Source of the DNA: a virus | Virus record (IMG/VR): IMGVR_UViG_3300045988_124153 | Length of the DNA stretch: 64,000 nt | Strand: one strand, 5' to 3' | Shown here: positions 1-64,000 of the stretch, one piece after another | How positions within the stretch are numbered: position 1 is the stretch's first letter | Layout: each line of letters opens with the position of its first letter | Position numbers and translations under genes: made by a program | Notes under the pieces: generated by a model | What the model saw: only the letters and a program-made list of their open reading frames with translations | What the model was told of the DNA's origin: nothing | Databases searched by the model: none

Positions 1-274
1 GAAAGTTGGGCTTATTGTATTTTTCTTAAAAATAAGGTATGCTTGATTATCAATTAGTTATGTTTTATAATACCCGTATTTTCGGACATACTTATTGTAT
101 TTTTTTTGTTTTATGTGGTGGTTTTTATTAGTTGCTGACTTGTATTTTTTATCGGTTGGTATCCGTTCTATGTTGGAGTATGGAGCAGATCAGTATAATG
201 TTGTAATGGTCTTTTGCTTTTCGTTTTTGGCTTTGATTATAGGCTTAAATATCTATATTGATAGGAGGAGCAGA

Positions 275-470
275 CGGTAGGGCGTGGGCTGAAGACTCTC
301 TATTCTCTCTATGGAATGATATTATCTCCAAACACCCCACACTTCATGCCAGAGTATAAGCTTGTAGCGCTCTTCGTATGCCGGTAGTGAGGCGGTAGGG
401 CGTGGGTTCTATGCGGAAAGCCGGAGGATCAGCCGGGGTTGGAGAGGGGGAGAGGGAGGGCACTCTCTTC
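275..470. repeat. GC-rich non-coding region with direct repeats of CGGTAGGGCGTGGG (275-288 and 393-406; a partial CGGTAG copy at 382) and several short hairpins, e.g. CCGG-N8-CCGG near 421-440
   Basis: Repeats and hairpins read directly in the sequence; no ORF of at least 60 aa covers it except a hydrophobic TTG-start ORF at 95-280. Confidence 0.45.
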
Positions 471-862
471 CCACAAAATTCAACAGATCAGCGTTTTAAA
501 ACAGCATAATGTAGGTTTTCCCACAGATTAAGGGTTAAGGACTGCATTATGTGAGTATTTTTTTTTCAATCGGAATGTATAACAATTAAAACATAAACAA
601 CATGAACGTATATGACTTTGCGCCTGACTTAGATTTGAGTAAGGAGGGAGAAGGTTCTATTTTTGGGGGTGAAAGGAATAGAAGGCAGTGATGGTATAGT
701 ATATGCTAAGGTAGTTAGCTGTGTAGACGTTAAGGATTACAGTTGTGATAGGTGTATTTTTTATGATTGTTATAAGGATAAATGTTTATTATCGCGTAGT
801 GATAGTTGTATAGATGGAGATTGGATTTGTAGGTACGAACAGGCTGCCATAGAGGGGGAGTA

Positions 863-930
863 GGCGGCGCCTTGGGCTAAGGCCTGCGGTTGTAGGTGGA
901 ACGTAGGTCGGAGCAGAGCCGGAACAGTTT
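863..930 (+). other. GC-rich element starting GGCGGCGCC right after a TAG stop; shares GGCGGCGCC...AGGTCGG with the element at 7292
   Basis: Motif GGCGGCGCC at 863-871 and AGGTCGG about 40 nt downstream; same arrangement at 7292-7340. Confidence 0.3.
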
Positions 931-971
931 ATTGTGGAACTAAAAAAAAATAAAAAGGAGGAGATAGCGAT

Positions 972-1052
972 ATGAAAAAGGCATTTAAGATATTTTCTAT
1001 TATGTTTGTCATAGAAATAGTGCTGATAGCTATTTTAGATGCTATGGCGTAA
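972..1052 (+). CDS. 26-aa hydrophobic peptide (MKKAFKIFSIMFVIEIVLIAILDAMA) preceded by AGGAGG
   Basis: Strong SD (aaggaggag) 8 nt upstream of the ATG; ORF too short for the track; sits just upstream of the tRNA-like element. Confidence 0.25.
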   Translation: MKKAFKIFSIMFVIEIVLIAILDAMA

Positions 1053-1177
1053 GTGAGAAAAATTTCTTCATTAATTTTCTTATGCTTTAGACAGAATGCT
1101 CCCATCTGCGAAGATCGGAGCATTTGCTTTATGGGATTCATGGTGCAGCAAGTCGGTTCGATTCCGGCGATCTCACA
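1053..1177 (+). tRNA. tRNA-like element A: canonical T-arm (GTCGG-TTCGATT-CCGGC) plus a GTGAG...ATCTCAC acceptor-like helix, but about 125 nt long, so an intron-containing or degenerate tRNA, or another tRNA-like RNA
   Basis: GGTTCGATTCC T-loop at 1155-1165; the 5' GTGAGAA (1053) pairs with 3' ATCTCAC (1170-1176) for 6 bp; the length is non-canonical. Confidence 0.3.
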
Positions 1178-1601
1178 CAACATTAAAATAGGGAAGAACA
1201 TGTTAAAAGAAGAATTTGAAGAACTGATTAAAAGGGAGGTAAACGAAAATCAGTATAAAAACATAGAAACGGCATACGAGGCTTTGCCGGAGTATATGGA
1301 TAAGATGTATTTAGCAAGTGCTATTTCAAATGATATTGGGAAAGCTATTAATGTCTTATCGTTTTTAGGATCGCACATAAGCGAGTTAATGGGTTCGATA
1401 ATAATCGAAAGGCAAAAAGGTGGAATCATGTGCCTATGATTTAATAAACAAATCGCATGAGGAGGATGACTTGAAAGCAAGAGAGATTGCCGTGCGATTA
1501 ATAGGAGAGAGGGAAACAGTGGCATACACAGTAAAAGAAGGGCTGCCATTGTGGGAACAAGATAAAAAGTTTATAATAGAATTAATAAAGGAGGATAGAA
1601 A

Positions 1602-1949
1602 ATGAAAGACGGTATTGTATTGCATCCAGAGCATGGGTTGAATCCATCCATAGAACTATGCACAGTATGCGGTGAAGAGATGGGGATTGCTTTATTAGGG
1701 AATAACATCAAAGGGCAGGCGCCGCATCATATATGCACGGGAGAAATATGTGACAATTGCAAAAAGATAATAGATGACGGAGGTTGTTTTATTATCGAAG
1801 TTGAGGATGGATCAGATCAAAAGAATCCGTATCGTACAGGGAGATATTGCGCGATAAAGAAAGAAGCAGCAAAGAAAATACTTGGACAGGAGCATAGTAT
1901 TGTGTACATGGAAAAGTCTGCGTACAGTCAAATAATACCACAAAAATAA
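1602..1949 (+). CDS. Zn-ribbon hypothetical protein (CTVCGEE...CDNCKK)
   Basis: ORF track entry; SD aaggagga upstream; two CxxC pairs. Confidence 0.45.
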   Translation: MKDGIVLHPEHGLNPSIELCTVCGEEMGIALLGNNIKGQAPHHICTGEICDNCKKIIDDGGCFIIEVEDGSDQKNPYRTGRYCAIKKEAAKKILGQEHSIVYMEKSAYSQIIPQK

Positions 1950-2331
1950 AGAAAGATATGTTTACAAAAGAAGAGCGATTATTCATATGGAAAAAGGTAT
2001 ATGAGATGATTGATAGGTTAGAGGATGGGGAATACATATGTGTTGCGTTAAGAAATGTAGTGTTTATGTATTTCAAAACACATAAAAATATCTATGAGTT
2101 TCGTTCAGACGAAATGGTGAGAATATATTTCCCGGAATTGGAGGAGAAGATAAGTATGGCCACAGAACCAGAGGAAACAAGAACGTTTTATGGGTGGTTT
2201 GGTTGTCTTAGTCCAGAAACGAAGGAGGTAAGGCTGAATATTGTGAAAGATATTATAAAAGAATTAGAATAGTATTTTTGTTAATCTATTTTATTCATCA
2301 AATTAAGTTTTGGGTTTTGGCATGTCGGTTC

Positions 2332-2427
2332 GTGAGGATAGGCATGCCTATTTCTGCATCATAGAGGGGATGACGCGGCGTGCCGGTGCGTATGTGCCGG
2401 TCCTGGTTCGATTCTGGGCATCTCACA
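2332..2427 (+). tRNA. tRNA-like element B: T-arm CCTGG-TTCGATT-CTGGG, which carries compensatory changes relative to element A, plus GTGAGGA...ATCTCAC; about 96 nt
   Basis: Same conserved 3' module as element A (GGTTCGATTC...ATCTCACAAAC) with a covarying T-stem; U8-A9-like TA follows the 5' helix. Confidence 0.3.
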
Positions 2428-2736
2428 AACAATAAAACAAAAAAGTTATGAGAATATATAAGAATGATATTATAAAGGCGTCAGCAATAAGCACCGGAGC
2501 CGACAGAGGCGTGTTGCTGTGTTCAATAACAGATTCAGGCTTTACGTCTATAGCGGGCGTAATATCGGCTGTTAAGGATAGGTTACCAAACGAAGATCAC
2601 AAGAAGATGGTTTTTGAAATCTTGAATGATACGAAAAAAGAGTACGGAAGATATAATAATTGCGGAACAAAAGTATTGTAATAAAGAGTAGAAAACAATA
2701 TGTTTATGTAATATTAGTTTTTTCATTTTTATTGAA

Positions 2737-2776
2737 AGGAGCGCCGGCCTGTGAAGGTATGCGCTCTTTGTATTTG
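2737..2776 (+). terminator. Putative intrinsic terminator (GAGCGC-loop-GCGCTC followed by TTTGTATTTG)
   Basis: 6-bp GC stem then a T-rich tract after ORF 2448-2681. Confidence 0.35.
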
Positions 2777-3051
2777 TATAATGCATAAAACAATAATAAT
2801 ATGACAGAGAATAGTATAGACGTAAATATCGTACCTGTAAAGAATGGTATGAAACGTGTTGTGGTATCATATTACCATTATTCACGCAAGGAGAAAGATC
2901 GCATGAGTTCCCAAACGGATTACGTTTGGGAAACAAAGAATGAAGAAATGTTTAAATACTTTGAGGCCAGGAGGACAAAAGTATTTTATAGTCAGATTCG
3001 TGCCATGTGTAGATTCTATGGCAAGAAAAATGTACGTAAATACAAAAAGTT

Positions 3052-3861
3052 ATGATATTAAAAACGACAACCAACGAGTTTTGTTTCATTAACGTAAGTT
3101 TCTACGAAACAATAGCAGATCCTCGTCATTTCTTTGAACAGGATTATGAAGAGATGCCAGAATATGAGGAGGAATCGGATTTTGATTTTGATTCTTATTA
3201 CAATAAGTTTATTCCTTTTGTACAGGAATGGGCGAATGAGGTAAGTGAACGCCTTTACGGATATGGCGTGAATAGTATAAAGGTAACATCGGTCGGATAT
3301 CCGAAAGAATATAATTATGGTACTGATTGGATGAACGCAGAGGTAGAGTTTTGTGATGAATGGAGGCAAAAGATGTTATCTAACATTAGTAAGATTGTCA
3401 ATGATGATAAATGCAAGAAGTATGCGGAGACTAATTACCGGTCGGTATCAGGATACATCTTTTTAGGGCCTGAAGATTTAAAGGAATTTGAAAAGAAAAT
3501 AATAGAAAGAAAGTCAGATTCGGGATATGATGTAACAATATTATTAAATATGTATCTAACTTTGGCTTTTGTAAAAGAATTTGGATTTAAAGCCGGAGAA
3601 GCGTGGAGTGAAATAACAGAATATGCTTACGGATGTTTGTCGTATTCCGATTTTGCAACAACAGAGATGCTTATACCAGAAGGTTCGGAGCATTTATTCA
3701 AAGACATTTACACGGCAAAGGCCGACGAATTATATCATCATGTCCTGGATAAATTCGGATGGGCGTGGCGTGATCCGAAATATAAGTCAGAAACAGAATT
3801 ATGCGCGATGCTAAAGTGGGCAAAAGAAAAAGGCTTGACCATTGAAGAGTTAAGTATTTAA
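3052..3861 (+). CDS. Hypothetical protein (269 aa)
   Basis: Long ORF with no recognisable motif. Confidence 0.5.
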   Translation: MILKTTTNEFCFINVSFYETIADPRHFFEQDYEEMPEYEEESDFDFDSYYNKFIPFVQEWANEVSERLYGYGVNSIKVTSVGYPKEYNYGTDWMNAEVEFCDEWRQKMLSNISKIVNDDKCKKYAETNYRSVSGYIFLGPEDLKEFEKKIIERKSDSGYDVTILLNMYLTLAFVKEFGFKAGEAWSEITEYAYGCLSYSDFATTEMLIPEGSEHLFKDIYTAKADELYHHVLDKFGWAWRDPKYKSETELCAMLKWAKEKGLTIEELSI

Positions 3862-5058
3862 TTGTTAAACATAAGGCAGTAGTGGTGCGTGAGTATAGGT
3901 GCTGCCGTTAAAATATTTTATAAGATGAAAAAAGAAGAGATTCAAACTATTTTATACACAATCAAAGAAGGAGACAGTATTAAGATCAAAGTACAAGACA
4001 AAAGTGAAGAGATAAGACTGCGAGATCATGTAAGAAGAGTACAGAAATACGGATACAGGTTTTGTTTGTCTCATTTACATGATGGAATTTTCTATCTGGA
4101 GAAGTTGAAAGAAGGGGATAAGGATAAATACTATAGAGTAATAAACAGAGGAAATGGAAAGACCGGAGTATAATAAGCTACGCAAAATGGCTAAGACTAC
4201 TCCAGGTCTGATAGTGGACGAGGCGCAAAACATGATGCGTGTATCGCTATACGATAATGGGGAACTTAAGAAGGTGGTAGTAGTAATGAAATGCGATTCT
4301 TTTTTACAATCAAAAAGTAACATAGAAAAGATAATGTTATTATCATCTTCTATAGAAGATAGAAAAAACAAAGAAAAAAATAAAACAAAATCAGAAAATG
4401 AACAGAATAACAAAAATAAGAGAAGAAATAGGAGGAAAACAGGTTGATTTGACCTTTTACGGGCGTTTTTGCGGCCTTATCGAAGGTGATAGGAAGATAA
4501 TACTAAGGGCGATAAAAAACGGTCGTAAAAAAGGCGTAATCGGAGCCATTCAGCCTGGGAGGCATGACAGAATTTGGACCACATGGTCTATTGCTTTTGA
4601 TGATTTGAAGGTAGGGGATACGGTAGAGTTCAGTACATCTGGAAAATACAATCCCGGATTTCATACTACGGAGACGTATGTAGGATGTGTAGAATGGATA
4701 AAAGGATCGGAATGTGCGATAAAAACCGGCAATGGAATGGCGGTAGTATTAATTAAACACGTGGAAAGGGTGGTAAAATGATGGATTTAAGAATGTTTAT
4801 AGACCTATTTCAGGAGATTGAGGTAGAGAACTTGTTTAAAGCGTTAGATTTATGTATGGAATATGCAAGATTAGATTTACATGTGTTTAATATAGGAGCT
4901 CATGTAACATGTTCATACAGTAATGATCCTGAATTGCTTTCACAGGCAGAAGGTTGTAATGTGAATATGATAATAGAGGTGCCCTACTTGTTTGAAGCAT
5001 TTATGGAATACGCTTCACCGGAACTGAAAGCTTATTATGATGAACTAACAAAAGAAGT

Positions 5059-5532
5059 ATGAAAGAGGAAGTAGAACGGATAAAGAAGTTGGTAGGCATA
5101 GATCATAACAGATGGGAGCAACCTTGTACATGTGATAAATGCAAGAACATGTGTAAGGTCCCTTGTATTGGTACGCCAAAAGACATAGAGGCTATTATAG
5201 ATGCCGGATACGCTGACAGGTTAAAAGAAACAATGTGGATGGTAGGGTATCTTGCAGTGAAAGAAAAACCAATAGCGATGATCCAGCCAACAGAGAAAGA
5301 CGGGTGGTGCGCATTCCGCCAGCCGGACGGTCTCTGCGAGCTGCATGACCGCGGACTAAAGCCGACGGAAGGAGTTCTGGCTTCTTGTAAGGTGGTTGAA
5401 GAAGACGATATTCCGACATACGAAACATCCGTACTTAGAGCAGTAGCTCACGAGTGGGTTAAGGTGGAGAACTTCGCAACTATAATGAGGGTCGTTTTTA
5501 AATTTTTGCATGAAAATGAACGTGGAAAATAA
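5059..5532 (+). CDS. Cysteine-cluster protein with CxxCxxCC-type motif (CTCDKCKNMCKVPC ... WCAFRQPDGLCELHDRGLKP), YkgJ-like putative Fe/Zn-binding domain
   Basis: Cys pattern plus the C(A/V)F...G.C.I(Y/H)..RP-like motif; contains a local GC-rich island at 5280-5400. Confidence 0.35.
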   Translation: MKEEVERIKKLVGIDHNRWEQPCTCDKCKNMCKVPCIGTPKDIEAIIDAGYADRLKETMWMVGYLAVKEKPIAMIQPTEKDGWCAFRQPDGLCELHDRGLKPTEGVLASCKVVEEDDIPTYETSVLRAVAHEWVKVENFATIMRVVFKFLHENERGK

Positions 5533-5941
5533 ATTAGACAAAGTGGTTAATATCCTAAAAGAAAAAGGATTTGTAGTATATAGAAAGGGCGGGAAGGAGC
5601 CAGGTGTGTTTTACGCTAAAGAAGGTGACAGCCGGATAGGATTCGTTTATCCAAACAACGGATATATATACGATAGGATAAAAATGTGGTCTTTTTCAAG
5701 GGTGTATAAACCACATAAGAAAACAGGGTCTTCGTGTTTAATGTGTGTCAGCGACGAATTTACTATAGAAAATGCGATTAAGAACATAGAGGATAGACTG
5801 TGGGTGAATTATATAAAAGATGGTAACAGAAAACGACCAGAAGAATATAAAAATATAAGAGAATTTGTTGGTAGCTTCACTAAATTCTACAGCTCTGTAG
5901 AATTAGTTGAGGTTAAGTAGTTTTCCATGCGAGTTAGTTGC

Positions 5942-5976
5942 CGGCACTGGTCTGCGAAGATAGGTGCCGTTTTTTT
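5942..5976 (+). terminator. Intrinsic terminator (CGGCAC-loop-GTGCCG followed by T7)
   Basis: 6-bp GC-rich stem directly followed by TTTTTTT after ORF 5510-5920. Confidence 0.6.
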
Positions 5977-7291
5977 ATTCAAGAAAGGAGGACAAAGATG
6001 GAGAAAAGAGACAAGAAGATGCCTTACGAGGTAGTCATACAGGAAAGAAAAAGAGTGGATTTGTACGGTAACGTAGTGTATTATATCCATTGGTTTGATA
6101 AATATGGGTACAATATCACAAAAGAATGGAAATTCTGGAGCAAGGGCCCGAAAAAGAAATACGATAGAGTTAATCGTTATCTAACGGATAGTTGGCTGAA
6201 GGAATACTGTAAGAATAACAATTTAAAGATAAGTAGAATCAAGGAATGAAAACGATAAAAGTAGACAAAGTGATATTATATTACATGGATCGGGTAGACC
6301 CTGACGGGAACCCATACCGGTTCTATGTATATAAAGGAATGGTATCTGAAATAGAATACTTTTGCACGGAAGAGGCAGGTAATATGACTATACCAATCGG
6401 AGAAGGAAAGTATATTGAAATCGTGCCAAAAGAAATAGAGAAAATACCAGTAAGGGGATACAGGAGGCTTGCTGGAATATGGAATCGTGAAACATGTAAC
6501 GGGAAGGGATGGTATAGGCTTTTTAATTATTTCAAATACAAGCCAGACATATGTTATATTAAAAACATAGGGCGTGATAAAAATGGAAACACAAGATATG
6601 AAATATCATTATTTAATGCCACTATGAATGTGACAAGGTATTTTAATCTGTGGAGAATGAAGCCAGGGAAGCATGTTATGATAACAAACGAGTACGGAGT
6701 CTTGGATATTATAAAAGAAAAATTCGATAACATAAATATAGTGGAATATGGTTCTAAATAAATTGTATAAAGAAATAGAAGAAGCAGAGGCCAGTCTGAA
6801 TGCAAAAAGATTAAAGTACATCAAAGAAGCATTAGCAGAAAACAATGGAATTATAAAGCTAAAATTTAAAGAGTTTAAAAAATTTAAAGAAACTAATGAT
6901 GTATTTGACTTTGACGATCAGTTTCCGGTGGTAATAGAAATTGATGAAAATCCTATGTATTTAACGGAAGTGTATGCCAAAAAAAACGATTTTCGTGTAG
7001 TCATGCTGGATTATACTGATATGACTTTTTATGATTATAGCAATCCAGGGGAAAATGAACAGGTTGCTTATTTTATTAACTATTGCTTAAATCAAGACAA
7101 AGATGGGAAAGAGTAGAAAAGATTATGAGAAGTATCTTAACTCAATATCTCCAGATAGAGACGATGAGAGATGGATCATTGGAGGAAAGAACAGGTATTG
7201 CGGTAGAGAGAATTATGGCACTATGATCAAAAGGTATGATCCTATTGGTTTTAATGTAGGATACAGGGAGTGGGTGGAACAGCCAGAGTAA

Positions 7292-7340
7292 GGCGGCGCC
7301 TGCCCTGCCATGAGGTCGGCCTGGCTGTATGTGGCCAGGA
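7292..7340 (+). other. Second GGCGGCGCC...AGGTCGG element plus hairpin CCTGGC-N8-GCCAGG, right after a TAA stop
   Basis: Shares motifs with 863-930; could be a terminator, a small repeat family or an RNA element. Confidence 0.3.
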
Positions 7341-10080
7341 TCGTATATTAGTCAGATAGTGAACGACGAAAACAATACAAATGTTTGTTAATTATGAGAG
7401 TAGAAGATTTAACGAAGTTTGAAGGAGAATGTCCTAACATAGTCGTACTTGGTACATATATGGATATTAGGGTTCCATTAACGAAAAAATGGAAGAAAAT
7501 TATTAACGAGAGAGGAGATAAGCCAAACACGTATCATAACTGTTTGATTAGTTATATCTCAGAGCAGATCGCGTTGTCCGGATTCAACATGAAAAGCATC
7601 GGGAACCTCTTAATAAAGGGAATCGTTTTTAATCAAAACGATTACTATAAGTATAACGACGTAGGAGGATTCCCGGCAACTATCAACGATTTGGGATATT
7701 GGGATAAAAACAGGGTAGAGCCAAATGAAGATTTTCACACTGTTAGGCTGTTTAATACAGTAAGTGTATATGGATTGATGTTTGGACCCATAAAACAAAA
7801 TAATTTCATTACGCTGGAAAACGATATAATGCAGATTAATGTTGGCAGCATAACTTACATCTAAAGAGATAAATCATGAAGCTATTATATTTAGTAGAGT
7901 CAGGAGAATCGAAGTTCCTTGTCTTCGACGAAATGCCTGATAAAATTAGCACAAAGTACGGAGATGATACCATTATTGGAAGGATAGGAGGTATATTCTA
8001 TGATTTCCTTGCAAAGAGAAATGAGAGAAGAGAAGCTTTCGGAGGTAGAAAGTTCGATATCGTACTTGACAACGGAGAGATAGAGAAGTGTGAAGGGCAA
8101 TGGTGGGATGCGGTGACAGACAGAGCAAGAGAAGAATTGGAAAAAGAGGGAAATACATTTTCCAAAATGATGTTGATCGGTGTTTCTTCAGTAGATAGAT
8201 TATCGGATTGTTATGTGTATTATGGGTTATGGGCATCCGAAAGTAAGATTGAAGAAATGATAGCTGACTACAAAGGTCATATATATGAGTATTACGAATT
8301 TAAGGAAGAGGTTATTAATAAGATAAATGAGACCCGTAGAAAATCATATATTCAATCTTGGAAAGAACAGATAATACGGTCTGGGATGAGGCAGAAAAGA
8401 AAAGACGTATTTGAATCACCGGATGGATTGTATATTGAGATGGTATATGAGAACAAAGCGTTTGTGCCATATAGACCTATAAAAGAAACCCAGGATTTAC
8501 CTATAGATGCAAAGTACATACCGCTTCTTACAAGGATATTTGGAAAGAACATACTTGCGGAGATAGGAGGGGATAAGATATTTATAACTACTGGGAAATA
8601 TGCTGTGAATTTTTGGTGCTGGAAAAAGTAAGCATAATGTAAAAAGAAGATTAAAATAATAGCTTATGACATTTCGAGAATTTATGCAGGAGAACGGCTA
8701 TGACCTGATAACTACCTTTTGGGAAGATTTCAGCATAGCCGACAAGTATGGTGTAGCAGGTGTCAAAGATACCTACAAACGTGCATTCAGTGAATGGGAA
8801 GATGATTATAAGTTTTTCACGGAATTAACGCTCGTGTTGAATCATAAAATCTGGCAGCATTATGAAAGCAATCGTGAACTGGCCGCATTGTATGACCGGT
8901 TGTGGCGGGAAGTTGACGAGTATGCCATGAACAACTTTAAGGGAGAGGAACTTGATTATTATTATAAAATAACAGATTAATATTATGACAGCAGCAGAAA
9001 AATTGCGTATGGAAATAGCGCAAGAAGCACCATTCAGTAAAGACGAATTTATTAGTAAAATCTCTCGTCTAATTAAGGCGTATGGATATGCAAGTTTTAT
9101 TTGCGACAAGCATATTCGAGAAACTAATATATCATCTAATGGTAACACAATTCGTATGGCACATGAACAGGTAGCAATTGATTTTGCTCGTTCTGAGGGT
9201 TTCTCGGTATCATATAAACATAACAGTTATGGTGTTAGATATATATTATTCACTTTGTGTAAAATATAAAGACATGGAAGACGGACTTATTACAACAAAA
9301 GAAGTAGGGAATTATCGTATAAAAATATACTATGATACTGACAGTGCATGTCCTTGTGAAAGTTGGGATATGGCAGCATGTTTCTTATGGGAATGTATCT
9401 ATTTACCTCGACTGCAAGATGTGTGCGATTGGAGAGAAGTGTTTGGTAAATACGGAGATAGTCGGCACTCACTTATAGATGCACTACATAAACTTATTAG
9501 TAAATATGTTAAATGGAAAGACTTGCTGAATTATTTTAAGAAAGGCAAGATTGACGGTTGTCGACTGAGATATGATAACCATGATAAAATGTGGTATTAT
9601 AAAGAAATTTTTAGCATTTCTCCATCAGATCTTTACACGTATGATTATACGTATGAATTTATAGAAGACTTAGGATGTGAAGAATTGATTCAGATTCTTT
9701 CAGACTTAGGCAAGGATATATTTGTCAAAGAATGGTCCACAACAGGATACAGTCAAGGGGATTATGTTAAAGGTATAGCTTTCTGTACAAAGGAGAGGTA
9801 CACAAAAAATGGTTAGTAATAATACTTCCGATTGGAAAACCCAAATTGACAAATTGATTGATGATGAAGTGAAATCCATAGGTATGTGGATGTGGGGAGA
9901 TGTAAAGGGGTACGTGCTTGAAAAGAAAGTGAAATTTGTCAAGAAATACAAAGATAAATCCAGGGAGGATGAAGAGGGAGAAGAATGGGAAGAGGTTGAT
10001 TCCTGTTGGGGTTATTATATGGAAACAGACGAATTGATAGAAGAAATAATGAAAGAACATAATCTGAAAGAATAAGGAGA

Positions 10081-10089
10081 TGGGGGGGG
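10081..10089. repeat. G9 homopolymer between an SD-like GGAG and a 57-aa GC-rich small ORF (10083-10256, MGGGIMRVYYQ...)
   Basis: Nine consecutive G in an AT-rich intergenic context; the tract gives GGG codons after the first ATG, and a second in-frame ATG lies 15 nt downstream. Confidence 0.5.
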
Positions 10090-12655
10090 GATCATGAGGG
10101 TGTATTATCAGAAAGAACACCAAAGAATTACAAATAATACTGATTCAGGTCAACGGCTGATAGTGACGGACGCCACAGGAGACAGGTGGGGTAAAGTGCG
10201 AAGAGCTCCGGTTCAGGGGAGACGCGGGCTGCATCACATGGCGTAAGGTTACAGTAGATGAAATTATTGAACATTTTAAAAGAAGATAATTATGGGATAT
10301 ATATGTACAAGATGTGGTGGAACAAAGGTTGCTTGTGAAGCCATAGTAAATCCGAATACCAGAGAAATAATAGATTATTTTGATGGATCTTTCGCGCATG
10401 CTATTTGCGGGGATTGTGAAAATGAGGTAATAATATCTAACGTTGAAGAAGTCAAACATGAAATTGATTTAAGATTTCATGAATTTGTAGAAAGAACAGG
10501 TAAGGAGCCTGAATACGTAGAATGTCAGATTGTATGGAAGGAGACAGGAGACGATAAAAGAGCGACAATCAAACTATCGCTGAGTATCAACGATGATGAT
10601 AATGATGATGTTTTTTATTATTGTAATGGGATAGAATCATTTAAGCAACTTGCTGAATACGGGATGGGAGAATTTATCGTAACATTTTGTTGGAGTTTCT
10701 TTTAAGAAATACATTCAGTTATCATTTTTTAATAACATATCTTATGAAAGCACAAGAAGAATATGCCCATGAAATTGACGAAATCGTTCGCCGGGATGTA
10801 GAGAGCTACCAGAGTGACTGGTTTATAATCGACAAGGAGATATTTATGCAGCCAGAGAATAAGAACAAGGCATTTATTTTGGGAACAAGAAAGACCGGGT
10901 GCGATATGATCGTACTTGGAGGTACTAATTGCAGCGGATCCAATATGGATTGGCTTTTCGGTTGCCTTGGCAACCGAAAACTTCTATGTATGCCAGCCAG
11001 TATCTTTCTATAAATCACAACAAGAAATCCAGAAAGTAAATCCGCTTTATGCTTTCAAGGTGGCCACTGCTTATTTTAGAGAACAAGGGAAGGTTCCGGT
11101 ATTTGAAGATAGTAACTGTAGATTAATAAAACTATGAGCATAAAAGTAATAAGATACAGGTTGCCATCTTGTTGGGCTTGTCCGTTAATCAATGATGATT
11201 ACACTGGATTAACGGATGAAGAATGTGAGGAAATCCATAAAATACAAGATATGGAAAGATTGAATTTTGAAACATTGTTTCGTATCGTAAGATGGGATTA
11301 CAACCGTTGCTTTAAGGATGAATCACTGGACAAGGATTTGTTCGTAGAAAAATACGGACGGGTAATGGGTGAACATTATTATAACAAGTTTGTCCATGAA
11401 TTTGACGGAAATATCCTGAAGATGGTTGGTTACTTCAGAGGTTCCGAAAAAGATGGGCAAGTCTTCTGCGATATGATAACAGAACGTATTGAAAAATACG
11501 AAAAGAGAATGTCATATGATAAAGGTAAGTTAAACAATTAAAAAGATATTTATATGAACAATTCAATGGTCGCTCACTTGTGGGCTCATGAACAAGAAGA
11601 ATCAGCATCAGGGAGCAATTTCTTCTTTGAAGGTACAAGTATTTATTCTTATGGGCATCACTTTGAAGTCGGGAGAATAGTAAAAAACAAACAAGGGAAG
11701 AAAGCATACCTGATAAATGAAGATTATTATTCTGTTACCACGAGCAAACATCAATGCTATGTTCGTAATGCGATACCAACTTGGGCAATGGTTTTCAGTG
11801 TAGGGGATAATATATCGGATACTGGTAATATGAGGTTTGTTGCCAGCAAACTGGAATCAATTAAGAAGTCTATTGAAAAATACAAAAGAGCTAAAACAGA
11901 ATTATCTTATACAGATATTTGGGGCGCTTTTGGGAATATGATGGATTACATTCAGTTCTTTAACATGGGGACTGCTAAGAGTATCCTTAAAAAGAGTGCT
12001 AATGATTGGCTTGGAACCAATCATGAATTATCCAAGAGCGGAGATAGTATCAAGCGTAAGCACGTACATGAATTAAAACGCATCTTTCAAATTTTATTAG
12101 ATCATCAAGGATTAAAAGTGTTAGGGACCGTAAATGTGATTGTTGATGAAGTTTGCGGGGAAGGTACATGGATTAAGTATTCAGAAAGATCTGAAAGATG
12201 GAGAAAGGGTGAGGAAGAAAGAGAAAGAATAAAATTAGAGAGATTAAGAAAGGAAGAAGAAGCCCGTTACAAGGATTTTGATGAAAAACTGGAAGAGTGG
12301 AAGTCAGGAGAAATCAATTTCTTGAATACACCTTTCTATATTCCTGGTGAAAAACCTAACGCCTGGATTCGTATAAAAGGAAATATTATTGAGACAAGTA
12401 AACAGATAAAGATTGGAATAGCAGAAGCCAGAAAACTGTGGCGGGCCGTGTCGGAAATGCACCGGGGCGCCGAGTTTCGGCACGGTCTGGTGGAGGATGT
12501 CACCGGCCACCAGTGGAGTCTAAATCGGTACGAAAACGATTTGTTAACCGCTGGATGCCACCGGATTGCATATAGCGAGATGGAAAGTATTGCGAAACAA
12601 CTGGGATGGGCGTAAGTAACCCATCCTGTTTTATAACAATTAAAAACGAAAAGAT

Positions 12656-13394
12656 ATGGAAAATTCAATTATTGTTCCGTTTGATTTAAATACGGCGAGA
12701 AAAATTAAAAGCGGAGAAATAGAAGGTTCGGTATTAATTGATAATATTGAAATAGAATTTGTATATGAGTCGAAAGACTGTGCAGGTCCTTATAATTTGC
12801 TTTTTGTAAAAAAAAGATGGATATGGGATAAGTGCTATATATGCCAACACGGAAGGTTGTACTATTGGCGGCACCACTCTGGAATTGAAAGTAGAGGCTG
12901 GAGCGTATTTTAAGAAAGGAGATGTATTAACAAGCACTAATGGATATCAATTCATATATGATGGAATTATTACCAAAGGGATAATGGGATGTATATGCGG
13001 AATGGCATCATTTGGAGATATTGGGTTTGATTACAAATTATGGACTGATGTGTATGACGAATATAGAAAACGGCATGTAAGAAAGGCTATAGAGGAAGAG
13101 AAGAAATTTTTAGCAGAAAAGATTATAAAAGCCGAAGACAGTAGAAAAATAGATATAATAAAACGATATTTAAGTGAATATGAGTATCTATTAGATGAGA
13201 TGCCGAAACGCGACTTCAAACCATTTGAACGAGTGCTGGTGAGAAGAACTAACCAAGAGAGGTGGAAATTGCATTTATTTTCCAGAGAATCAGTAGGAGA
13301 TAATAAATACGAATGCTTAGGAGGGGTAGGATTTAGTCAATGTATCCCATACGAAGGCAACAAACATCTTTTAGGAACTAATAAAAACAAATAA
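12656..13394 (+). CDS. Paralog 1 of a duplicated gene. The N-terminal part (frame of 12656; MENSIIVPFDLNTARK...) and the C-terminal part (frame of 12885) join only by a +1 shift at the A8 tract 12808-12815
   Basis: Conceptual translation of both frames aligns to paralog 2 on either side of the A8 run (…NLLFVKK / KDGYG…LELKVEAGAYFKKGDVL). Confidence 0.5.
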
Positions 13395-13398
13395 GATT

Positions 13399-14129
13399 AT
13401 GGAATATAAAATGGTAACAATCCCGTTTGATTTAGAAACGGCGAAAAAATAAACATAGGGGAAAGAGCAGGTCAGATTGTGACAGAGAAAGGACGAAATA
13501 GAGCAGAAATCGTATATGAAGACAATTCGTCAATTTGTCCGTTATTGGTTGTAATTCATTCTATTTCTGTATCGGCAGATTGGTTTTCTGCTACAGGAAA
13601 AGCATTTAGCAGCGAAAATCGCCTCCTTCTTGAAGTCCCGGAATATACTACATTTAAAGATGGAGATGTGTTAAGCAACGAAGAAGGAAATTTTATTTTT
13701 ATCTTAAATGCTAATGGGAAATATTTAACATCTTTGTATGCGAGTCTTGCAGCGGGAACAAGTCTTAATATATCGGATAATGTTGCTGCACACGAAAACC
13801 ACATAGAATGTTATAGACTTGCAACAGATTCGGAAAAACAGAAGATGATTAAAGCGTTAAAGAAAAGCGAAAATCCTAAAGCAAAAGAATATCTGAAACG
13901 CTTCTTCGGGATTAAAGAAGAGCCGAAATATGATTTTAAGCCGTTTGATAAAGTGCTGGTAAGAAAAGAAGGAAATAAAAAATGGAATATCAGTTTGTTT
14001 GCAAGGGAATTTGTGGACGATTATAATGGATTGCCTTATAAGTACGAATGTTCTAATGGAACATTATGGGATTATTGTATTCATTTTGAGGGAAACGAGC
14101 ATCTTTTAGGAACTGACGAGGCGCTTTAA
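13399..14129 (+). CDS. Paralog 2 (MEYKMVTIPFDLETAKK / INIGERAGQIV...), requiring a -1 shift at the A6 tract 13444-13449; the C-terminus (DFKPF(E/D)(R/K)VLVR...HLLGT) is shared with paralog 1
   Basis: An 18-codon ORF at 13399 ends at the A-run; its continuation in the track ORF 13479-14129 frame is homologous to the paralog 1 N-terminal part. Confidence 0.5.
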
Positions 14130-15240
14130 TGTACGCAAATTAGAGTTGCAAGAATATCTGTCCCCAGATATTCTTGAAAATGGAACATATATGAAAATAG
14201 AATACATACAAAAATGTAAATACGGCGCAGTCACTATCAGATTTGATAATGGTGCTTCGAATAGCATGTTTTGGGAAACATTTGAAAAATTGGATTTGGA
14301 TACTGGTGATGCCACATGGCTTCACCAGTCCTACTGCTGCAACCACTGCGTCAACCATTGGGGAATAGACTTATGCGAGTGTGGATCCGGCGCAAGAGTT
14401 GGTGAATGTGGATCCCAAAAGGCACATGACACATTAGGGGTTAAATATGATTCGTTTGGAGCAATATTAAAAAACTTTGGATAATGGATATAGTAAGCAA
14501 ATACACCGCCTTGTTAGGACAACAGAAGCTAAAAGAATCATTTGTGAAAGATTTGGAGCTTGTATTATCAAGAAAAAATCCTAATATAGAAAAAGGGAAA
14601 CTTAATTTCATTCGTTATTCAGAAATGAAAAATTGGAGTGTAAGAGAGTTGTTTGGTGAAGACTTGGGACAAGCTGATAGGGCTTTAATAAACAAGGTGT
14701 ATCATATGCTATTTGATATAGGTTCGGATTTTGAATCGGTTATAAGAATGCTATATAGCTTTCGTAACGGACCTAAATCGGGGATAAAAGTGGCGGATCC
14801 AGAGGATAATTACGAATGGACTAACAAGGACGGAAATGAAAAATATTCTACTAAAAATCTCCCAAAAGCGCATTTTAGATGGGATTGGAGAAGATATACC
14901 TTATCAAAAGAATCCGTTGATAAAATAACGGAGTTTGTAGACACCATATTAGAATCATAGAGAAATTATGAACGAAGTAATTTTAAGCAACATGTTAGGA
15001 TGTCAGACATATTGTATATCAGACAGTCCTTCGAATAGATACTGTCTTATTGGACCTATTGAGTGCAATGAGAAGTTAATAGAAGTGTTTAAGAAGGGGA
15101 TAACAGTAAAACTCAAATACGTGGAAAAACGGGTCCTGGATGCATTTACGGACAACGGAATCGACCTGAGTAATTACACTCATTGTATTATTGTGAAGCG
15201 GAATTTTTATCTCGCTTGGTAACGGCAAAACATAAACAAT

Positions 15241-15903
15241 ATGAATAATTTTGTAATAGATACTCCAGATAATTTCTGGCAAATAAGATGGCTTGACAAG
15301 TATATGGAAGGCCACAAAGGATTCATAGCTGGTGGATGTTTTAAAAATATCCTTTCCGGAGAAAGAGTAAAAGACATTGATATTTTCTTTGAAAGTGAAA
15401 GCGATTTTCAGGAGGCTATTGATTCGTTCAATGATGAAAAACATCAGAAGGAAGGATGGAGATTTAAGTACAGAAATGAGAAGGCATGTGCATTCCAGAA
15501 AGAGGGAGAAAAAGTATGGATAGAGTTCATAGAGTCAGAGTTTGGAAAGCCAGAAGAGATTCTTAGGAGCTTCGATTTTACTGTGACAAAAATGGCCTAC
15601 TATAAGGAGCCTAAATACGAAGAAAAAGAAGATGATTATTTTCCATTCTCATCTGCAAGTATAGTAGCATACGAGTACAAACTACTCTATCATGAGAAAT
15701 TCTTCGAACATCTTCATATGAAGAGACTGGTTATTGACGAGAATATCCCTTTTCCAGTAAGCACATGGGAGCGCTCATATCGGTATAAAGGATATGGTTA
15801 CAATATGTGCCGGGAGACAAAGAAAAAACTTCTACAGGCTATTAAAGGTGTAAACGTAGAGGAGGAAGATGTATCTTTGTACACTACTGGAGGATGGGAT
15901 TAA
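15241..15903 (+). CDS. Nucleotidyltransferase (Pol-beta superfamily) with a head domain like CCA-adding enzyme or poly(A) polymerase: FIAGGCFKNILSGERVKDIDIFF
   Basis: The GG...R..DID motif is typical of tRNA nucleotidyltransferase and PAP head domains. Confidence 0.45.
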   Translation: MNNFVIDTPDNFWQIRWLDKYMEGHKGFIAGGCFKNILSGERVKDIDIFFESESDFQEAIDSFNDEKHQKEGWRFKYRNEKACAFQKEGEKVWIEFIESEFGKPEEILRSFDFTVTKMAYYKEPKYEEKEDDYFPFSSASIVAYEYKLLYHEKFFEHLHMKRLVIDENIPFPVSTWERSYRYKGYGYNMCRETKKKLLQAIKGVNVEEEDVSLYTTGGWD

Positions 15904-16372
15904 CCTATAAAACAAAATTGCTTATGAAAACATTAGAACAACTTAAAGAATTAGCATCAAAATGTTTAGACGGTAGAGATTTTAATAGACTGGCTAAATT
16001 TGTTCCATATAGCATGATAAAGGATTTCGGTATGGAGCCGAATGAAGAATATGACAACGAGGAAAAGTGGAACAGTACTGTAGTTGAATTTACCAGAGAA
16101 AATGTCCTGAAACAGCTTGAAGAAGACGTGAGATTCGGTTTTGAAAAGGCATTAAATCAGAGAGGAATATCAGCCAGTTTGATGTTTGAATGTGTGATGA
16201 TGTGGAACTACATTCTGGAAGAAGGTCTTGAAAGCTGGGGTGAGGATGATTATGCATTTTATGGACTCCCTCTATTTAAAGCTACGGCTGTAAAATATGG
16301 ATGGGACAATCCGATAGGGGAAGACAGTGGGAGAGAAAGAAAATATGATTCACAATATTAAATCGGTATATT

Positions 16373-17209
16373 ATGAGCACAAGTAAAGAATACAAGGCAG
16401 TAAGGAACTTCATATTAAATGAACTTCACCTTACCAAAGAAGATATAATAAAAAACATAGAGCCATTATTGGAAAAACTCGTAAAACAGTGTATGCTTAA
16501 TACATACGGAGGAAACAATCAGATAGAACATTGGATCAGATGTATGGTAGCAGATGAGCTTAAACAAAGGGATTATGGTTTTGTAGAAAGAATAAGCAAG
16601 GAAATCATAAAAGCTCATGTGTTGAATGAGTTGAACATAATTGTAAGTCCCAAAAATAAAAGATGCGTATGTGAAAATAGAGTACCATCAAGAAAAGATG
16701 GTTTGTATCTAATCTACGGAAATGGACACGCTGAGCCGTTTACCGGCGATAACTCCAAAGATTGTGTACAATACATCGGGTTGAAGCACAGATACATGTC
16801 ATTTGCAATCTCACTGACGGAGCATGATATCGTACAATTGCTTGACGATGATAGCCGTGAAGAATCCGGAAGTGGGACATATTACGAACGTGAATGTGAT
16901 GCGCTGTTTGACATTGACGGACGCGGCAATACGGAACGTCTTGTAGCCAGAAATCCAAAATTGAGAAATCTGCTGGAAGATGGCGAGTATATACCATCTC
17001 TTGGTCAATTAAATTTAATGGCCCATTATATGGACGAACTAAACAAAGCATTCGCTTATGTTTCGGCATCTCCCCTCTCCTCGACGTGGTATTGGTCCAG
17101 CACTGAGAGCAGCCAGGCCGTCGCGTGGTACGTGGTCTTCTCCAGTGGCCTCACGGGCACCGGCAACAAGCACATCGGAGACATGGTTCGGACGGTAATT
17201 GATTTTTAA
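16373..17209 (+). CDS. Hypothetical protein with a DUF1566/FISUMP-like C-terminal motif (YWSSTESSQAVAWYVVFSSG...VRTV)
   Basis: The YWSST...AW.V.F..G...VR(C)V signature sits in a GC-rich island at 17040-17180. Confidence 0.4.
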   Translation: MSTSKEYKAVRNFILNELHLTKEDIIKNIEPLLEKLVKQCMLNTYGGNNQIEHWIRCMVADELKQRDYGFVERISKEIIKAHVLNELNIIVSPKNKRCVCENRVPSRKDGLYLIYGNGHAEPFTGDNSKDCVQYIGLKHRYMSFAISLTEHDIVQLLDDDSREESGSGTYYERECDALFDIDGRGNTERLVARNPKLRNLLEDGEYIPSLGQLNLMAHYMDELNKAFAYVSASPLSSTWYWSSTESSQAVAWYVVFSSGLTGTGNKHIGDMVRTVIDF

Positions 17210-17220
17210 AAAGGATTACA

Positions 17221-18018
17221 ATGATAACATCAGTAAAAATAAAAGACAATACAAAAACTCCATTTGAATATGTTTCGGATATAGAAGCATTTGAAAATGG
17301 CAGAGAATTTATTTTCAAGCCAGGAGTGAATGTGATTATAGGGAAAAACGGTAGTGGAAAATCAACCTTGCTTAACATCATATCAATGTATGCGTTATGC
17401 GAGAAGTCCATGTGCTCTGAAATACCGATCGAGGCACTGGATTTTCCACCTATATTTGATGATGATGACAAGGTTCTTGATGGGATTGACATATTATCCG
17501 ATTATGCAGGAAAGGTATTCCGTTTATTGCCATCGGCGGAGATGAATCGAGATAGCGTATTGAAAAACATCAGCAACTTAGATTTGTATGTGAATAATAT
17601 TCGAAGATCTTATGGAGAGAAAGTGGTGTTATCATTGGAATCACTTTTCAATTTAATGTTCGGTCAAAAGGATTATACGTTTCCAATACAAGATCTTGTA
17701 GAATACAAGAAAAAATCAAATGCGTTTTGGATTAAAAGAATTGATAACCTGTTGAAGTATTATGAAAGAAACCGCATAACATTAACAGAAAGCAGTTTTG
17801 AATACACGGTTCTCATGGATGAGCCAGATAGGAATCTTGACATTGACAACATAATGCAAATTTATAATGTATTGTCATTCCATAAACCACAAACACAAAT
17901 TATAGCCATAGTACACAATCCGGCATTGATTTACAAGTTAAGCAAATTAGATTGTGTGAACTTTATAGAGATGACAGAAGGGTATCTTAGTAAAACTTGT
18001 ATATTTGTATCTAACTAA
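17221..18018 (+). CDS. Small ABC/AAA-type ATPase (Walker A GKNGSGKST, Walker B VLMDEPDRNLD), AAA_15/21-like
   Basis: P-loop and D-E-containing Walker B read directly; such ATPases are common in abortive-infection and defence or anti-defence modules. Confidence 0.55.
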   Translation: MITSVKIKDNTKTPFEYVSDIEAFENGREFIFKPGVNVIIGKNGSGKSTLLNIISMYALCEKSMCSEIPIEALDFPPIFDDDDKVLDGIDILSDYAGKVFRLLPSAEMNRDSVLKNISNLDLYVNNIRRSYGEKVVLSLESLFNLMFGQKDYTFPIQDLVEYKKKSNAFWIKRIDNLLKYYERNRITLTESSFEYTVLMDEPDRNLDIDNIMQIYNVLSFHKPQTQIIAIVHNPALIYKLSKLDCVNFIEMTEGYLSKTCIFVSN

Positions 18019-21000
18019 TTAAAAGTGAAATGGACTGGAAGAAATACAAAGAGGAAAAACCTTCAGAGGGAGAAGAAGTGTTGGCTTATCACCCAAGTTG
18101 GATAGATGAAGATTTCAACCCAAGAGGTATAAGAATAGGGTTTTGGAATGGAGGAGACGATTTTAAATCGGCTCATTGGTGGGATTATCAAGATTGTTAT
18201 ATCACAATCTCTCATTGTGATTGTGATGATAATTCTCTTTTCAGTGATAGAATAAAAAACAGCATAGAGCCAGAGTTATGGATATCACTTGATGTTATTA
18301 CAAATTACTTACCTAACATAAAACAAAATCACTTATCACAATGAGCTATTTTATATTAATGGGAAGAAGAATCCCCAAGCAAGCTATAACAGGCTTCAAG
18401 TTCCAAAATGAAACAGATAACATTCGTCCTTTTCTGTCAATCAGGATAAGGGGAAAGGACGAAATTATACCTTTCAAAGATAAAAAGGAGATACAGTCTG
18501 TAAAAGCGCATCTGTGTTCTGTCTTCTCCGGATTTGTAAAAATAGGCGACTGGTATCTCAAGATGTCGGAAGTTAAGGAATATAAGCCGGTGACCGCCGA
18601 AGACATGAACCCCTACATCTTGTTTAAGACATCTAAGTTCGGAAACATAAAAGTTCGTTTCCCGAAAGATGAAGATATGGATGCAGAATTATTGGTGTTA
18701 GATCAACTTTTTGATGTAGAATGAATTATTGATCATATTTTAGAAATCATGACCTGGAAAGAATTAAAAGACAAAATATCCCTTATGACAGAAGAAGAGC
18801 AACGACAAGAAGTTGCAGTATGGGGAGAAAATATGAATCTAATGAAAGATTGTTCCTTGGAGAAAACAGACGAGGATATGTACTACAACTCTGAATGGGA
18901 TTATACTTGTGAAGAGAGTGAATTGGAACCGGAAGACAAGAATGACCCTGATGTACATAAGGTATATGAAGCAGGAATGTATTATATTTATTCGAATTGA
19001 TTTTAAAAAGATCTGATTATGGCAGCATTAACAACACTAAATATAACGGAAAAGAACGCTAATAACAGTTTGTCTGTAACTGCTAAAGTGAATGTCACCA
19101 AAGAAGGAGTGTTTACCACTACCTTGTCAAAAGAAGATGTGGACAAGATTCATTCTTATGGGATCAAATTACCTACAAACAGATTAGGCAACGAAGGATA
19201 TTTCAATAGTATAGCACTTTCTGATTTGGAAAGTCAAATCAGGGAAGTTCTGAAGAGATGTTTGAGTTATAAAATAGTAGAAGAAGTGCCTGTTATTAAG
19301 TATCAACTGGAAACGAATTGCACGTTTTCATATGACAAAAACGGAAATATTGTCCCTAACCCCTCTAAGGAATGGACAGGAGGCGATGAAAATGGAGAAT
19401 GGAGGGATGGAACTTCCCGTTTAGATGCCTTAAACGCCCAACCTTTCGGTTTTAGTGTTTATGCAAAACCATTTCTAAAAAGAGTAATTGAATATGAAAA
19501 TGGAGAGACAAAAGTAGAATACAGCAGGTTAAATACAGAAAAAGGAACCTATGCGCACTGGCTGAATTGTGTAACGAGCATATCATACAATAGATATAAA
19601 CAGGTAATGGAAGTGGAGTGTAACGAATGTACCTCGAAATTATTCGTTGATATGATCAAGTCCATTTGTAATATAAGCGAACAAGTTAAGAGTTTTATCA
19701 ATCCAGAACAAATAAAAGCAATTGCGGGGTCGAATGAACCGATTTTGCTTTTATCTAACAACTAAAAAATCATGAGGTGTGTATGTGTTTTTATCTGCTT
19801 TCTGTTATGGCTTATTTTTTACGTTGTTATTATCATTCACTGTCATAGGATTGGTTATAAGCGTGAGTGATGAATGGCAGGAAATGGGTGACAAAATAAT
19901 AGATAAACTTTAATAAAATATGAATAAGAATATAATCAACAACGCTCAACTTTTAGAGATTAAAACTAAGATTAGACAGCTTGGAGCAATGATGAATGCA
20001 TATCAATGCAGGTTTGTGGTTTCTTCGGGTCAATTGTTTTTTGTGGATGATGAATATGCTGGAACGGTTAAACTGACTAATCTTGATAATGGAGAATCTA
20101 ACATATCATTCCCTTCATGTGACGATGGATTGATAATCAATCCAGCCGATAAGCATATTAAATAATTTCAAAACTAAAAATATTTAAATTAATTAAACAA
20201 TAATAAGACATGAAACAAGATATAGAATATGCTGTTCCTCTTTTTAAAGCTGGTGCAGAGTGGCGCATTAACAGCGTATGGCATTCTATAACAGTAATTC
20301 CAGATTGCCACCGTTTTATTGTGTTTCTCCCTAAGAAATCAACAACAGGATCAAAGAATCCAATTATGGGTATATTGGAAGAGAACAGAACTTTTATATC
20401 CAGCCGTCCAGGATGTATTTTATGCAGATTAGATGAAATGGAATCATGGGCTTATTTGGATGATCTATTACCTTAGGTAATTATATACTCAATTAATTAT
20501 TCATTTTTAAAAGTTAGAGTTATGAGACAAAAAAGGAAAAACACTTCATCCAATTTGGAGAAACAAAAAAAATGTACTGATAAGTATGAATACATATATT
20601 TGCCAAAAGATCCGTTTAAGAAGCATCCTAATAAAAAAGGAGAATGTTATTTAATTCGTAGAGGCGAGGTCTAATACCGGAATGCAAAACGTTTTAGGAC
20701 TTGACGATCCTAATGATAGATCGGGTACAAAATTAGTAAAAATACTATCCTCTAAAGCTATAAGCGACTGTATTCAAGATGGTTATTTATCGGTAAAAGA
20801 TAAGCCATTTCCTTGTTTTAAAGAAAATAGAAGAATGAATAAATTAAGAAGAAAATTTGAAAGGTTATGACCGACAGAGAGCTTCTTGAAGAAAACAATA
20901 AGATGTTAAAGGAAATCCTAAGTTTTGTGAGAAAAGTCGATTCTGTTGAATACAGGGATCATCATGACTTTATGGAATTTCTTAGAAATGTGGCAGCCGA

Positions 21001-23400
21001 TATATGGGTAGAATATACGGAGCCTGAACAAAGAGGTAGATTGTTTAATTTAATAAATAAAAAGAAATGAAAACAGTTTTTGATTTAAGCAGCGATGAGA
21101 TTGTGGCATTGACAGACGAAGAGATAAGTCTGTATATAGACAAAGAGCTTGCTGGTAAGGGTATTCCAATTGAAGCTAAAAATTGGAATATAAAGAACGA
21201 AAAGGAAGTTGTGTACCCGGATTGCGGGGTTCCGATATTTGTCATTAAAGACATAGGTGTAGGATTTAGAAAGATAGAGGACGCTACAGAGGTGGCGAAT
21301 TTACTGGTCAGGTCCAGGGCTTTTAAAGTGAATTCAAAGTATTTAAACCGATCTTATGAGAGGTTAAACGTCATAAACGAGGGCGTCGTGCCGGCAGTAG
21401 AGGGTTGCGTAGGATACACCAATGAAGAATTTGAAAGAGTTAACAAAGAAAACAATGATCCTGAATCAGAAAAAATAGGATCATTTAATAAGACGGTAGA
21501 GGAAGCCAACAACATAAGAAGCCGAGTGTTGAAATACGTGGACAAGATAAAACAGGAGCGTGCGTACAACATCGACCTTTGCATGACTTTCGAGAGATAT
21601 ATTGAGATAGCAGATAAAGATGCGGAGCGGGCTATGGCTTTCTTGAAAGAAGCCTACCCGTTTAATGAAGAAACAGAAGTCTTTATCAGGAAAAGATACA
21701 ATATGTCTATCAGTGTTGACCCGGAAGAAATTAATTTACATTAAATCATTTTGTTTCTTATTAAGCAACAAAAGACATATCTTTGTCCGAAAAGTAAGAA
21801 ACATGAAAGAGGAAGAAGAAAAGATTAAAGAGGCTATGGCTGAAGCCTTGATACATTTAGAAGGTTGCAAATATTTTGTGGTCACGATAGTAAACGAAGA
21901 AGAATGTAGGTTTGATATGAGTCAGCGTATGTCTCCTCGTCAACTGGCTTTGGTTATAAAAGGTGTATTATCAAATAATAATATGATGATGATGGATGTA
22001 CTACAATGGTGCTCAGCCAGGCTTCAAACAGAAATAGAAAAAGGAAAGAAATCAACTAATTAAATATTAATGCAATGAATCGCTGGTTTGAAATTACGGT
22101 AAAAGCCGAGATTGATAATATCGAGAACGGCAAAAAAAAGAAAGTAACTGAAAAGTATTTAGTGGATGCCTTGTCTTACACAGAGGCAGAATCAAGATCG
22201 TTGGAGATCTTCAAGGATTTGTACAATTCTTTCGAGGTTGTAAAAATTAATCCTATTAAAGTGTCGGAAATCTTCTTCAACGGAGAAGCTGAGTACTGGT
22301 ATAAGTGTAAGGTGAATTACATTACACTGGATGAAAAGAAAGGTAAAGAAAAGAAAACTCCATGCTATATGTATATCCAGGCCGGCAATCCTAAGGATGC
22401 CGAAGCTGTGTTGACTAAAGGTATGCAGGGTACGTTAGGAGACTGGAATTGCGAGTCTATTGTGGAAACGAAAATCATTGAAGTGTTTAAATACGATCTT
22501 CAGAAGGGAGCTGAAAAATTAGGCGAGAAGAAGAGTGAAGAGTAAGGCTGATGTAGTTTCCAACATAGCGCTTGTTGTGGCGATAATATCATTGCTTTCA
22601 GCAGGCGCTTTCCTTCTGATAGTGATTAAGACAGACGAGGTATCTAAATTGTTAATGAACGTACCTTATCTACTGGCTTCAGCGGGATTGTTCTTTTCAA
22701 TAATATCATTATTATTCGAATGGAAAGCAAGGAAAAGAAGCTATACGTCTGCGAACGATGTGGACGAAAAGTGATGATAAGAAGTCATGGCTTATGCCAG
22801 GCTTGCAGGAGCAAAGAGTTGACTCCGAAGAAAAAAAACAGAATTACATCCATTAAAAACAGCAGCAAGAAGAAAAAGTTAGAGAACCCGGATTTATCCG
22901 GGTTTTTTCGTCTTATGTTGGAGGAGTTGAGTACTATTCGAATGTCTATGACTGGTAAAGCTATTCATTTTCCTACAGTATGTAACGTCTGTCACATACT
23001 TCCGAAAAGGTTATATAAGTCGGTTGCCACTTGCAGGGATAATATAGTTTTCCTTCATGAATCAGAGCATACGGTATTCGACATGTATCTTGACCGGATG
23101 GAATTTGATAAACTTGAAACAGAATTTCCTTTTGTGTGGAAGTATGCGGTAAAGAAGGTGCTGGATATGGAAAGCAGGGGAATGATTAAAGAAAGAGGTA
23201 GATTAATTATTGAAATAATTGACAGATATGAGAAAACTTTATAAAATAAGAATAGAAGCTGACGATGAAACTATCTTTTATGCTCACATACAGAGAGAAA
23301 GTTATGGTAAGGATATAGCTATCGCAGTGAAAGATAGAGATAAAGATGAAGTGGAAACAGTGTTACATTGTATTAAAGAAGAATTGATTAGAGGAAGATC

Positions 23401-33398: not shown

Positions 33399-34418
33399 AT
33401 GATGGTCCCGGAAACGCATTTGCTATATAAGGAGTTTAATGGCGTGAAACGTCTTGCCATATCTTATTCCCAGATAGACACGTTTCTTACTTGTCCAATG
33501 AAATGGTATAAGACTTACGTAGAGGGCAAAAGGTCTACGGAAAAACAAGAAGCTACGTCTTATGGTACGGTTATCCATAAGACACTGGAATACTTCTTTA
33601 AGAACGGAAGACAGCCTTCTGGAAAAGACCTGGGGGAAGCTATAAGTTACTATGCTTACCAAGAAGACATACCTTGGCAATCACCGGAAAATATGATGAT
33701 AGCCATGAAGCAATCCGGGGAGCTTCTTGCTTGGATTGTGGATCTGTTCAAAAAAGACGGCAATAGGTTTATGATAGCTGATAGTGATCTTAATCCCTGC
33801 GAGAAACTTATCAGACACAGCGCTATAGTTGGAGTCGAAGAAGATTTTGTGCTGCCGTACCGTCTTCCTAAGCCTGTTAACATAAATGGAGTAATTCATA
33901 CTCATGTGTACATAGTAGGATCGGTAGACCTTCATCTGGCTATAAAAAGCAAGAACGTAGTTCACCATTATGTCATAGATTGGAAATCAGGTAATAAGGT
34001 TTTTGATTCTAAGAAGTTGGAAACAAATTTACAGCATCCTATATATTCATTTTACATCTATAGAAGATATGGTGGGGTTCTACCAGATATGAACATCTAT
34101 TTCTTTACCAGGACCAGGCAGTACCAAAAGGTTAAGGTAGATGAGGAACGTAAAACAAAATCTATAGAGATGCTAAATGACACTTTGTCTAAAATGTATG
34201 ATTTTGAAGATAATAGTGTAAAATCATTTCAAGCGTACATCCAGGGAGCAGAAGGAGCCAGGTATAGCAAGCGGCGTGCCACCCTAAGCCAGCCTGTTTC
34301 GCAAAACAAGCTACCCTGCCCGTCAGCACTGTGTTATTATTGTGACTTTGGATTACATAACAAAAACGAATGCCCTTTCTCTTCGGATTGGGATCCGTCT
34401 AAAAAGATAAAACGATGA
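33399..34418 (+). CDS. Cas4-like / RecB-family PD-(D/E)xK exonuclease with C-terminal Cys cluster (CPSALCYYCDFGLHNKNECP)
   Basis: N-terminal Q-hhh-Y motif (SYSQIDTFLTCPMKWY), D...D/E.K core (HYVIDWKSG), four C-terminal Cys. Confidence 0.65.
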   Translation: MMVPETHLLYKEFNGVKRLAISYSQIDTFLTCPMKWYKTYVEGKRSTEKQEATSYGTVIHKTLEYFFKNGRQPSGKDLGEAISYYAYQEDIPWQSPENMMIAMKQSGELLAWIVDLFKKDGNRFMIADSDLNPCEKLIRHSAIVGVEEDFVLPYRLPKPVNINGVIHTHVYIVGSVDLHLAIKSKNVVHHYVIDWKSGNKVFDSKKLETNLQHPIYSFYIYRRYGGVLPDMNIYFFTRTRQYQKVKVDEERKTKSIEMLNDTLSKMYDFEDNSVKSFQAYIQGAEGARYSKRRATLSQPVSQNKLPCPSALCYYCDFGLHNKNECPFSSDWDPSKKIKR

Positions 34419-35284
34419 AATACGAGGACGTTCAAAAGTTAAGAACAAAATACCGGCAAGATCCGGAAGTTATAAACGTAGAATACATGAGAGACGTTGC
34501 TGTAAGATGTGGGAATTTCAAGAAAGCATTTGAACTTCAGGAGAAGCTGGAGGATATATGGTTTAACTACTTAAAGGGAGTCCAATGAAAGAAGATCTAA
34601 TATGTGGAGTAGCGATCCTTTTGTATTTAGTTTTATTATACTTGCTCACGACAGCTTTCATAAAAACAGGTAGAGCAGTAGATCGTTATAAGATGAAGAA
34701 GAAAACTGACAAAATCAAAGTAGGTCAAAGATACGAACATAAGAACTACTTTGAGGATCCATTTGAAAGAGGCAAGCATGTGATTAAGATATTAGACATA
34801 AAAGAAGGGTACGTTCTATATGAGTACGAAGAAAAACCATATATACGTTCTTCTGTGAGTCTTGAAGATATTGTTAAAAAATACATTTTAATTACTGATG
34901 TTAAACACAAGTAAGTCATGAAAAAAGAAGTCACAATCAAGGAAGATATGGCTGTGTTTTATAAAAATACAGGAAAAGAACTATGGATTTATAACGGACT
35001 TTTCAGAAACAAGGTGTTGTCTATAAAAAAAGATAAAGCCATTATCATGTGTGAAACTGATGCTGAATATGCTGTACTGATAGAAGATAATCAGTTTATT
35101 GCCGTAGCAAAAAACATGGATTATGATTACTGCTGCGCATTCACATTAGGTAATGCCGAGGCTTATGGGGATCGTATGGGCATATCGTGCAGTGTATGCT
35201 TGCTTGAAGATAACGAAGATAAAGCAAGGGAGATGTTGAAAGAGGCGATAATAGAACTTTCAAAAAACAGTAAAATAGATTGCG

Positions 35285-36706
35285 ATGGGCTTTGAACTTA
35301 GACCTTACCAAAAAGAGGCAGTAGATGCCGGGCTTAAGTTCCTTACAGGAAGATCTAAGAAGCCTGGCATAATCGTAGCCCCATGCGGATGTGGAAAGAG
35401 CCTTCTGATATCCAAGATAGCACATGAAATAAATAGACCGACATTAGTATTACAGCCCTCAAAAGAGATTCTGGAGCAGAATTATGCGAAGGCCGTATCA
35501 TTCGGTTCTGAACCTACTATATATTCTGCTTCATGTGGTATAAAGGAGCTGTCGGCTATGACTTATGCAACATTAAAGAGCATAAAGAAAGATGTAGCGA
35601 GGTTGAAGGATATAGGGATAGATACCTTATTGATAGACGAATGTCATTCAGGATATTCTCCTGAAGAAGGTTCTGAATTTATGGAGTTTATGAACGGGTT
35701 CCCAGAGGCGAAGGTGCTGGGCTTCACCGCCACTCCCTGCCGCCTCCGAACCTACAGTTCCATGCTGGAAGGGAACTATAGCAAGCTCAATATGCTGACG
35801 AAAGACGAGCATAACTTCTTCAAGAAAATAGTTCATGTGACTCAAATACAAGAACTAACTTCTCAAGGGTTTTGGTGTCCACTTAAGTACGAACGATGGT
35901 CGTTTGATGAATCGGCTCTGATGTTAAACAGTACCGGAGCCGAATACACCAACGAATCTATTAAAGAAAGTATTGTACGAAACGGCTTAAACAACTCTAT
36001 CTACAAGCGCCTTCTTCAACTTATGAACGAGCGTAAAGCCATTTTGGTTTGCATGGATTCTATCGAATCATGTAATAGAATATCAGAGTTCATGAATGCC
36101 AGGATGGGAGCCATAACCGGTGTCGTAACATCGCTAACAACCAAAAAGAAAAGAGAGCAAATCATATCCGATTTCAAAGAAGGTAAGTTGAAGGTGGTTT
36201 TTAATTATTCAACGCTTGCTACCGGATTTGATTTTCCTGAACTTGATTGTGTGATGTTTGGTCGACCAACTTTCTCATATTCAACTTATTACCAAATATT
36301 AGGCCGCGCCGTCCGCATCCATCCTGACAAGAAAGAGGCGCTGATAGTTGATTGCTGCGACAACATGAGACGCTTTGGTCGGATAGAAGACCTGACAATC
36401 GAGCAATTCCCTTCTAAGGGCTGGTGTATGTTTGCCGGCGATCAACTTCTGTCTAATATAAGGATGGGTGATATTATTACCAAAGACGAGATCCTTCGTC
36501 GGGCAGCCTCGCTTAAATCTGTGAATGGAGATGGTAGGAGAGAAGACGATCTTGACAGCATAATAATGTGGTTTGGAAAATATGAAGGAATTAGATTCAA
36601 GGACATACCAGTGTCGTATTTTAGGTTCTTGGCTGAGAATATGGCAGTAAAACCAGGAGACAGGAAAGAAAAGATTATCGAATATTATAATAGAATAAAA
36701 GCATGA
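35285..36706 (+). CDS. SF2 DEAD/DEAH-box helicase (LRPYQ, Walker A APCGCGKS, motif II DECH)
   Basis: Q-motif or LRPYQ, P-loop and DECH read directly. Confidence 0.75.
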   Translation: MGFELRPYQKEAVDAGLKFLTGRSKKPGIIVAPCGCGKSLLISKIAHEINRPTLVLQPSKEILEQNYAKAVSFGSEPTIYSASCGIKELSAMTYATLKSIKKDVARLKDIGIDTLLIDECHSGYSPEEGSEFMEFMNGFPEAKVLGFTATPCRLRTYSSMLEGNYSKLNMLTKDEHNFFKKIVHVTQIQELTSQGFWCPLKYERWSFDESALMLNSTGAEYTNESIKESIVRNGLNNSIYKRLLQLMNERKAILVCMDSIESCNRISEFMNARMGAITGVVTSLTTKKKREQIISDFKEGKLKVVFNYSTLATGFDFPELDCVMFGRPTFSYSTYYQILGRAVRIHPDKKEALIVDCCDNMRRFGRIEDLTIEQFPSKGWCMFAGDQLLSNIRMGDIITKDEILRRAASLKSVNGDGRREDDLDSIIMWFGKYEGIRFKDIPVSYFRFLAENMAVKPGDRKEKIIEYYNRIKA

Positions 36707-37113
36707 ACAGCAAAAGACGTAAGAAAATAGAGGATATTATTTCCAATTTGGAAAAGCATAAAACAGATCTTGAGTTTATCAAATCAAAGCTGTCAGAGGT
36801 TAGGCATAATCTGGATTCAGCCAAGGATGATGTTGATATGATTTTAGACGAAGAGACGGAAGCAAGAGATAATATGCCGGAGTCGTTACAAGATACAGAA
36901 AGATATTATCAATCAGATGAGGCTGTAGCTAATATGGAGGCGGTTGTTGATGATATAGAAAGTATTGTAGGGGATTTAGAGAATGCGGTTTCAACCATTG
37001 ATGATAAAATCAATGACATAGAAACTGGTATTATAGGGAATTTAGAGGCAGCCATAGGCGCATAACGTAAAAATATAATCATAAAATTTAACACAATATA
37101 TTTGTATAGATAT

Positions 37114-37150
37114 AATACGATACATATTTTTGTATCGTATTATTTTTTAT
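37114..37150 (+). terminator. Intrinsic terminator: perfect 11-bp inverted repeat AATACGATACA/TGTATCGTATT followed by ATTTTTTAT
   Basis: Hairpin plus U-tract after the coiled-coil gene 36703-37065. Confidence 0.65.
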
Positions 37151-37162
37151 GTGTTATATTTT

Positions 37163-37897
37163 ATGAAAACAAATGTTACAATGGTATCAAAAGACCGAGA
37201 ATTATTTGGCGTAATAATTAAGCAGGACACTAAAACTTCGTTTATGTCCTTAACAGACCTTCAGGAAGCCTATACGAAGAAGAGGGTTGAGATGGGGTGG
37301 AATGAAAAGAGAATAGAGAATATCCTATCTAATAAGGAGAGTGCGGAACGTGTTTACTATATCCTTGAAAAACAAGGATATAAGATAGAATCAGGATTTC
37401 CTGGTTTTATACAATCTGTTGAAAAAGAGTCACTTATAAAAGTGATGAAAAAAATGGGAGCTTATAAGACAATGGGTAGAGGAGAGAATAGGAGAACTAT
37501 GTGTAATCCATATATATGGGTGCTTGTAGCTATGGAACTAAACCCTATGTTGTATGCTGAGGTTGTTACGTGGTTAACAGATAAGCTTATCTTAAACCGA
37601 ATAGAGGCAGGTGATAAATACAATGTCTTGTCAAGAGCTATATCAAGATTTCCGGATGCCGATTACTCCAAGATGGCTAAAGGCTTAAATTGGATTGTAT
37701 TTAATGAGCATGAAAGCATGATAAGAAATAGGGCTACACAGGAGCAGTTGAAAGAACTTGAAACCCTACAGTCTAATCTTGCATTCTGCATAGAGATGGG
37801 AACCATCTCTTCTTTCTCTAATTTAATGAACATGATGAGATCTATATATGTAAAGAAATGGGGAGAAGAGGCTGTAACTTCTAAAAACGTAAAATAA
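37163..37897 (+). CDS. KilA-N (APSES-type) DNA-binding domain protein; the track start 37130 overlaps the terminator, so ATG 37163 or 37181 is more likely
   Basis: The N-terminal 100 aa resemble the KilA-N pattern (FGVIIKQDTKTSFMSLTDL ... NPYIWVLVAMELNPMLYAEVVTWL). Confidence 0.45.
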   Translation: MKTNVTMVSKDRELFGVIIKQDTKTSFMSLTDLQEAYTKKRVEMGWNEKRIENILSNKESAERVYYILEKQGYKIESGFPGFIQSVEKESLIKVMKKMGAYKTMGRGENRRTMCNPYIWVLVAMELNPMLYAEVVTWLTDKLILNRIEAGDKYNVLSRAISRFPDADYSKMAKGLNWIVFNEHESMIRNRATQEQLKELETLQSNLAFCIEMGTISSFSNLMNMMRSIYVKKWGEEAVTSKNVK

Positions 37898-39707
37898 TAT
37901 GGGAGTAAAAGAAATAAGAGAACTACTTAGACTCTACAATCTCGAACATAGTGTCGTCCAGAACAAAAACTCTGGGCGGTATTCTATTATTCTCCATAAC
38001 AACATCATAGGAACGAACGTAGATGGAGAGAAGGTAGTTGTGTTCAGAACCATTCCGGATGGAAGCAATACGTTCTCTATGGAGCGAAATAGATTCTATG
38101 AGGGGTTTGTAGAGGCTTTTGATGACGATAAGGCGATTGAAGCCGTAAGACAGTATTTTGAGAAAAACAGAAATGATAGGGTATAAGACGAAGATGGATT
38201 ATATTACTATCGAAATGAGGTAAAACAACGATAAAGCAATGGAAAAGATGGATGATAATACTAAAAATATCCTTTATCCAAAAGGATCTATTTTTCGCAT
38301 ATTAAAAGATGATATAATCAGTGCCGAATTTAAAATCGTCAAAGGAGCTATAGCGGAGGCAGTATCAGACATAGAAGTAAATGATAAATATGCTGAGGTT
38401 TGTTGCAATGGGGAGACGTTCGTCATAGAAACGGATATTATGGATATTATTCTTACCAAAGACCCCATAGAAAACAAATCGGTGAAAAATGACATCATTG
38501 ATGATAAACTACGATGGGATTTGCTTCCAATGGAAGAGATTGAGGACATTGTAAAAGTCTATCATGCCGGAGCCAAAAAGTACGATCCTAATACTTGGCA
38601 GAACCTTGACAACGGATTTGAACGGTACCGTGCTGCGATGTTTCGACACCTGATGGAATACATGAAAGGGGAAAGAGTGGATTCCGATACAGGATGTTTT
38701 CATCTTGCACAATGTGCATGGAACTGCATAGCTATGCTGTGGTATGACAAGCATGGAAAAGGGTTGATACCATTAAATAAGGAGGAAAAGAAATGACAAT
38801 AGAACAACTAAATTATTTATTAAGAAAAGAGCTTTATGCTATAAAAAACCATAAAGACAATATTGATAGAATCAAAAAAGAATATTTTGATTCCAATTAT
38901 GGGTTAAAAGAAGGAGATAAGATCCGTATTTTACACGAAGCAGGAGATGAAATGATAGGCTTCTTGAAAAAAGTTGAAGTATGTGAAGACGGAGATCTGT
39001 ACTTGACAATCCAAAAACAAAACGAAAAAGGTGATAGAGGCAGAGGAACGTGGAATATGTATCTATCATCAAAATCAATTAAAATAGAAAAATTATTAGA
39101 TTAATAACGATATGATTAGAGCAAGATTTTACATTAAAAAATCCGACTGCGGTAACGACTACCGTCCAGTCAAATGGCCTATAAAATATCCATATTGGTG
39201 TAGTGGTGAATCCGATGATTCATTCATACTTGTAGCGTATGCCGAAGACGAAGACAGCATAAAAGAGCTGTGGCCGGAAGCATACGATATTAATGTCTTA
39301 GAAAAAGATACTGAGGTTAAATTCACATTAAGATTTCCTAAGCCGAAATGGTATGAATTGCAAGAAGAGAGATTAGAAGAGTATGATAAATTATATGGTA
39401 AATTCGTATGGGTTACAGACATGTGTCTAAAAGATGGGAAAATAAGAAAGGTAAAAGCCAGAATAGAAGATTGTGGTGGTCTTTTATTAGCCGACACTCC
39501 TGGTCGTTACACCCCTTATCAGATAGGGGATTGTGCTTTTGAAAGCAAGGAAGAGGCTTTAAAACATGCAGAGGAACAGAGAACGAATTTAATTAAGTCT
39601 CTTAAGTTACAAATACACGAACTTGAAAATCTAAAATTTGAATGCGATGATTGAATAATTTGATTATTTTACAAATAACGATTACATTTACGATATAAAT
39701 CATTCAA

Positions 39708-40898
39708 ATGAGATTAGTTGAAAGGCATATAGTTAAAGACAACCGGTTTGAGGATATTTGCTTCAAATCCGGCTTGTTATATAATTATGTTCTTTACAAC
39801 ATTCGTCAAGGAATCTTTTCAGGTAACTATTTAAAGGAATTTGATTTATCAAACAAACTTTGCAAAGAAAACCAATTTGATTTCAGGAATTTACCTAATC
39901 ATGTTTCACAGCAGGTGATTAAACAGGTATTTAAAAACATAAAATCCTGGATGAGATTAAAGAAAGATTTTGAAAAGAATCCTTCGAAATACGGTAATCA
40001 TCGTCCTCATCTTCCTTCGTATAAGAAGGGCAAGAAACAAAACATGGTTGTTTTCACCAACTGCAATTGTAGGGTAAAGGGTGATAATTGTATTTATTTT
40101 GTTAAAGATATAATCAAACCTATCAAAACAAATGTAAAGAAAGACGAACTAAAACAAGTTAGAATAATCCCTCAAGCTACATGTTATGTAGTAGAGGTAG
40201 TTTATGAAAGAAAGGAAACTGATCTTGGTTTAAACAAAGACAATTTTCTTTCGATTGATTTAGGATTGAATAATTTATGTTCATGTATTAGTAATGTAGA
40301 AACTAATTCTTTCATTATAAACGGACGGGTTATGAAATCAGTAAATCAGTGGTACAATAAGAAGAAAGCTAAGTTGATGTCTTTTGTTGGTAATAAGGGA
40401 ACTTCAAATAGAATAAGAAAAATTACTTTGTTTAGAAATTGTTGGATAGAAGACAAATTGCATAAAATCAGTAGATACATTGTAGACTTTTGTAAATCTA
40501 ACAATATAGGAACAATCATCATTGGATTAAACAAAGAATGGAAAAACGAGATAAATATCGGTAAAAGGAATAACCAACATTTTGTTTCTATTCCTCATTC
40601 TAAATTGATTGATAAGATTGTTTACAAAGCAAATCTTTTAGGGATAGAGGTAATTACTCATGAGGAATCTTACACATCAAAGATTGACCATCTTGCTTTT
40701 GAACCTCTAAAGAAACAGGAATCCTACTTAGGAAAAAGAAAGAAACGTGGATTGTTTCAAAGTTCAATTGGAAAACTGATCAATGCAGATATTAATGGAT
40801 CAATTGGAATAGCAAGAAAAGTAGTCGGTGATTCTTTCATTGGAAAGATAATCGATAGTGGATTTGTGTTTAATCCGGTTAGAATAAATATTTTGTGA
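39708..40898 (+). CDS. tnpB: TnpB-like (OrfB_IS605) protein with RuvC-I (SIDLGLNN) and RuvC-III (INADINGSIGIARK) but the zinc finger replaced (S.TSKID... no CxxC): a degenerate or derived TnpB
   Basis: Motifs read directly; the Cys of the Zn ribbon are absent. Confidence 0.6.
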   Translation: MRLVERHIVKDNRFEDICFKSGLLYNYVLYNIRQGIFSGNYLKEFDLSNKLCKENQFDFRNLPNHVSQQVIKQVFKNIKSWMRLKKDFEKNPSKYGNHRPHLPSYKKGKKQNMVVFTNCNCRVKGDNCIYFVKDIIKPIKTNVKKDELKQVRIIPQATCYVVEVVYERKETDLGLNKDNFLSIDLGLNNLCSCISNVETNSFIINGRVMKSVNQWYNKKKAKLMSFVGNKGTSNRIRKITLFRNCWIEDKLHKISRYIVDFCKSNNIGTIIIGLNKEWKNEINIGKRNNQHFVSIPHSKLIDKIVYKANLLGIEVITHEESYTSKIDHLAFEPLKKQESYLGKRKKRGLFQSSIGKLINADINGSIGIARKVVGDSFIGKIIDSGFVFNPVRINIL

Positions 40899-42083
40899 TA
40901 TAAGGTTGAATCTAATGAATAAAATGAATAATTTTAATAACATTAACTACGCAGCAAAAGCCAGAAGAGCTTATTTGATAAACAATTTCGATAAGATTCT
41001 TAACAGCCTCAACGCGCTTCATTCGACGGTTGAAACCATGACGTTGTTCGTAAACGACCAGGCTTATAATTACATTCTTAAGCTGAAGGAAGTGATTAAG
41101 GGTGGTCCTATGTACAAACATAATGTCAAACGATTTTTGAATGATATGGACAAAGAGATAAAGAGGTACAATGCTTCTATCTACTACATAAATAAAGAGC
41201 GTAGTGAGGTTATAGCTGATATAACACAAGCGATGGAAGATTGCCTCATGCCATACATAGACGACCTGGCCGGCGCTATAAGGGCAGCCGTGTGGTCGAG
41301 GGGTGTGTCCGAGGAGCGGACGGAAGCGGCGGTACTGTCCCTAATCGTATCCTCTTTGGCCACGACATCAGGCAGACTTATTTCAGGTGGATATCAGATC
41401 ATGAAAGAAATGGGTGGAGGCTGGGGTGGTAATCCATTTACGTTTATGAGCATTGATAAGATAAGACACTTATCTACATCATTATCTGATGCTATTACCG
41501 GTGGAGAAATAGCTCTTGAGGAAAAAGAAGCCAATGACATAACTAAGGCAATGGATGTTTTTATTGAGAAAATGTCTGATTCAGATATTGTTGATAAGGT
41601 GATCAGCATACTCGAAGAGGCAGAATCTAAAAACAAGGAGGAGAGATCGTGAATTATTTAGATGGGTATGTAGAAGAGATTCTTTCCGAGCCGTACTATG
41701 ATGATTACGGTTCTGGTATTTTTAGGTGGTGGGTGAAAGTGTCTTACATTTGCGAAGGCATAGGAGCTGTCACTACCTTAATGTTTGATACGAGAGAAGA
41801 AGCAGAGGCAGTAAAACCAGGTTACAAATTTTTATGTTGAAAATAATATGAAGTATTTTATTTTATTGATGACATTAGTATTATCATCATGTTCAAATAA
41901 TCATCAGGTTAATGACGGATGGGTTATATATGATCTACGTCCTTTACAGGGTGGACGTGTGATGTATTATGCTGAAGACGAAAGAATTTCAATATTTAAA
42001 CATAATAGAATCATAAAATTCGTTGGATACCAAGGGGAATACAATATCGGAGATTCTATTAAGATCTTGACATACTCCCATCG

Positions 42084-43235
42084 CTAAAGCAAATGGGATT
42101 CTTGGATACAAACGCAAGAAACCCCGACATTACTATCGTTGGAATTACTCTTACTCTCCAATTCGGAAATGCCCTTCCGAAGTATATTACGGGATGCAAG
42201 AACATCACGGTCGTTGACCGCGCCGCACGACGGGCATACCCACGTGCGGTCGCGTAACGACAGTCCTTTATTAATGCAGCCACATTCACAAGTTTTGGAA
42301 GAAGGATACCATTTGTCAATCTTATGTACTATCACTCCATACTTTGAAGCAATATATGTAAGTTTGTCAATAAAAGAAGAATGACTGAGATCAGAAACTT
42401 TCTTTCCCCACAAACGTTTCATTCCTTCAATGTTTAGATCTTCAATAAAAATATAATCATATTGTTTACACAAATCATGAGCTAATTTCCATTGAAAGTC
42501 TGATCGAAGATTGTTTATTTTACGATACGCTTGTTGTAGTTCAAACAGTCTCCTTCTTTTATTATTGGATCCTTTCTTTGCATTAGAAAACCGTTTGTTT
42601 AGTTTTCTAATCTTGTTTTGATATTGTTTGAGGAATAATGGAGAATCGATTTTGCTACCATCACTTTTAGTTAGATAAGTTTTCAGACCAAAATCCAATC
42701 CGATAGATGCACCATCATGTGTCTTTCTATAAGAGTTTACAGGATTATGGTCTGTAACTATAATCAAACTAAAACGGGAACAGGTTTCTCTAACTATTCT
42801 AATTTGTTTAACATTACCTTCATAAGGTCTACTGTATGAAAACTTAAAATGTTTCTTTCCTTTGTTAATTGTTAGACAATTTCCATTCAGGGTAAACCCT
42901 CCTTGTTTGAATACAAAAGAATTGAATTTCTCCGGTGATTTAAACTTAGGAGGTCGTTTAGCCAACTTCTTGAAGAAGCGATTGTATGCTGAATCTAACC
43001 TTTGAATAATTTCTTGTGTTGTTTGGGAATGAAGAAGATTTCTCTTAATTCTTTTAGAGAAATGTTTTTGCATCTTGCCAACTGAGATATATTTCCCAAA
43101 CAGTTTGTAATACCTACGTTGTAGAGCTAAAGCATGATTCCATACAAAACAGCATTCGCGAAGTATCTTGACAAGATACTTCGTTTTCTTTGAATAATAT
43201 ATGTTATATTTGTATGAAATCATTTTTAACCACAT
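42084..43235 (-). CDS. tnpB: TnpB RNA-guided endonuclease (IS200/IS605 family, IS1341-like): RuvC-I IGLDFGLKT, RuvC-II IFIEDLNIEG, Zn ribbon CECGC...CPSCG, RuvC-III NDRDVLASRNI
   Basis: All catalytic and Zn motifs present. Confidence 0.8.
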   Translation of the reverse strand: MWLKMISYKYNIYYSKKTKYLVKILRECCFVWNHALALQRRYYKLFGKYISVGKMQKHFSKRIKRNLLHSQTTQEIIQRLDSAYNRFFKKLAKRPPKFKSPEKFNSFVFKQGGFTLNGNCLTINKGKKHFKFSYSRPYEGNVKQIRIVRETCSRFSLIIVTDHNPVNSYRKTHDGASIGLDFGLKTYLTKSDGSKIDSPLFLKQYQNKIRKLNKRFSNAKKGSNNKRRRLFELQQAYRKINNLRSDFQWKLAHDLCKQYDYIFIEDLNIEGMKRLWGKKVSDLSHSSFIDKLTYIASKYGVIVHKIDKWYPSSKTCECGCINKGLSLRDRTWVCPSCGAVNDRDVLASRNILRKGISELESKSNSNDSNVGVSCVCIQESHLL

Positions 43236-43321
43236 TTATGATACAAATATAATAATAACTTTTTGGCATATATCAGAATCAATTATTTAAAAATACATAT
43301 ATGAATAAAAGAATCATTGAT

Positions 43322-43341
43322 CCCCTGCTTAAAAGCAGGGG
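43322..43341. mobile_element. IS200/IS605-type subterminal hairpin (CCCCTGC-TTAAAA-GCAGGGG) about 90 nt upstream of the tnpB(-) start: a putative IS left end
   Basis: Perfect 7-bp GC-rich hairpin in an AT-rich divergent intergenic region. Confidence 0.45.
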
Positions 43342-43949
43342 ATTTGTTAAAGATCGTAAAAGTAAAATAATATGAAAAATAATTTAAAACTCGTATGTCC
43401 AAAATGTGGCACCCCTCACCAGCCTCATTCTCCGCACACGATGGATGCAGATGGATTTGAAAGGTGTGAGATAAGAACTGTCATGGAAGACAGGGGATGG
43501 TGCTACGAATGCTCTTTTTGGCAAAACTTGTACGACAAGCACAAAGACGATCCTGGATGGGTTAGGATAGATGGTGAAAGCTGGGTGCTTAAGCCTATGG
43601 TGGAAAACGTACCGAGCGGATGGAACAGCCTTGGATGTGGTGGAAGAAAAATGTATATCAATATCGAAGGGAAAGGCATTGTTACATCAAATAACTGCTG
43701 GTGTCAAGGTGATGTTTCGGACGCATTCAAGGATCTTATGCCTGATAATGCTACTTGGGCTACGAAGGAGGAATTTGACAAAGCTCCTGTAGTAGGACAT
43801 ATCATAGAAGGTATTGGTTTAGTTTTCACAGATAGGGGAGGTCATGAAGTTAATGCTTAGAAACTTATTTCATGTTCTGCTTATACAAGAAAAGATGGTA
43901 ACTACAACAATCCCCAACCATACAATAGGCGTACGGTTGGGGATTGTTG

Positions 43950-44687
43950 TCATATCGTAAAATTAAGTGTTTTTTCTAATATCAGATATTCAGTATGAAC
44001 TTTACTTCCGCCATCATTTATCAAGTCCAAATTAATATAAGCTGTATATGATACATGATGATCACCAGGAGCAAGACGTTTCATATCTGATAAGAACATA
44101 GAATTTAGACCTTGGCCAGACCATGATTCTGGATATGGCAAAGGTTTAAAGTCGGCGTCTGTACATCTTACAACCCAAGTAAGATTAGGATCTGCCCTAA
44201 CTATTCTATCATGAGGTCCATCAATTACAAGATCTGGCATCTCATATTGGTAACTATCATAATTAAGGACAATAGGATCACCAAAGTTTACACCGTATAT
44301 AGCAGCAGGTGGAGTAAAGCTTGTTATTAAAAAGGTTCTATTAATCCTATTGGTTGTTCTTAGCGTAAACTCATCAGGTGCTATCACACTTACTATAAAT
44401 CCATAATGAGGAGAGGTTGTTAAAGCAATAGCAAGAACCACCGAATCCTGTTCAAGCAATTCCTCTGTCGTATCAACCCGACTATCGATCTCTTGCCTAT
44501 CTTCCATTGGAACACCGCCTTGGACACTTATGGAATCCAGCCGTTCTTTTTTAGACAGAAAGATAAATTGCCCGCCCTGTGGAATGGTGCCTACTTTCTT
44601 TCCTTCTACGATTACCCCCCCCTATACAATCGCTAACTATCTTATACTCATATAGTTTAGCATTATTTTCAAATCTTCTTCTCATAA
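43950..44687 (-). CDS. Tail-fibre-region protein beginning MRRRFENNAKLYEY...; it reads through a G10 tract (on + strand C10 at 44615-44624, encoding GGG) into the track ORF 43950-44507
   Basis: In the printed sequence the frame is open from ATG 44687 to the stop at 43950; the N-terminal MRRRF matches the internal MRRRF start of the neighbouring gene. The ORF track starts only at 44507, implying a different tract length. Confidence 0.4.
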
Positions 44688-44691
44688 TTTC

Positions 44692-45393
44692 ATAAAATTA
44701 ATTCGGTAAAGGGGCGGACATAACGTCGATTACTCCTTGTACTTGTATCCAAATGATCTCCTTGGATGTTTATATCATAATACCACGAATAGGTAAATTG
44801 TGTAGATTGAGTGGATGTCCACATTTTATTACTCATTATCGTACCTCCTACCATTAAAAGGCATTCGTTTATTTCATTCGCATACAATGATATCAAAAAA
44901 ACTCTCCGGCGCCACCTACATATCCATTTTGACCATTTTTAAATAAATAGCTATTAGCTTTATTAAAAGCGTAATTTTCATTACTGGTATCATATTCAAG
45001 ATACGCATTCTGATTTTCACGCCCCCAATAATCCTTTTTAACGGTCTCCATATAAGAACTATTTTGTGCAAATACATTGTCTACTATTCCATTCTTACCC
45101 CAACTAAATGTGCCAATATATTCGGTGGCTATAACAAAACACACTTTATCTACAAGAGCTATTCCATTGCATAGATCATTGGAATATCCTTTATTAGACC
45201 AATTTTCTTTCGTATATAATCCTCCGTCTACATGTTGGATGTATATGCCTTTATTGATTATAAGCGAGGGATTTACCCCCATCCCTATTTGAAATCTTCG
45301 TCTCATGATTTTTGTTTGCAAGATAGCAATAATTGACAACATAAAAGAAACCGGTTCCCTATCATCTCTGACTGAGAACCGGTAAGAAAACAA
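44692..45393 (-). CDS. DUF1566/FISUMP-like carbohydrate-binding (tail-fibre-like) protein, split over two frames (track ORFs 44893-45393 and 44690-44896); C-terminal motif WTSTQ...YSWYYDI...RRYVRP
   Basis: The YWSST...AW...VRCV-like signature sits in the second piece. The printed sequence places the stop at 44692-44694; the track's 44690 and its W-containing translation cannot be reproduced exactly from the print. Confidence 0.4.
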
Positions 45394-45519
45394 TTTCAGA
45401 AAAAATTTAACCTACATAATCTTTCAAGTAAGAACAAAAAACGTACAATCTACTCTTTGACGATGCTAATATAGCATATTGGAATCATACAAAAACAATG
45501 CAAGTCCGATATTCTTCGT

Positions 45520-48500
45520 CTACTTGTAGCTAACATCATCGTCCCCTTCCGAATCAGGAGTAGCGCCGATGAAGAACATCATTGACTTGTTGTTCGTCTG
45601 CTGCCACCAATTATAGGCGCGCGCTACGTCTTCCGGCGTCTTGATATTATACCATTGTTTGATAAACGTCTGTTTGGCGAGTTGCCTAAATAACTTAAAC
45701 TCTCCTTTGTATGTGCCGGATGTTACTTTATCAAGTGAGTAATTCCTAAGATCAGTAAGATCCTTCAACTTCCGCCCCATGACAAACGGGTCGTTAATGA
45801 TATCTACAACGTTAAGCTCCATAATAAACGGCATCTGTGAAGCTATTTCGTTTATGGTTCTGAATCCGACATAGGATCCAAATTGAGTAAGCCAACTTTC
45901 TTCGTTTTCATCATCATCACGCCATCCGGCAAGAAGCATGGATACGGCTTGCATGATAAGGAACGTGCCGGCATAGACACTGAGACGTTTTATATTGGTT
46001 TTCTCTACCTCATTCATATTGTCTTTATTTTCGTTCCAGGCATCTATGATGTTTTTCATACCAGACTCGGAAGCTAAGCTAAATGTTTTGGCTATCATAT
46101 TCTTTAACGTAATTGACAGTCCTTCCTCTTCTTGCATTGTCTGGAAATTGAAGCCACGTCTTTTCCACAGACGTTGAGCCGCCAGCACCAACCATCCTCG
46201 GTGGGCGGTCATGAACCTGGCTATCCAGTTGCGCGATGCGGCAGTTCGGTTTTCTTCATTCAAAGATCCGTTACATATCTGCGACAAGCTACGAACTTGA
46301 TTTCTGGTTATAGCCATCTGGGTTTCAACTTCCTCAACAGTAACACCCGATCCTGGCTTTACAACCACCTTCCCATCCACGACGTCTACCATACTCCATA
46401 AAGTACGATCTTTTAATGCATTCCATTCTCTTTTTATGGTACTCTGTTCTTTATTACGTTCTTTTTCCATCTTGAAATCTTGGAACGTGTAGAACCGGCC
46501 TTTGTAATAACGAACATTGTCCATAGTAGCAATCATAACCTGCGGATCAAGAGGGTAGTTCAGGATTTCCATAAAAGCATACATAGGCGAACGCATTAAG
46601 GTCCTGGCCGCTCTATTGTATCCGGCACCATACATACGATTTCGGATATTGAATATCCCCATTCTCTCACCTATGACATATAATTTGCTTTTCCTATCTA
46701 TGTCTCCGGTTTCTGCTATACAAGATGGCGCAAGACGTGAAAACTCAGCCGATGCGTATTTAAGGGAGTCTTTGCTTATATACTGTCCTACGGCAGATTC
46801 CATGATGAGGTTGATATGACCTGTCAGGGCGCCGGTAGCTGCCACAAACGGAGACAGTGCCAAGTTCATAACCGACATAAATCTTTCAACAGCCATCATA
46901 ATTCTTGTAAGGTCTACCGTATATCCTCCGATGTTCACCGTAAGTTTTTTGGTGTTCATCCTAATGCCATAATAATGATCGTTGAAGAAGTCCCTGAACA
47001 TCTGATATGCTTGGGTTGCTTCAGCCTTCTTACCACCTTCAAATTGTTTGTTCAGCAACATCTGCTCCAGTCCTTGGGCAAGCTCTATAGACTTCTGCTT
47101 TTCATTGTATAACGATGACTGCATCATAAGCATCGAATAAGAGTAACCAAAATCGTGAGATACGTCATCTTGGTTCTCTAATTCATATATGTAGTATTTA
47201 GGTATGGACCGAACCCTATCTTCCGGATCATATACCTCACCCTGACGTGTTTTACCATACAGGGAGTCATCTACGCGGTCAAGACATAAGTCGGATACGA
47301 AGTTCCTGACCGTACTTTTAAGGTTAATACCTAACCCTTCTATACGTTCTATATCTTGTTTGGATATCTGTGGAATAGCATACAGATTAGGGCTCTGCTC
47401 TTTATATAGATCAAGGGATTGTCTTTTTATTTCCTTGAGTTTTTGAATCATATTCCACTGCTCTACGTTTTTAGTAGCGACCTCATTACCATCAGCATCA
47501 TATTTGATACCAAAGTCATTGAGATACGATTCATCACGATACAGGCTCTTCTTGGGCATACGATGACCATACCCGTGGTCTTTTACATAATCAGGATTAC
47601 GACCGCTATTTTCGGCTTCAGATTCAGCCACCCATGCCCTTGCAGGGTCGAAAGACAGGTACGATATGTCCATGCCATAATCTTGGGTGGATGTACCGTT
47701 TTGTACGTCCTTAACCATCTGCGCCACATCTATCTCACCTCGACCGATTTTGTCGATCATAGCCGCATATCCAGTAGGCGCCATGCGTTTATAGTACGAA
47801 AAGACCTGGCTCCTGGCAAATTCATTAACAATAGCATTAGCCTCTTCTATACCTGATTCTCTTGTGTTATTTAAAAACAAGCTGGCCATTTTAGCATTGA
47901 CGGCATTCCTAAAATCTCTACCGTCTAATTCTTTGCTTATTCCAAGCTTTTCTGACAAGTAGTTGGTTTCAGATACGGTAAACAGATACCGGTTATCAAC
48001 AGCTTTGAATAACTTATCCCTTAAGGCTTGAATCCTTTTTGCTTTCTTCGCCGTAGTATGACGTTGTACGAACTTCCATTCCACTTCCTTGGAGTCAGCA
48101 AGAGCATTTAAATAAGACTGATTTACTTCGTTTTCAGCCTTACTGCTTTTAGTAAGGTACTTATCAATATCTTCAAGACCCACCATCTTAGCATAATCTA
48201 TTAAGATAGCGTAATCGGCTTCAATAGCTTCAGATGCGGCCCTAAAAGCATCTCTTTCAGATGAGGTAAATGTCGCTTCGTTAATTTCTCCGATATCAGC
48301 CACATCGCGATTGTTTCCGATTATTTCCTTGATAATGGCCTTATTTTTTTCTATATCTTTTACAATCGAGTCCACGTCAGTCGCATCTCTATCACTTGTC
48401 GTAGAACTAATGATGTCTTGTGCCATTTTAAGATACGAAGCCTTGTTATTTGATTCGGTACGCGCCGATTGTTCTGATTCTACGTCATTCCAAAACCGAT

Positions 48501-51500
48501 CGTTGAATGACAGGTGCCCCCCCAACATAAGTGTCTTCAGCGCAGCTTCTCCTCCTGACTCGTTCTGAATCGTTCTCAATTTTTGCAAAAACGATTCTGA
48601 TACGACATTAGTGACATTATTTGATTCCTTTCTCCAAACTTCATTTATAGCTTGTATTTCTTTGGCCATCTTAAGTTGGTCGCCGGTTTTTTCCACTCTC
48701 CTGGTTCCTACATATATGTATTCTGAAGCTGCTTCTTTACGTTGTTTACGAAGCAGTCCTTCTTCTTCGTAATTGCTGCTTTTAAAATAGGAGGCCTCAT
48801 CAAAATTACCACCGCTATCAATAAAAGGCTGCCTCAATATCCGTTTTTGCCTGGATAGAGCATTAAGATATTCTTTGGTTGTTTGAGAAACTGGATGCCC
48901 TAATTCTTCTTCAGCCTTTTTGTATATGGATTCCATTCTTGTGGCATAACTTTCGCTAAATTCCAGTTCCGAATTTTCAGCATCCCACTTTTCCATCTGT
49001 TCCGTATAGATCTTTTCCTGCTCGATGGTAAAAATATCGGTATTAACTCTATCAGACGATGGTTTGAATTTAGCGTTTTCAGTAACCGTATTTCCATCCT
49101 TGTCAACTACTTCTCTTTTAAATACGTAATTACGGTTATTGTCAACCACATCATTGATTTCTTCTTCTGATATCTCTATGTTCATGGCAGTCGCAAACGC
49201 TCGCATCTGCGCCAGCTTCTTATTACGATCGTATTTAGCCATATCAAGAGCACTACGAAGGTAATTAGAAGTTTTGCCGTCTACTTTCTGAAGCAGTTTT
49301 TCAAATTCAGATTTGTTAAAACCATGCTTTTTAGCATATGCCAGGAAGTCGGATATGGCGGGCTGGGCATTCACCATCGCATTGTAATTGTCTTTGGCAA
49401 TCATAGCTCCAAGAGCGTTATTGAACGGACTGGAAGAATGCTCTAATATACCAAACCACCTACTTATCCAAGAAACATCATGTTGAACTTTGTCAAAAAA
49501 TTCTTTTACTCTCTTTACCTTATTTGCCGGCACATGAAGTTCGTTCATTAACTTATCAAGCAACGTACTTTCATCAAGGTCTTGTACTGATTTAATATCA
49601 GACTGAATACCATTGATGTCGGCAATGACGGTATTGATCCTATTTGTATAATCCTGCTTTTCACGTTCATCAAATTCGGTACTTCTGTTACGGATATATC
49701 CTCGAAGATCGTTCATGATCGGAAGAACCTGATTGTTGATAATATCTACGTTCTTTCGATCATTGGTATTGAAGTGAAGCTTACCGTCTTTGGTATCACC
49801 ATGAAGGATGGTGTTCACCACATTGCTTAAGTATCTGACCTGAGCTTCGGCTGTGGAGATCATGCTGTTCATGGCAGCCGCCATCTCATTCTTGTCTATC
49901 TCGGTCTCTACTTTATTTATCTTATCTTCTATGGTCTTAAGCTGAGCAAGGGTCATAGACGTAGTTACAGCCCTATCAGAGCTTATCTGACGTAAGTCTC
50001 TTAATGTTTTTCTTAGCGATCTGATCTTAGACTCAAGAAACTTGTTCTTGTTCATAGAAGAAAGGGAGTATAATGTAAAGTCATTATCCTTTAACAGAGA
50101 AGTGTCAAATCCTTTATCTATGTCAGTAATGGCAAGATCACGAATGTTTTTAATAACGTTATTCAAATCTTGTCTTTGGGTTGATAAAGCTGATTTAAGC
50201 CAGCTTACTATTCCAGAGAAAAGCCGCCGGACGCGCCCCAGGAAGGAGGTGGGCTCTACCGGCGCCTGTGCTGTGCCGGTCTGCATCTCCCTGGCGAGGA
50301 TCTTTCCAAGAATTTCTCTCCTAACAGCATTATCAAGCTCAGCTCCTTCATATACTTTACCGTATGTATTATAATACTGACCTGCATATTGGTTCCACTC
50401 TTCCGTACCTTCCACATCTTGCAGAACAGCCTCAACAGCATTCTGATCTCTGTATGCCTCTACAAGGAAGTGGGCTGTTTCTTCTACTAAATCAGATAAA
50501 GTAGCATCTTCACCAACTGCTATTACGTTATTGGCAATATCCGCCAATGCCTTAGCAGAAGGTTCATGCCCGTATTTGGTTTGGTACTTCTCTATATAGT
50601 CGGTCATACCTATGACGCTAACGCCAAGAGTTTTCAGTATCTCGACAATAGAATTTCGTTGGTCACGTTCCTGCCTGCTATAATCCGATACGATCTTAGC
50701 TTTAGTATCAGCATAAAGATCGTTGTCTTCTAATATGAATGAAACTACAAGCGCATCAAAATGATCGTACTTGGCGTCCAATTCATTGTATCTTCCTGAC
50801 TTAAGATCGTTCTTTATCTGCTCCCTGCTAACCCTTTCCGTTCCTCCGGTGGCGAGCCTCATAGTCACCTTACTGTTATCCAACGAGCTTATGGTTATCA
50901 TACCTTGGTCGTTCATGGAAACATCGGAACCAAAATGATTACGGAGCTCGGTGTAGGATAAGGCTGAATTGAAAAGTCTAATTTGTCCTGTATGACCTTC
51001 TCCTGTAAGATAATAGCTTCTTGTTTCAGGATTGAATATCTTAGATCCTGACAAAAGACCTTTCTTTATAAGGTAGTTAATTATACCACCTTTTGTTGAT
51101 AAAGAAGTAGAAGCAGACGCGGTCATGACCGGTATAAAAGACTTGGGATTATTAAGAACATACTTTCCAGCTTTGTAAGTAATGTCTGCCACGCCATCCA
51201 CGGTAGATTCTTGAACGGTGCCTGATAAGAATCCTATTCTAATATCATTCCCGCCAGAGCGAAGAGCTTCTCCGTAATCTTCAAATAATTGACTACGATC
51301 GTTCATGAAAAACAAACGAGGCTCTCCGGTCTGATACGTTACACCCACAGGATTAGAATCTGTCTCTGGTAGCTCTTCTGGGCTAAATATCTTAAGACCG
51401 TCTTTTATAACCATATAATTAACACCCTTATCCTGTACCATAGATACGGGAGTAAAGTCCGAAGATATAGCATCTTGTAGATACTGCCCGGCGTCTATTC

Positions 51501-51942
51501 CCGGTCCTTCCGGTACGGAAATACTTGACGGGACCATAGCATCCACCAACATAATATTATTACCCAGATTTTGGCTGTAGAATCCAAAGCCCGATTCTTG
51601 GATTTCATAAGGTGCATCTGATTTTGACACAAGAACAGGGTTACTCATCTTAGAAGCCTTATCCAGCACCCTTTCTCTATAGGCCTCCGGAATAAGATCG
51701 ATGTCGGATTTTACCTTATTATAAGCCGGTTTGTTGATAGGCACTCTCTTTCTCCAGTCGCCAAAAGCCTTTAAGAACTTATTAGAAAATACGGTTTTAA
51801 AAACAGTAGTAGCCCGTTCCCTATTCTCCATAAGAGGAATAGATGCTATTTTATCAAACAACATAGACCTGTCCCCTGATCTGGTAGAGACAGAAACAAC
51901 TTTCTTTTTATTATCTCTTTTAATAATACACGTTGATGTCAT
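45520..51942 (-). CDS. Giant 2140-aa protein, virion-associated or structural candidate; no catalytic motif recognised
   Basis: Single uninterrupted ORF in the late, minus-strand module upstream of tail-fibre-like genes; no D.DGD-type RNA-polymerase motif found by eye. Confidence 0.6.
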   Translation of the reverse strand: MTSTCIIKRDNKKKVVSVSTRSGDRSMLFDKIASIPLMENRERATTVFKTVFSNKFLKAFGDWRKRVPINKPAYNKVKSDIDLIPEAYRERVLDKASKMSNPVLVSKSDAPYEIQESGFGFYSQNLGNNIMLVDAMVPSSISVPEGPGIDAGQYLQDAISSDFTPVSMVQDKGVNYMVIKDGLKIFSPEELPETDSNPVGVTYQTGEPRLFFMNDRSQLFEDYGEALRSGGNDIRIGFLSGTVQESTVDGVADITYKAGKYVLNNPKSFIPVMTASASTSLSTKGGIINYLIKKGLLSGSKIFNPETRSYYLTGEGHTGQIRLFNSALSYTELRNHFGSDVSMNDQGMITISSLDNSKVTMRLATGGTERVSREQIKNDLKSGRYNELDAKYDHFDALVVSFILEDNDLYADTKAKIVSDYSRQERDQRNSIVEILKTLGVSVIGMTDYIEKYQTKYGHEPSAKALADIANNVIAVGEDATLSDLVEETAHFLVEAYRDQNAVEAVLQDVEGTEEWNQYAGQYYNTYGKVYEGAELDNAVRREILGKILAREMQTGTAQAPVEPTSFLGRVRRLFSGIVSWLKSALSTQRQDLNNVIKNIRDLAITDIDKGFDTSLLKDNDFTLYSLSSMNKNKFLESKIRSLRKTLRDLRQISSDRAVTTSMTLAQLKTIEDKINKVETEIDKNEMAAAMNSMISTAEAQVRYLSNVVNTILHGDTKDGKLHFNTNDRKNVDIINNQVLPIMNDLRGYIRNRSTEFDEREKQDYTNRINTVIADINGIQSDIKSVQDLDESTLLDKLMNELHVPANKVKRVKEFFDKVQHDVSWISRWFGILEHSSSPFNNALGAMIAKDNYNAMVNAQPAISDFLAYAKKHGFNKSEFEKLLQKVDGKTSNYLRSALDMAKYDRNKKLAQMRAFATAMNIEISEEEINDVVDNNRNYVFKREVVDKDGNTVTENAKFKPSSDRVNTDIFTIEQEKIYTEQMEKWDAENSELEFSESYATRMESIYKKAEEELGHPVSQTTKEYLNALSRQKRILRQPFIDSGGNFDEASYFKSSNYEEEGLLRKQRKEAASEYIYVGTRRVEKTGDQLKMAKEIQAINEVWRKESNNVTNVVSESFLQKLRTIQNESGGEAALKTLMLGGHLSFNDRFWNDVESEQSARTESNNKASYLKMAQDIISSTTSDRDATDVDSIVKDIEKNKAIIKEIIGNNRDVADIGEINEATFTSSERDAFRAASEAIEADYAILIDYAKMVGLEDIDKYLTKSSKAENEVNQSYLNALADSKEVEWKFVQRHTTAKKAKRIQALRDKLFKAVDNRYLFTVSETNYLSEKLGISKELDGRDFRNAVNAKMASLFLNNTRESGIEEANAIVNEFARSQVFSYYKRMAPTGYAAMIDKIGRGEIDVAQMVKDVQNGTSTQDYGMDISYLSFDPARAWVAESEAENSGRNPDYVKDHGYGHRMPKKSLYRDESYLNDFGIKYDADGNEVATKNVEQWNMIQKLKEIKRQSLDLYKEQSPNLYAIPQISKQDIERIEGLGINLKSTVRNFVSDLCLDRVDDSLYGKTRQGEVYDPEDRVRSIPKYYIYELENQDDVSHDFGYSYSMLMMQSSLYNEKQKSIELAQGLEQMLLNKQFEGGKKAEATQAYQMFRDFFNDHYYGIRMNTKKLTVNIGGYTVDLTRIMMAVERFMSVMNLALSPFVAATGALTGHINLIMESAVGQYISKDSLKYASAEFSRLAPSCIAETGDIDRKSKLYVIGERMGIFNIRNRMYGAGYNRAARTLMRSPMYAFMEILNYPLDPQVMIATMDNVRYYKGRFYTFQDFKMEKERNKEQSTIKREWNALKDRTLWSMVDVVDGKVVVKPGSGVTVEEVETQMAITRNQVRSLSQICNGSLNEENRTAASRNWIARFMTAHRGWLVLAAQRLWKRRGFNFQTMQEEEGLSITLKNMIAKTFSLASESGMKNIIDAWNENKDNMNEVEKTNIKRLSVYAGTFLIMQAVSMLLAGWRDDDENEESWLTQFGSYVGFRTINEIASQMPFIMELNVVDIINDPFVMGRKLKDLTDLRNYSLDKVTSGTYKGEFKLFRQLAKQTFIKQWYNIKTPEDVARAYNWWQQTNNKSMMFFIGATPDSEGDDDVSYK

Positions 51943-51989
51943 AGTAAAACATTTTTGTTATAAGACAAAGGTAGTTAAAAATCAAGCAT

Positions 51990-52032
51990 ATCATAAAAAA
52001 TAAAGCCATCTAACTTCTCAGTCTGATGGCTT
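51990..52032 (-). terminator. Intrinsic terminator on the minus strand (AAGCCATC-loop-GATGGCTT, then U-run)
   Basis: 8-bp stem; the reverse complement is followed by TTATTTTTT; lies downstream of gene 52088-52411. Confidence 0.55.
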
Positions 52033-52421
52033 AAAAATAATATAAAAAAAAAATAATTATAACTTGACGCCAATTGTCAAGTTCGGCTTATATGTAATGC
52101 ATGTACCCATCTCGGTGTATAAACCTTCCCGATTCAAAGCGCTCAATATCTTCAGGGCAAATAGGGCCCGAATCTTCTCTCCTGGCCTCAAACCAAAGCC
52201 CCGGCTTGCGAAGTCGGCAAGTTATGATATAATTGAAGCAATTGTGCGTAAAATGGAAAACAGACCCTACAGGGAAATACCTATCAGCTTGAAATACGAT
52301 TCTTTTTCGTTTAGTATCAAACGTGATATCCCCTACTATCTTAGCCACGTAATAGCTTCTGCCATTTAACGTTTCATCTGTCTGCGGTATCCAATAATAA
52401 CCTCTTGCCATGCCACAAATA

Positions 52422-52454
52422 TAAAAAAAAGTCGGATAACTTACGTACCCGACT
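52422..52454 (-). terminator. Intrinsic terminator on the minus strand (AGTCGG-loop-CCGACT, then U8)
   Basis: 6-bp stem preceded on the + strand by A8, so U8 on the - strand; overlaps the stop of gene 52441-52767. Confidence 0.5.
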
Positions 52455-53470
52455 TTATTATTTGTTTAAATAGACCAGTTCCGTCTATTATAATATGACC
52501 GTTTCTCATGCGGTCATTATTTGGGTTATAGAGAAAGTTAAGACCATCCACTTTCTCTTGTTTTTCAAAAGAGTTGATATCCTTTCCTCTACTTGCCCTA
52601 TCAAAAGCCTTCTTAAACAATTTGCCTCTGAAAGTCATAATAATCTTTCTGGTAGCGCTATTCCCGGCTTTTACCATTGTTTTCCTTGTCTGGTCCTCCG
52701 AGACAAAACTGCTTCGGAAAACATACGATGCTGCTGCTTGTATATCCTGCTTGGTAATCATATGCAAAACATTCCTTTCAGAATACTGGTCTTTATTCCG
52801 TATATCAATTTCATGTTATCTCTATCATATACGCCAAAAAGGATTCACTGGGGTCCTTTGGATTTACGCTCAGTTGAATTATGCAATTGTAAAGATAGAC
52901 CTTAAGTTCATAATTATCAGAGTATCTATCCTGTATGTTTTCAAATGTCTTAATTAATTCTTCAACAAGTACTCTGCTAAATGAAAAAGGTTCTCTACAA
53001 TCACCTTTAAATATGATATGATTTAAATCATTGGTATTATCAAATTCGTACTCTACCCGACTGTCGTCCATCATATCATAAGTGATTGACTTTTTGATTT
53101 TAAATCCCATATTATTTTGTTTTTTAGTTAATATAGATCTTCTGAATACAATTGTTCTCTAATGGCACTCCTATCTACTACCATTTCCTGATTATTGCTC
53201 TTAACAAGTTCAGATGCTTCCTCTCTTGTTAAAAACTGATTCTTGCTTGTCAAAAATCCTTGAACACTACAGTTTTTATGGGCTATACCGTATGCCGCAA
53301 GTTGAGATAGTATAGAGGGGTGTCTCAATCCACAAAATACGGTTCCAGATGGTATATTGGTGGGCTGATGAGGACGCTTCTTGCCGTCCTGCACCCAGAT
53401 GGCCGCGCATATTACTATTTCTTTATTATACATGATACGTTTTTCTATTAAATTTATTAAATATATTCAT

Positions 53471-54704
53471 TTACTTTAATATAATCGGATGCCTCTTCCC
53501 TCTAATGAGTTTAAACTTTTTGCGTGAAACATCTTTTGAATTTTCTCCGTTGAAATCCCTGATATTGAAACTCCCTGATTTTCTCCTTCCATAAACAAAT
53601 AATATTTTATTGTTATACAACACTTTATCAAACAATCTAAAACCGAAAACCTCAAAAGGAGCTTGATTGTTTTTCTTCTTTCCTCCTTTTAAAATTTTCA
53701 TTTTATGTATTTGCCTGTTATGTCTACGAATTAAACGTTTTAAATATTGACGTTCGATTCGTTTCGCATTAATGTTCATAGAAATGACAAACGCGTCGGA
53801 TGTATGGGATTTTTTCAATACCGTATTTAATCCGATTATGTTTCGTAATGTAACCAAACGTCATAGAAACTCTGTCGTATCTGGATCTCAGTTCTTCATA
53901 CAACTTCCATTTCATGATCCCCATTACGGCCGCGTCGCGGAGCGACGATCCCCGTTTGATCTTCAAATCTATATTACCTTTATGGTATTCTTTGTGACAA
54001 GTTTCACATAAGGTAATAAGATTAGAAGGGGAATCACCTCCCGTTTTTCGGGATTCAAGATGATGGACATTAAGGATCTTATCTTTTGACTTCCCTTTAC
54101 AATACTGACATTTATGCCCATCCCTTGCTAAAACATACTCCCTTGTGTTCCAAAATCCAAGTTGATCACCTTCCTGGTATTCTTTACCTAATATTTCAGG
54201 ATTCTTAATCTTTTGAGTATCAAATTGAGCTACTTCAATAACAATACGAGATATTGGTAATATAGAACATACATTGTCAATAACACGAATATGGGCGTCT
54301 ATTTTGTACTTCACCGAAGGTGCTACCCATCCAGGACGCTTACTTTTTATTCTGTTATCGAAACGAGGTTTTCTATACCTCAATCTATTCCGTCTTGTTC
54401 TTCGTAGCTCCCTTCTGGTAGACAAAAGATCTACGATATCATTTCTAAGGATAACTTCACTACTGTAAAGTTCTTTGCTTTTCGTCGTAGCTGATAAACC
54501 AACATGTTTAGTACCAGCATCAACGCCTAACACAATTTCCTGTTTGTAATCAGATGTTACGTACGTTAATCGGATGGTAAACGGACATAGGTTCACAACG
54601 ACTGCCTTTTTATCTTTAAGCAGTCTCCTAACCTTACCATGCCTCGTTGTTGGCATCATAGGTTTACCATCTATGTCTTGTACGTACACCATATCTACAA
54701 ACAT
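53471..54704 (-). CDS. iscB: IscB-like RNA-guided nuclease: PLMP (DGKPMMPT), RuvC-I (LGVDAGTKHVGLS), Arg-rich bridge helix (RRELRRTRRNRLRYR), RuvC-II (IVIEVAQFD), HNH (CQYC...HH...GGD...LC..CH), RuvC-III (KKSHTSDAFVI) and a TI-like C-terminus; a +1 frame change near 53838-53843 separates the 311-aa and 128-aa track ORFs
   Basis: All IscB hallmark motifs in order across two frames; the junction maps between ...FGYITK and IIGLNTVLKKSH. Confidence 0.75.
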
Positions 54705-55060
54705 TTTTAATGTTTATTCAACATAAGTCAGGAATATTTCATCCTGTTAGTACCCATCGCCAATGTTATAAGAGGTTTTATATAATGGCAACACTGTTTC
54801 GTCAAATACACTACTCCTGTTTAATCACCATCCTTAGAGCTACGGACTTGGGCAAACATCCGTAGGTAACTATCTATTCTCAAATAACGTAGCCTTCGTT
54901 TCAAGGCTTAGGCTAATATCCGGACCATTTATGGTACATTAAAACCTTATAATGAAATTATATTGTTTTAATGTTATTTCGGATATCAATATATTTACGT
55001 CAAACATACAGATATACTTTTTACCCCAATCGATTCTTTTTATCTTACGACCTAATTTAA
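54705..55060 (-). ncRNA. Putative omega-RNA region upstream of iscB: non-coding, with several stable hairpins (CTACGGA...TCCGTAG 54840-54865; AGCCTT...AAGGCT 54891-54908)
   Basis: About 370 nt with no ORF immediately 5' of iscB on the same strand, as expected for IscB omega-RNA; structure inferred by eye only. Confidence 0.35.
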
Positions 55061-57376
55061 GCCGTTGTAAAGCCTATTCGAATGTCATGCCACGACGAGG
55101 CAGTTTGAGATACTTTTTAAGTCTGTCGGCAGCTTCATTTGGTGTATGGACATCGTATTCGAAAGCGGTTTCTCTTTCAGGAACATCAAACAAATCCCAG
55201 TATTTGCTTTCATAGTGATTAGATACCTGACCGGTAGGTAGGATCGCCATCACAATAAACCAATCATCAGAACCGAAGCATTTTTCTCCGTCGCTGTGTC
55301 TCCTTGATTTGCAAACTTCAACCTGTCCGCTTCTGGCTAATAGATTAAAGAAGGCAGCGTTATACAACATGTGATACCTATACAATTCATTGAAAGTGTG
55401 GTATCCGTCAGAGACTTCTCCCACGTCTACAGGCTTCTTGTTTTGAATACTACCCAAAATATTCTCTATATAGAGCTGTATTTTATACATACCCATTTCG
55501 GTGTGGCCGTATTTGTTCAAGATATTATTGACATCGTATTGTATATTAAAATCTTTTTCAAATTCTACTTCAGGATGATTAGGATAGAAGTAGTCCACTG
55601 ATGCTTCTAACACTGACTTTACGTGTTCTATTATCCTCGCAACATCATCATGTTTAAAAAAATGCTTAAATCTTTCAACGAATTTAATATCTTCGTTGAT
55701 TGCTGATTCGAACTCTTCTTTTGTCATTACTCTAACCACATCTTTAAAATCTTTTAATTCCATGATTTGTTTTAAATTAATTGTTACTATACTTTCTTTA
55801 TCCTACAATACAAACCCCACAAAAACTCAGCGGAGAAACTATCCCATACATTATTCTTCTGCCAAAGTTCTACTTTGTTAACAAACCAAGACCATATGGG
55901 ACCCTCATATGAAGAATCAGATGATGATCCCAATCCGATTTTCTCCATTTCATTCGCCACATCAGAATAAGGATCTAAATCGACTCCCCTAATCATGTTA
56001 ATAATATCATCCTTGTCTAACGTAAATTGAAACCGCTCCTTGTTAGTAGGCGGATCTTGATTCAATTTACCAGTCGCAAGCCATTCTCCATCATGATACA
56101 ATTCGGCAAGTTTCTTTACCTTATTTTTAAGAAAAGAATACTCTTGTATAACTTCCATAAAGTCAGTTTCGTTAGCTTTACCCTCTATGAAGATAACGGT
56201 TTTGCTTCCAGGTCTATGATCGTCTAAGCTTACCGGGATTCCTAATATCGTCCATCCTTTAAACTCAGCTATCTTAAAACGCATAACGTCAAACACCTTA
56301 TAGAAATCATCACAATCTACAGATTCTATTACCTTAATATCCTCTTCTGTGAATTTACCTCGTATCGGAATAGCGTAATGACCAGGACGGCCATCGGTTC
56401 CGAAATATGCGATTCTAACCATATTATATATAATATTTTAGTTGTCCTGAAATCCTATATTTACTTATATCATCGCACAGGTTACACCCTCCCGTACATC
56501 CACAAGCCGAACAATACGAATCTCTTTCTGCCTTCGATTTAGATTGGAAATCCCTTACGGCTTTAATCCAGGTAGGAGAAACTATCTTACCAGAGAAAGA
56601 AGGTACGTTTAAAAGTAGTGTTTTCATGATTTCGCTGAAACATTCATATAACACGGTACATCTACCACATCTCTTCTACGAAGTCCCTTCTCAAAATAAG
56701 AAACCATATAGGTATTTTTACCTTCGTGATCAGGTCTTGGATCAAAGCATTCAAAAACGAATCTTGTTCTACCTTCAAGATAACCAAACATGAAAACAAA
56801 TTCGCCACCGTATCTTTTGCCGGCTAATTCTTCTACAGTCATAATCTATCCCCTCCCAATCCTGAATTGATGCTAACGTACTTGACACGAACTTCATTTC
56901 CACGTCCAAGCTGACCCCAGCCGGGCGATGGCGTTCCCTTGGCCGGAGCAGGGACAGCCCTAAGCCGAGGCCAGTCCTGCTTTTGCCTCATGGCTTCAGC
57001 CTCTTTGTAATACAGGTTACACAGTTCTTGATCTTCGTAACCAACGTAATCTTCCTTATTTTCCATATAGAATACTTTTTCAACAAAAGTACGACATTCA
57101 TGAATTAATTAGATTTAAAATAAAACAATATGAATTAAAATAAAAACCCGATACGTTAAAATCGCATCGGGCCTGGTATTAAAAAAAATAGGTTCAGATC
57201 TTGGGTAAAGATTCGAGCCAATTTTTAACATCTTTATATTTAGGGTCTTTGTCTATTCTATCTTTCAGTTCATGCAATGCTGAGTCCATAACCGTATTCG
57301 GTACGCCAATCAACTCTCCTATTAAATACAATGGGGTTTTATTCGATTTAGATTCGTGTGCTATATTCATATCCAA

Positions 57377-57534
57377 AAAAAAGTTATGTGAAACAAACCG
57401 GCCACGGGTATTCTATTGCCCGCCGACCGGTATAATATTTTTATTCCTTTTTTTCCAAACGGGAAAAACGGGAATGCGGGAATCATATTTTTTACTATGG
57501 CTCCCGCACCACCGGAAGGACCTGGGTCTGGATC
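57377..57534 (-). ncRNA. Hairpin-rich intergenic segment (GCGGGA...TCCCGC; GGATCT...AGATCC) between small late genes: candidate small RNA or regulatory element
   Basis: Two 6-bp GC-rich hairpins in a 158-nt gap that is otherwise absent from this tightly packed operon. Confidence 0.25.
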
Positions 57535-57921
57535 TCAGGTCAGATCCTTCCAGTTTATTTTTTCGCCGAGGTAATCTTGCACGGCAAGCCATCTTATAAA
57601 GGCTACTCCTTCGGGAGCATCCGGATCATCCAAATACATTAACGTAGCTTTCACCAACTCGTTCTCACATTTGAAGACCTTCGGAAAACCATCCGAATAG
57701 TACATTGCAAAGACATATTGGACATCGCCCCATGTCGCTTTATCCGGCTTCTTCGCTCCGCACTTTTCAAAAATATCTTTTATTTCCGGCTGCTTCCAGA
57801 TCCTCTTGGATCCATCGACGTTGACCATCTTCTTTACCGCCTCATCAGCAAGAGCATTAGAAAAATGGTAGCCGTAAGTATCTACATATTTCTGATAAGC
57901 TGGATCCTCTGCGTCTGCTCC

Positions 57922-58290
57922 TCAATAAGAACGACCTCTGCCACGTCCGCGACCTCTACGCATCTGAGGTCCGTCACCGTAGTATCTGTCGTCTCCATAG
58001 TAATCGGTCGGGTAGGATTCGTAACCCATCCTCCGGTATTCCCGGTCCTCCATTTCATGACGACGTTCGCGCTCTTCGAGCCTTCTTTCCCTTTCTTCCA
58101 GCTCGTTTTCGCGTTCTTCCATTTCTTTCATCTTCTCATGCATACCGTAATGGTCGTAAATACCACCACCGTACCCCATGTACGTCCCATCAGAACGCCG
58201 GCTTCTGCCTCTGCCTCCACCTCGTCTGTCTTCTATCTCGTCATATCCAGGATATTCTCTGTGTCCTGAATTTAAATCATATACTATCAT
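57922..58290 (-). CDS. Low-complexity protein: ERE/RRLEERERR coiled coil flanked by RGG/RGRGRGRGR tails, a possible RNA-binding protein
   Basis: Sequence composition only. Confidence 0.45.
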   Translation of the reverse strand: MIVYDLNSGHREYPGYDEIEDRRGGGRGRSRRSDGTYMGYGGGIYDHYGMHEKMKEMEERENELEERERRLEERERRHEMEDREYRRMGYESYPTDYYGDDRYYGDGPQMRRGRGRGRGRSY

Positions 58291-58842
58291 ATTATACTTA
58301 TTTCAAACGTTCTACAATTAACTTCTTTAAATCTTCGAATGAATCAGTAAGGTCATTCACCTTATTTTCTATACCAGCTATTTTACGATCCTGCTCTCTC
58401 GTTTGTTTGAATGCCGGATTGATGTCTTCTAATATAGATTCACAAGCCTCTATCTTGGTACGATGGGCATCTACGCTGTTTATTATGTCTTGACTGGTGT
58501 TTTTTATAGCATTCAGTTCGTTCATAATCGGATCTATGCTGGTAGATAATGTTATGCCCATAGCCTTAGCCACATTCTGGGATTCCGGGACCGTATAGGT
58601 CTTGGTTTCGCCAGTGAGCTCTACCGTCAGATCCACCACGCGGGTCTGCATCGCCTGATACTGACCTGGCTGAGGAGGAAGATACCTGGGTTCGGATACG
58701 GCTACTACCTTTCCCAATTCGTATTTAGGTACTGTATTAGTATCAAGGGTATGTACCTGAAACCCTTTCTTCAAATCTGAAAACATGATCAAAATATTAG
58801 TTAGGTGAAAATAGGGTGATGATCTTCATCACCCTACTGAAA

Positions 58843-59256
58843 TCATTTACCTGCTTTAACTTCAGACGCCTGGGCTGCCGCTACTGGAACACAGCAATCC
58901 ATTAATCTTAACACGCCACGAACTTTATTGAAGTACAGAAGGCGTTCTGTGCCATTTACCATAGCAGCACCCGTTACAGCTACGTTAATAGGGTTCACGA
59001 CATTCACTCCCGTAACCGGGCAACAGGTGTCGGCTCCTACTGTTGAAACTGTGCTGTTTGCCGGGACCGCAATCTGTACCGGTAGAGCACTTCCGGCTGT
59101 GGGGACTACTTGCCTTATCTTAAGAAGGATAAGACCCTCACACGGAAGGGCGATCCAAGCCCGTGGGTTAATACCGAAGACTGTATTTGTCGTACTGACA
59201 ATAACATTCTTCGTAACCATCTCATACAACGATCCTATTTTAGAAACACAAGCCAT
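58843..59256 (-). CDS. 137-aa protein with two CC pairs (TCCPVTG, MDCCVP), beta-rich, possibly structural
   Basis: Composition only; no confident family assignment. Confidence 0.4.
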   Translation of the reverse strand: MACVSKIGSLYEMVTKNVIVSTTNTVFGINPRAWIALPCEGLILLKIRQVVPTAGSALPVQIAVPANSTVSTVGADTCCPVTGVNVVNPINVAVTGAAMVNGTERLLYFNKVRGVLRLMDCCVPVAAAQASEVKAGK

Positions 59257-59279
59257 ATTAGCCTCCTCTCTTAATAAAA

Positions 59280-60287
59280 TCAGACAGCGGCGTTGTTATT
59301 GCAACATCCGTTGTTACATCCACATCCGTTATTGCAGCAACCTCCTCCGAATACCTGTCCCCAAGTATAAGCCTGGTAAGGAGAACAAGAGGGGTAGGCC
59401 GGGACGGCCGTCGGGCGTAATTGACCAACGATATTCTGGGTTTGTTGCTGAGATAATGCCGAAGCTGTCAAAGCCGCTTTTTCTTCACGAAGTTGAGCAA
59501 TAGTGTTCTGCATCTCCCTCATTTCCAACTGACAGAATTTGTCGTTGATCATAACGGTTTGGGCGTCAAGTTTCGCAGACAAGATATTGAATTGGCTTGT
59601 AGCTTGCTCACGATTGTTAGCCAGACCTTGGTTGAGACCGTTCTGCAAGATATTGGTTTGTTCCAACGTGCGAAGCTGGTTATCAAAACCTTGCTGAGTA
59701 ATCATTCCCTGAGTCTGGCAAGTGCTTTGATTGATCAACGAACTCAGATTGCAGCAGCAAGAGCTGATTTGATTTCCTATTTCACAACCTTGTTGTTGAA
59801 CTGCGTTGATAACAGCCTGAGAAGTCATACCTACCTGACCAGCTACTTTATCAATAGCACCCTGTACGTTGCAGATAGCGTTCTGAAGTTGAGTAGTAGA
59901 ACAGTTCAAAGCAGAAGCAATCTGATCTATGGCGCTACGATTACCTTGAATTGCCTGCATCAAAAGTTCACGACCGTAATCGTTATTCAACTGAGCCGGC
60001 AAACCATTGGCACAACAATCACCGCCATTTCCAAAACCGTTACCGAAGCCGCGTCCACCCCACAGCCAGAACAAAACAATTATCCAGAGCCACCAACCGT
60101 TAGCCCCACCGAAACCGTCCTGGTTGTTACGACCGTTCATCAAAGCCGCCACCAGATTCGGATCCATTTTATTACCACCTATCAAATTAGCAAACATGCC
60201 GGGAATCATTGAAAGAAGACCATTAGTGGCTGCACCACCACCGTTAGCCCCGGCTCCATCTAAAAGGACGATTTTATCACCACCCAT
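59280..60287 (-). CDS. Gly/Asn/Gln/Cys-rich membrane protein: Gly-rich N-terminus, TM helix (WWLWIIVLFWLWGG), Q/N-rich coiled region, C-terminal GGGCCNNGCGCNNGCCNNN; likely start MGGDKIV at 60287
   Basis: Sequence composition; the track start at 60344 gives an implausible hydrophobic leader. Confidence 0.45.
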   Translation of the reverse strand: MGGDKIVLLDGAGANGGGAATNGLLSMIPGMFANLIGGNKMDPNLVAALMNGRNNQDGFGGANGWWLWIIVLFWLWGGRGFGNGFGNGGDCCANGLPAQLNNDYGRELLMQAIQGNRSAIDQIASALNCSTTQLQNAICNVQGAIDKVAGQVGMTSQAVINAVQQQGCEIGNQISSCCCNLSSLINQSTCQTQGMITQQGFDNQLRTLEQTNILQNGLNQGLANNREQATSQFNILSAKLDAQTVMINDKFCQLEMREMQNTIAQLREEKAALTASALSQQQTQNIVGQLRPTAVPAYPSCSPYQAYTWGQVFGGGCCNNGCGCNNGCCNNNAAV

Positions 60288-60465
60288 AATTTTATAGTAT
60301 TTAATTGTTAAACATACGTGCATGAAGCACGTAACAAAGATCATAATTGCAGGGTGGAATATAGGTGTGTTTATTTCCTATAGAAGAGAAGTATTTTCAG
60401 AAAAGACAGAAACAAAAAAAAAGGTAGTGTTTTTTATTCTTTTAAAACACTACCTATAAATAAAC

Positions 60466-61350
60466 TCAAGAAAATTTACCATATTTTAAAAATACATTTT
60501 TAAGTTTTCCTTTTATGCCATTGAGGGTCACTTCATATCCGGATCCTGTCATGTAGATAGTTTGTTGATTAACCCTTTCGCCGGAATACTTATCTACAAA
60601 ATATGATCTATATACACCATATCCTTTAGCTACAACATTACTATACAACTCCCATTTGCCAAGACCGTTCCTAAACATAAACTTAGCTTCTTCAAGAAAT
60701 GAACGTAAATTCTTTTCAGCGATGATAACACCATTCTGTTCTAACTTTTTGGCAATATCACGAATCAGCCACATATTGTTATGGTCTACTTTCCTAAAAG
60801 ACTCGGCAAATTCTACATCAGGCTTATGCTCTTCTATTGTTTTCAAGGCTTGTTGCTTCTCTGCCTCTGCCTGAGATTTTTCAGCTATAGCTCTCTGAGC
60901 AGCTTCATACTGATCAGCCCAGGCTCTTGCTGCATCTGCCGGATTAGAAAAGTCAGGGACCAAAATTCCCTTTCCACCGGAACTTGTTTTATATTCTCCT
61001 GTTTTACGAATAGAAGGAAGAACCTCAGATGTTACCCATTTCTTAAATCTCTTAGCAGACTCTAATTTTGAAGATAATATAAGAGAATATAAACCAGATT
61101 CATTAATTATTCTTATACTATCTATATATCTGGTTTTCAATATAGATCGTTTTACGCCCCATTGATTATCAGATACTTGAAAAAGCATAGAATCATCATC
61201 ATCTACATGTCTTTTTACCGCATCTTTAGCATTTATATATCCAAGAGATTTAGCCACATCTGACGCCACAAACCAAACATCTCCTTTTGGATCTACAATA
61301 ATTCTAAGCTCTCCAAAATCCGAACTTTCAAAAACAGAAACTTTATCCAT
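60466..61350 (-). CDS. Bro-N domain protein (phage antirepressor-like) with a KilA-C/ORF6C-like C-terminal region
   Basis: N-terminal pattern F..LRI.....G..WFVA.DVA..LGY.N...A.....D......G....IINE.GLY.LI..S....A..FK.WV...VLP.IRK.G.Y matches Bro-N. Confidence 0.75.
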   Translation of the reverse strand: MDKVSVFESSDFGELRIIVDPKGDVWFVASDVAKSLGYINAKDAVKRHVDDDDSMLFQVSDNQWGVKRSILKTRYIDSIRIINESGLYSLILSSKLESAKRFKKWVTSEVLPSIRKTGEYKTSSGGKGILVPDFSNPADAARAWADQYEAAQRAIAEKSQAEAEKQQALKTIEEHKPDVEFAESFRKVDHNNMWLIRDIAKKLEQNGVIIAEKNLRSFLEEAKFMFRNGLGKWELYSNVVAKGYGVYRSYFVDKYSGERVNQQTIYMTGSGYEVTLNGIKGKLKNVFLKYGKFS

Positions 61351-62060
61351 GATAAAAAAAATAGGCCCAAAAGAGAATGTCAGATCCCACTATGACAAAC
61401 CCTAATGAGCCAAAAATATCTTTCAACATCAAACAACCAGAGGTGGGATCTCGTTGTTCATTGTTTCTGAAACAAAGATAGGAACAGGATCTTAAATAGC
61501 AAATATTTTAATACTTTTTAAATCAAACCAGGGCCCGCATCACTGCGAACCCTGATCTACACTAATCTAAACTAATACCATGAAAAACTTAAATCTAAAA
61601 ACTAAAGAACACACAAATGTATGAAAATGTATGCTTTTCGCAAAGAATCTGTATCCTGTTCTTTTGTGTGATTCAAGACATGGGATATAGTTCTGATACT
61701 TAATCCGGTTTGATTTTGTATCAGATTATAAATATAGGATTTTGAAACTACAGTTCTTAATTGACCTAAATCATTCATAATGTTTTTATACATAAGATGA
61801 ATGCTGTTATTACGTTTGATGGTACTGATTCTCATTTCCTACCGTTATTAGTTGCGTTCTGTTCTTACTTTTCCCTATTTTCTATAATCCCTTCCTGAAA
61901 CTAATATCGCAAACTTAATAAAAATAATCCATAAACAATGAAAATCTAACTTTTCTTATATGTTATTGATATATACACATATATAAGAAAAGTGAGACTT
62001 TCACAAGCCTCACTTCCCAAATTGTGATTATGAAAAAACTATATCATATATATACAAAAA

Positions 62061-63995
62061 TTATTTGCATTCTAATTTATTAAGATCACCTAATTCAGAC
62101 TTGCTTATGGTCATGTCTTGTGTCAAGCCAGATCTGTTTTGGTATGGAGCATAATCGGTTTCTACCGTCTTAGCCTTCTGAGTAGAATCGTATTTCACCT
62201 CCGATTCGGTTCCTGTTAGATTTTGGTAGATAGAGCCGGAACTACTTTCGCCGACTTTAGTGAACACTGTGTTCCCTATTCTGATAAAATTATTATACAA
62301 CCCTTCTACGATAACATTACCATCCTGCTTAGTTATGTTATGATCCCGAACCTCATTTAAGAGATTAGGATGCTTTGTGAAAAGATCGTGATAGAAATCA
62401 GAACCGGCATATAACATATCATAATAATCCAAATAGAACAGATCTGTAAAAGAAGGATCGGTACTGCTCATGCTATACTCAAATAGCTGTTCACGATCAT
62501 TACCTGCCAAAGATAGTTCAATTTGTTTTAACGTATCCGGATCTGAAACGGTAAGACCCAGCAAATAATCTGGTTTAAAGTCAAGATACTTGTATGCCCC
62601 TTCATACACTTCCGTATTATGAAGCTTATTTTCAAGATAAGATTGGTATAAATCGAATAAGAGTAAAGGATTCTCTTTGTCCTGCTTTCTGTTTATGTAT
62701 CGGCTAAACTCCCGTTCTTCATTAACATACGGACTTTCAGGAATAACAAGATGACCAAACGCCAATCTGGTAGCATTCATCTCTTCCGTATTCTGAGAAT
62801 CGGTATAAGACAGGACGTATTTTTTAATAGAATCAGCAAGGGCCTTACTATCTACGTTTTTCACGCGGAGCTTATCTAAAACACCATCTTTAAAACAATA
62901 TTCAGGATAGATACCAGGTGGGAAATAAGTTAGGCTCTGCTTGGCAAGCTCGGCAGCCATATCGTACAAATCACCTAAATTATCTCTTTCTACCTTATGA
63001 TATAGGTTTCCACCAAGATAAAGCAGAGAATGATTTTCAAATGCCGATACTGGATCTATGTCAGATTCCATATAAACGATATTCATATTATCCATATACT
63101 CTGGCAAAAACATAACACGGCGATCCCTGCTATCTCCAAGAACGTCATCAATAGCAGAAGCTAAAGTAGGAGCATAAGTATCATCGTTGCGCCTTGCTAC
63201 ATAAATATCAAGATCCAACATCAAGCTATCAATTTTATTCAGCGATTCTTCTGTTCCGTCATATGCCTTAGACACGCCTACGATATCTATACCAAGACCC
63301 ACACAAGCCTCTTCTACGTCCCATATCATACTTCTAAGGTCTTCTTCTGTATCAGCATTAACCCTATTTAGAAAGGCTGATATACGAGCTCGTAATGACT
63401 CAGATCCAATAGGGCTGTAATAAGCATAATCTTGCAACTTTGATAATGACCGTCTCTTCCCTTCTACGATATTATTATCTTCTAAAGCCACAACCGGAAC
63501 GATGTTCATATTCGAAAATTCGTTGAACATCGACAAGGCAAAACTCTTATCCGACTGATATCTTTCAACTAACTCCGGATATGAATCAGATAAAGATCCG
63601 AAAGCAGCATCAAACTCTGAAGCAACACTAATACCTCCTACTGTATTTTTTATAGCCTCATAAACTTCAGCCGGATTGTATGATGCTCTCTTTCCTAATT
63701 TATTGAAGACGCCTTTTTTATACACAACAGGACCGTATGGTTTTTCTACGGTTGTGAAGTAAAACTCTTTCCCAAGATCGTGTTCGTTATTAGAATAGTC
63801 TAATAATAGCCTCATAAAAGAGCTGACCTCATTGAATACAGAAGGATTATCTAATATCCTACTTATTTCCGTCTCATTATACAAGCCGGATCTTCTTAGA
63901 TTTTCTTCATTTAGGATAAGATTGCCATCCACATAAAAAGAGCTTCTAACTCTATTAATAAGAGATCGTATGCTATATATGGAATTGGATATCAT
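62061..63995 (-). CDS. Large hypothetical protein (at least 644 aa; the N-terminus may lie beyond the window edge)
   Basis: ORF runs to within 5 nt of the window end. Confidence 0.5.
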   Translation of the reverse strand: MISNSIYSIRSLINRVRSSFYVDGNLILNEENLRRSGLYNETEISRILDNPSVFNEVSSFMRLLLDYSNNEHDLGKEFYFTTVEKPYGPVVYKKGVFNKLGKRASYNPAEVYEAIKNTVGGISVASEFDAAFGSLSDSYPELVERYQSDKSFALSMFNEFSNMNIVPVVALEDNNIVEGKRRSLSKLQDYAYYSPIGSESLRARISAFLNRVNADTEEDLRSMIWDVEEACVGLGIDIVGVSKAYDGTEESLNKIDSLMLDLDIYVARRNDDTYAPTLASAIDDVLGDSRDRRVMFLPEYMDNMNIVYMESDIDPVSAFENHSLLYLGGNLYHKVERDNLGDLYDMAAELAKQSLTYFPPGIYPEYCFKDGVLDKLRVKNVDSKALADSIKKYVLSYTDSQNTEEMNATRLAFGHLVIPESPYVNEEREFSRYINRKQDKENPLLLFDLYQSYLENKLHNTEVYEGAYKYLDFKPDYLLGLTVSDPDTLKQIELSLAGNDREQLFEYSMSSTDPSFTDLFYLDYYDMLYAGSDFYHDLFTKHPNLLNEVRDHNITKQDGNVIVEGLYNNFIRIGNTVFTKVGESSSGSIYQNLTGTESEVKYDSTQKAKTVETDYAPYQNRSGLTQDMTISKSELGDLNKLECK

Positions 63996-64000
63996 AACAT

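What the first reader, a model, noticed from the sequence alone, without database searches (positions are those of the whole stretch)
1053..2427. Two tRNA-like elements with a covarying T-arm and shared acceptor helix but non-canonical length
Both elements end with GGTTCGATTC(C/T)GG(C/G)(G/C)ATCTCACA(A/C)AC. Their T-stems differ by compensatory changes (GTCGG/CCGGC versus CCTGG/CTGGG), which argues for selection on structure. Both have a 5' GTGAG(A/G)A that can pair with 3' ATCTCAC, and B has a TA at the U8-A9 position. Yet A spans about 125 nt and B about 96 nt. I could not fold canonical D and anticodon arms by eye. They may be intron-containing or long-variable-arm tRNAs (possibly suppressors), tRNA-like regulatory RNAs, or att-core remnants. 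A is preceded by an SD-driven 26-aa hydrophobic peptide ORF. A nucleotidyltransferase with a CCA-adding-like head domain is encoded at 15241.
Basis: seen in the sequence. Interest (0 to 1): 0.5.

Follow-up and report, generated by a model that had tools for sequence, protein, structure and literature searches.

The report
Anticodon-less tRNA-like modules in gut phage
The two elements are real, conserved RNA structures that copy only the top half of a tRNA (acceptor-like stem plus T arm) and sit between small early genes of a human-gut phage; they are not decoding tRNAs, and they most likely serve as cutting signals for the host's tRNA-processing enzymes.

Summary
The shared 3' motif is real: 2 copies in the window, 0 expected by chance. 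It recurs in more than 100 related human-gut phage contigs, usually as an A/B pair.

No detector calls a tRNA. ARAGORN in default mode calls none of about 200 copies, and neither tRNA nor tmRNA reaches E <= 10 in Rfam. There is no D arm and no anticodon arm.

In B, GTGA is the GNRA loop of a conserved hairpin. Divergent copies (L063, L018) and two further paralogue types (C, D) support a proximal 6-7 bp acceptor-like stem that abuts the T stem:
- A: 1132-1138 with 1169-1175.
- B: 2366-2372 with 2419-2425.

Each module is therefore a stable hairpin, a short spacer, and a 45-61 nt tRNA-like domain. It ends in C73, has no encoded CCA, and lies on the sense strand in an intercistronic spacer.

Best explanation (inferred): processing signals for RNase P and RNase Z, like plant-mitochondrial t-elements, that also release small tRNA-like RNAs comparable to T4 RNA C. 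The intron-tRNA, suppressor and att-remnant readings are not supported. I rate it a new variant of a known kind, of moderate interest.

The parts
972..1052 (+). Context: 26-aa hydrophobic peptide ORF with a strong SD. Its stop codon directly precedes module A.
   Evidence: The length is conserved in 100 of 101 copies, with 10 synonymous and 18 non-synonymous distinct codon variants.
1053..1058 (+). It is complementary to UCUCAC (1171-1176) and could at most form an alternative pairing.
   Evidence: It pairs in 44 of the 46 distinct full-length type-A sequences in which the 5' strand could be located. It breaks in L036 (2 mismatches) and L063 (an A.C mismatch), and it leaves a 2-nt gap to the T stem.
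1094..1125 (+). Module A upstream hairpin: 9 bp, a 1x1 C.C internal loop, 4 bp, and a GCGA (GNRA) tetraloop.
   Evidence: RNAalifold. Three pairs show compensatory double changes (AU<->GC in 14 sequences, UA<->CG in 4, CG<->AU in 1). The helix is 98.8% paired, and for the whole structure 0 of 500 shuffles reach the observed covariation score.
1132..1138 (+). Module A acceptor-like 5' strand UGGGAUU (positions 1-7).
   Evidence: It pairs 7 of 7 with 1169-1175. In L063, three changes in the 3' strand all keep pairing with it.
1139..1151 (+). Module A linker CAUGGUGCAGCAA. CAUGGUG, with its GG, is invariant; the 3' half is the most variable part of the element. It stands where the D and anticodon arms would be.
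1152..1168 (+). Module A T arm: GUCGG UUCGAUU CCGGC.
   Evidence: The stem is 100% paired, and two pairs vary through U.G/C-G.
1169..1176 (+). Module A acceptor-like 3' strand GAUCUCA (66-72) plus C at the discriminator position (73). No CCA is encoded. An A-rich tail follows, and the next start codon is at 1200.
2319..2348 (+).
   Evidence: RNAalifold. It is 99% paired, and four different single changes in the 3' strand all keep pairing. Alternative pairings of GGCAUGCC are broken by the G->A variant found in 5 sequences (my reading of the alignment).
2366..2372 (+). Module B acceptor-like 5' strand GGGGAUG. Positions 2-7 pair; 1:72 is a G.A mismatch.
   Evidence: In L018, pair 4:69 changes from G-C to A-U, a compensatory change.
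2373..2401 (+). Module B linker ACGCGGCGUG, then a variable-arm-like hairpin (CCGGUGC GUAU GUGCCGG, 2383-2400), then U.
   Evidence: The hairpin is 98.5% paired, and 5 of its 7 pairs vary on one side through G.U. It is deleted in L041 and L074 with the rest of the element intact.
2402..2418 (+). Module B T arm: CCUGG UUCGAUU CUGGG.
   Evidence: It is 99.5% paired. Pair 51:63 is seen as U.G, U-A and C-G.
2419..2426 (+). Module B acceptor-like 3' strand CAUCUCA (66-72) plus C73. No CCA is encoded. An A-rich tail follows, and the next start codon is at 2448.
   Evidence: The covariance-model match spans 2365-2431.

Best explanation
A and B are two paralogous copies of a phage-encoded tRNA-like module that cannot decode.

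Anatomy:
- A stable hairpin comes first (8-9 bp, a 1x1 internal loop, 4 bp, a GNRA loop).
- A 6-17 nt spacer follows.
- Then comes a compact tRNA-like domain. It is a 6-7 bp acceptor-like stem that runs straight into a 5-bp T stem with the canonical UUCGAUU loop.
- The two strands are joined only by a short GG-containing linker (A) or by a linker plus one hairpin (B).
- There is no D arm, no anticodon arm and no encoded CCA. Position 73 is C.
- The modules lie on the coding strand in the spacers between small early genes. A third copy (type D) lies about 1.8 kb upstream in relatives.

Proposed mechanism (inferred, not shown):
- The 12-bp acceptor/T-arm stack is the minimal substrate of the host tRNA-maturation enzymes.
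- RNase P would cut at the 5' side of the domain, near 1131/1132 and 2365/2366.
- RNase Z would cut after C73, at 1176/1177 and 2426/2427.
- The polycistronic early transcript would thus be cut at these points.
- The upstream mRNA would end just after a protective hairpin.
- The downstream cistron would start about 20 nt before its start codon.
- A 45-61 nt tRNA-like RNA would be released. The CCA-adding enzyme could extend it, and it might have a role of its own.
For: Shown:
- The repeat is non-random.
- It is conserved as an A/B pair in more than 100 related viral contigs and in GenBank phage csAssE-Sib.
- The structures keep pairing: 99.4% in A and 98.8% in B, against at most 54% when the partner columns are slid.
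- The A hairpin has true compensatory changes.
- The proximal acceptor stem is supported in three ways.
  - L063 has three 3'-strand changes, and all of them still pair.
  - L018 changes pair 4:69 from G-C to A-U.
  - Four paralogue types use different sequences in the same geometry: UGGGAUU/GAUCUCA, GGGGAUG/CAUCUCA, CGAAAUG/CAUUUCA and UGGUUGU/GCAACCU.
- For type D, RNAalifold finds an acceptor stem, a central arm and a T arm with no prior input.
- The many G.U pairs would be A.C mismatches on the other strand, so the fold belongs to the sense RNA.
- No promoter-like enrichment and no terminator lies nearby.
- All genes from 1 to about 41 kb are on the same strand.
- The phage's own real tRNAs also lack encoded CCA, so host 3' processing and CCA addition are already needed.

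Precedents:
- Plant-mitochondrial t-elements share the GGTTCRANYCC motif and define mRNA ends through RNase P and RNase Z (PMC1920247).
- RNase P cleaves phage M3 RNA, C4 RNA and operon mRNAs (PMC11143913).
Against: - There are no expression or end-mapping data. Cleavage, CCA addition and stability are all inferred.
- Within types A and B the acceptor stem hardly varies. Its support comes from two divergent copies and from comparing paralogues.
- The pooled covariation statistics are weak: 25 of 500 shuffles reach the observed score.
- Pair 1:72 is mismatched in B, C and D, and position -1 is not U. Both are suboptimal for RNase P (general knowledge).
- The distal GUGAG complement in both A and B is unlikely by chance (about 2% each by my estimate). 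It may mark an alternative fold.
- The whole intergenic spacer, not only the tRNA-like domain, is nearly invariant in these closely related phages.
Confidence: 0.45

Rival explanations
1. The modules are genes for stand-alone, stable tRNA-like small RNAs that act in trans, like T4 species 1 RNA (RNA C). They might be decoys or sponges for a host factor that binds the acceptor/T-arm half of tRNA. Candidates are CCA-end-modifying toxins, EF-Tu, RNase P, or AlaRS through G3.U70. Cutting the mRNA would be incidental.
For: - T4 rnaC is a 139-nt RNA with a perfect T arm followed by an acceptor-like 3' strand, with long hairpins in place of the D and anticodon arms.
- Its function is still unknown (PMC9697503).
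- Rfam does not recognise it either.
- Most A and B copies have G2-C71, G3.U70 and G4-C69, as in tRNA-Ala and tmRNA.
- The phage encodes a class II nucleotidyltransferase-like protein.
Against: - No own promoter or terminator was detected.
- G3.U70 is lost in L063, L018, type C and type D.
- C73 and a mismatched 1:72 pair differ from alanine identity.
- The covariance model scores T4 rnaC at only 14.5 bits, the same as a real tRNA.
- This reading does not exclude the processing model, since processing would produce the small RNA.
Confidence: 0.25
2. The RNAs are about 125 nt (A) and about 96 nt (B), closed by the distal helix GUGAG(A/G)/(U)CUCAC, with hairpins inside, as in T4 RNA C.
For: - The 6-mer complement exists in both elements and pairs in most copies.
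- The single-sequence minimum-free-energy fold of A uses it, z = -2.46.
- T4 rnaC has this kind of layout.
Against: - In B the GUGA is the GNRA loop of a hairpin built exactly like the covarying hairpin of A.
- The distal helix gains mismatches in L036 and L063 (A) and L018 (B), while the proximal stem stays paired.
- It leaves 2 unpaired nucleotides between the T stem and the helix, which is not tRNA geometry.
- Types C and D have no distal complement but do have the proximal stem.
- The fold of B alone is no better than shuffled sequence, z = -1.04.
Confidence: 0.15
3. They are degenerate tRNA-gene remnants or att-type cores. They persist as DNA homology patches where gene cassettes are exchanged, with no function at the RNA level.
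For: - Alternative gene cassettes begin directly 3' of each element. After A, 56 copies have one cassette and 40 the other. After B, the split is 61 to 33. A-to-B spacing is about 850 or about 1250 nt.
- L100 is a deletion made by recombination between the T loops of A and B.
- tRNA-gene fragments are common in prokaryotic genomes (PMC9897764, listed).
Against: - No bacterial or archaeal tRNA in one genome per 185,579 species has this 3' end.
- The stems keep pairing through many substitutions, including compensatory ones.
- The 5' strand of the acceptor stem lies next to the element and co-varies with the 3' strand.
- The same hairpin-plus-domain design is kept in three paralogues per genome.
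Confidence: 0.08
4. They are decoding tRNAs, either intron-containing or with a long variable arm, possibly suppressors.
For: - ARAGORN in intron mode calls B as tRNA-Val(gac) with a 21-nt intron.
- At an 80% score threshold it calls A as tRNA-Ser(cga) with a 51-nt intron.
- B has a variable-arm-like hairpin.
Against: - Default ARAGORN calls none of about 200 copies, yet it does call the phage's real tRNAs.
- The Rfam tRNA model does not reach E <= 10.
- The intron-mode model needs an intron at position 32/33, a 3-bp D stem with two G.U pairs, and a C.C mismatch in the acceptor stem.
- From general knowledge, bacteria lack a splicing endonuclease, and their tRNA introns are group I introns of 200 nt or more.
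- The candidate loop in B varies in length.
- Natural variants delete the variable hairpin.
Confidence: 0.03

Closest known systems
t-elements of plant mitochondria (tRNA-like processing signals)
   Same: - A perfectly conserved pseudouridine-arm motif (GGTTCRANYCC) lies outside any canonical tRNA.
- The cloverleaf is non-canonical or incomplete.
- The element sits in the sense orientation next to coding regions.
- It is proposed, and partly shown, to direct RNase P and RNase Z cuts that make mRNA 3' and 5' ends and release a small RNA that can receive C/CA (PMC1920247).
   Different: - The setting is an organelle, not a phage.
- No homology is implied.
- Here the module also has a conserved upstream GNRA hairpin and occurs as three paralogues in a phage early region.
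- Cleavage is untested here.
Bacteriophage T4 species 1 RNA (rnaC / RNA C)
   Same: - It is a phage-encoded RNA that does not decode.
- It has a consensus T arm followed directly by an acceptor-like 3' strand, and hairpins in place of the D and anticodon arms.
- No Rfam family covers it.
- Its function is unknown (PMC9697503).
   Different: - T4 rnaC is 139 nt with the 5' partner at its far 5' end, and it sits inside the tRNA gene cluster.
- Here the supported 5' partner is proximal (domains of 45-61 nt).
- The modules lie between protein genes, about 9 kb from the tRNA cluster.
- Sequence similarity is limited to the T loop: 14.5 bits with the model built here.
tRNA-like domain of tmRNA
   Same: - An acceptor stem stacks on a T arm.
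- There is no D stem and no anticodon arm.
- A single-stranded GG-containing stretch stands in for the D loop.
- Most copies have G3.U70.
- The 5' end is made by RNase P.
   Different: - There are no pseudoknots and no tag reading frame.
- Nothing emerges between the D-loop analogue and the T arm except, at most, a short hairpin.
- Position 73 is C rather than A, CCA is not encoded, and 1:72 is often mismatched.
- ARAGORN in tmRNA mode finds nothing, and the Rfam tmRNA families give only a 17-nt T-arm match at E = 2.3.
Bacterial Y RNA YrlA
   Same: - It is a non-coding RNA with a tRNA-like domain.
- It is also found in phages.
- One member is cut by RNase P and receives CCA (PMC4201824).
   Different: - In YrlA the order is T arm, closed acceptor-like stem-loop, then D arm, and the RNA ends form a Ro60-binding stem.
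- YrlA is encoded next to a Ro60 (TROVE) gene.
- Here the T arm is followed by an open 3' strand, there is no D arm, and no Rfam match appears.
- No TROVE domain was seen among the 20 large ORFs I scanned.
mascRNA (MALAT1) and herpesvirus MHV68 tRNA-miRNA-encoded RNAs (from general knowledge, not tested here)
   Same: - A tRNA-like element embedded in a longer transcript recruits RNase P and/or RNase Z.
- This creates the end of the neighbouring RNA, which a nearby structure protects.
- The released tRNA-like RNA gets CCA but is not aminoacylated.
   Different: These are eukaryotic systems with full cloverleaf-like folds. The protecting structure is a triple helix or a pre-miRNA hairpin, not a GNRA hairpin.

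Membership tests
Canonical decoding tRNA | Detected as a cloverleaf by tRNA finders and models | tested here: not met
   ARAGORN in default mode found 0 in the window and never called A or B in 123 loci, although it called the phage's Met, Gln, Arg and Cys tRNAs. Rfam RF00005 gave no hit at E <= 10. Only intron mode gives a forced call.
Canonical decoding tRNA | Anticodon arm (5 bp plus a 7-nt loop) and a D arm | tested here: not met
   A has only a 13-nt linker between the acceptor and T stems. B has a 10-nt linker plus one hairpin with a 4-nt loop. D has one arm with a 5-nt loop.
Canonical decoding tRNA | T arm with a consensus loop, and a 7-bp acceptor stem contiguous with the T stem | tested here: met
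   The loop is UUCGAUU, closed by G53-C61. The acceptor stem is 7 bp in A and 6 bp plus a 1:72 mismatch in B, with no spacer.
tmRNA | Tag reading frame and pseudoknots between the acceptor 5' strand and the T arm; detected by ARAGORN or Rfam | tested here: not met
   ARAGORN in tmRNA mode (-m) finds nothing even at an 80% threshold. Rfam gives only a 17-nt T-arm match to beta_tmRNA, E = 2.3.
tmRNA | G3.U70 alanine identity pair with A73 and CCA | tested here: inconclusive
   G3.U70 is present in 35 of 40 distinct sequences. It is replaced in L063, L018, type C and type D. Position 73 is C, and CCA is not encoded.
YrlA / bacterial Y RNA | Order T arm, closed acceptor-like hairpin, D arm; terminal Ro60-binding stem; adjacent Ro60 gene | tested here: not met
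   The arrangement is different. There is no Rfam hit. No TROVE domain appeared in the 20 ORFs scanned; that scan did not cover every ORF.
T4 RNA C-type phage tRNA-like stable RNA | Consensus T arm followed directly by an acceptor-like 3' strand, with non-tRNA hairpins replacing the D and anticodon arms | tested here: met
   Compare (T4).
T4 RNA C-type phage tRNA-like stable RNA | Sequence or profile homology, and a location in the tRNA cluster | tested here: not met
   The model built from A, B and C scores T4 rnaC at 14.5 bits (E = 0.27), equal to a real tRNA. The modules lie about 9 kb from the tRNA cluster.
T4 RNA C-type phage tRNA-like stable RNA | Accumulates as a discrete stable RNA in infection | not testable with these tools
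   No expression data were available.
t-element-type processing signal | GGTTCRANYCC arm plus an acceptor-like stem outside a canonical tRNA, sense-oriented beside coding regions | tested here: met
t-element-type processing signal | Transcript 5'/3' ends coincide with the element's borders; cleavage by RNase P and RNase Z; non-templated C/CA | not testable with these tools
   This needs end mapping or in vitro cleavage.
tRNA-gene fragment / attP core | Identity to the 3' part of a host tRNA gene | tested here: not met
   The genome-contig scan gave 23 loci. One is a true copy of the phage element itself, and the other 22 are chance matches. None overlaps an ARAGORN tRNA.

The most novel reading that the evidence does not exclude
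This gut-phage lineage uses a 'tRNA punctuation' system. Three anticodon-less mini-tRNA modules, each preceded by a protective hairpin, would be cut out of the early polycistronic RNA by host RNase P and RNase Z. This would set the ends and stabilities of the individual early mRNAs. The released 45-61 nt acceptor/T-arm minihelices, after CCA addition, would act as decoys for host factors or defence toxins that attack the acceptor end of tRNAs. To my knowledge, neither punctuation of phage mRNAs by tRNA-like elements nor acceptor-end decoy RNAs has been described for phages.
Probability: 0.15. Interest if true: 0.75.

Novelty: new variant of a known kind. Interest (0 to 1): 0.55.

Why it matters
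Phage-encoded tRNA-like RNAs that cannot decode have been known since T4 RNA C, and their function remains unexplained.

This case offers a compact, well-delimited version: 45-61 nt, three paralogues per genome, more than 100 natural variants, and a fixed position between genes. The phage lineage is common in human-gut metagenomes.

The anatomy gives sharp, cheap predictions. It names exact cleavage sites, predicts CCA addition, and predicts a protected upstream 3' end. These can be tested in vitro or by mining metatranscriptomes.

If the modules prove to be processing signals, RNase P/RNase Z punctuation would extend from organelles and eukaryotic long non-coding RNAs to phage operons.

There is also a practical point. 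Such elements escape tRNA finders and Rfam, and intron-tolerant settings can mis-call them as tRNAs.

Tried and rejected
- **Rfam.** The gathering-threshold scan of the whole window found only HEARO, far from these elements. The E <= 10 scan of 900-2600 found nothing relevant. Nothing was found in the homologous 4.7 kb of L002.
- **Local hairpin UAGG-CAUG-CCUA in B, and the long-range GGCAUGCC/GGCGUGCC pairing taken from the single-sequence fold.** Both are broken by the G->A variant seen in 5 sequences. Rejected.
- **A 4-bp 'anticodon-like' stem CAUC/GAUG with loop AUAGAGG in B.** The loop length varies from 7 to 10 nt, and GAUG is needed for the acceptor stem. Rejected as an anticodon arm; it may be a weak alternative pairing.
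- **A third partner for the A tail (GGUG-C-AG).** Broken in the CAA variants. Not pursued.
- **Own promoters or terminators.** None beyond chance.
- **Element A as the coding N-terminus of the next gene.** Frame 1053 is open through A, but a 1-nt indel within A in many relatives rules this out.
- **Literature.** Searching 'csAssE' gave nothing relevant. The catalogue of about 10,000 viral structured RNAs (PMC10690425) could not be checked for these loci because no supplement text is held.
- **More divergent relatives.** A second viral scan (ATTTCACAA tail) gave only type C and a few B copies.
- **Model R1.** It finds no further copies in the window and does not reach type D.
- **ORF 15241.** No PDB relative by sequence and no PADLOC hit. 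Homologues carry only Pfam PF26128, which I could not interpret.
Full report
**Source of the window.** Region 900-2700 is 96.8% identical to phage csAssE-Sib (OR575929; human gut, 151 kb, Caudoviricetes). It is the only one of 50,697 GenBank phage records with a match. That record annotates only hypothetical proteins there and no RNA. All long ORFs from 1 to about 41 kb lie on the + strand. Further along are a primase-like protein (DUF6371 plus zinc ribbon), a DnaB-like helicase, a PD-(D/E)XK nuclease and a second helicase. The finding therefore sits in a run of small early-type genes.

**Check of the observation.**
- The shared 23-mer occurs twice, at 1155-1177 and 2405-2427, with none expected by chance.
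- ARAGORN finds no tRNA or tmRNA in the window.
- Rfam at gathering thresholds finds only a HEARO RNA at 54746-54986.
- A permissive Rfam scan of 900-2600 gives only a 17-nt T-arm match to a tmRNA model, E = 2.3.
- Single-sequence folds are unremarkable: z = -2.46 for A and -1.04 for B.

**Relatives.**
Most carry one A and one B copy on contigs of 80-250 kb.
- These gave 39 and 43 distinct sequences.
- A third type, C, occurs in an unrelated phage, upstream of a DNA methylase gene.
- The same pattern run against one genome for each of 185,579 bacterial and archaeal species gave one true copy. It is a 3.9-kb contig binned with a Veillonella metagenome-assembled genome (MAG). The other 22 loci are chance matches. 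None coincides with a tRNA. This argues against att-site or host-tRNA remnants.
- The phages do carry real Met, Gln, Arg and Cys tRNAs about 9 kb upstream of A. ARAGORN finds those but never A or B in 1.1 Mb of loci. The real tRNAs use the same UUCGAUU loop and also lack encoded CCA.

**Upstream hairpins.**
- Both modules contain a hairpin of the same design.
  - A: GAAUGCUCC-C-AUCU-GCGA-AGAU-C-GGAGCAUUU (1094-1125).
  - B: GGCAUGUC-G-GUUC-GUGA-GGAU-A-GGCAUGCC (2319-2348).
- The A hairpin has three pairs with compensatory double changes. No shuffle out of 500 reaches the observed covariation for the whole A structure.
- In B, four different single changes all keep pairing.

**Which 5' strand pairs with the 3' strand.** Several upstream segments are complementary to it.
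- The distal GUGAG(A/G) is compatible with most copies. It breaks in L036 and L063 (A) and in L018 (B).
- A proximal strand is compatible with all copies at positions 2-7 (A) or 3-7 (B). In A it is UGGGAUU (1132-1138). In B it is GGGGAUG (2366-2372).
- In L063 the 3' strand changes at three positions, and all three still pair with the proximal strand.
- In L018, pair 4:69 changes from G-C to A-U.
- The proximal stem begins at the base directly after the T stem, as in tRNA. The distal helix leaves two unpaired bases.
- Type C (CGAAAUG/CAUUUCA) has only the proximal option.
- Searching the loci for T-loop motifs outside called tRNAs revealed a fourth type, D. It lies 1.65-2.3 kb upstream of A in relatives, about 600 nt before the window starts.
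- Type D's stem is UGGUUGU/GCAACCU. RNAalifold recovered an acceptor stem, a central arm and a T arm unaided, with compensatory pairs in the T stem and the central arm.
- Pooled over A, B and C, 93.9% of cells pair, against at most 54% when partners are slid. The shuffle statistics are only modest, and within type A the stem never varies.
- I therefore regard the proximal stem as well supported but not proven. The distal pairing remains a possible alternative state.

**Resulting anatomy.**
- Each module is a hairpin, a spacer (6 nt in A, 17 nt in B) and a tRNA-like domain: 1132-1176 (45 nt) and 2366-2426 (61 nt).
- The domain lacks the D and anticodon arms.
- Its linker keeps an invariant GG, possibly a D-loop mimic; this is inference.
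- B has a dispensable variable-arm-like hairpin, which is deleted in L041 and L074.
- Position 73 is C in all four types. CCA is not encoded, and an A-rich tail leads to the next start codon 21-24 nt on.
- The frequent G.U pairs make the fold specific to the sense strand.
- There is no promoter enrichment and no terminator.
- A model built from A, B and C scores 48-89 bits on A and B and about 14 bits on real tRNAs and on T4 rnaC. It finds no further copy in the window.

**The intron-tRNA reading.** The call needs a 21-nt intron at position 32/33, a 3-bp D stem and a C.C mismatch. A is called only at an 80% threshold, with a 51-nt intron. I treat these as forced fits.

**Mechanism.**
- A 12-bp acceptor/T-arm stack with a consensus T loop is the minimal substrate of RNase P, RNase Z and the CCA-adding enzyme (general knowledge).
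- Plant-mitochondrial t-elements with the same motif define mRNA ends in this way (PMC1920247).
- RNase P is known to cut phage M3 and C4 RNAs and operon mRNAs (PMC11143913).
- The constant pairing of a stable hairpin just upstream of each domain fits protection of the new 3' end.
- This is inference. No expression data were available.

**Closest phage precedent.** T4 RNA C has a T arm, an acceptor-like end and internal hairpins. Its function is unknown (PMC9697503), and Rfam does not cover it.

**Side claims.**
- The 26-aa ORF is conserved in length.
- ORF 15241-15903 has class II nucleotidyltransferase motifs A and B but lacks the EDxxR motif; this is my reading. Its family hits are weak. 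A link to these RNAs is conjecture.

**DNA-level behaviour.** Alternative gene cassettes start directly 3' of A, B and D. L100 is a deletion formed by recombination between the A and B T loops. The conserved elements therefore also act as recombination anchors.

Noticed in passing
L002:7765-7888 (+); would lie about 600 nt upstream of window position 1: A third tRNA-like paralogue, type D: UGGUUGU ... UUCGG UUCGAUU CCGGA GCAACCU C. It has a central arm and an upstream structure in which two helices both show compensatory changes and cross each other, so it may be a pseudoknot. A TATAAT box lies just upstream.
   Followed up: partly
window 53769-54986 (-): An IscB-like ORF (RRXRR plus HNH, 53769-54704) with its HEARO/omega RNA immediately upstream of it (54746-54986; Rfam 95.1 bits). 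An OMEGA-type mobile element sits inside the phage genome.
   Followed up: partly
window 39708-40898 (+) and 42084-43235 (-): Two TnpB-like ORFs (OrfB_IS605 plus the Cas12f1-like TNB domain) in opposite orientations.
   Followed up: no
window 1200-1605 versus L001:1464-1868: A single 134-aa ORF in csAssE-Sib is split in the window into 1200-1439 and 1420-1605 by one extra A in an A-run near 1412-1416. This is either a frameshift or a sequencing error.
   Followed up: no
directly 3' of 1181 and 2436; L001:2690-3125: Gene cassettes are present or absent immediately after each tRNA-like element. After A, 56 copies have one cassette and 40 the other. After B, the split is 61 to 33. The 141-aa gene inserted after B in csAssE-Sib is flanked by the 8-nt direct repeat AATAAAAC.
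   Followed up: partly
L100:7690-7820 (-): A natural chimera with the body of A joined to the 3' end of B at the T loop. The genes between them are lost and the T stem is broken.
   Followed up: no
window 1-970: About 1 kb with only tiny ORFs. It holds a 14-nt direct repeat, CGGTAGGGCGTGGG, at 275-288 and 393-406, and G+C-rich stretches (410-470 and 850-925). In L002 the corresponding region with few long ORFs spans about 3.3 kb, and Rfam finds nothing in it.
   Followed up: partly
window 15241-15903 (+): A 220-aa protein with class II nucleotidyltransferase motifs (IAGGCFKNILSGERVKDIDIFF and RSFDFTVTKMA) but no EDxxR motif. It has 885 homologues in metagenomes, many of them 311 aa long, so the true start may lie upstream.
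   Followed up: partly
window 17221-18018 (+): A phage ORF whose N-terminal P-loop ATPase region matches the ATPase components of defence systems (mad3, AriA, PtuA and GajA models in PADLOC).
   Followed up: no
L133:5403-5461 (-) and L137:963-1040 (-): Two Asgard-archaeal MAG contigs share a conserved stretch of about 40 nt, TTGGTTCGATTCC.A.AATCTCACA.AAATC, that resembles the 3' motif (22.8 and 18.7 bits with model R1). The flanks do not form a good T stem. It is probably unrelated, but I have no explanation for it.
   Followed up: no
L002:583-944 (+): The phage lineage encodes four canonical tRNAs (Met-CAT, Gln-TTG, Arg-CCT, Cys-GCA) without encoded CCA. None lies in the window.
   Followed up: partly

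Follow-up and report, generated by a model that had tools for sequence, protein, structure and literature searches.

Why are two neighboring genes of the same phage both interrupted at a run of adenines? A reading based on the sequence alone had named three explanations, namely programmed ribosomal or transcriptional slippage, systematic homopolymer errors of the assembly, and parallel pseudogenization. The window, i.e. the whole stretch of 64,000 nucleotides analyzed here, originates from a human-gut phage with a genome of about 150 kb and a genomic GC content of 36%. The phage is related to csAssE-Sib (OR575929.1, 151 kb, human gut), the closest relative in GenBank; window and csAssE-Sib are colinear over about 51 kb with 83–99% identity. 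A literature search for "csAssE" retrieved nothing relevant. IMG/VR relatives were collected by a protein-guided scan, which yielded 68 loci. Tract lengths were taken from assembled contigs, and the sequencing platform of the samples was inferred from assembler-style contig names.

Two tandem paralogs split at A tracts

Gene 1 (12656–13394, plus strand), for which no function is assigned, begins at 12656 (ATG, frame 2), reaches an A8 tract and terminates at a stop at 12913 after 85 aa. The downstream part lies in frame 0, which contains no stop between 12810 and the terminating codon at 13392–13394 (194 codons). The tract itself, site 1 (12808–12815, plus strand), is a putative frameshift hot spot and corresponds to codons 51–53 of 245; in the in-frame form, these codons read V-K-K (GTA AAA AAA G). 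The window carries one A more than the in-frame A7, which shifts the reading from frame 2 to frame 0 (+1).

Gene 2, the tandem paralog (13399–14129, plus strand), begins at 13399 (ATG, frame 1). Here, MEYKMVTIPFDLETAKK is read before TAA is met at 13450–13452, which leaves an ORF of 17 codons (13399–13452). The remaining part is in frame 0, open between 13431 and the stop codon at 14127–14129 (232 codons); gene callers report a fragment of 216 aa from it, starting with GTG at 13479. Site 2 (13444–13449, plus strand), the second putative hot spot, is an A6 tract directly followed by TAA. It covers codons 16–17 of 243, and its in-frame form reads K-K-I (AAA AAA ATA) with A7. Here, one A is missing (–1). 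ORFs and translations of both genes therefore bear out the tract lengths, coordinates and shift directions that had been described at the outset.

Removal of one A at site 1 and addition of one A at site 2 restored proteins of 245 aa and 243 aa, respectively. The repaired paralogs align end to end (residues 5–243 vs. 6–241) with 31% identity and E = 1e-31. The alignment covers an N-terminal PFDL..TA(R/K)K module as well as a C-terminal DFKPF..VLVR..W..LF..RE..HLLGT module, confirming the tandem paralogy that the shared modules had indicated. A third paralog was not found within the window. Searches of Pfam and PHROGs with the repaired proteins gave no significant match. In a protein collection, the family comprises 418 clusters, all unnamed and without a Pfam domain; it is dominated by full-length forms of about 245 aa, and many clusters of 169–173 aa correspond to the downstream ORF of split alleles. 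Furthermore, deletion hybrids of the paralogs occur in eight contigs; in these, the tract marks the point at which the gene 1 N-terminal module continues into gene 2.

Tract lengths and probable loss-of-function alleles

The split of both genes is far beyond chance, as both are single intact ORFs in csAssE-Sib and in most of the 68 relatives. In csAssE-Sib, gene 1 is annotated as a CDS of 246 aa with A7 at site 1; site 2 reads GCGAAGAGAATAAGA (AAGAGAA), which is in frame without an A run, and the gene 2 ortholog is annotated as a run-on CDS of 393 aa. An intact gene 1 ortholog (245 or 246 aa) is present in csAssE-Sib, in 55 of the 68 IMG/VR loci and in loci L083–L092. An intact 243-aa ortholog of gene 2 likewise occurs among the IMG/VR relatives, and gene 2 is absent from about 15 of the 68 loci. 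A separate gene for the N-terminal peptide in all orthologs would have refuted the initial reading; the opposite was seen, since it is nearly always part of one fused gene.

Site 1 was found as A7 in 50 relatives, as an AAGAAAA-type sequence in 13, as A8 in four and as A10 in one (n = 68, including csAssE-Sib, locus L001, with A7). The A10 form is in frame and adds one lysine. At site 2, most loci of the same set carry A7, about ten carry AAAAGAA or AAGAGAA, four carry A8 and one besides the window carries A6. A second count with identical ascertainment (IMG/VR, exact flanks, any tract length) gave A7 in 35 and A8 in three cases at site 1, and A7 in 69, A8 in five and A6 in three cases at site 2. 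A6 at site 1 occurs in L098, L285 and L311; by origin, it was seen in ERR10683761 and in a divergent ortholog clade that carries A8 at this site as well. The lengths seen are thus A6, A7, A8 and A10 at site 1 and A6, A7 and A8 at site 2, with out-of-frame alleles segregating in natural populations at roughly 5–11% per site. Site 2 may be out of frame beside an intact gene 1, with A6 in ERR11477278 and ERR7340770 and with A8 in SRR36241552.

Among 17 near-identical sequences (18 SNP columns over 2,137 nt), both A7 and A8 were present at site 1, and A6, A7 and A8 at site 2. Site 1 and the SNP at 12981 occur in all four gametes. Two gene 1 haplotypes each exist as A7 and A8 versions without any other difference over 727 nt, one of them also as an A6 version. 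The out-of-frame alleles L053, L066 and L071 lie on three divergent backgrounds, and for each the nearest allele is an in-frame one and not another out-of-frame allele. Altogether, out-of-frame alleles differ from in-frame alleles at 0–2 positions. Because near-identical haplotypes differ in tract length, many separate and young length changes must have occurred, and their youth also accounts for downstream frames that are still open.

The window lineage is unusually rich in indels. Compared with its near-identical relative L087, it shows seven indels and four substitutions over 7,069 nt, whereas other near-identical pairs show 0–3 indels. This observation counts against the explanation that we favor below, which offers no cause for it.

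Intact copies of both genes are under moderate purifying selection, with dN/dS values of 0.34 for gene 1 and 0.45 for gene 2; hence, the in-frame form is the functional one. In the window, the in-frame part is reduced to 85 of 245 residues in gene 1 and to 17 of 243 in gene 2, and the conserved C-terminal module is lost from both products. Lesions of other kinds are found as well. Gene 1 is frameshifted away from site 1 in L061, L062, L067 and L068, and frameshift or nonsense mutations were detected in gene 1 in 8 of 63 contigs and in gene 2 in about 6 of 53. Neighboring accessory genes carry a similar segregating load of about 2–16% per gene: the 220-aa gene is affected in 6 of 48 contigs, the 278-aa gene in 7 of 44, the 353-aa gene in 4 of 62 and the 298-aa gene in 4 of 35. 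A precomputed Pfam label of the 220-aa neighbor, Gad2 (PF26128), was not reproduced by hmmscan and was discarded. The intact orthologs, the other lesions in these genes and their neighbors, and the absences of gene 2 are what loss of function would lead one to find.

Six further CDS of csAssE-Sib are split over two frames in the window, at 669 (G5 vs. G4 in csAssE-Sib), 1418 (A5 vs. A4), 10974 (T to CC, window vs. csAssE-Sib), 20041 (T6 vs. T7), 44902 (A7 vs. A8) and 52841 (A5 vs. A6). An ORF of 299 aa is likewise split at 9804 (A6 vs. A5). All eight window genes which are frameshifted relative to csAssE-Sib encode fewer than 250 aa, and the 16 large genes, which serve replication and structure, are all intact (P = 0.013).

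Recurrent slippage at A7 hot spots, generating loss-of-function alleles of two dispensable tandem paralogs, is probably the explanation for these data. The data show that the alleles are genuine and recur, that most relatives are in frame, and that control tracts in conserved genes lack length variants (see below); from this pattern we infer the slippage mechanism, the loss of function and the dispensability. The functional state would be A7 at both sites, with the A7 runs arising from V-K-K and K-K-I encoded by AAA. DNA replication would gain or lose one A at such Streisinger-type hot spots, producing out-of-frame alleles whose truncated proteins presumably have lost their function. The two genes may form a non-essential early or accessory pair which is dispensable in at least some hosts; because of this dispensability, out-of-frame alleles would not be purged quickly. 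The window phage would by chance carry out-of-frame alleles of both genes (A8 and A6), besides several further frameshifts in small genes.

Frameshift hot spots caused by strand slippage in homopolymers, as described by Streisinger, are classically known from T4 rII and lysozyme. The present tracts resemble them in that one-base gains and losses occur at an A run of a phage gene, at the same site and in both directions. Unlike those laboratory mutants, however, they represent natural polymorphism across human-gut metagenomes, and two tandem paralogs are hit together. The feature, which is real and well replicated, is of a known kind: it most likely consists of polymorphic slippage alleles that inactivate two dispensable tandem paralogs, and it represents neither programmed frameshifting nor an error of the assembly. 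Parallel pseudogenization, the third of the initial proposals, comes closest to this result. Its core, parallel inactivation, is best supported, but the alleles are young, recurrent and polymorphic and do not represent old, decaying pseudogenes.

For annotation, the two split loci represent single genes of 245 aa and 243 aa in frameshifted form; they should be taken neither for four genes nor for a recoding site. Furthermore, the accessory early region of a widespread gut phage group appears to carry a standing knock-out load ranging from a few percent to 16% per gene.

Phase variation as a possible alternative

Alternatively, the A7 tracts might be maintained as reversible ON/OFF switches, an explanation which we regard as rather improbable although several observations speak for it. 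According to it, a population would always contain a mixture of protein-plus and protein-minus variants, with the proteins being helpful in some hosts and a liability, e.g. as a trigger of defence, in others. Phase variation by homopolymeric tracts at contingency loci is documented for bacteria (PMC2831843, PMC1891110, PMC10334774). Regulatory homopolymeric tracts in prokaryotes are reported near the 5' end of genes (PMC2831843), and both tracts studied here have such a position. Tract changes are frequent and bidirectional; they separate near-identical genomes and recur on near-identical haplotypes and on several backgrounds. Purifying selection acts on the intact genes, and other hypervariable tracts exist in the region (G6–G9 at 10082, A5–A7 at 15823).

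Additionally, genotypes with both genes out of frame arose independently on no fewer than three backgrounds. Sites 1 and 2 are out of frame together more often than expected (Fisher p ~0.009, two partly overlapping data sets), and this co-occurrence spans three backgrounds which are 72–92% identical between the tracts. The excess suggests joint action of the paralogs or joint counter-selection, and may reflect functional coupling or selection that favors the double-off state. As they tend to be lost together, the two paralogs are candidate host-interaction genes that may be of conditional use.

Such a co-occurrence of out-of-frame alleles would not be expected from simple neutral decay, and the excess is a point against the explanation favored above.

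Several findings argue against a maintained switch. The tract is not specially conserved, since the synonymous sequence AAGAAAA is present at site 1 in 13 of 68 relatives and AAAAGAA or AAGAGAA at site 2 in about ten. An A7 run arises when V-K-K and K-K-I use the AAA codon in a genome of 36% GC. Irreversible lesions, namely nonsense mutations, other frameshifts and deletions, are similarly frequent in the same genes and their neighbors, which fits dispensability; no reversion event could be polarized from these data. In bacterial contingency loci, too, a 5'-proximal tract toggles the reading frame, and ON and OFF states exist among near-identical genomes. The phage tracts differ from them by their carrier, by their short A7 length with frequent synonymous interruptions, by being known from sequences alone, and by irreversible lesions that are about as common as tract changes. 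We therefore doubt, on balance, that the A7 tracts are phage-encoded contingency switches by which co-operating paralogous early proteins are turned ON and OFF together. If they were, the phage would hedge between hosts in which the proteins help and hosts which recognize them, and simple-sequence phase variation would operate in a virus of gut bacteria.

Recoding and assembly error as unlikely alternatives

A full-length protein could also be made from the out-of-frame alleles by transcriptional slippage or by ribosomal +1 or –1 slippage of tRNA-Lys; this is very unlikely. In a variant of this idea, the TAA after the run at site 2 would stimulate the shift, yielding a short and a long isoform. 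Recoding would give rise to the junction peptides LLFVKKDGYGISAIYANTEGCTIGGTTLELK and INIGER. The A runs permit perfect re-pairing of tRNA-Lys in both directions, as read from the sequence (GTA AAA AAA AGA for +1, AAA AAA TAA for –1), but any A run does so. The downstream frames are open in all out-of-frame alleles; with 0–2 differences from in-frame alleles, however, this is explained by allele youth.

Published cases show what A runs can do. Poly-A can restore the frame by slippage of RNA polymerase, as in Citrobacter rodentium tssM1, where transcriptional slippage at A11 results in about 20% frameshifting (PMC4256274). Sliding of ribosomes along iterated AAA codons is also reported (PMC4363877). 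The tssM1 gene resembles the genes described here, as it is interrupted at a poly-A tract directly before a stop and continues in another frame. Its arrangement is fixed and needed, though, and comprises 11 A, whereas the present runs are shorter (8 and 6 A) and only a minority of alleles of a normally in-frame gene are split. The bacterial RNA polymerase of E. coli is reported to require at least seven T to bypass indels, and more in the case of A (PMC6260861); for such an enzyme, A6 would be too short and A8 marginal. Much shorter runs suffice for slippage of T7 RNA polymerase (PMC6260861).

The shifted arrangement is not conserved, with about 90% of orthologs being in frame; because the in-frame state is the norm, neither tract is a conserved recoding site. 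Moreover, +1 and –1 alleles, with A8 and A6, occur at each of the sites, and a dedicated signal would not give both. When regions of 70–81 nt at and after each tract were compared with shuffled sequences, no stimulatory RNA structure was apparent (z = +1.19, –0.40, +0.02 and +0.34). Programmed slippage, as initially proposed, finds no support in these results. Transcriptional or ribosomal rescue of the out-of-frame alleles is unlikely; a low level of rescue at A8 is possible.

Conserved programmed frameshifts are found in the tail assembly chaperone genes G/GT, in dnaX and in prfB. They share with the present loci a slippery run and two possible products per locus. In those genes, however, the shift is needed in essentially all orthologs and stimulatory elements are present, neither of which holds here. 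A variant genetic code or suppression was ruled out, as Q, W and E codons are changed to TAA, TAG and TGA alike in relatives and no tRNA genes were found within the window.

Finally, the true sequence could be A7 at both sites, with homopolymers being miscalled. We consider this highly improbable, although at least eight small window genes are split at short homopolymers relative to csAssE-Sib and the excess of private indels in the window resembles data prone to homopolymer errors. The exact 85-aa product of the A8 allele was recovered from at least 20 contigs (30 index blocks) of ENA, Logan and JGI assemblies from different human-gut samples, with contig names in the style of MEGAHIT and SPAdes. 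For split gene 2, the exact C-terminal product of 216 aa was recovered from 22 contigs. The same alleles were thus obtained from many independent samples with several assemblers. Besides, all frameshifts are located in small genes and none in large ones, and two private indels of the window are insertions of C and not changes in homopolymer length.

In-frame A8 tracts in conserved genes of the same contig collection served as controls. The tract of the DUF4494 gene (window 22132) was A8 in 124 of 124 sequences, and that of the NinG gene (window 22831) was A8 in 49 and AAAAAAGA in 72, with zero length variants. Length variants hence amounted to 11 of 115 at sites 1 and 2 as compared to 0 of 173 at the longer A8 control tracts (Fisher p ~2e-5, with the control total entered as 184 instead of 173, i.e. 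49 + 124, which barely alters the result). A6 tracts at 11682, 13977 and 14469 were also invariant in 24–54 relatives. Because control tracts in conserved genes do not vary, miscalling of tracts does not explain the variation; evidently, length variants are purged by selection in some genes, whereas they are tolerated in genes 1 and 2. The exact-product matches and the control tracts speak against the idea, suggested by the eight genes split at homopolymers, that the window stems from an error-prone assembly, and the proposal of systematic assembly errors is refuted for the two tracts.

A homopolymer frameshift in a phage assembly from short reads can be a real, segregating allele, and such alleles can be separated from artefacts by counting tract lengths at runs of equal length in conserved genes. 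The A8 and A6 haplotype of the window was recovered from run ERR321612, for which the ENA MEGAHIT assembly and the Logan assembly both carry A8 and A6. The ENA contig of this run matches the window without a difference over 4,678 nt and also shares the frameshifts at 1418, 9804 and 10974.

Paralog hybrids and co-occurrence of out-of-frame alleles

Out-of-frame alleles at the two poly-A tracts, site 1 in gene 1 (12808-12815) and site 2 in gene 2 (13444-13449), were found together more often than expected (Fisher test, P about 0.009, with kinship among the loci ignored). The double out-of-frame state occurred on three backgrounds, represented by the related loci L047, L053, and L245, with only 72-92% identity between the tracts. 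This co-occurrence hints that the proteins encoded by the two paralogs work jointly.

The paralogs were also found fused. In the related contig L097 (1900-2000), a deletion has fused the PFDLNTAR module from the N-terminus of gene 1 with gene 2, the junction lying at the tract (…GCGAGAAAAAAATAAAC…); gene 1 is thereby lost and the resulting gene 1/gene 2 hybrid is again out of frame. A similar deletion hybrid was present in seven more contigs. The hybrid looks like the product of recombination between the paralogous 5' modules. Unlike gene 2 of the closest GenBank relative, phage csAssE-Sib (OR575929.1), which runs on as a 393-aa CDS, gene 2 of the window ends at its own stop codon, and the junction here is short, at 17 nt (14114-14132); at this position csAssE-Sib carries about 390 nt of additional sequence 3' of gene 2 (5120-5520 of its locus L001). 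Furthermore, csAssE-Sib lacks a single base present in the window at each of 14173 and 14214.

Indels and split genes in the window lineage

Comparison of window positions 8549-15615 with the near-identical locus L087 revealed seven indels and four substitutions in 7,069 nt, as compared to 2-19 substitutions with 0-3 indels in other near-identical pairs. Among the private indels of the window, two insert a C (10974 and, between genes, 14173) and are thus of another kind than changes in run length.

Besides the two paralogs, the window holds seven further small genes that are split when compared with intact orthologs. Runs are longer than in the intact ortholog at 669 (G5 instead of G4), 1418 (A5 instead of A4), and 9804 (A6 instead of A5, dividing a 299-aa ORF into 212 and 88 aa), and shorter at 20041 (T6 instead of T7), 44902 (A7 instead of A8), and 52841 (A5 instead of A6); at 10974, T is changed to CC. 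The changes at 1418, 9804, and 10974 are common to the window and the MEGAHIT contig from the human-gut run ERR321612.

Neighbouring accessory genes and G and C tracts

A 220-aa gene (15241-15903) is annotated in csAssE-Sib as 'polyA polymerase / nucleotidyltransferase' and carried the Pfam label Gad2 (PF26128) among precomputed hits; a fresh hmmscan of this gene returned no match and did not recover the label. Its A6 tract (15823-15828) varies among relatives (A5, n = 3; A7, n = 2), either variant shifting the frame of about the last 25 residues. Several adjoining accessory genes, orthologs of window 11554-12615 and 16373-17209, have segregating single-nucleotide nonsense mutations (CAG to TAG, GAA to TAA, TGG to TGA or TAG) in related phages (L013, L060, L063, L028, L030, and others).

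The AT-rich genome also contains a G9 tract at 10082-10090 (AAGGAGAT-G9-ATCATG), located shortly upstream of an ATG at 10094. This tract is hypervariable among relatives (G6, G7, G8, G9, GGGGAG, GGAGAG), and the distance from a Shine-Dalgarno-like AGGAG to the start codon shifts with its length. Two further tracts, C8 (44615-44622) and C7 (48517-48523), read as G8 and G7 from the minus strand, which is the coding side, and are unusual for a GC content of 36-40%.

Follow-up and report, generated by a model that had tools for sequence, protein, structure and literature searches.

Two tnpB genes in convergent orientation flank three small genes in a 64,000-nucleotide stretch of viral DNA (IMG/VR record IMGVR_UViG_3300045988_124153; this whole stretch is referred to below as the window), and one of the two TnpB proteins is devoid of a zinc finger. 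Does such an arrangement constitute a functional unit, and is the unusual TnpB an inactivated or nuclease-free protein, as the original prediction proposed? All five ORFs of that prediction are present in the window, the TnpB ORFs being located at 39708–40898 (+, 396 aa) and 42084–43235 (−, 383 aa). Both proteins are TnpB, as they pass Pfam OrfB_IS605, Pfam Cas12f1-like_TNB and NCBIfam guided_TnpB, and a structured 3' RNA was found for both genes. The region probably corresponds to two unrelated non-autonomous OMEGA transposons (TnpB plus guide RNA) carried by an epsilon crAss-like gut phage, each of which would have landed independently at a junction between overlapping phage genes.

The minus-strand transposon (element 2) includes the following features:

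42047–42066, minus strand: predicted guide, GATCTTAATAGAATCTCCGA, directly 3' of the right end and unique in the window
42067–42300, minus strand: right end and predicted omegaRNA scaffold, with the terminus ...GTATGTCAA
42084–43235, minus strand: tnpB(−), encoding a canonical 383-aa TnpB that has the D-E-D triad and a Cys4 zinc ribbon
43236–43355, minus strand: left end, with a hairpin at 43322–43341, starting GATCTTTAACAAAT on the minus strand
43356–43359, minus strand: TTAC, target and putative transposon-adjacent motif, adjoining the left end

Element 2 (42067–43355, −; 1,289 bp) contains tnpB as its only gene. Its TnpB aligns end to end with that of ISDra2 (E 3e-30), with intact IFIEDLN, CECGC...CPSC and NDRD motifs, and the GC hairpin CCCCTGCTTAAAAGCAGGGG lies exactly at 43322–43341 within the left end, which bears out the earlier description of a canonical tnpB with a left-end hairpin at this position. 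The block had been proposed to end at 43345, but the left end runs to 43355, next to TTAC. In all five copies with a left end of this kind, whose contexts all differ, TTAC terminates the left flank. Across 27 contexts, the right end keeps the same sequence up to GTCA(A) and varies beyond; its hairpin (CCCAT...ATGGG, 42077–42097) spans the tnpB(−) stop codon and shows compensatory changes at two other loci (L209 and L230), and the RNA fold has a z-score of −3.67. Empty alleles (L007, L027 and L064) read TTAC|GATCTTAATAGAATCTCC on the minus strand, also given as TTAC|GATCTTAAT, and the target is not duplicated. Element 2 can thus be regarded with good confidence as a classical IS200/IS605-type element, with a left-end hairpin, a position 3' of TTAC and a right end finishing GTCAA. 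It resembles elements of the IS608/ISDra2 type by its canonical D-E-D and Cys4 TnpB, its subterminal hairpins, a guide that corresponds to the flank past the right end, insertion 3' of TTAC without duplication and a right end finishing TCAA. It differs from them by its residence in a phage genome and by the absence of a Y1 TnpA within the element, which makes it non-autonomous.

The plus-strand transposon (element 1) has a different organization:

39650–39651, plus strand: left-junction AT, within codon 2 (ATG AT|T) of the gene originally located downstream
39652–39707, plus strand: left end, 56 nt, without GC hairpin, from the alignment of copies from different contexts
39708–40898, plus strand: tnpB(+), 396 aa, RuvC-II-rearranged (Ealt) TnpB with D184, G273, E319/E320 and NAD361IN, zinc finger absent
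40752–40941, plus strand: predicted omega/reRNA scaffold, made of the tnpB 3' end and a 43-nt right end finishing ...AATTTTAATAAC
40942–40943, plus strand: right-junction AT
40944–40963, plus strand: predicted 20-nt guide, TAACTACGCAGCAAAAGCCA, corresponding to the beginning of the native downstream gene

The empty alleles of csAssE-Sib (L001) and of a sibling phage (L162) read gATG[AT]TAA(T/C)TACGC with a single AT, whereas AT is found at both junctions of the filled allele. AT lies directly 5' of the left end in the 10 sites out of 10 that have a full left end. Junctions are of the AT/AT type at three sites (that of the window, L016 and L019), whose empty alleles have AT once, and of the AT/GT type at site L032. 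The first three bases of the left end, TGA, are the present stop codon of an upstream 180-aa phage gene, the end of which went from GAT GAT TAA in the empty allele to GAT GAT TGA in the window. The same left end of about 60 nt precedes tnpA-Ser in an autonomous phage copy (L065). On the other side, the terminus of the right end is kept in all contexts and the sequence beyond it varies between sites; the predicted guide, unique in the window, has a perfect match beside G-AT in the empty allele of L162. RNAalifold on 19 copies from different sites gives seven helices with 97% of cells paired and nine pairs changed on both sides. Double-change cells number 33 versus 14.3 ± 2.8 in shuffles (0/500 as high) and 4–8 in slid controls; against this, the single-sequence fold is no better than shuffles (z = −0.5). 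Element 1 most likely spans about 39652–40943 (+) and descends from an IS607-type element but lacks tnpA.

Three genes lie between the two elements:

40915–41652, plus strand: native phage gene, 237 aa in csAssE-Sib (ortholog at L001 5573–6286, without adjoining TnpB)
41649–41840, plus strand: native 63-aa phage gene (phrog_8110, E 6e-14; csAssE-Sib ortholog at L001 6283–6474)
41848–42087, plus strand: native 79-aa lipoprotein-like gene (csAssE-Sib ortholog at L001 6482–6730)

Convergent flanking, with both guides directed inward, could be taken to indicate a composite unit or cassette that mobilizes or protects these genes. The comparison of related phage genomes makes this extremely improbable. 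csAssE-Sib has neither element at these sites and its three corresponding genes are syntenic; L002 and others harbor element 1 only, and L162, which is 96.5% identical to the window, harbors element 2 only, so that all four genotypes (neither, only 1, only 2, both) exist. Of the 21 genomes with an element 1 insertion at this site, the window is the only one in which element 2 is present there too, and the two elements differ in family, ends and transposases. As the genotypes with neither or a single element occur in relatives, the convergent pair is a coincidence of two independent insertions and the intervening genes are native phage genes; their bracketing by two tnpB genes has no functional meaning.

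The second question concerns the protein encoded by element 1. TnpB(+) scores above the curated cut-offs of PF01385 (64.7 bits versus 30.5), PF07282 (31.2 versus 26.3) and NF040570 (154 versus 100). As originally noted, it keeps RuvC-I (IDLG, D184) and RuvC-III (NADIN, D361) and has lost the Cys4 ribbon: the stretch expected to hold CxxC...CxxC (SKIDHLAFEPLKKQESYLGKRKKRGLFQSSIGKLINAD) contains no cysteine, and none is found within residues 321–358 of the window copy or of 81 phage copies. Its RuvC-II motif had been called weak; the glutamate appears instead to have been relocated. The canonical position is occupied by Gly273, at the end of a strand (267–274) in the AlphaFold model, and the alternative Glu319/320, within EESYTSK, ends the following strand (314–319). 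Glu319/320 would replace the canonical RuvC-II glutamate. The same arrangement (Gly plus alternative Glu) has already been described and is probably active (PMC10691335, PMC10711439; see also PMC13565253), and the zinc finger is not universal among TnpB proteins (PMC10691335).

These characters are shared by a whole clade, which comprises 1,106 clusters (50% identity) at E<1e-30. D184, G273 and D361 are invariant in the clade alignment and E320 is near-invariant (invariant in alignment A4); EESYTSK(C/I) is found across the clade, relatives have at most one cysteine in the zinc-ribbon region and CxxC motifs are absent throughout. Among the phage copies, D184 and G273 are retained by all 81, E319/320 and D361 by 80 each. 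These data bear on the proposal that TnpB(+) is an ordinary TnpB that has been inactivated and is decaying, in favor of which its low TNB-domain score (31 bits versus 71 for TnpB(−)) and the absence of a nearby tnpA could be put forward. This hypothesis is hardly credible: it is contradicted by the selection analysis, with a dN/dS of 0.05–0.16 both between sites and within one site, the ORF is intact in 79 of the 81 phage copies, homologs have a constant length of 394–396 aa across thousands of sequences, the structure model is confident (pLDDT 91.6), and the supposed defects are invariant clade characters. As the loss of the zinc finger and Gly273 are common to a large, conserved and mobile lineage, TnpB(+) is most likely not a dead copy.

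Alternatively, TnpB(+) could be a domesticated, nuclease-dead RNA-guided DNA-binding protein, like TldR, whose guide would regulate or repress the adjacent 248-aa gene. TldR and its kin do not move, have fixed partner genes and are missing either catalytic residues or the C-terminus (PMC10705468). TnpB(+) shares with these TnpB or Cas12f derivatives a compact TnpB fold and a weak local similarity around RuvC-II, its best PDB sequence match being a nuclease-deactivated Cas12f (9n9c, E 3e-4); it lacks the canonical RuvC-II glutamate and the Cys4 ribbon, its guide lies over a phage gene start, and copies of the L036 type are conserved despite an almost absent left end. Such a function nevertheless seems highly unlikely. 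The clade-wide conservation of D184, E319/320 and D361 concerns a D/E(alt)/D set considered to be active (PMC10691335), the model is full length with an untruncated C-terminus (its Foldseek matches being Cas12f, TnpB and Fanzor2, at E 1e-18 to 1e-11), and the guide is plain flank, as for any mobile TnpB. Furthermore, element 1 is found in epsilon crAss-like phages in at least 20 contexts without any constant partner gene, and its autonomous relatives carry a TnpA. The proposed inactivation is therefore opposed by the clade-wide characters, the retained catalytic residues, the dN/dS, the at least 20 sites, the covariation of the 3' RNA and the literature. The sequence data point to a large, mobile and probably nuclease-active lineage, and conservation suggests that the zinc-finger-less subgroup is active.

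TnpB(+) resembles the RuvC-II-rearranged proteins (RIIr branches, Altae-Tran et al. 2023, PMC10691335; Ealt/pro-Fanzor IS607, Yoon et al. 2023, PMC10711439) by the Gly in place of the canonical Glu, by an alternative Glu that is conserved and closes the next strand (beta-5), some 6 residues ahead of the first zinc-finger position, by NADxN in RuvC-III, and by a linkage to serine-recombinase TnpA, a guide just outside the right end and mobility. Unlike Ealt as defined by Yoon, which includes CxxC...CxxC, its subgroup lacks all four zinc-ribbon cysteines; unlike Fanzors (DPG), its RuvC-I reads DLG.

How, then, does element 1 move? No serine-type TnpA is encoded by the element 1 copy or by the whole window. 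By contrast, the phage locus L065 carries tnpA-Ser and tnpB (77% identity) and shares the ends of element 1. Among 68 bacterial or archaeal loci, an ORF of about 200 aa abuts the tnpB relative in at least 20, with a Resolvase domain in the four representatives tested. This copy is therefore a non-autonomous derivative of the IS607 lineage. Its junctions are less simple. The dinucleotide is AT/GT, whereas GG has been reported for IS607 (PMC13565253) and ISXfa1; 11 sublineages have GT at the right junction and AT at the left one, a poor fit to a simple crossover between matching dinucleotides, and three sites of the GT type have 4–12 nt of the target replaced and a shortened left end. Insertion next to a short motif, on its 3' side, through a Y1 (IS200/IS605) transposase rather than an IS607 serine recombinase would account for every junction, including those of the GT type, with an element ending in (A/G)T placed 3' of AT, and TnpB clades are known to switch transposase types (PMC10691335). 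It is unlikely all the same, as neither end of element 1 has a subterminal hairpin, relatives including L065 are linked to a Resolvase-type TnpA in an overlapping IS607 arrangement, and a motif check of the ORFs upstream of the bacterial relatives detected no HUH-type (Y1) ORF.

With mobilization by a serine recombinase retained, the spread of element 1 might proceed as follows. Phage transcription would read through tnpB(+), and the last ~190 nt together with the first ~20 nt of the downstream gene would form the guide RNA. The ribonucleoprotein would cut sibling phage genomes, or excision products, in which the site is empty (roughly G-AT and then the guide match), and recombination with the filled allele would copy the element into the cut genome. 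New sites would be reached through a serine-recombinase TnpA acting in trans, for example from the autonomous L065 copy, with a crossover at or beside the AT dinucleotide.

This putative cycle recalls the free-standing homing endonuclease genes of T4-like phages (intronless homing, PMC13565253), which are also small selfish nuclease genes located between conserved phage genes, polymorphic for presence or absence among siblings and likely spread by cleavage of the empty allele during co-infection. The two elements studied here, as putative homing elements, differ from them by a predicted RNA-guided target recognition and a transposon-type right end. TnpB "transposases" have been reported in crAssE-Sib (Viruses 2024, PMC11054128): in the genus Epsilonunovirus, the phage group of the window, some members carry a pair of oppositely oriented tnpB genes, dissimilar at 18% identity. 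Those of crAssE-Sib itself lie elsewhere in its genome, in which the loci studied here are unoccupied; ends, guide RNAs, active site and insertion sites were outside the analysis of that paper. As both losses are clade characters of a large, mobile and probably active lineage, the absence of the zinc finger and of the canonical RuvC-II glutamate is no reason to annotate a TnpB as dead. Moreover, both predicted guides are perfectly matched in sibling genomes, and such natural pairs of filled and empty alleles in abundant gut phages provide a convenient system for testing TnpB-driven phage-to-phage homing. If active, TnpB(+) would be a compact nuclease of 396 aa that does without zinc, with G-AT as its apparent target motif, and could be of interest for genome editing.

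The right end of element 1 usually adjoins the start codon of the next phage gene. In six of eight empty alleles, the insertion falls within or directly after the ATG, and at 15 of 22 sites a long ORF is read in the frame of the triplet that follows the right end, versus one site for the other two frames. The start is supplied by the right end itself, as a terminal GTG or an in-frame ATG, so that insertion does little harm. A tentative reading, possible rather than probable, is that element 1 belongs to a radiating, zinc-finger-less Ealt family of IS607-derived TnpB specialized on epsilon crAss-like phages, with a right end built to sit on start codons and to bring a portable start (terminal GTG or in-frame ATG, AT-rich leader). 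If so, the element would insert without scar between overlapping genes of a compact genome, the left end in the window even providing the upstream stop codon. A guide covering the first ~20 nt of a coding sequence, which are conserved, would then be well placed for RNA-guided homing, and homing between co-infecting sibling phages would need TnpA little or not at all. This specialization fits the purifying selection on the copies that have almost no left end, and the position of the right end at the start of genes hints at how densely packed viral genomes can retain such elements.

Both insertions have modified the ends of the neighboring genes. The 248-aa ORF predicted at 40906–41652 exists, but its first 6–9 codons derive from the right end of element 1, which now provides the start through an in-frame ATG (40915 or 40924), the ORF finder having selected a TTG at 40906; the product has no match in Pfam, PHROG or NCBIfam. 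Likewise, the predicted lipoprotein-signal ORF (41848–42087) is present, but its last 21 nt (six codons and the stop) come, according to the junction alignment, from the element 2 right end and have taken the place of the native C-terminus. The signal/lipobox region of this ORF has a weak match to VirB7 lipoproteins.

Two independent non-autonomous TnpB elements, belonging to different families, were shown to reside in the window, and their convergent tnpB genes, together with the three small ORFs lying between them, were recovered by an ORF scan:

~39652-40943 (+), element 1
39708-40898 (+), tnpB(+), 396 aa
40906-41652 (+), ORF encoding a 248-aa protein
41649-41840 (+), ORF encoding a 63-aa protein
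41848-42087 (+), lipoprotein-like ORF, 79 aa
42067-43355 (-), element 2
42084-43235 (-), tnpB(-), 383 aa

Both proteins score above the cut-offs of Pfam OrfB_IS605 and the TNB domain, PHROG 506 and NCBIfam guided_TnpB, and share only ~22% identity. TnpB(-) aligns from end to end with ISDra2 TnpB (E 3e-30), and this alignment reveals canonical motifs (the glutamate of IFIEDLN, the ribbon CECGC...CPSC and NDRD). The GC hairpin assigned to its element, CCCCTGCTTAAAAGCAGGGG, lies exactly at 43322-43341. TnpB(+) retains RuvC-I (IDLG, D184) and RuvC-III (NADIN, D361), has no cysteine at the position of the zinc ribbon and reads IIIGLNKEW, with a glycine, where the RuvC-II glutamate is expected. The observation that led to the original prediction is thus real and is confirmed; the two readings attached to it, a meaningful bracketing of the small genes and a dead TnpB(+), are not supported.

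[quoted passage not shown] It shows the gene order of the window (dATP/dGTP diphosphohydrolase, small ORFs, a 180-aa gene, the orthologs of the 248-, 63- and 79-aa genes, then a 162-aa gene) and both of its tnpB sites are empty. IMG/VR contigs that carry a 98-100% identical TnpB(+) at the site of the window lack element 2. Conversely, a sibling phage that is 96.5% identical to the window (L162) carries element 2 at the same place, with a 100% identical TnpB(-), and its element 1 site is empty. As all four genotypes exist (neither element, element 1 only, element 2 only, both), the convergent bracket is a coincidence: the two tnpB genes are separate insertions and the three intervening genes are native to the phage. 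That certain Epsilonunovirus genomes contain two dissimilar TnpB genes had been noted before (PMC11054128). The 248-aa protein matches no family of Pfam, PHROGs or NCBIfam, and the G+C content within its gene (41000-41750) is 0.44, versus ~0.30 for both tnpB elements and 0.32-0.39 for neighbouring genes. A C5-methyltransferase gene found in crAssE-Sib between the 103-aa and 180-aa genes (L001 3914-5041) is missing from the window (39104-39112), which makes it a further presence/absence polymorphism less than 600 bp from element 1.

Element 2 is a classical IS200/IS605-type element, a textbook member of this group, and it carries no transposase gene. Among 80 relatives from the same phage group, inserted in 27 flanking contexts, the right end is kept through a hairpin (CCCATTTGCTTTAGCGATGGG), which shows compensatory changes in two copies, and the terminus AGTATGTCA(A), beyond which the sequences vary. 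The left end begins with GATCTTTAACAAA(T/G)CCCCTGCTTTTAAGCAGGGG in the five of five copies that have the left end of the window type, each preceded by TTAC; a second type of left end found among the relatives is preceded by TTAT. Empty alleles consist of TTAC directly followed by GATCTTAATAGAATCTCC, that is the target motif and then a perfect match to the 20 nt past the right end. Through the insertion, the lipoprotein-like gene had its final few codons replaced. Over the first 18 nt of the left end (GATCTTTAACAAATCCCC, 43338-43355, minus strand), 13 of 18 positions agree with the target/guide (GATCTTAATAGAATCTCC, 42049-42066, minus strand), both being in register relative to TTAC. This resemblance, not seen in other copies of the family and probably due to chance, misled the first BLAST boundaries; the flanking duplications of 19-27 bp that they suggested are extension artefacts.

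A word-indexed search retrieved 7,788 homologs of TnpB(+), the best 120 of which are all 78-93% identical to it, 392-409 aa long and mostly located on contigs of ~150 kb. An exhaustive search of 50%-identity representatives found 4,793 clusters at E<1e-3, of which 1,106 pass E<1e-30. In an alignment of 40 representatives of the clade (35-50% identity), D184, G273 and D361 are invariant, while E320 of the motif EESYTSK, W278 and K279 are nearly so. The consensus past this motif is (C/I)SxLDxE...GKRxKRGLFxSxxGxxINADxNG, and the CxxC...CxxC ribbon is missing across the whole clade. The 81 phage copies show the same pattern (D184 and G273 in 81/81; E319, E320 and D361 in 80/81). In an AlphaFold2 model built from the clade alignment (pLDDT 91.6), G273 closes strand 267-274, E319/320 sit at the end of the next strand (314-319) and short strands persist in the former ribbon region; Foldseek matches this model to Cas12f, TnpB and Fanzor2 (E 1e-18 to 1e-11). 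This arrangement is the one described by Altae-Tran et al. 2023 (PMC10691335), in which RuvC-III reads NADxN and the RuvC-II glutamate, replaced by a glycine, is compensated by another glutamate on the following strand. Yoon et al. 2023 name this feature "Ealt", the glutamate lying six residues ahead of the zinc-finger position in an IS607 lineage (PMC10711439; also PMC13565253). Zinc-finger loss in TnpBs with a rearranged RuvC-II has been reported at branch level. Homologs with 79% identity are filed under Vibrio olivae and an uncultured Mollicutes MAG (P0060, P0099, the Vibrio olivae assembly L082, and L083); as homologs at such identity are otherwise found only in phages, they would seem to sit on phage contigs that were binned into bacterial assemblies or deposited along with them.

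The folding of the 3' region also bears on whether TnpB(+) is an inactivated copy. A structured 3' RNA was sought and found for both genes. The 3' 234 nt of element 2 fold better than 200 of 200 shuffles (z = -3.67). For element 1, folding a single RNA sequence gave no significant result (z = -0.5), and a comparative analysis was needed. From the last 215 nt of 19 copies inserted at different sites, RNAalifold predicts seven helices (approximately 40752-40916 in the window) with 97% of cells paired and changes on both sides in nine pairs. Double-change cells number 33, versus 14.3 +/- 2.8 in column shuffles (0/500 as high) and 4-8 with slid partners. The strongest covariation lies in a hairpin over a variable stretch of the protein (DSFIGKII / DSCINTIV / DSYVSRII). 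Only two of the 81 phage copies contain stops. Pairwise dN/dS is 0.05-0.16, for copies from different sites and for those within one site alike: TnpB(+) is a functional protein rather than a decayed one. The conserved rearranged triad, the dN/dS values and the conserved 3' RNA leave the inactivated-copy reading unsupported; the lineage was shown to be intact, selected and mobile. A scan of 38000-45000 against Rfam found no known RNA family over either guide RNA. It gave one sub-threshold match, most likely due to chance, to the Listeria sRNA rli38 at the end of the 162-aa gene (43804-43949, plus strand; 34.7 bits versus a gathering threshold of 49, E 0.055).

The transposon family of element 1 is indicated by more distant relatives. 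Among 68 bacterial or archaeal loci (38-56% identity to TnpB(+)), at least 20, from Cyanobacteria, Chloroflexota, Bacteroidota, Campylobacterota and Asgard archaea, have a co-oriented ORF of ~200 aa that ends at or overlaps the tnpB start. A Resolvase domain was found in four representatives of this ORF, one of them also having an N-terminal HTH match below the cut-off. This is the arrangement of IS607, and TnpB(+) is a member of the known RuvC-II-rearranged Ealt TnpBs of IS607 elements. The phage locus L065 carries a tnpA-Ser followed by a tnpB 77% identical to that of the window, with a window-like left end (~60 nt) upstream of tnpA and a window-like right end. As no serine-recombinase tnpA was found in the window, element 1 is a tnpA-less derivative of such an IS607-type element. 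Some phages possess a second, diverged gene of the TnpB(+) family (43-72% identity) 1-3 kb from the first (L010 5219-6433; L060 5430-6200, minus strand; L065 5848-7032), and clusters of such elements therefore occur.

The right end of element 1, common to copies from 22 contexts, finishes 43 nt past the stop codon in AATTTTAATAAC; the next two bases are A/G and T, after which the sequence varies. The left end is AT-rich, ~56-60 nt long and devoid of hairpin. Clean empty alleles, available for four sites (the window site, with two independent empties, L016, L019 and L032), all contain a single AT. Filled alleles have AT directly 5' of the left end, as do 10/10 sites with a full left end, and AT (GT in L032) directly 3' of AATAAC. 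The base preceding the left-junction AT is G at 9/11 sites, versus C in the filled allele, which suggests a target motif close to G-AT. Such junctions fit the dinucleotide crossover predicted for IS607-type elements (PMC10711439), with AT here in place of the GG of IS607 itself (PMC13565253). The AT/GT mismatch does not fit a simple crossover at matching dinucleotides. Simple insertion 3' of AT is a possible alternative. The two bases past AATAAC are AT in sublineages at least 77% identical (roughly ten sites, including the window, 40942-40943) and GT in the other 11 sublineages (L002-L081 set), the left junction being AT in both groups. The G might prevent self-targeting, form part of the RNA scaffold or block excision. 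Neither a TN crossover dinucleotide nor a 3-nt duplication fits all sites, and a pattern scan found no empty allele of the L062 site. Three GT-type sublineages (L036, L068, L080) are not clean insertions: compared with empty alleles, they have 4-12 nt of target replaced ahead of the start codon, and only ~12-40 nt of their left end remain. The L036-type TnpB, intact at 13 loci (dN/dS ~0.14-0.19), is maintained without a normal left end. A directly repeated 10-mer, TGAATAATTT, occurs at the left-end start (39652-39661), inside tnpB (40267-40276) and 8 nt before the right-end terminus (40925-40934); it may serve recombinase binding or reflect the AT-rich sequence.

At 15/22 sites, a long downstream ORF (64 to >900 codons) is read in the frame of the triplet that directly follows the right end, versus a single site of 22 for either other frame, and at six of the eight sites with empty alleles the insertion falls within the ATG start of the downstream gene or directly behind it. 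GT-type right ends change ATG to GTG, with an in-frame stop 15 nt upstream, and AT-type ones supply two ATGs in frame, at -27 and -18. Two genes overlap at the window site when it is empty (GAT GAT TAA / ATG ATT AAT). Once the element is inserted, TGA, the first three bases of its left end, ends the upstream gene, and an ATG in the right end opens the downstream gene, which gains a short MN(K M)NNFNN leader. This architecture would minimise damage to the phage. The literature searched yielded no description of such a start-codon placement with a built-in start on phage genes, of the AT/GT junction or of a series of natural alleles, filled and empty; these points refine what is known and do not amount to a new kind of system.

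Natural empty alleles match both predicted guides, each of ~20 nt and located just past the right end. That predicted for element 1 (40944-40963) is found at a single place in the window, and the empty allele of L162 matches it perfectly next to G-AT. The following model can be proposed. Both ribonucleoproteins would cut empty alleles, either excision products or those of co-infecting sibling phages, and recombination would then restore or spread the element, a behaviour already demonstrated for IS605 TnpB (PMC10055086; reviewed in PMC13565253). Colonization of new sites would need TnpA in trans. The window is itself empty at three further sites that are occupied by TnpB(+)-family elements in sibling phages (L068, L025 and L016 types):

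28865-28884 (+), empty insertion site
53119-53139 (-), empty insertion site
61578-61601 (-), empty insertion site

The last of these, TTTTTAG-AT-TTAAGTTTTTCATGG, is an exact match to the sequence that flanks the L016 element (its predicted guide).

Follow-up and report, generated by a model that had tools for sequence, protein, structure and literature searches.

Two adjacent genes of a crAss-like phage carry homopolymer tracts whose lengths set the reading frame and differ between natural phage populations. These tracts probably constitute slippage-driven ON/OFF (contingency) loci in dispensable genes that are likely to serve host interaction. The analysed stretch of DNA (64,000 nucleotides; the window) originates from a human-gut phage of ~150 kb that is related to phage csAssE-Sib; the host presumably belongs to the Bacteroidales. 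The two genes, termed gene 1 and gene 2, are located directly downstream of the gene for a 2140-aa virion structural protein (Table 1). The state of the window strain is OFF/OFF, with G8 in gene 2 and T7 in gene 1. The same two lengths were present in all three assemblies of the Illumina run ERR321612 (NCBI, ENA, Logan).

Table 1. Features of the two-gene locus and its surroundings (positions of the window)
Feature	Position	Strand	Description
21-bp perfect hairpin	43904..43950	.	right after gene 2 stop; between convergent transcription units
Gene 2 remainder, other frame	43950..44618	-	222 stop-free codons
Gene 2 5' part as read in the window	44551..44685	-	MRRRFENNAKLYEYKIVSDCIGGG then out-of-frame tail; 44 aa in total
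G8 tract of gene 2	44615..44622	-	codons 22-24; putative frameshift switch, window state OFF
Gene 1 3' part	44690..44896	-	-1 frame, 68 aa; ...NEINECLLMVGG...MWTSTQ...YVRPFTELIL; region of the putative lectin-like core motif
Gene 1 5' part	44893..45306	-	ATG 45306; MRRRFQIGMGVNP...GGAGEFF, then stop; 137 aa
T7 tract of gene 1 (A7 on + strand)	44895..44901	-	at about codon 137; T8 in frame, window T7 = OFF
G5 tract of gene 1	45276..45280	-	codons 9-11; in frame in the window
Two short A/T runs, leader/promoter region upstream of gene 1	45400..45441	-	lengths vary among relatives
2140-aa virion structural protein gene, upstream	45520..51942	-	phrog_37651, E = 1e-76

The frame of gene 2 starts with the ATG at 44685 (MRRRFENN...), enters the tract, which reads C8 on the plus strand and G8 on the minus strand, at codon 22, and terminates at 44551 after 44 aa. 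In the earlier note, a C10 tract had been counted at 44615-44624, the ATG had been placed at 44687, and the MRRRFENN... frame had been read straight into the ORF of 44507 to give a 246-aa protein; with C8, this read-through does not occur. The conflict between printed sequence and ORF track that had been deduced does not exist either: the ORF list and the track coincide in full (43950-44507, 185 aa; 44690-44896, 68 aa, W residues included; 44893-45393). The claimed surplus and deficit of 2 nt would follow if the C run had been miscounted by two bases and the region near 44820 had been misread. Since the tract is C8 and sequence and ORF list agree, the supposed heterogeneity among sequence versions has no basis. 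The frame of gene 2 is nevertheless broken, and the break is located at the G/C tract. Setting the tract to G7 or G10 leads to a fused protein of 244/245 aa; G10 corresponds to 245 aa, G9 to a stub of 24 aa, and G8 to the stub of 44 aa. Between the tract and ATG 44507 lie 39 codons without a stop, and the ORF track shows only the ATG-initiated 185-aa portion of the gene 2 remainder. A tract-locked ON variant would read GGAGGTGGCG.

The mere presence of such a tract exceeds chance only marginally: the window contains three C8/G8 words where 0.59 would be expected, and as many were reached in 6 of 100 shuffles. The tract is written in GGG, the rarest Gly codon (13.5% of Gly codons), and the probability of finding GGG three times is 0.0025.

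The splitting of the upstream gene over two frames had been recognized correctly, and the break was mapped to the T7 run. The 5' part covers the first two-thirds, from the N-terminus, of a DUF1566-like protein of 205 aa. Gene 1 is unbroken in phage csAssE-Sib (205 aa, T8), and a length of 205 aa was also found in 80 IMG/VR loci. An alternative genetic code (TGA = Trp) was considered as a rescue of gene 1 and rejected; a TAA follows seven codons past the TGA, and the standard code leaves the 2140-aa late gene open.

Tract lengths in relatives were determined as the consensus of assemblies. The set for gene 2 comprised 40 distinct contigs with a pure tract, the window included. G10 (ON) was present in 18 of these contigs, and the OFF lengths G9 and G8 were present in 15 and 7, respectively. 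In every OFF genome, a reset of the tract produced an ORF of 243-247 aa. Interrupted tracts with G runs of seven bases or fewer (G5AG4, G5TG4, G7AGG) were ON in all cases; those still holding a G8 run (L048, L076, L077) were OFF. The upper bound of the pure-tract lengths (8-10) equals the in-frame length, and the sole exception to this range is a contig (L099) that has G6 and whose 3' flank is altered. Genomes with differing run lengths are otherwise 94-99% identical, and contigs that are only 0.2-0.3% apart in their flanks had G8 versus G10. The tract of gene 2 mutates far faster than its flanks, and its length is without phylogenetic signal: on a 39-taxon tree calculated from 1.3 kb of flanking sequence, the Fitch minimum was 17 changes versus 17.1 for shuffled labels.

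The contigs for the T tract of gene 1, among them the window, were retrieved irrespective of that tract. T8, which is the only in-frame length, occurred in 18 contigs, T7 in 3 and T9 in 4. The G tract at codons 9-11 consists of G4, G5, G6, G8, G9 or G10 in relatives, and gene 1 homologues in databases have many truncated lengths. Furthermore, the two A/T runs upstream of gene 1 have various lengths; 5, 6, 7 and 8 bases were counted in 2, 65, 2 and 2 relatives for the run 45400-45405, and 5, 6 and 7 bases in 1, 47 and 27 relatives for the run 45436-45441. All four ON/OFF combinations of gene 1 and gene 2 were found. Homopolymer-length variation as a gene switch, as proposed in the earlier note, thus holds for gene 2 and its neighbor, which are ON or OFF across natural phage populations. 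The locus possesses several characteristics of a contingency locus, namely a run of about seven or more bases within an ORF, a length polymorphism that changes the frame, and an ORF that is otherwise intact when OFF, so that the OFF state is recoverable.

Neutral instability, in which the two genes are dispensable passengers under little or no selection in the gut, frameshifts drift to high frequency at long homopolymers as the sites of fastest mutation, and neither switching nor bet-hedging is selected, is an unlikely explanation, for which several observations nevertheless speak. The dN/dS values of gene 1 and gene 2 are in the order of 0.84-1.05, compared to 0.02-0.05 for the adjacent structural gene, and the ratio of nonsynonymous to synonymous changes is 2.84, versus a neutral expectation of 2.45. 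A dN/dS of about 1 in combination with an OFF consensus in 22 of the 40 contigs, i.e. in more than half of them, also fits simple dispensability. Unconstrained intergenic A8/A9/T7 runs vary in length likewise. In addition, a divergent allele of gene 2, which is 27% identical, has its disabling lesions at ordinary short runs (A6, G5), and slippage therefore looks more like a general mode of mutation than like a dedicated device. On the other hand, this allele has kept the same architecture, and the family must be old enough for alleles of such low identity. No nonsense codon was found in 46 sequences, whereas 3.7 are expected under neutrality (P ~0.03); this shortfall is weak evidence that the ORFs are maintained. 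All length variants outside the tract are multiples of three, and no out-of-frame indel was observed outside homopolymers in 53 genomes. Neutrality is also countered by the clustered instead of uniform distribution of the nonsynonymous changes, by the narrow range of 8-10 into which pure tracts fall with the exception of the G6 contig, and by the use of the rarest Gly codon for a tract that persists in two allele lineages with different 3' flanks.

A sequencing or assembly artefact, with a true tract that is in frame everywhere and short-read homopolymer errors, is very improbable. Long G/C runs are indeed error-prone on several platforms, and a G9 run in a non-coding leader (10082-10090) varies as well. 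As this run cannot distinguish error from biology, coding A8, A7, T7 and G7 runs were used as controls. The length was unchanged for A8 at 22132 (76/76) and at 22831 (32/32), and for A7 at 35025 (34/34) and at 37448 (30/30). The T7 run at 48344, which is part of the 2140-aa gene, had the same length in 77 of 77 relatives. At 48517, a seven-base site reads G7 in the window and 6 relatives and is interrupted elsewhere; no length change was seen in 84 loci, the window included. Coding runs are thus constant in 30-77 of the same contigs, and three assemblers concur on the window's own run, which makes an artefact unlikely. Moreover, three length classes are all common at consensus level, which a per-read error of ~1% cannot yield. 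Runs vary only where a frameshift would be tolerated, and this is the signature of selection acting on real mutations. The variable leader run counts against the contingency-locus reading, as it shows long G runs to be unstable at any place that tolerates them.

Programmed recoding, by which OFF alleles would still be expressed because ribosomes shift frame or RNA polymerase slips at the G or T run, can hardly account for the data: the T7 run of gene 1 does end in ...GAG UUU UUU UGA, where a -1 slip of tRNA-Phe beside the stop would reach the correct frame, and transcription can slip on runs of 8-10 identical bases, but recoding sites are usually fixed in length whereas all three frames are present, G9 and G8 would require different shifts, and recoding is not needed since in-frame versions exist and are common.

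The product of gene 1 can be assigned only remotely, and the earlier designation as a DUF1566/FISUMP-like adhesin stands in part. Direct scans with Pfam, PHROG and NCBIfam gave nothing significant, and the full 205-aa protein did not match the Pfam model Lcl_C (PF07603). The best match of this model to the 68-aa fragment had E = 0.07 and 13.9 bits, which is below the gathering cut-off of 34.9; such sub-threshold matches were limited to the fragment and 5 of 15 homologues. By profile comparison, a relationship to the DUF1566/Lcl_C-like domain, which has a C-type-lectin fold, became apparent. The profile of gene 1 matched P0209 at 1e-27, and P0209 in turn matched Lcl_C in an overlapping region, with 1e-10 and a score of 42.4 bits that exceeds the cut-off. 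The family profile further matched the PDB entries 4eps_A (4e-4) and 8q4e_A (HbP1; 5.6e-4), with alignments that span the YWSST...VR motif; the structure paper on Lcl/DUF1566 cites the code 8Q4E. Gene 1 thus appears to encode a remote member of this domain class. Its profile has 654 relatives, including large phage proteins in which the domain follows a phrog_5302 'tail protein' region, as it does C-terminally in P0204 and P0218. The AlphaFold model of the gene 1 protein had a mean pLDDT of 28.8.

For the gene 2 protein, neither Pfam nor PHROG nor NCBIfam yielded a match. Its homologues (210-244, mostly 245 aa) are all unnamed proteins of the same phage lineage. The 245-aa product was modeled by AlphaFold as an all-beta protein (pLDDT 83). 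A comparison of this model with solved or predicted RBP and fibre folds gave no match to them, only generic beta-sandwiches or insignificant hits. The tail-fibre-like character that had been ascribed to this protein is therefore not supported. What the alleles A, A', A'' and B have in common is MRRR[FY] and, at most, about the first 60 residues.

Circumstantial features only point to a tail fibre or RBP: the genes occupy a late-module position, a conserved N-terminus is combined with an exchangeable C-terminal part, and a related domain is found at the tip of tail proteins elsewhere. The hairpin downstream of gene 2 (dG -35.1 kcal/mol, z = -6.9) is probably a bidirectional terminator. Scans for sigma-70 promoters and terminators around the locus were no better than those of shuffles. 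At the locus, there is neither a reverse transcriptase nor a template repeat, and no invertase or inverted repeats were found.

In the favoured reading, gene 1 and gene 2, the last two genes of the leftward late/structural transcription unit, are non-essential accessory genes. Slipped-strand mispairing during replication of the phage DNA would add or remove single bases in the hypermutable runs, i.e. G8-G10 at codons 22-25 of gene 2, and the G run at codons 9-11 and T7-T9 at about codon 137 of gene 1. The change in run length would bring the ribosome in or out of frame, such that T8 would give the full 205-aa lectin-like protein and T7 or T9 a truncated one. Gene 1 would represent a free-standing copy of a DUF1566-like domain of glycan-binding type, which is C-terminal on tail proteins of other phages, and gene 2 would be represented by exchangeable alleles with a conserved N-terminus. 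Within a population, switching may be fast and reversible. It is plausible to assume that switching is kept as bet-hedging and not merely tolerated, and that both proteins act on the host surface. The phase-variable host range proposed in the earlier note might result. A more elaborate arrangement is conceivable but rather doubtful: independent G, T and leader A/T switches would form a combinatorial 'phasotype' system in a two-gene cassette of modular lectin-like and beta-sandwich virion appendages, and the virions of each burst would differ in their surface-binding equipment.

Homopolymer switching of phage genes is already known from a few other phages. In Campylobacter phages, hypermutable polyG tracts have been described (Sorensen et al. 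2021, Cell Rep 35:109214, cited in PMC12823448). A poly-G in a phage ORF sets the frame by its length, as is the case here; changes of the tract lead to mixed populations of phages, and the genes concerned are tied to host recognition. In contrast to our comparative metagenomics, switching and phenotype have been shown there experimentally. Phage family and host are different, and the locus described here involves a T run in addition. The contingency loci of T2/T4 (Gomez, Barrick & Waters 2025 preprint, PMC12633550) are repeats of six or more bases that cause reversible +/-1 frameshifts by polymerase slippage, which the authors read as bet-hedging. Both systems have in common mononucleotide repeats in phage genes and frameshifting by slippage. 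However, the T2/T4 repeats consist for the most part of A runs, and the genes that hold them include agt and rIIA (PMC12633550); mutant frequencies of ~1e-4 to 1e-1 were measured within clonal stocks, whereas the alternative lengths reported here are the consensus of natural populations. Unlike in T2/T4, two adjacent genes with several tracts are affected.

The polyG/polyC loci of Neisseria, Haemophilus and Campylobacter (e.g. PMC4965091, PMC5084427) similarly have a G/C run of at least seven bases close to the 5' end of an ORF. The genes code for surface-interaction proteins, ON and OFF are set by frame, and independent loci combine into 'phasotypes', as may be the case here. In contrast to the bacterial loci, ours belong to a lytic-type phage genome that is copied by its own polymerase, and the unit of selection is the virion population instead of a cell lineage. 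The DUF1566/C-type-lectin-fold proteins that are diversified by DGRs in Bacteroides phages (PMC8143477) share their broad domain class with gene 1 and likewise occur in gut Bacteroidales phages, where they undergo accelerated variation with a presumed effect on tropism. DGRs rewrite specific codons by means of a reverse transcriptase and a repeat that serves as template; at the present locus, variation consists of ON/OFF frameshifts and the exchange of whole alleles. The invertible tail-fibre switches of Mu (Gin) and P1 (Cin) (cited in PMC12823448) also provide alternative host-interaction modules at the end of a late operon, with a conserved N-terminal and a differing C-terminal part; they operate by site-specific inversion and not by slippage. 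Literature searches that linked crAss phages to polyG tracts, homopolymers or frameshifts brought up no pertinent report.

CrAss-like phages, which rank with the most abundant viruses in the human gut, persist for years beside hosts that phase-vary their capsules. If true, slippage switching of accessory, probably surface-binding, proteins would represent bet-hedging on the phage side in this group. The combinatorial system, if it exists, would be a phage counterpart to the capsule phase variation of Bacteroidales and might help crAss-like phages and their hosts to coexist in the long term. Gut-phage annotation and pangenome work should read homopolymer breaks of this kind as states and not as errors. 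In most assemblies, such loci can be expected to be annotated as pseudogenes or split ORFs; here, 22 of the 40 pure-tract contigs are 'broken' in this sense.

Independent comparative data confirm the homopolymer-length switching that an earlier note had proposed for a minus-strand gene of the window (gene 2), and extend it to the upstream neighbour (gene 1) and to further tracts. Gene 2 begins at the ATG at position 44685 with MRRRFENNAKLYEYKIVSDCIGGG. The plus strand reads gattaCCCCCCCCtatacaa from 44610 to 44629, and its C run is a C8 (44615-44622) and not a C10 at 44615-44624, as had been counted. With the corresponding G8, the frame continues as NRRRKESRHHSTGRAIYLSV and then reaches a stop after 44 aa (44551-44685), which precludes the alleged read-through from the MRRRFENN... 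start into the ORF starting at 44507. The track gives this ORF 185 aa (43950-44507); its frame is stop-free from the tract (GGVIVEGKKVGT...), that is, for 39 codons 5' of its ATG. Replacing G8 in silico by G7 or G10 yields a single ORF of 244 or 245 aa. The two-base excess claimed between 44507 and 44692 is the expected product of miscounting C8 as C10; since the computed ORFs and translations match those of the track exactly, the supposed conflict between printed sequence and track does not exist.

Related tracts were collected from IMG/VR by an exact-flank scan (25 contigs) and a protein-anchored scan (80 more loci with 10-kb flanks). The deduplicated set comprised 40 genomes, including the window, with a pure tract and the window-type 3' flank. 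The tract is G10 in 18, G9 in 15 and G8 in seven of these genomes; only G10 is in frame, and resetting the tract in silico regained an ORF of 243-247 aa in every G8 or G9 genome. Interrupted runs whose longest G run does not exceed seven (G5AG4, G5TG4, G7AGG) are all in frame, and tracts that are interrupted but retain G8 are out of frame. In a sister allele with another 3' flank (…G9-TGTTATG…), G9 is in frame and G8 is out of frame. On a neighbour-joining tree calculated from 1.3 kb of flanking sequence (39 taxa, mean distance 2.4%), a minimum of 17 tract-length changes is required, compared to 17.1 for shuffled labels, and G8 and G10 are found in contigs merely 0.2-0.3% apart. Tract length therefore turns over much more rapidly than the sequence around it.

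Gene 1 begins at the ATG at position 45306, reads MRRRFQIGMGVNP...GGAGEFF, and is cut off by a stop at a T7 run (plus-strand A7, 44895-44901); the -1 frame takes it up again with (L)ISLYANEINECLL...YVRPFTELIL, down to position 44690. The split over two frames that had been noticed in the upstream gene is thus real, with its break at the T7 run. Among contigs retrieved via the gene 2 flanks, a sample unbiased with respect to gene 1, this run is T7 in three (window included), T8 in 18 and T9 in four. A second tract is the G run at codons 9-11, an in-frame G5 in the window (45276-45280) and G4, G6, G8, G9 or G10 in relatives; short A/T runs in the leader are likewise variable. The protein database contains many truncated lengths of gene 1 (113-224 aa) alongside intact proteins of 205-209 aa, and all four combinations of the in-frame and out-of-frame states of the two genes were found. 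The largest database cluster of gene 1 (P0121, 3360 members) begins with MQKKNEKKISNRGG, which corresponds to the A run of the leader plus the MRRRF codons in another frame, joined in frame by a longer G run, so that the two tracts may act together on the choice of the gene 1 start site.

The sole phage match in GenBank is csAssE-Sib (OR575929.1; human gut, 151 kb) with about 95% identity; as its annotation lists a muzzle protein, a tail lysozyme and giant structural proteins, it is a crAss-like phage. Its gene 1 is intact (205 aa, T8), and the position of gene 2 is occupied by a different 149-aa gene that has only the MRRRFEN start in common. The exact strain of the window was found in the Illumina gut metagenome run ERR321612. 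Genes 1 and 2 close the leftward late unit directly 3' of the gene for a 2140-aa virion structural protein (phrog_37651), and are separated from convergent rightward genes by a 21-bp hairpin (dG -35 kcal/mol, z = -6.9).

Genes 1 and 2 might be undergoing simple decay or neutral instability instead of forming a selected switch. Their dN/dS of about 0.84-1.05 (0.02-0.05 in the adjacent structural gene), taken alone, would fit both diversifying and relaxed selection. Synonymous diversity pS among relatives is 0.02-0.05 in genes 1 and 2 (43950-45306) and 0.13 in the structural gene (45523-49122); this several-fold lower value suggests a recent spread of alleles via recombination or sweeps. Decay would be in line with a consensus state that is out of frame in 22 of the 40 genomes, and with truncating lesions in the divergent allele that reflect ordinary slippage at A6 and G5. 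However, 46 gene 2 sequences contain no nonsense codon, against an expectation of 3.7 for 125 variants (P about 0.03), all length variants outside the tract are multiples of three, and nonsynonymous changes are clustered. Furthermore, the tract comprises three copies of the rarest Gly codon, GGG (13.5%; P = 0.0025 for three), a 27%-identical allele has kept the length, the N-terminal ~60 residues and two GG motifs, and pure-tract lengths lie between 8 and 10 with the in-frame length as upper bound, except for G6 in one locus (L099). Weighing both sides, we take it as established, at the level of sequence comparison, that these dispensable genes carry a hypermutable frameshift switch, and consider a role in selected bet-hedging plausible.

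A pure sequencing or assembly artefact is highly improbable, because coding runs of similar length never vary in the same contigs and three independent assemblies of ERR321612 (NCBI GCA_900523795.1, ENA ERZ916138, Logan) concordantly contain G8, T7 and G5. These coding control runs are fixed and intergenic and leader runs are variable; length thus varies exactly where a frameshift is tolerable, a pattern that we attribute to real mutations under a selective filter and not to platform error. The A-run lengths in the window do not follow a monotonic distribution (A7, n=5; A8, n=10). The G9 run in a leader starts inside an ATG preceded by AAGGAG, and a G10 would fuse the resulting mini-ORF to the following ORF, giving 55 aa. 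This run may represent a second switch, here in a leader, or just an unstable run free of constraint.

Homopolymer runs and other features of the window
Feature	Position	Observation
Coding A8	22132-22139	Length unchanged in 76/76 of the same contigs
Coding A8	22831-22838	Length unchanged in 32/32
Coding A7	35025	Length unchanged in 34/34
Coding A7	37448	Length unchanged in 30/30
Coding T7	48344	Length unchanged in 77/77
Seven-base site, 2140-aa gene (C7 on plus strand, coding G7)	48517-48523	Length unchanged in 84/84 loci; G7 in 7/84 (window and 6 relatives), interrupted in all others, GGGAGGT in most relatives; G run stays in frame within essential structural gene
Intergenic or gene-end A9	27459-27467	Varies among relatives
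Intergenic or gene-end A8	28856-28863	Varies among relatives
Intergenic or gene-end T7	31127-31133	Varies among relatives
Leader G9	10082-10090	G6 in 5, G8 in 2, G9 in 1, G10 in 1 of 9 related contigs
50-aa ORF	10094-10246	Just downstream of leader G9
Gene 2 position	43950-44685 (window); 6417-6866 (L001); loci L046-L105	Exchangeable alleles
Other leader upstream of gene 1	about 45307-45330	…GCAAAAAAAA(A)ATG… in L040, L047, L049, L050, L064, L078, L083, L092
TnpB / IS605 OrfB-type gene	42067-43337	383 aa; OrfB_IS605 and Cas12f1-like TNB domains
HNH endonuclease gene	53769-54704	phrog_119, E = 5e-62 (order as reported)
Ant-type anti-repressor-like gene	60466-61350	phrog_130, E = 4e-56 (order as reported)

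The loci combine a tract with a polymorphism that changes the frame, an ORF that is otherwise intact, and a rate of change far higher than background. On these structural criteria, genes 1 and 2 would be classified as contingency loci, the mechanism matching that of simple-sequence contingency loci. The polyG tracts of Campylobacter phages are described as an earlier phage case (Sorensen 2021), and more recent ones are A runs of T2/T4 and of further phages (PMC12633550). A literature search found no report of homopolymer switching in crAss-like phages, an absence that does not prove novelty. We consider the finding moderately interesting, on account of the phage group and since public reads allow an immediate test.

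For gene 1, direct comparison with Pfam Lcl_C/DUF1566 remained below threshold (E = 0.07). A profile run against 1.84 billion representatives yielded 654 relatives, one of which (P0209) has an above-threshold Lcl_C match in the overlapping region. The family profile (40 sequences) matched PDB entries 4eps_A and 8q4e_A (HbP1) at about 5e-4, and the alignment covers the G-Y-L-P..GE...YWSST...VR motif. PDB code 8Q4E appears in the structure paper on Legionella Lcl/DUF1566; in that paper the domain is characterised as C-type-lectin-like, with a possible role in carbohydrate recognition. In two proteins of other phages (P0204, P0218) the domain is C-terminal to phrog_5302 'tail protein' regions, and in P0215 and P0217 it ends proteins of 2,300-2,400 aa that also bear BspA-type LRRs. 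DUF1566 proteins of Bacteroides phages are DGR targets tied to tropism (PMC8143477). Given these matches and domain contexts, the label 'DUF1566-like adhesin' is reasonable as an assignment by remote homology. In P0183, a chimera in the database, the N-terminal module comes from the downstream gene of csAssE-Sib type and is fused to gene 1's lectin-like half; the modules are thus shuffled.

The gene 2 protein (245 aa) has no match in Pfam, PHROG or NCBIfam, and its homologues (210-244 in number) are all unnamed proteins from this phage lineage. A confident AlphaFold model based on 22 sequences (pLDDT 83, pTM 0.56) is all-beta with several very long hairpins; Foldseek found no significant match in the PDB and only its own homologue in BFVD. 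The description 'tail-fibre-like' thus lacks homology support; position, exchangeable alleles and the conserved N-terminus are only circumstantial evidence for a tail fibre. Besides the window's own allele type A, we distinguish A' (87% identical, different tract flank), A'' (27% identical, GGCGGAACC in place of the tract) and B (an unrelated 149-aa protein). All have the start MRRR[FY] in common, and within the 64-kb window MRRRF starts only genes 1 and 2.

The TnpB gene lies on a segment of ~1.27 kb that is missing at this position in all 25 first-retrieved contigs and in csAssE-Sib, and is present in the three ERR321612 assemblies; it looks like a strain-specific insertion beside the locus of genes 1 and 2. 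The HNH endonuclease and Ant-type anti-repressor-like genes are both located within the leftward late region.

Follow-up and report, generated by a model that had tools for sequence, protein, structure and literature searches.

An IscB-ωRNA unit in a human-gut phage

The window analysed here is a stretch of 64,000 nucleotides from the IMG/VR virus record IMGVR_UViG_3300045988_124153. On its minus strand, at 53434-54986, lies a genuine IscB-ωRNA (OMEGA) unit of ~1,553 bp, carried by a ~150-kb human-gut phage. The unit runs ATATCCGAAATAAC ... AAAAACGTATC, its TAM-side end being placed to within about 2 nt. Read 5' to 3' on the minus strand, the layout would be a guide (55002-54987), an ωRNA scaffold (54986-54746) forming the transposon right end, iscB (54692-53471), a left-end segment and then an ATG. 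The preliminary description of this DNA had proposed IscB with an omega-RNA, and this reading was essentially right; both of the tests that it named for its own refutation, a covariance-model search upstream of the gene and an alignment of the fused protein to IscB across RuvC-III, came out in its favour.

Two overlapping minus-strand ORFs make up the gene, one of 311 aa at 53769-54704 and one of 128 aa, in another frame, at 53471-53857. The 5' part of iscB (53811-54692, frame A) encodes PLMP, RuvC-I, an Arg-rich bridge helix, RuvC-II and HNH and reads as far as ...YGIEK, and the 3' part (53471-53809, +1 frame) encodes RuvC-III (SHTSDAF) and the C-terminal domain and closes with the stop codon TAA at 53471-53473. 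The likely start is the second Met at 54692, as in relatives of 406 aa, with a further in-frame ATG upstream at 54704. In the first ORF, Pfam RRXRR (PF14239) matches residues 6-179 at 5.4e-61, showing that the PLMP/RRXRR region is present, and Pfam HNH (PF01844) matches residues 199-242 at 4.1e-10, which places HNH between RuvC-II and RuvC-III. The protein obtained after repair of the frame scores 356.6 bits against the NCBIfam equivalog NF040563 (guided_IscB; cutoff 175), in a match that crosses the junction. It also aligns through RuvC-III to solved IscB chains (7xht, 7utn, 11hr and others) with E values of 1e-42 to 5e-44, which supplies the alignment of the fused protein that had been called for. 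Indeed, the motifs GVDAG and IEVAQF align to OgeuIscB, KSHTSDAF in RuvC-III stands opposite KDHYLDAY of the solved IscBs, and all catalytic motifs are present. The hallmarks of IscB previously claimed on the minus strand are thus borne out by the two Pfam domains, the guided_IscB model and the solved structures. The family assignment is valid for the gene; the copy in the window is not an intact ORF.

Proteins of this lineage are already public as 'RRXRR protein [Bacteriophage sp.]', and the IscB copy belongs to a known family. The lineage is phage-borne, with 335 matches in IMG/VR, and identity to bacterial genomes is at most 60%, one odd contig excepted. Purifying selection acts on the lineage, dN/dS being 0.06-0.21 in comparisons with nine relatives.

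The ωRNA scaffold, predicted guide and neighbouring gene

Immediately 5' of iscB and on the same strand, the covariance-model search recovered a HEARO RNA at 54746-54986, matching the full Rfam model RF02033 (model positions 1-211) with 95.1 bits against a curated gathering score of 83 (E 3.6e-18). HEARO is the counterpart of the IscB ωRNA in Rfam. This match ends 42 nt short of the ATG at 54704 and 54 nt short of the likely start at 54692. When 18 ωRNAs are aligned, 21/30 pairs predicted by RNAalifold show compensatory changes with both sides changed, and the first stem covaries between subfamilies (ATATCCG/CGGATAT versus ATAATCG/CGATTAT and AACCC/GGGTT). Folding of the RNA beats 100/100 shuffles (z = -3.0). 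The phage ωRNA thus resembles HEARO in its full-length match above the gathering score and in covariation within the same helices, but its 5' domain is AT-rich and longer than that of the model. The ωRNA beside the intact L004 gene is an internal-deletion variant. The spacer between HEARO and the iscB start (54693-54745, minus strand) is probably a 3' extension of the ωRNA; RF02033 does not include the downstream structural elements of the ωRNA (Meers et al., PMC10055086). A small hairpin is seen at 54729-54746.

The predicted guide, 5'-UGACGUAAAUAUAUUG-3' (54987-55002, minus strand), lies directly 5' of the first scaffold stem, where the flank differs in every insertion context. Its length of 16 nt is our assumption, assigned from knowledge of the IscB family. 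All 16 of these nucleotides (16/16) recur exactly in the DUF2829 gene of csAssE-Sib, where they are followed by ATGGT, and this is their single occurrence in csAssE-Sib; the prospective target for the guide would take the form TGACGTAAATATATTG + ATG.

The guide-side flank is itself what is left of a gene. At 54987-55076 on the minus strand, alignment to csAssE-Sib WOZ57315 identifies 29 codons of the DUF2829 domain of a WDGH-DUF2829 gene, bounded by a TAG at 55074-55076 on one side and by the element on the other, with a 12-bp deletion in addition. Relatives have AAG or CAG in place of the TAG. Recoding of this TAG is unsupported, given these relatives and long late genes that are open under the standard code. 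The preliminary description had assigned the 370-nt ORF-free stretch upstream of iscB to the omega-RNA. Indeed, 54705-55073 has no minus-strand ORF of at least 60 aa and holds the ωRNA scaffold, but part of it is the DUF2829 remnant abutting the element: besides the scaffold, it contains the 16-nt predicted guide and 87 nt that remain of the DUF2829 coding sequence.

A frame break in iscB

The two parts of iscB meet at a run of six A residues (53810-53815, minus strand) that holds a single extra A, the window reading GAAAAAATCCC where L002 and L003 read GAAAAATCCC. Removal of one A gives the continuous reading ...FGYITKHNRIKYGIEK|SHTSDAFVIS..., and only then is the H..D motif of RuvC-III joined in frame to the rest of the protein. 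The repaired protein is identical to an intact 406-aa relative (P0002) at 401/406 positions (99%) without gaps, its C-terminal part, from the +1 frame, being identical to the C-terminus of P0002. Compared with the intact L004 copy, the repaired gene has two codon differences and a dS of 0.004. The homologous run is A5 in 31/31 close relatives, all of them in frame, and more distant relatives have uninterrupted genes of 406-408 aa. Neither IMG/VR nor the JGI metagenomes contain the 27-mer with A6. The T6/A6 run had been correctly located at 53810-53815 in the preliminary description, but the frame junction had been put at about 53838-53843. We rejected a break there, since both the relatives and the homology point to the A6 run, and because the true break sits in this run, as the gapless match to P0002 bears out, the fusion then proposed (...FGYITK + IIGLNTVLKK...) is off by ~9 codons.

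Judged against its relatives, the extra A just before the RuvC-III motif is a private and extremely recent lesion. Since A6 is found only in the window and A5 in all 31 close relatives, the break would reflect either a mutation of very recent date or an error in the homopolymer, rather than a programmed shift. As written, the window iscB should yield a protein that lacks RuvC-III and the C-terminal domain and is inactive. We lean towards a true mutation or population variant as the source of the extra A. An error of homopolymer sequencing or assembly, with the real phage carrying an intact and active iscB, is the less probable source and yet a serious contender: the break is a 1-nt change in the length of an A run, the A6 form is seen nowhere else, the catalytic motifs are complete and the gene is otherwise very close to intact copies. 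Against this, the remainder of the window does not appear error-prone, with an ORF of 2,140 aa (45520-51942) and ~90 other ORFs uninterrupted, six residues are few for the systematic homopolymer errors of short-read assembly, and a real, very young mutation predicts identical data. Programmed use of the A6 run, through +1 ribosomal frameshifting or slippage in transcription, to produce full-length IscB at a regulated level, had been among the fates offered earlier and is hardly credible: the sequence A AAA AAT would allow a tRNA-Lys to re-pair in the +1 frame, and A-run slippage is used by some IS families, but we rejected this reading on comparative grounds, the close relatives having a single open frame through A5 and the distant ones uninterrupted genes, and besides this a stimulatory element is not evident and A6 is short for efficient RNA-polymerase slippage.

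Ends of the element and insertion sites

The unit occurs with two identical ends and differing flanks in many other loci (L002, L003, L005-L025, L028-L038), and the same two ends are found in 45 distinct guide-side flanks. At its TAM side, the terminal segment corresponding to the transposon LE (53434-53470, minus strand) is conserved across contexts and contains a 9-nt tandem repeat, ATTTAATAA/ATTTAATAG, at 53445-53462, which covaries in the L027 subfamily (ATTTAACGA/ATTTAACGC). The right end folds strongly (z = -4.66). A significant hairpin was not found in the LE (z = +0.56), though one is expected of an IS200/IS605 end. A scan for promoters and terminators was uninformative in this AT-rich DNA.

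Beyond the LE segment, the ATG at 53431-53433 (minus strand) is both the putative TAM and the codon at which the following gene (ORF 53128-53433) starts. Almost everywhere that the unit occurs, it abuts an ATG with which an ORF of at least 40 aa begins. Element-free sites of the form X|ATG were found for 17/28 distinct guide-side sites, compared with a background of 1.8% (P~3e-23). The other 11/28 are not followed by ATG, and several of these (L002, L009, L011, L069, L070 and L074) seem to have arisen by a short secondary loss of flank sequence. Sequence comparison of these sites fits a TAM of ATG, comparable to that of the ISGst5 IscB, and would extend it to ATG-R-W, i.e. ATG(A/G)(A/T). Together with the predicted 16-nt guide at 54987-55002, this putative TAM completes the pair that the preliminary description had suggested looking for. 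Two other accounts of the junctions were discarded. A TTGAT target motif, as in ISDra2 (flank ...TTGAT|ATCC), was rejected, as the one thing conserved from junction to junction is the empty site's downstream ATG, and so was the idea that AT microhomology gave rise to the junctions, as the third base of the empty site is almost always G.

Three loci (L047, L045 and L076) are clean insertions in which X|unit|ATG can be set against an empty X|ATG with no target duplication. Insertion is thus precise, specified by a short target motif, and leaves neither target-site duplications nor terminal inverted repeats. Simple insertion does not account for the window or for most class-1 loci, from which DNA between two ATG sites is missing (358 bp in the window). 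csAssE-Sib, which is 92% identical over the region, does not have the unit and carries 358 bp of other sequence at that place. Most class-1 loci share the same downstream junction beside the same phage gene. Only one contig, L083, shares the guide-side junction of the window, and it has lost iscB; in L079, too, iscB or part of it is lost.

The transposase was searched for in several ways. The Pfam sweep of 87 window ORFs contained no Y1 transposase among the 25/28 Pfam families listed, and tblastn with an approximate IS200 TnpA sequence as query found no TnpA in the window or in the ±5 kb flanks of ~80 loci. Searches of the csAssE-Sib genome, including a motif regex, likewise found no Y1 TnpA. 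The earlier statement that no TnpA is adjacent thus held in the window by both Pfam and tblastn. Two TnpB genes were seen in the Pfam sweep. A TnpA acting in trans is a possible source of the transposase.

A probable mobile element, and how it may spread

From these data, we consider it probable that 53434-54986 is one copy of a non-autonomous IS200/IS605-type OMEGA element, of a lineage that resides in ~150-kb human-gut phages related to csAssE-Sib. The unit might instead be a domesticated, immobile phage nuclease, for instance a weapon against hosts or competitors with a fixed guide. That no transposase was found near the unit, the strong purifying selection and the constancy of the downstream junction and adjoining phage gene in most class-1 loci all speak for domestication, but a unit with identical ends recurs in numerous unrelated flanks, clean insertions paired with an empty site among them, the guide position simply holds whatever flank is there, and some phage contigs hold two or three copies. 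These observations make a domesticated nuclease very improbable. We give equally little credence to an old, decaying IS remnant that is functional in no respect, for which one could cite the frameshift in iscB, the degraded DUF2829 neighbour and the relatives that have lost iscB wholly or partly. The 'decaying IS remnant' considered in the preliminary description survives only insofar as one lesion, of very recent date, lies in a gene two codons away from an intact one. The intact L004 copy is so close (dS 0.004) that decay has had no time to set in, no further disabling change is seen in the ωRNA or the catalytic residues, and the ωRNA scores like those beside intact genes (95 bits in the window versus 94 bits in L028).

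For the mobile element, the anatomy of the unit and published IscB biology lead us to infer a route of spread. IscB with its ωRNA would cut wherever a match to the flank-derived guide precedes an ATG. Such a target would be offered by a co-infecting relative whose allele carries no element, or by the site that excision has emptied, and recombinational repair would then copy the element in (homing). New insertions would land precisely 5' of an ATG and, for this reason, would require a TnpA-type transposase in trans. The DNA missing between two ATG sites means that events beyond insertion and homing must also be invoked. The guide-side junction may jump from one upstream ATG motif to the next, the downstream junction remaining in place, so that the element would retarget itself; each jump may delete the intervening accessory genes (28 nt to 6.3 kb) and install a new guide. 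We put forward only tentatively, and as a rather unlikely proposal when taken as a whole, that phage-resident IscB elements are RNA-guided devices for homing and competition between co-infecting crAss-type gut phages, operating without a cis transposase and perhaps retargeting themselves.

Relation to known systems

The phage element shares with OgeuIscB (PDB 7XHT, 7UTN, 8CSZ) the domain order PLMP/RRXRR, RuvC-I, bridge helix, RuvC-II, HNH and RuvC-III, and with OgeuIscB-type OMEGA systems a same-strand HEARO-type ωRNA directly upstream, whose scaffold has the guide on its 5' side. It differs in length (406 aa versus ~496 aa), in ~70 C-terminal residues that do not align to the solved chains, and in that the window element is phage-carried and its copy frameshifted. 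The TAM of OgeuIscB also differs from the ATG-R-W proposed for the phage element. A likeness may further be drawn to the free-standing homing endonucleases of T-even phages (Seg, Mob), in that the element, by analogy, would likely spread through cutting of the element-free allele and co-copying of flanking markers. Unlike Seg and Mob, recognition would be by an RNA guide and a 3-nt motif rather than by protein-DNA contacts.

A second comparison is with iscB of ISGst5 from Geobacillus stearothermophilus, whose ωRNA has the right end of the transposon as its boundary and takes its guide from the flank (Meers et al. 2023, PMC10055086). The ISGst5 IscB has the TAM TTCAT on the transposon top strand (PMC10055086), which on the ωRNA strand is ATGAA and agrees with the ATG(A/G)(A/T) of the phage element. 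As in ISGst5, the phage ωRNA lies at the right end, its guide is flank-derived and the element is non-autonomous. In contrast to ISGst5, the phage sequence examined yielded no cognate TnpA, a LE hairpin was not detected, the element sits directly before start codons, and in many copies the DNA from one ATG site to another is gone. More generally, iscB lies beside tnpA in only ~1.5% of cases (PMC10055086). The concept of 'intronless homing' is reviewed in PMC13565253, and our literature search found no specific prior description of phage-borne IscB homing or of csAssE-Sib.

Conclusions

To conclude, the copy in the window is, taken alone, an ordinary, newly broken representative of the IscB/ωRNA family, and its context is worth more than the copy itself. 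Its annotation should read as a frameshifted iscB with a non-coding RNA, not as two hypothetical ORFs. The 406-aa proteins of the lineage, with their simple ATG-type putative TAM, are candidates for engineering as compact nucleases. The lineage, being abundant, selected and evidently mobile, with empty sites and exact guide targets in sequenced relatives, offers a natural study system and a good setting in which to test OMEGA-driven homing between viruses, so far a largely theoretical extension of the bacterial 'restorative homing' model. If homing and retargeting do take place, OMEGA activity would be tied directly to gene loss and allele exclusion in phages, and start codons would be preferred landing sites.

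Identity of the IscB gene and origin of its frame break

The unit (window 53434-54986, minus strand) carries an ORF of 311 aa (53769-54704, minus strand) that matches Pfam RRXRR (5e-61) and HNH (4e-10), followed downstream in another frame by an ORF of 128 aa (53471-53857, minus strand), which on its own has no Pfam match. The two frames overlap at an A6 run (53810-53815), and removing one A from this run gives a 410-aa product (...HNRIKYGIEK/SHTSDAFVIS...). This repaired product is identical to the intact 406-aa homologue P0002 at 401 of 406 positions with no gaps, scores 356.6 bits against the NCBIfam guided_IscB equivalog (cutoff 175) with the junction inside the match, and aligns through RuvC-III to IscB chains of known structure (E 1e-42 to 5e-44; among them 7xht, 7utn and 11hr), with KSHTSDAF facing their KDHYLDAY. 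By all three comparisons, it is a genuine IscB. The IscB hallmarks listed for this strand in the preliminary description are real, and the fused protein does align to IscB across RuvC-III, as it had proposed to check; its junction at 53838-53843 and its fusion peptide were wrong, the break lying within the A6 run and the correct join being ...YGIEK/SHTSDAF....

At the break the window reads GAAAAAATCCC, where the related loci L002 and L003 read GAAAAATCCC. The run is A5 in all close relatives that could be scored (31/31), and neither IMG/VR nor the JGI metagenome contigs contain the 27-mer with A6. Two codons (dS 0.004) separate the repaired gene from the intact copy of L004, its closest relative, and its dN/dS against nine relatives is 0.06-0.21, so this IscB lineage is under purifying selection. 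The lesion is private to the window copy, which acquired it very recently or only on paper; that is, the copy is a freshly frameshifted IscB or one mis-assembled by one base. Since long ORFs elsewhere in the window are clean, we lean modestly towards a real variant, leaving a homopolymer error an appreciable but smaller probability. A programmed frameshift at the A6 run, one of the fates previously offered, is not supported because the relatives, with their A5, need none. In L003 (GCA_029782595.1 JARCCX010003868.1, 6001-7563), the homologue P0001 is 520 aa long owing to a 342-nt (114-aa) internal tandem duplication matching window 54392-54046, which could be real or an assembly artefact.

The ωRNA

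An Rfam search of the whole window returned a single match, HEARO (RF02033), the RNA now called IscB ωRNA, at 54746-54986 on the minus strand (full model, E 3.6e-18; 95.1 bits, the gathering score being 83). This bears out the earlier proposal of an ωRNA 5' of the gene on the same strand. HEARO lies upstream of all related iscB genes that were checked, and when 18 of these ωRNAs are aligned, compensatory changes affect 21 of the 30 predicted pairs; the 303-nt RNA region folds better than every shuffle (z = -3.0). The first scaffold stem covaries among phage subfamilies (ATATCCG/CGGATAT, ATAATCG/CGATTAT, AACCC/GGGTT), so the scaffold begins at 54986 and the guide lies 5' of it.

Two relatives carry shortened ωRNAs. 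In L004 (about 4760-4800, compared with about 5710-5790 in L002), the first two hairpins are deleted internally, apparently between two ATATCCG repeats, and iscB is intact despite this. L083 (IMGVR_UViG_3300045988_124424, 3613-3849), the sole contig sharing the window's guide-side junction, keeps about 214 nt of ωRNA as a solo fragment; iscB and two genes downstream of it are gone, the gap corresponding to window 54772-52757.

A phage-borne lineage and its insertion sites

Across 86% of an 18-kb stretch, the window shares 92% identity with csAssE-Sib (OR575929), a 151-kb human-gut phage with annotated ring, muzzle and Bacteroidetes-associated carbohydrate-binding proteins, whose genome contains no IscB. 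In place of 53434-54986 it has 358 bp holding the end of a WDGH-DUF2829 gene and a 91-aa gene. The window's copy of the WDGH-DUF2829 gene, interrupted by the unit, ends at a TAG at 55074-55076 (AAG or CAG in relatives) and has a 12-bp deletion at about 55014 relative to csAssE-Sib; its DUF2829 domain is reduced to 29 untranslated codons. The IscB lineage is phage-borne: it has 335 matches in IMG/VR, and the best matches in bacterial genomes reach at most 60% identity with one odd exception at 88%. The exception, on a 20-kb contig of 'Vibrio olivae' CECT 8064 (NZ_JBHMEP010000019.1), is accompanied by HEARO and gut-phage-like flanks and is probably phage-derived or contaminant sequence within a marine Vibrio assembly.

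The unit, ATATCCGAAATAAC...AAAAACGTATC, recurs in related contigs with the same two ends but in widely differing surroundings; 45 distinct guide-side flanks were counted. Three groups of loci are clean insertions that lack a target duplication and have a corresponding empty site: L047, L048, L049 and L075 (empty sites in L019 and csAssE-Sib), L045 and L046, and L076 and L080. Window 22075 (plus strand), the start of ORF 22075-22545, is the empty site of a second IscB subfamily (...TTAATGCA/ATGAATCGCTGG), and many related contigs (L051-L078) carry a unit exactly at its counterpart. Two units of different subfamilies share one phage contig in L034, L004/L058, L025/L074, L019/L076 and L077/L080, those of L034 (4730-6264 and 8936-10484) being direct copies 4.2 kb apart; L019, L025 and L080 additionally have a third-subfamily HEARO copy (ATAACCCC...). 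In L054, L063, L065 and L068, the arrangement is GGTAA/unit/ATGAATAACGG, with the empty site in csAssE-Sib (L105 48466) reading GGTAACAACGG; the end of the element seems to provide a 5'-truncated gene with a new ATG.

Guide, TAM and deletions between ATG sites

The iscB ωRNA has its limit at the right end of the transposon, and in ISGst5 the TAM TTCAT is read by both IscB and TnpA (Meers et al., PMC10055086); on our reading of that paper, this is ATGAA on the ωRNA strand, 3' of the target. Where the element is absent, the sequence runs on into ATG at 17 of the 28 distinct guide-side junctions (background 1.8%, P about 3e-23), followed mostly by A or G and then A or T, and in nearly all contexts the opposite unit end adjoins the ATG that opens the following phage gene. 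The data on the phage units fit this published arrangement. The predicted guide (TGACGTAAATATATTG, 55002-54987, minus strand; its 16-nt length assumed from the family) has a single exact match in csAssE-Sib, within the DUF2829 gene and followed by ATGGT. In the window these 16 nt instead run into ATATCC, the scaffold start; if the G of ATG is needed, this would protect the carrier.

Simple insertion does not describe the window or most class-1 loci. Their downstream junction is constant (/ATGTATAATAAAG), and their guide-side junctions fall at ATG sites nested one beyond another upstream, with the DNA between missing: 28 nt in L028-38 versus L040-43, 358 bp in the window versus csAssE-Sib, 277 bp more in L003 and about 6.3 kb in L002. 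One candidate explanation is that copies which had entered different ATG sites recombined; the other is one-ended intramolecular strand transfer. Guide-flank deletions of 3-25 nt without ATG bounds occur in L002, L009, L011, L069, L070 and L074.

Transposition and proposed mechanism

Searches that included an IS200 TnpA query detected no Y1 TnpA in the window, in the flanks of about 80 loci or in csAssE-Sib. Two TnpB genes (42084-43235, minus strand; 39708-40898, plus strand; both Pfam OrfB_IS605 and Cas12f1-like TNB) sit about 10-14 kb from the IscB unit, and csAssE-Sib likewise has two annotated; such phages carry several OMEGA-type elements. No significant hairpin forms in the left-end segment (z = +0.56; right end z = -4.66). 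Instead, a 9-nt tandem direct repeat (ATTTAATAA/ATTTAATAG, 53445-53462, minus strand) occupies the interval from the iscB stop codon to the end of the element. Its two copies vary in concert in the L027 subfamily (ATTTAACGA/ATTTAACGC), which suggests a binding site rather than a hairpin.

The comparisons show an IscB and ωRNA pair under selection, with flank-derived guide positions, precise X/ATG sites (the slash marking the insertion point) and natural targets in element-free relatives. Most probably, the ribonucleoprotein cuts the element-free allele, whether that of a co-infecting phage or one left by excision, and the unit is then copied into the cut allele by recombination; this would be homing in the manner described for IS605 elements of bacteria. 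A TnpA-type single-strand transposase acting in trans would give access to new sites.

The ωRNA position and TAM core of ISGst5 match those of the window unit. With TnpA and the left-end hairpin missing, the unit is a putative rather than a strict IS200/IS605 element. The window locus is a member of the IscB-ωRNA (OMEGA) family and would work as that family does, and it matters chiefly for its phage setting and its pattern of ATG-to-ATG retargeting.
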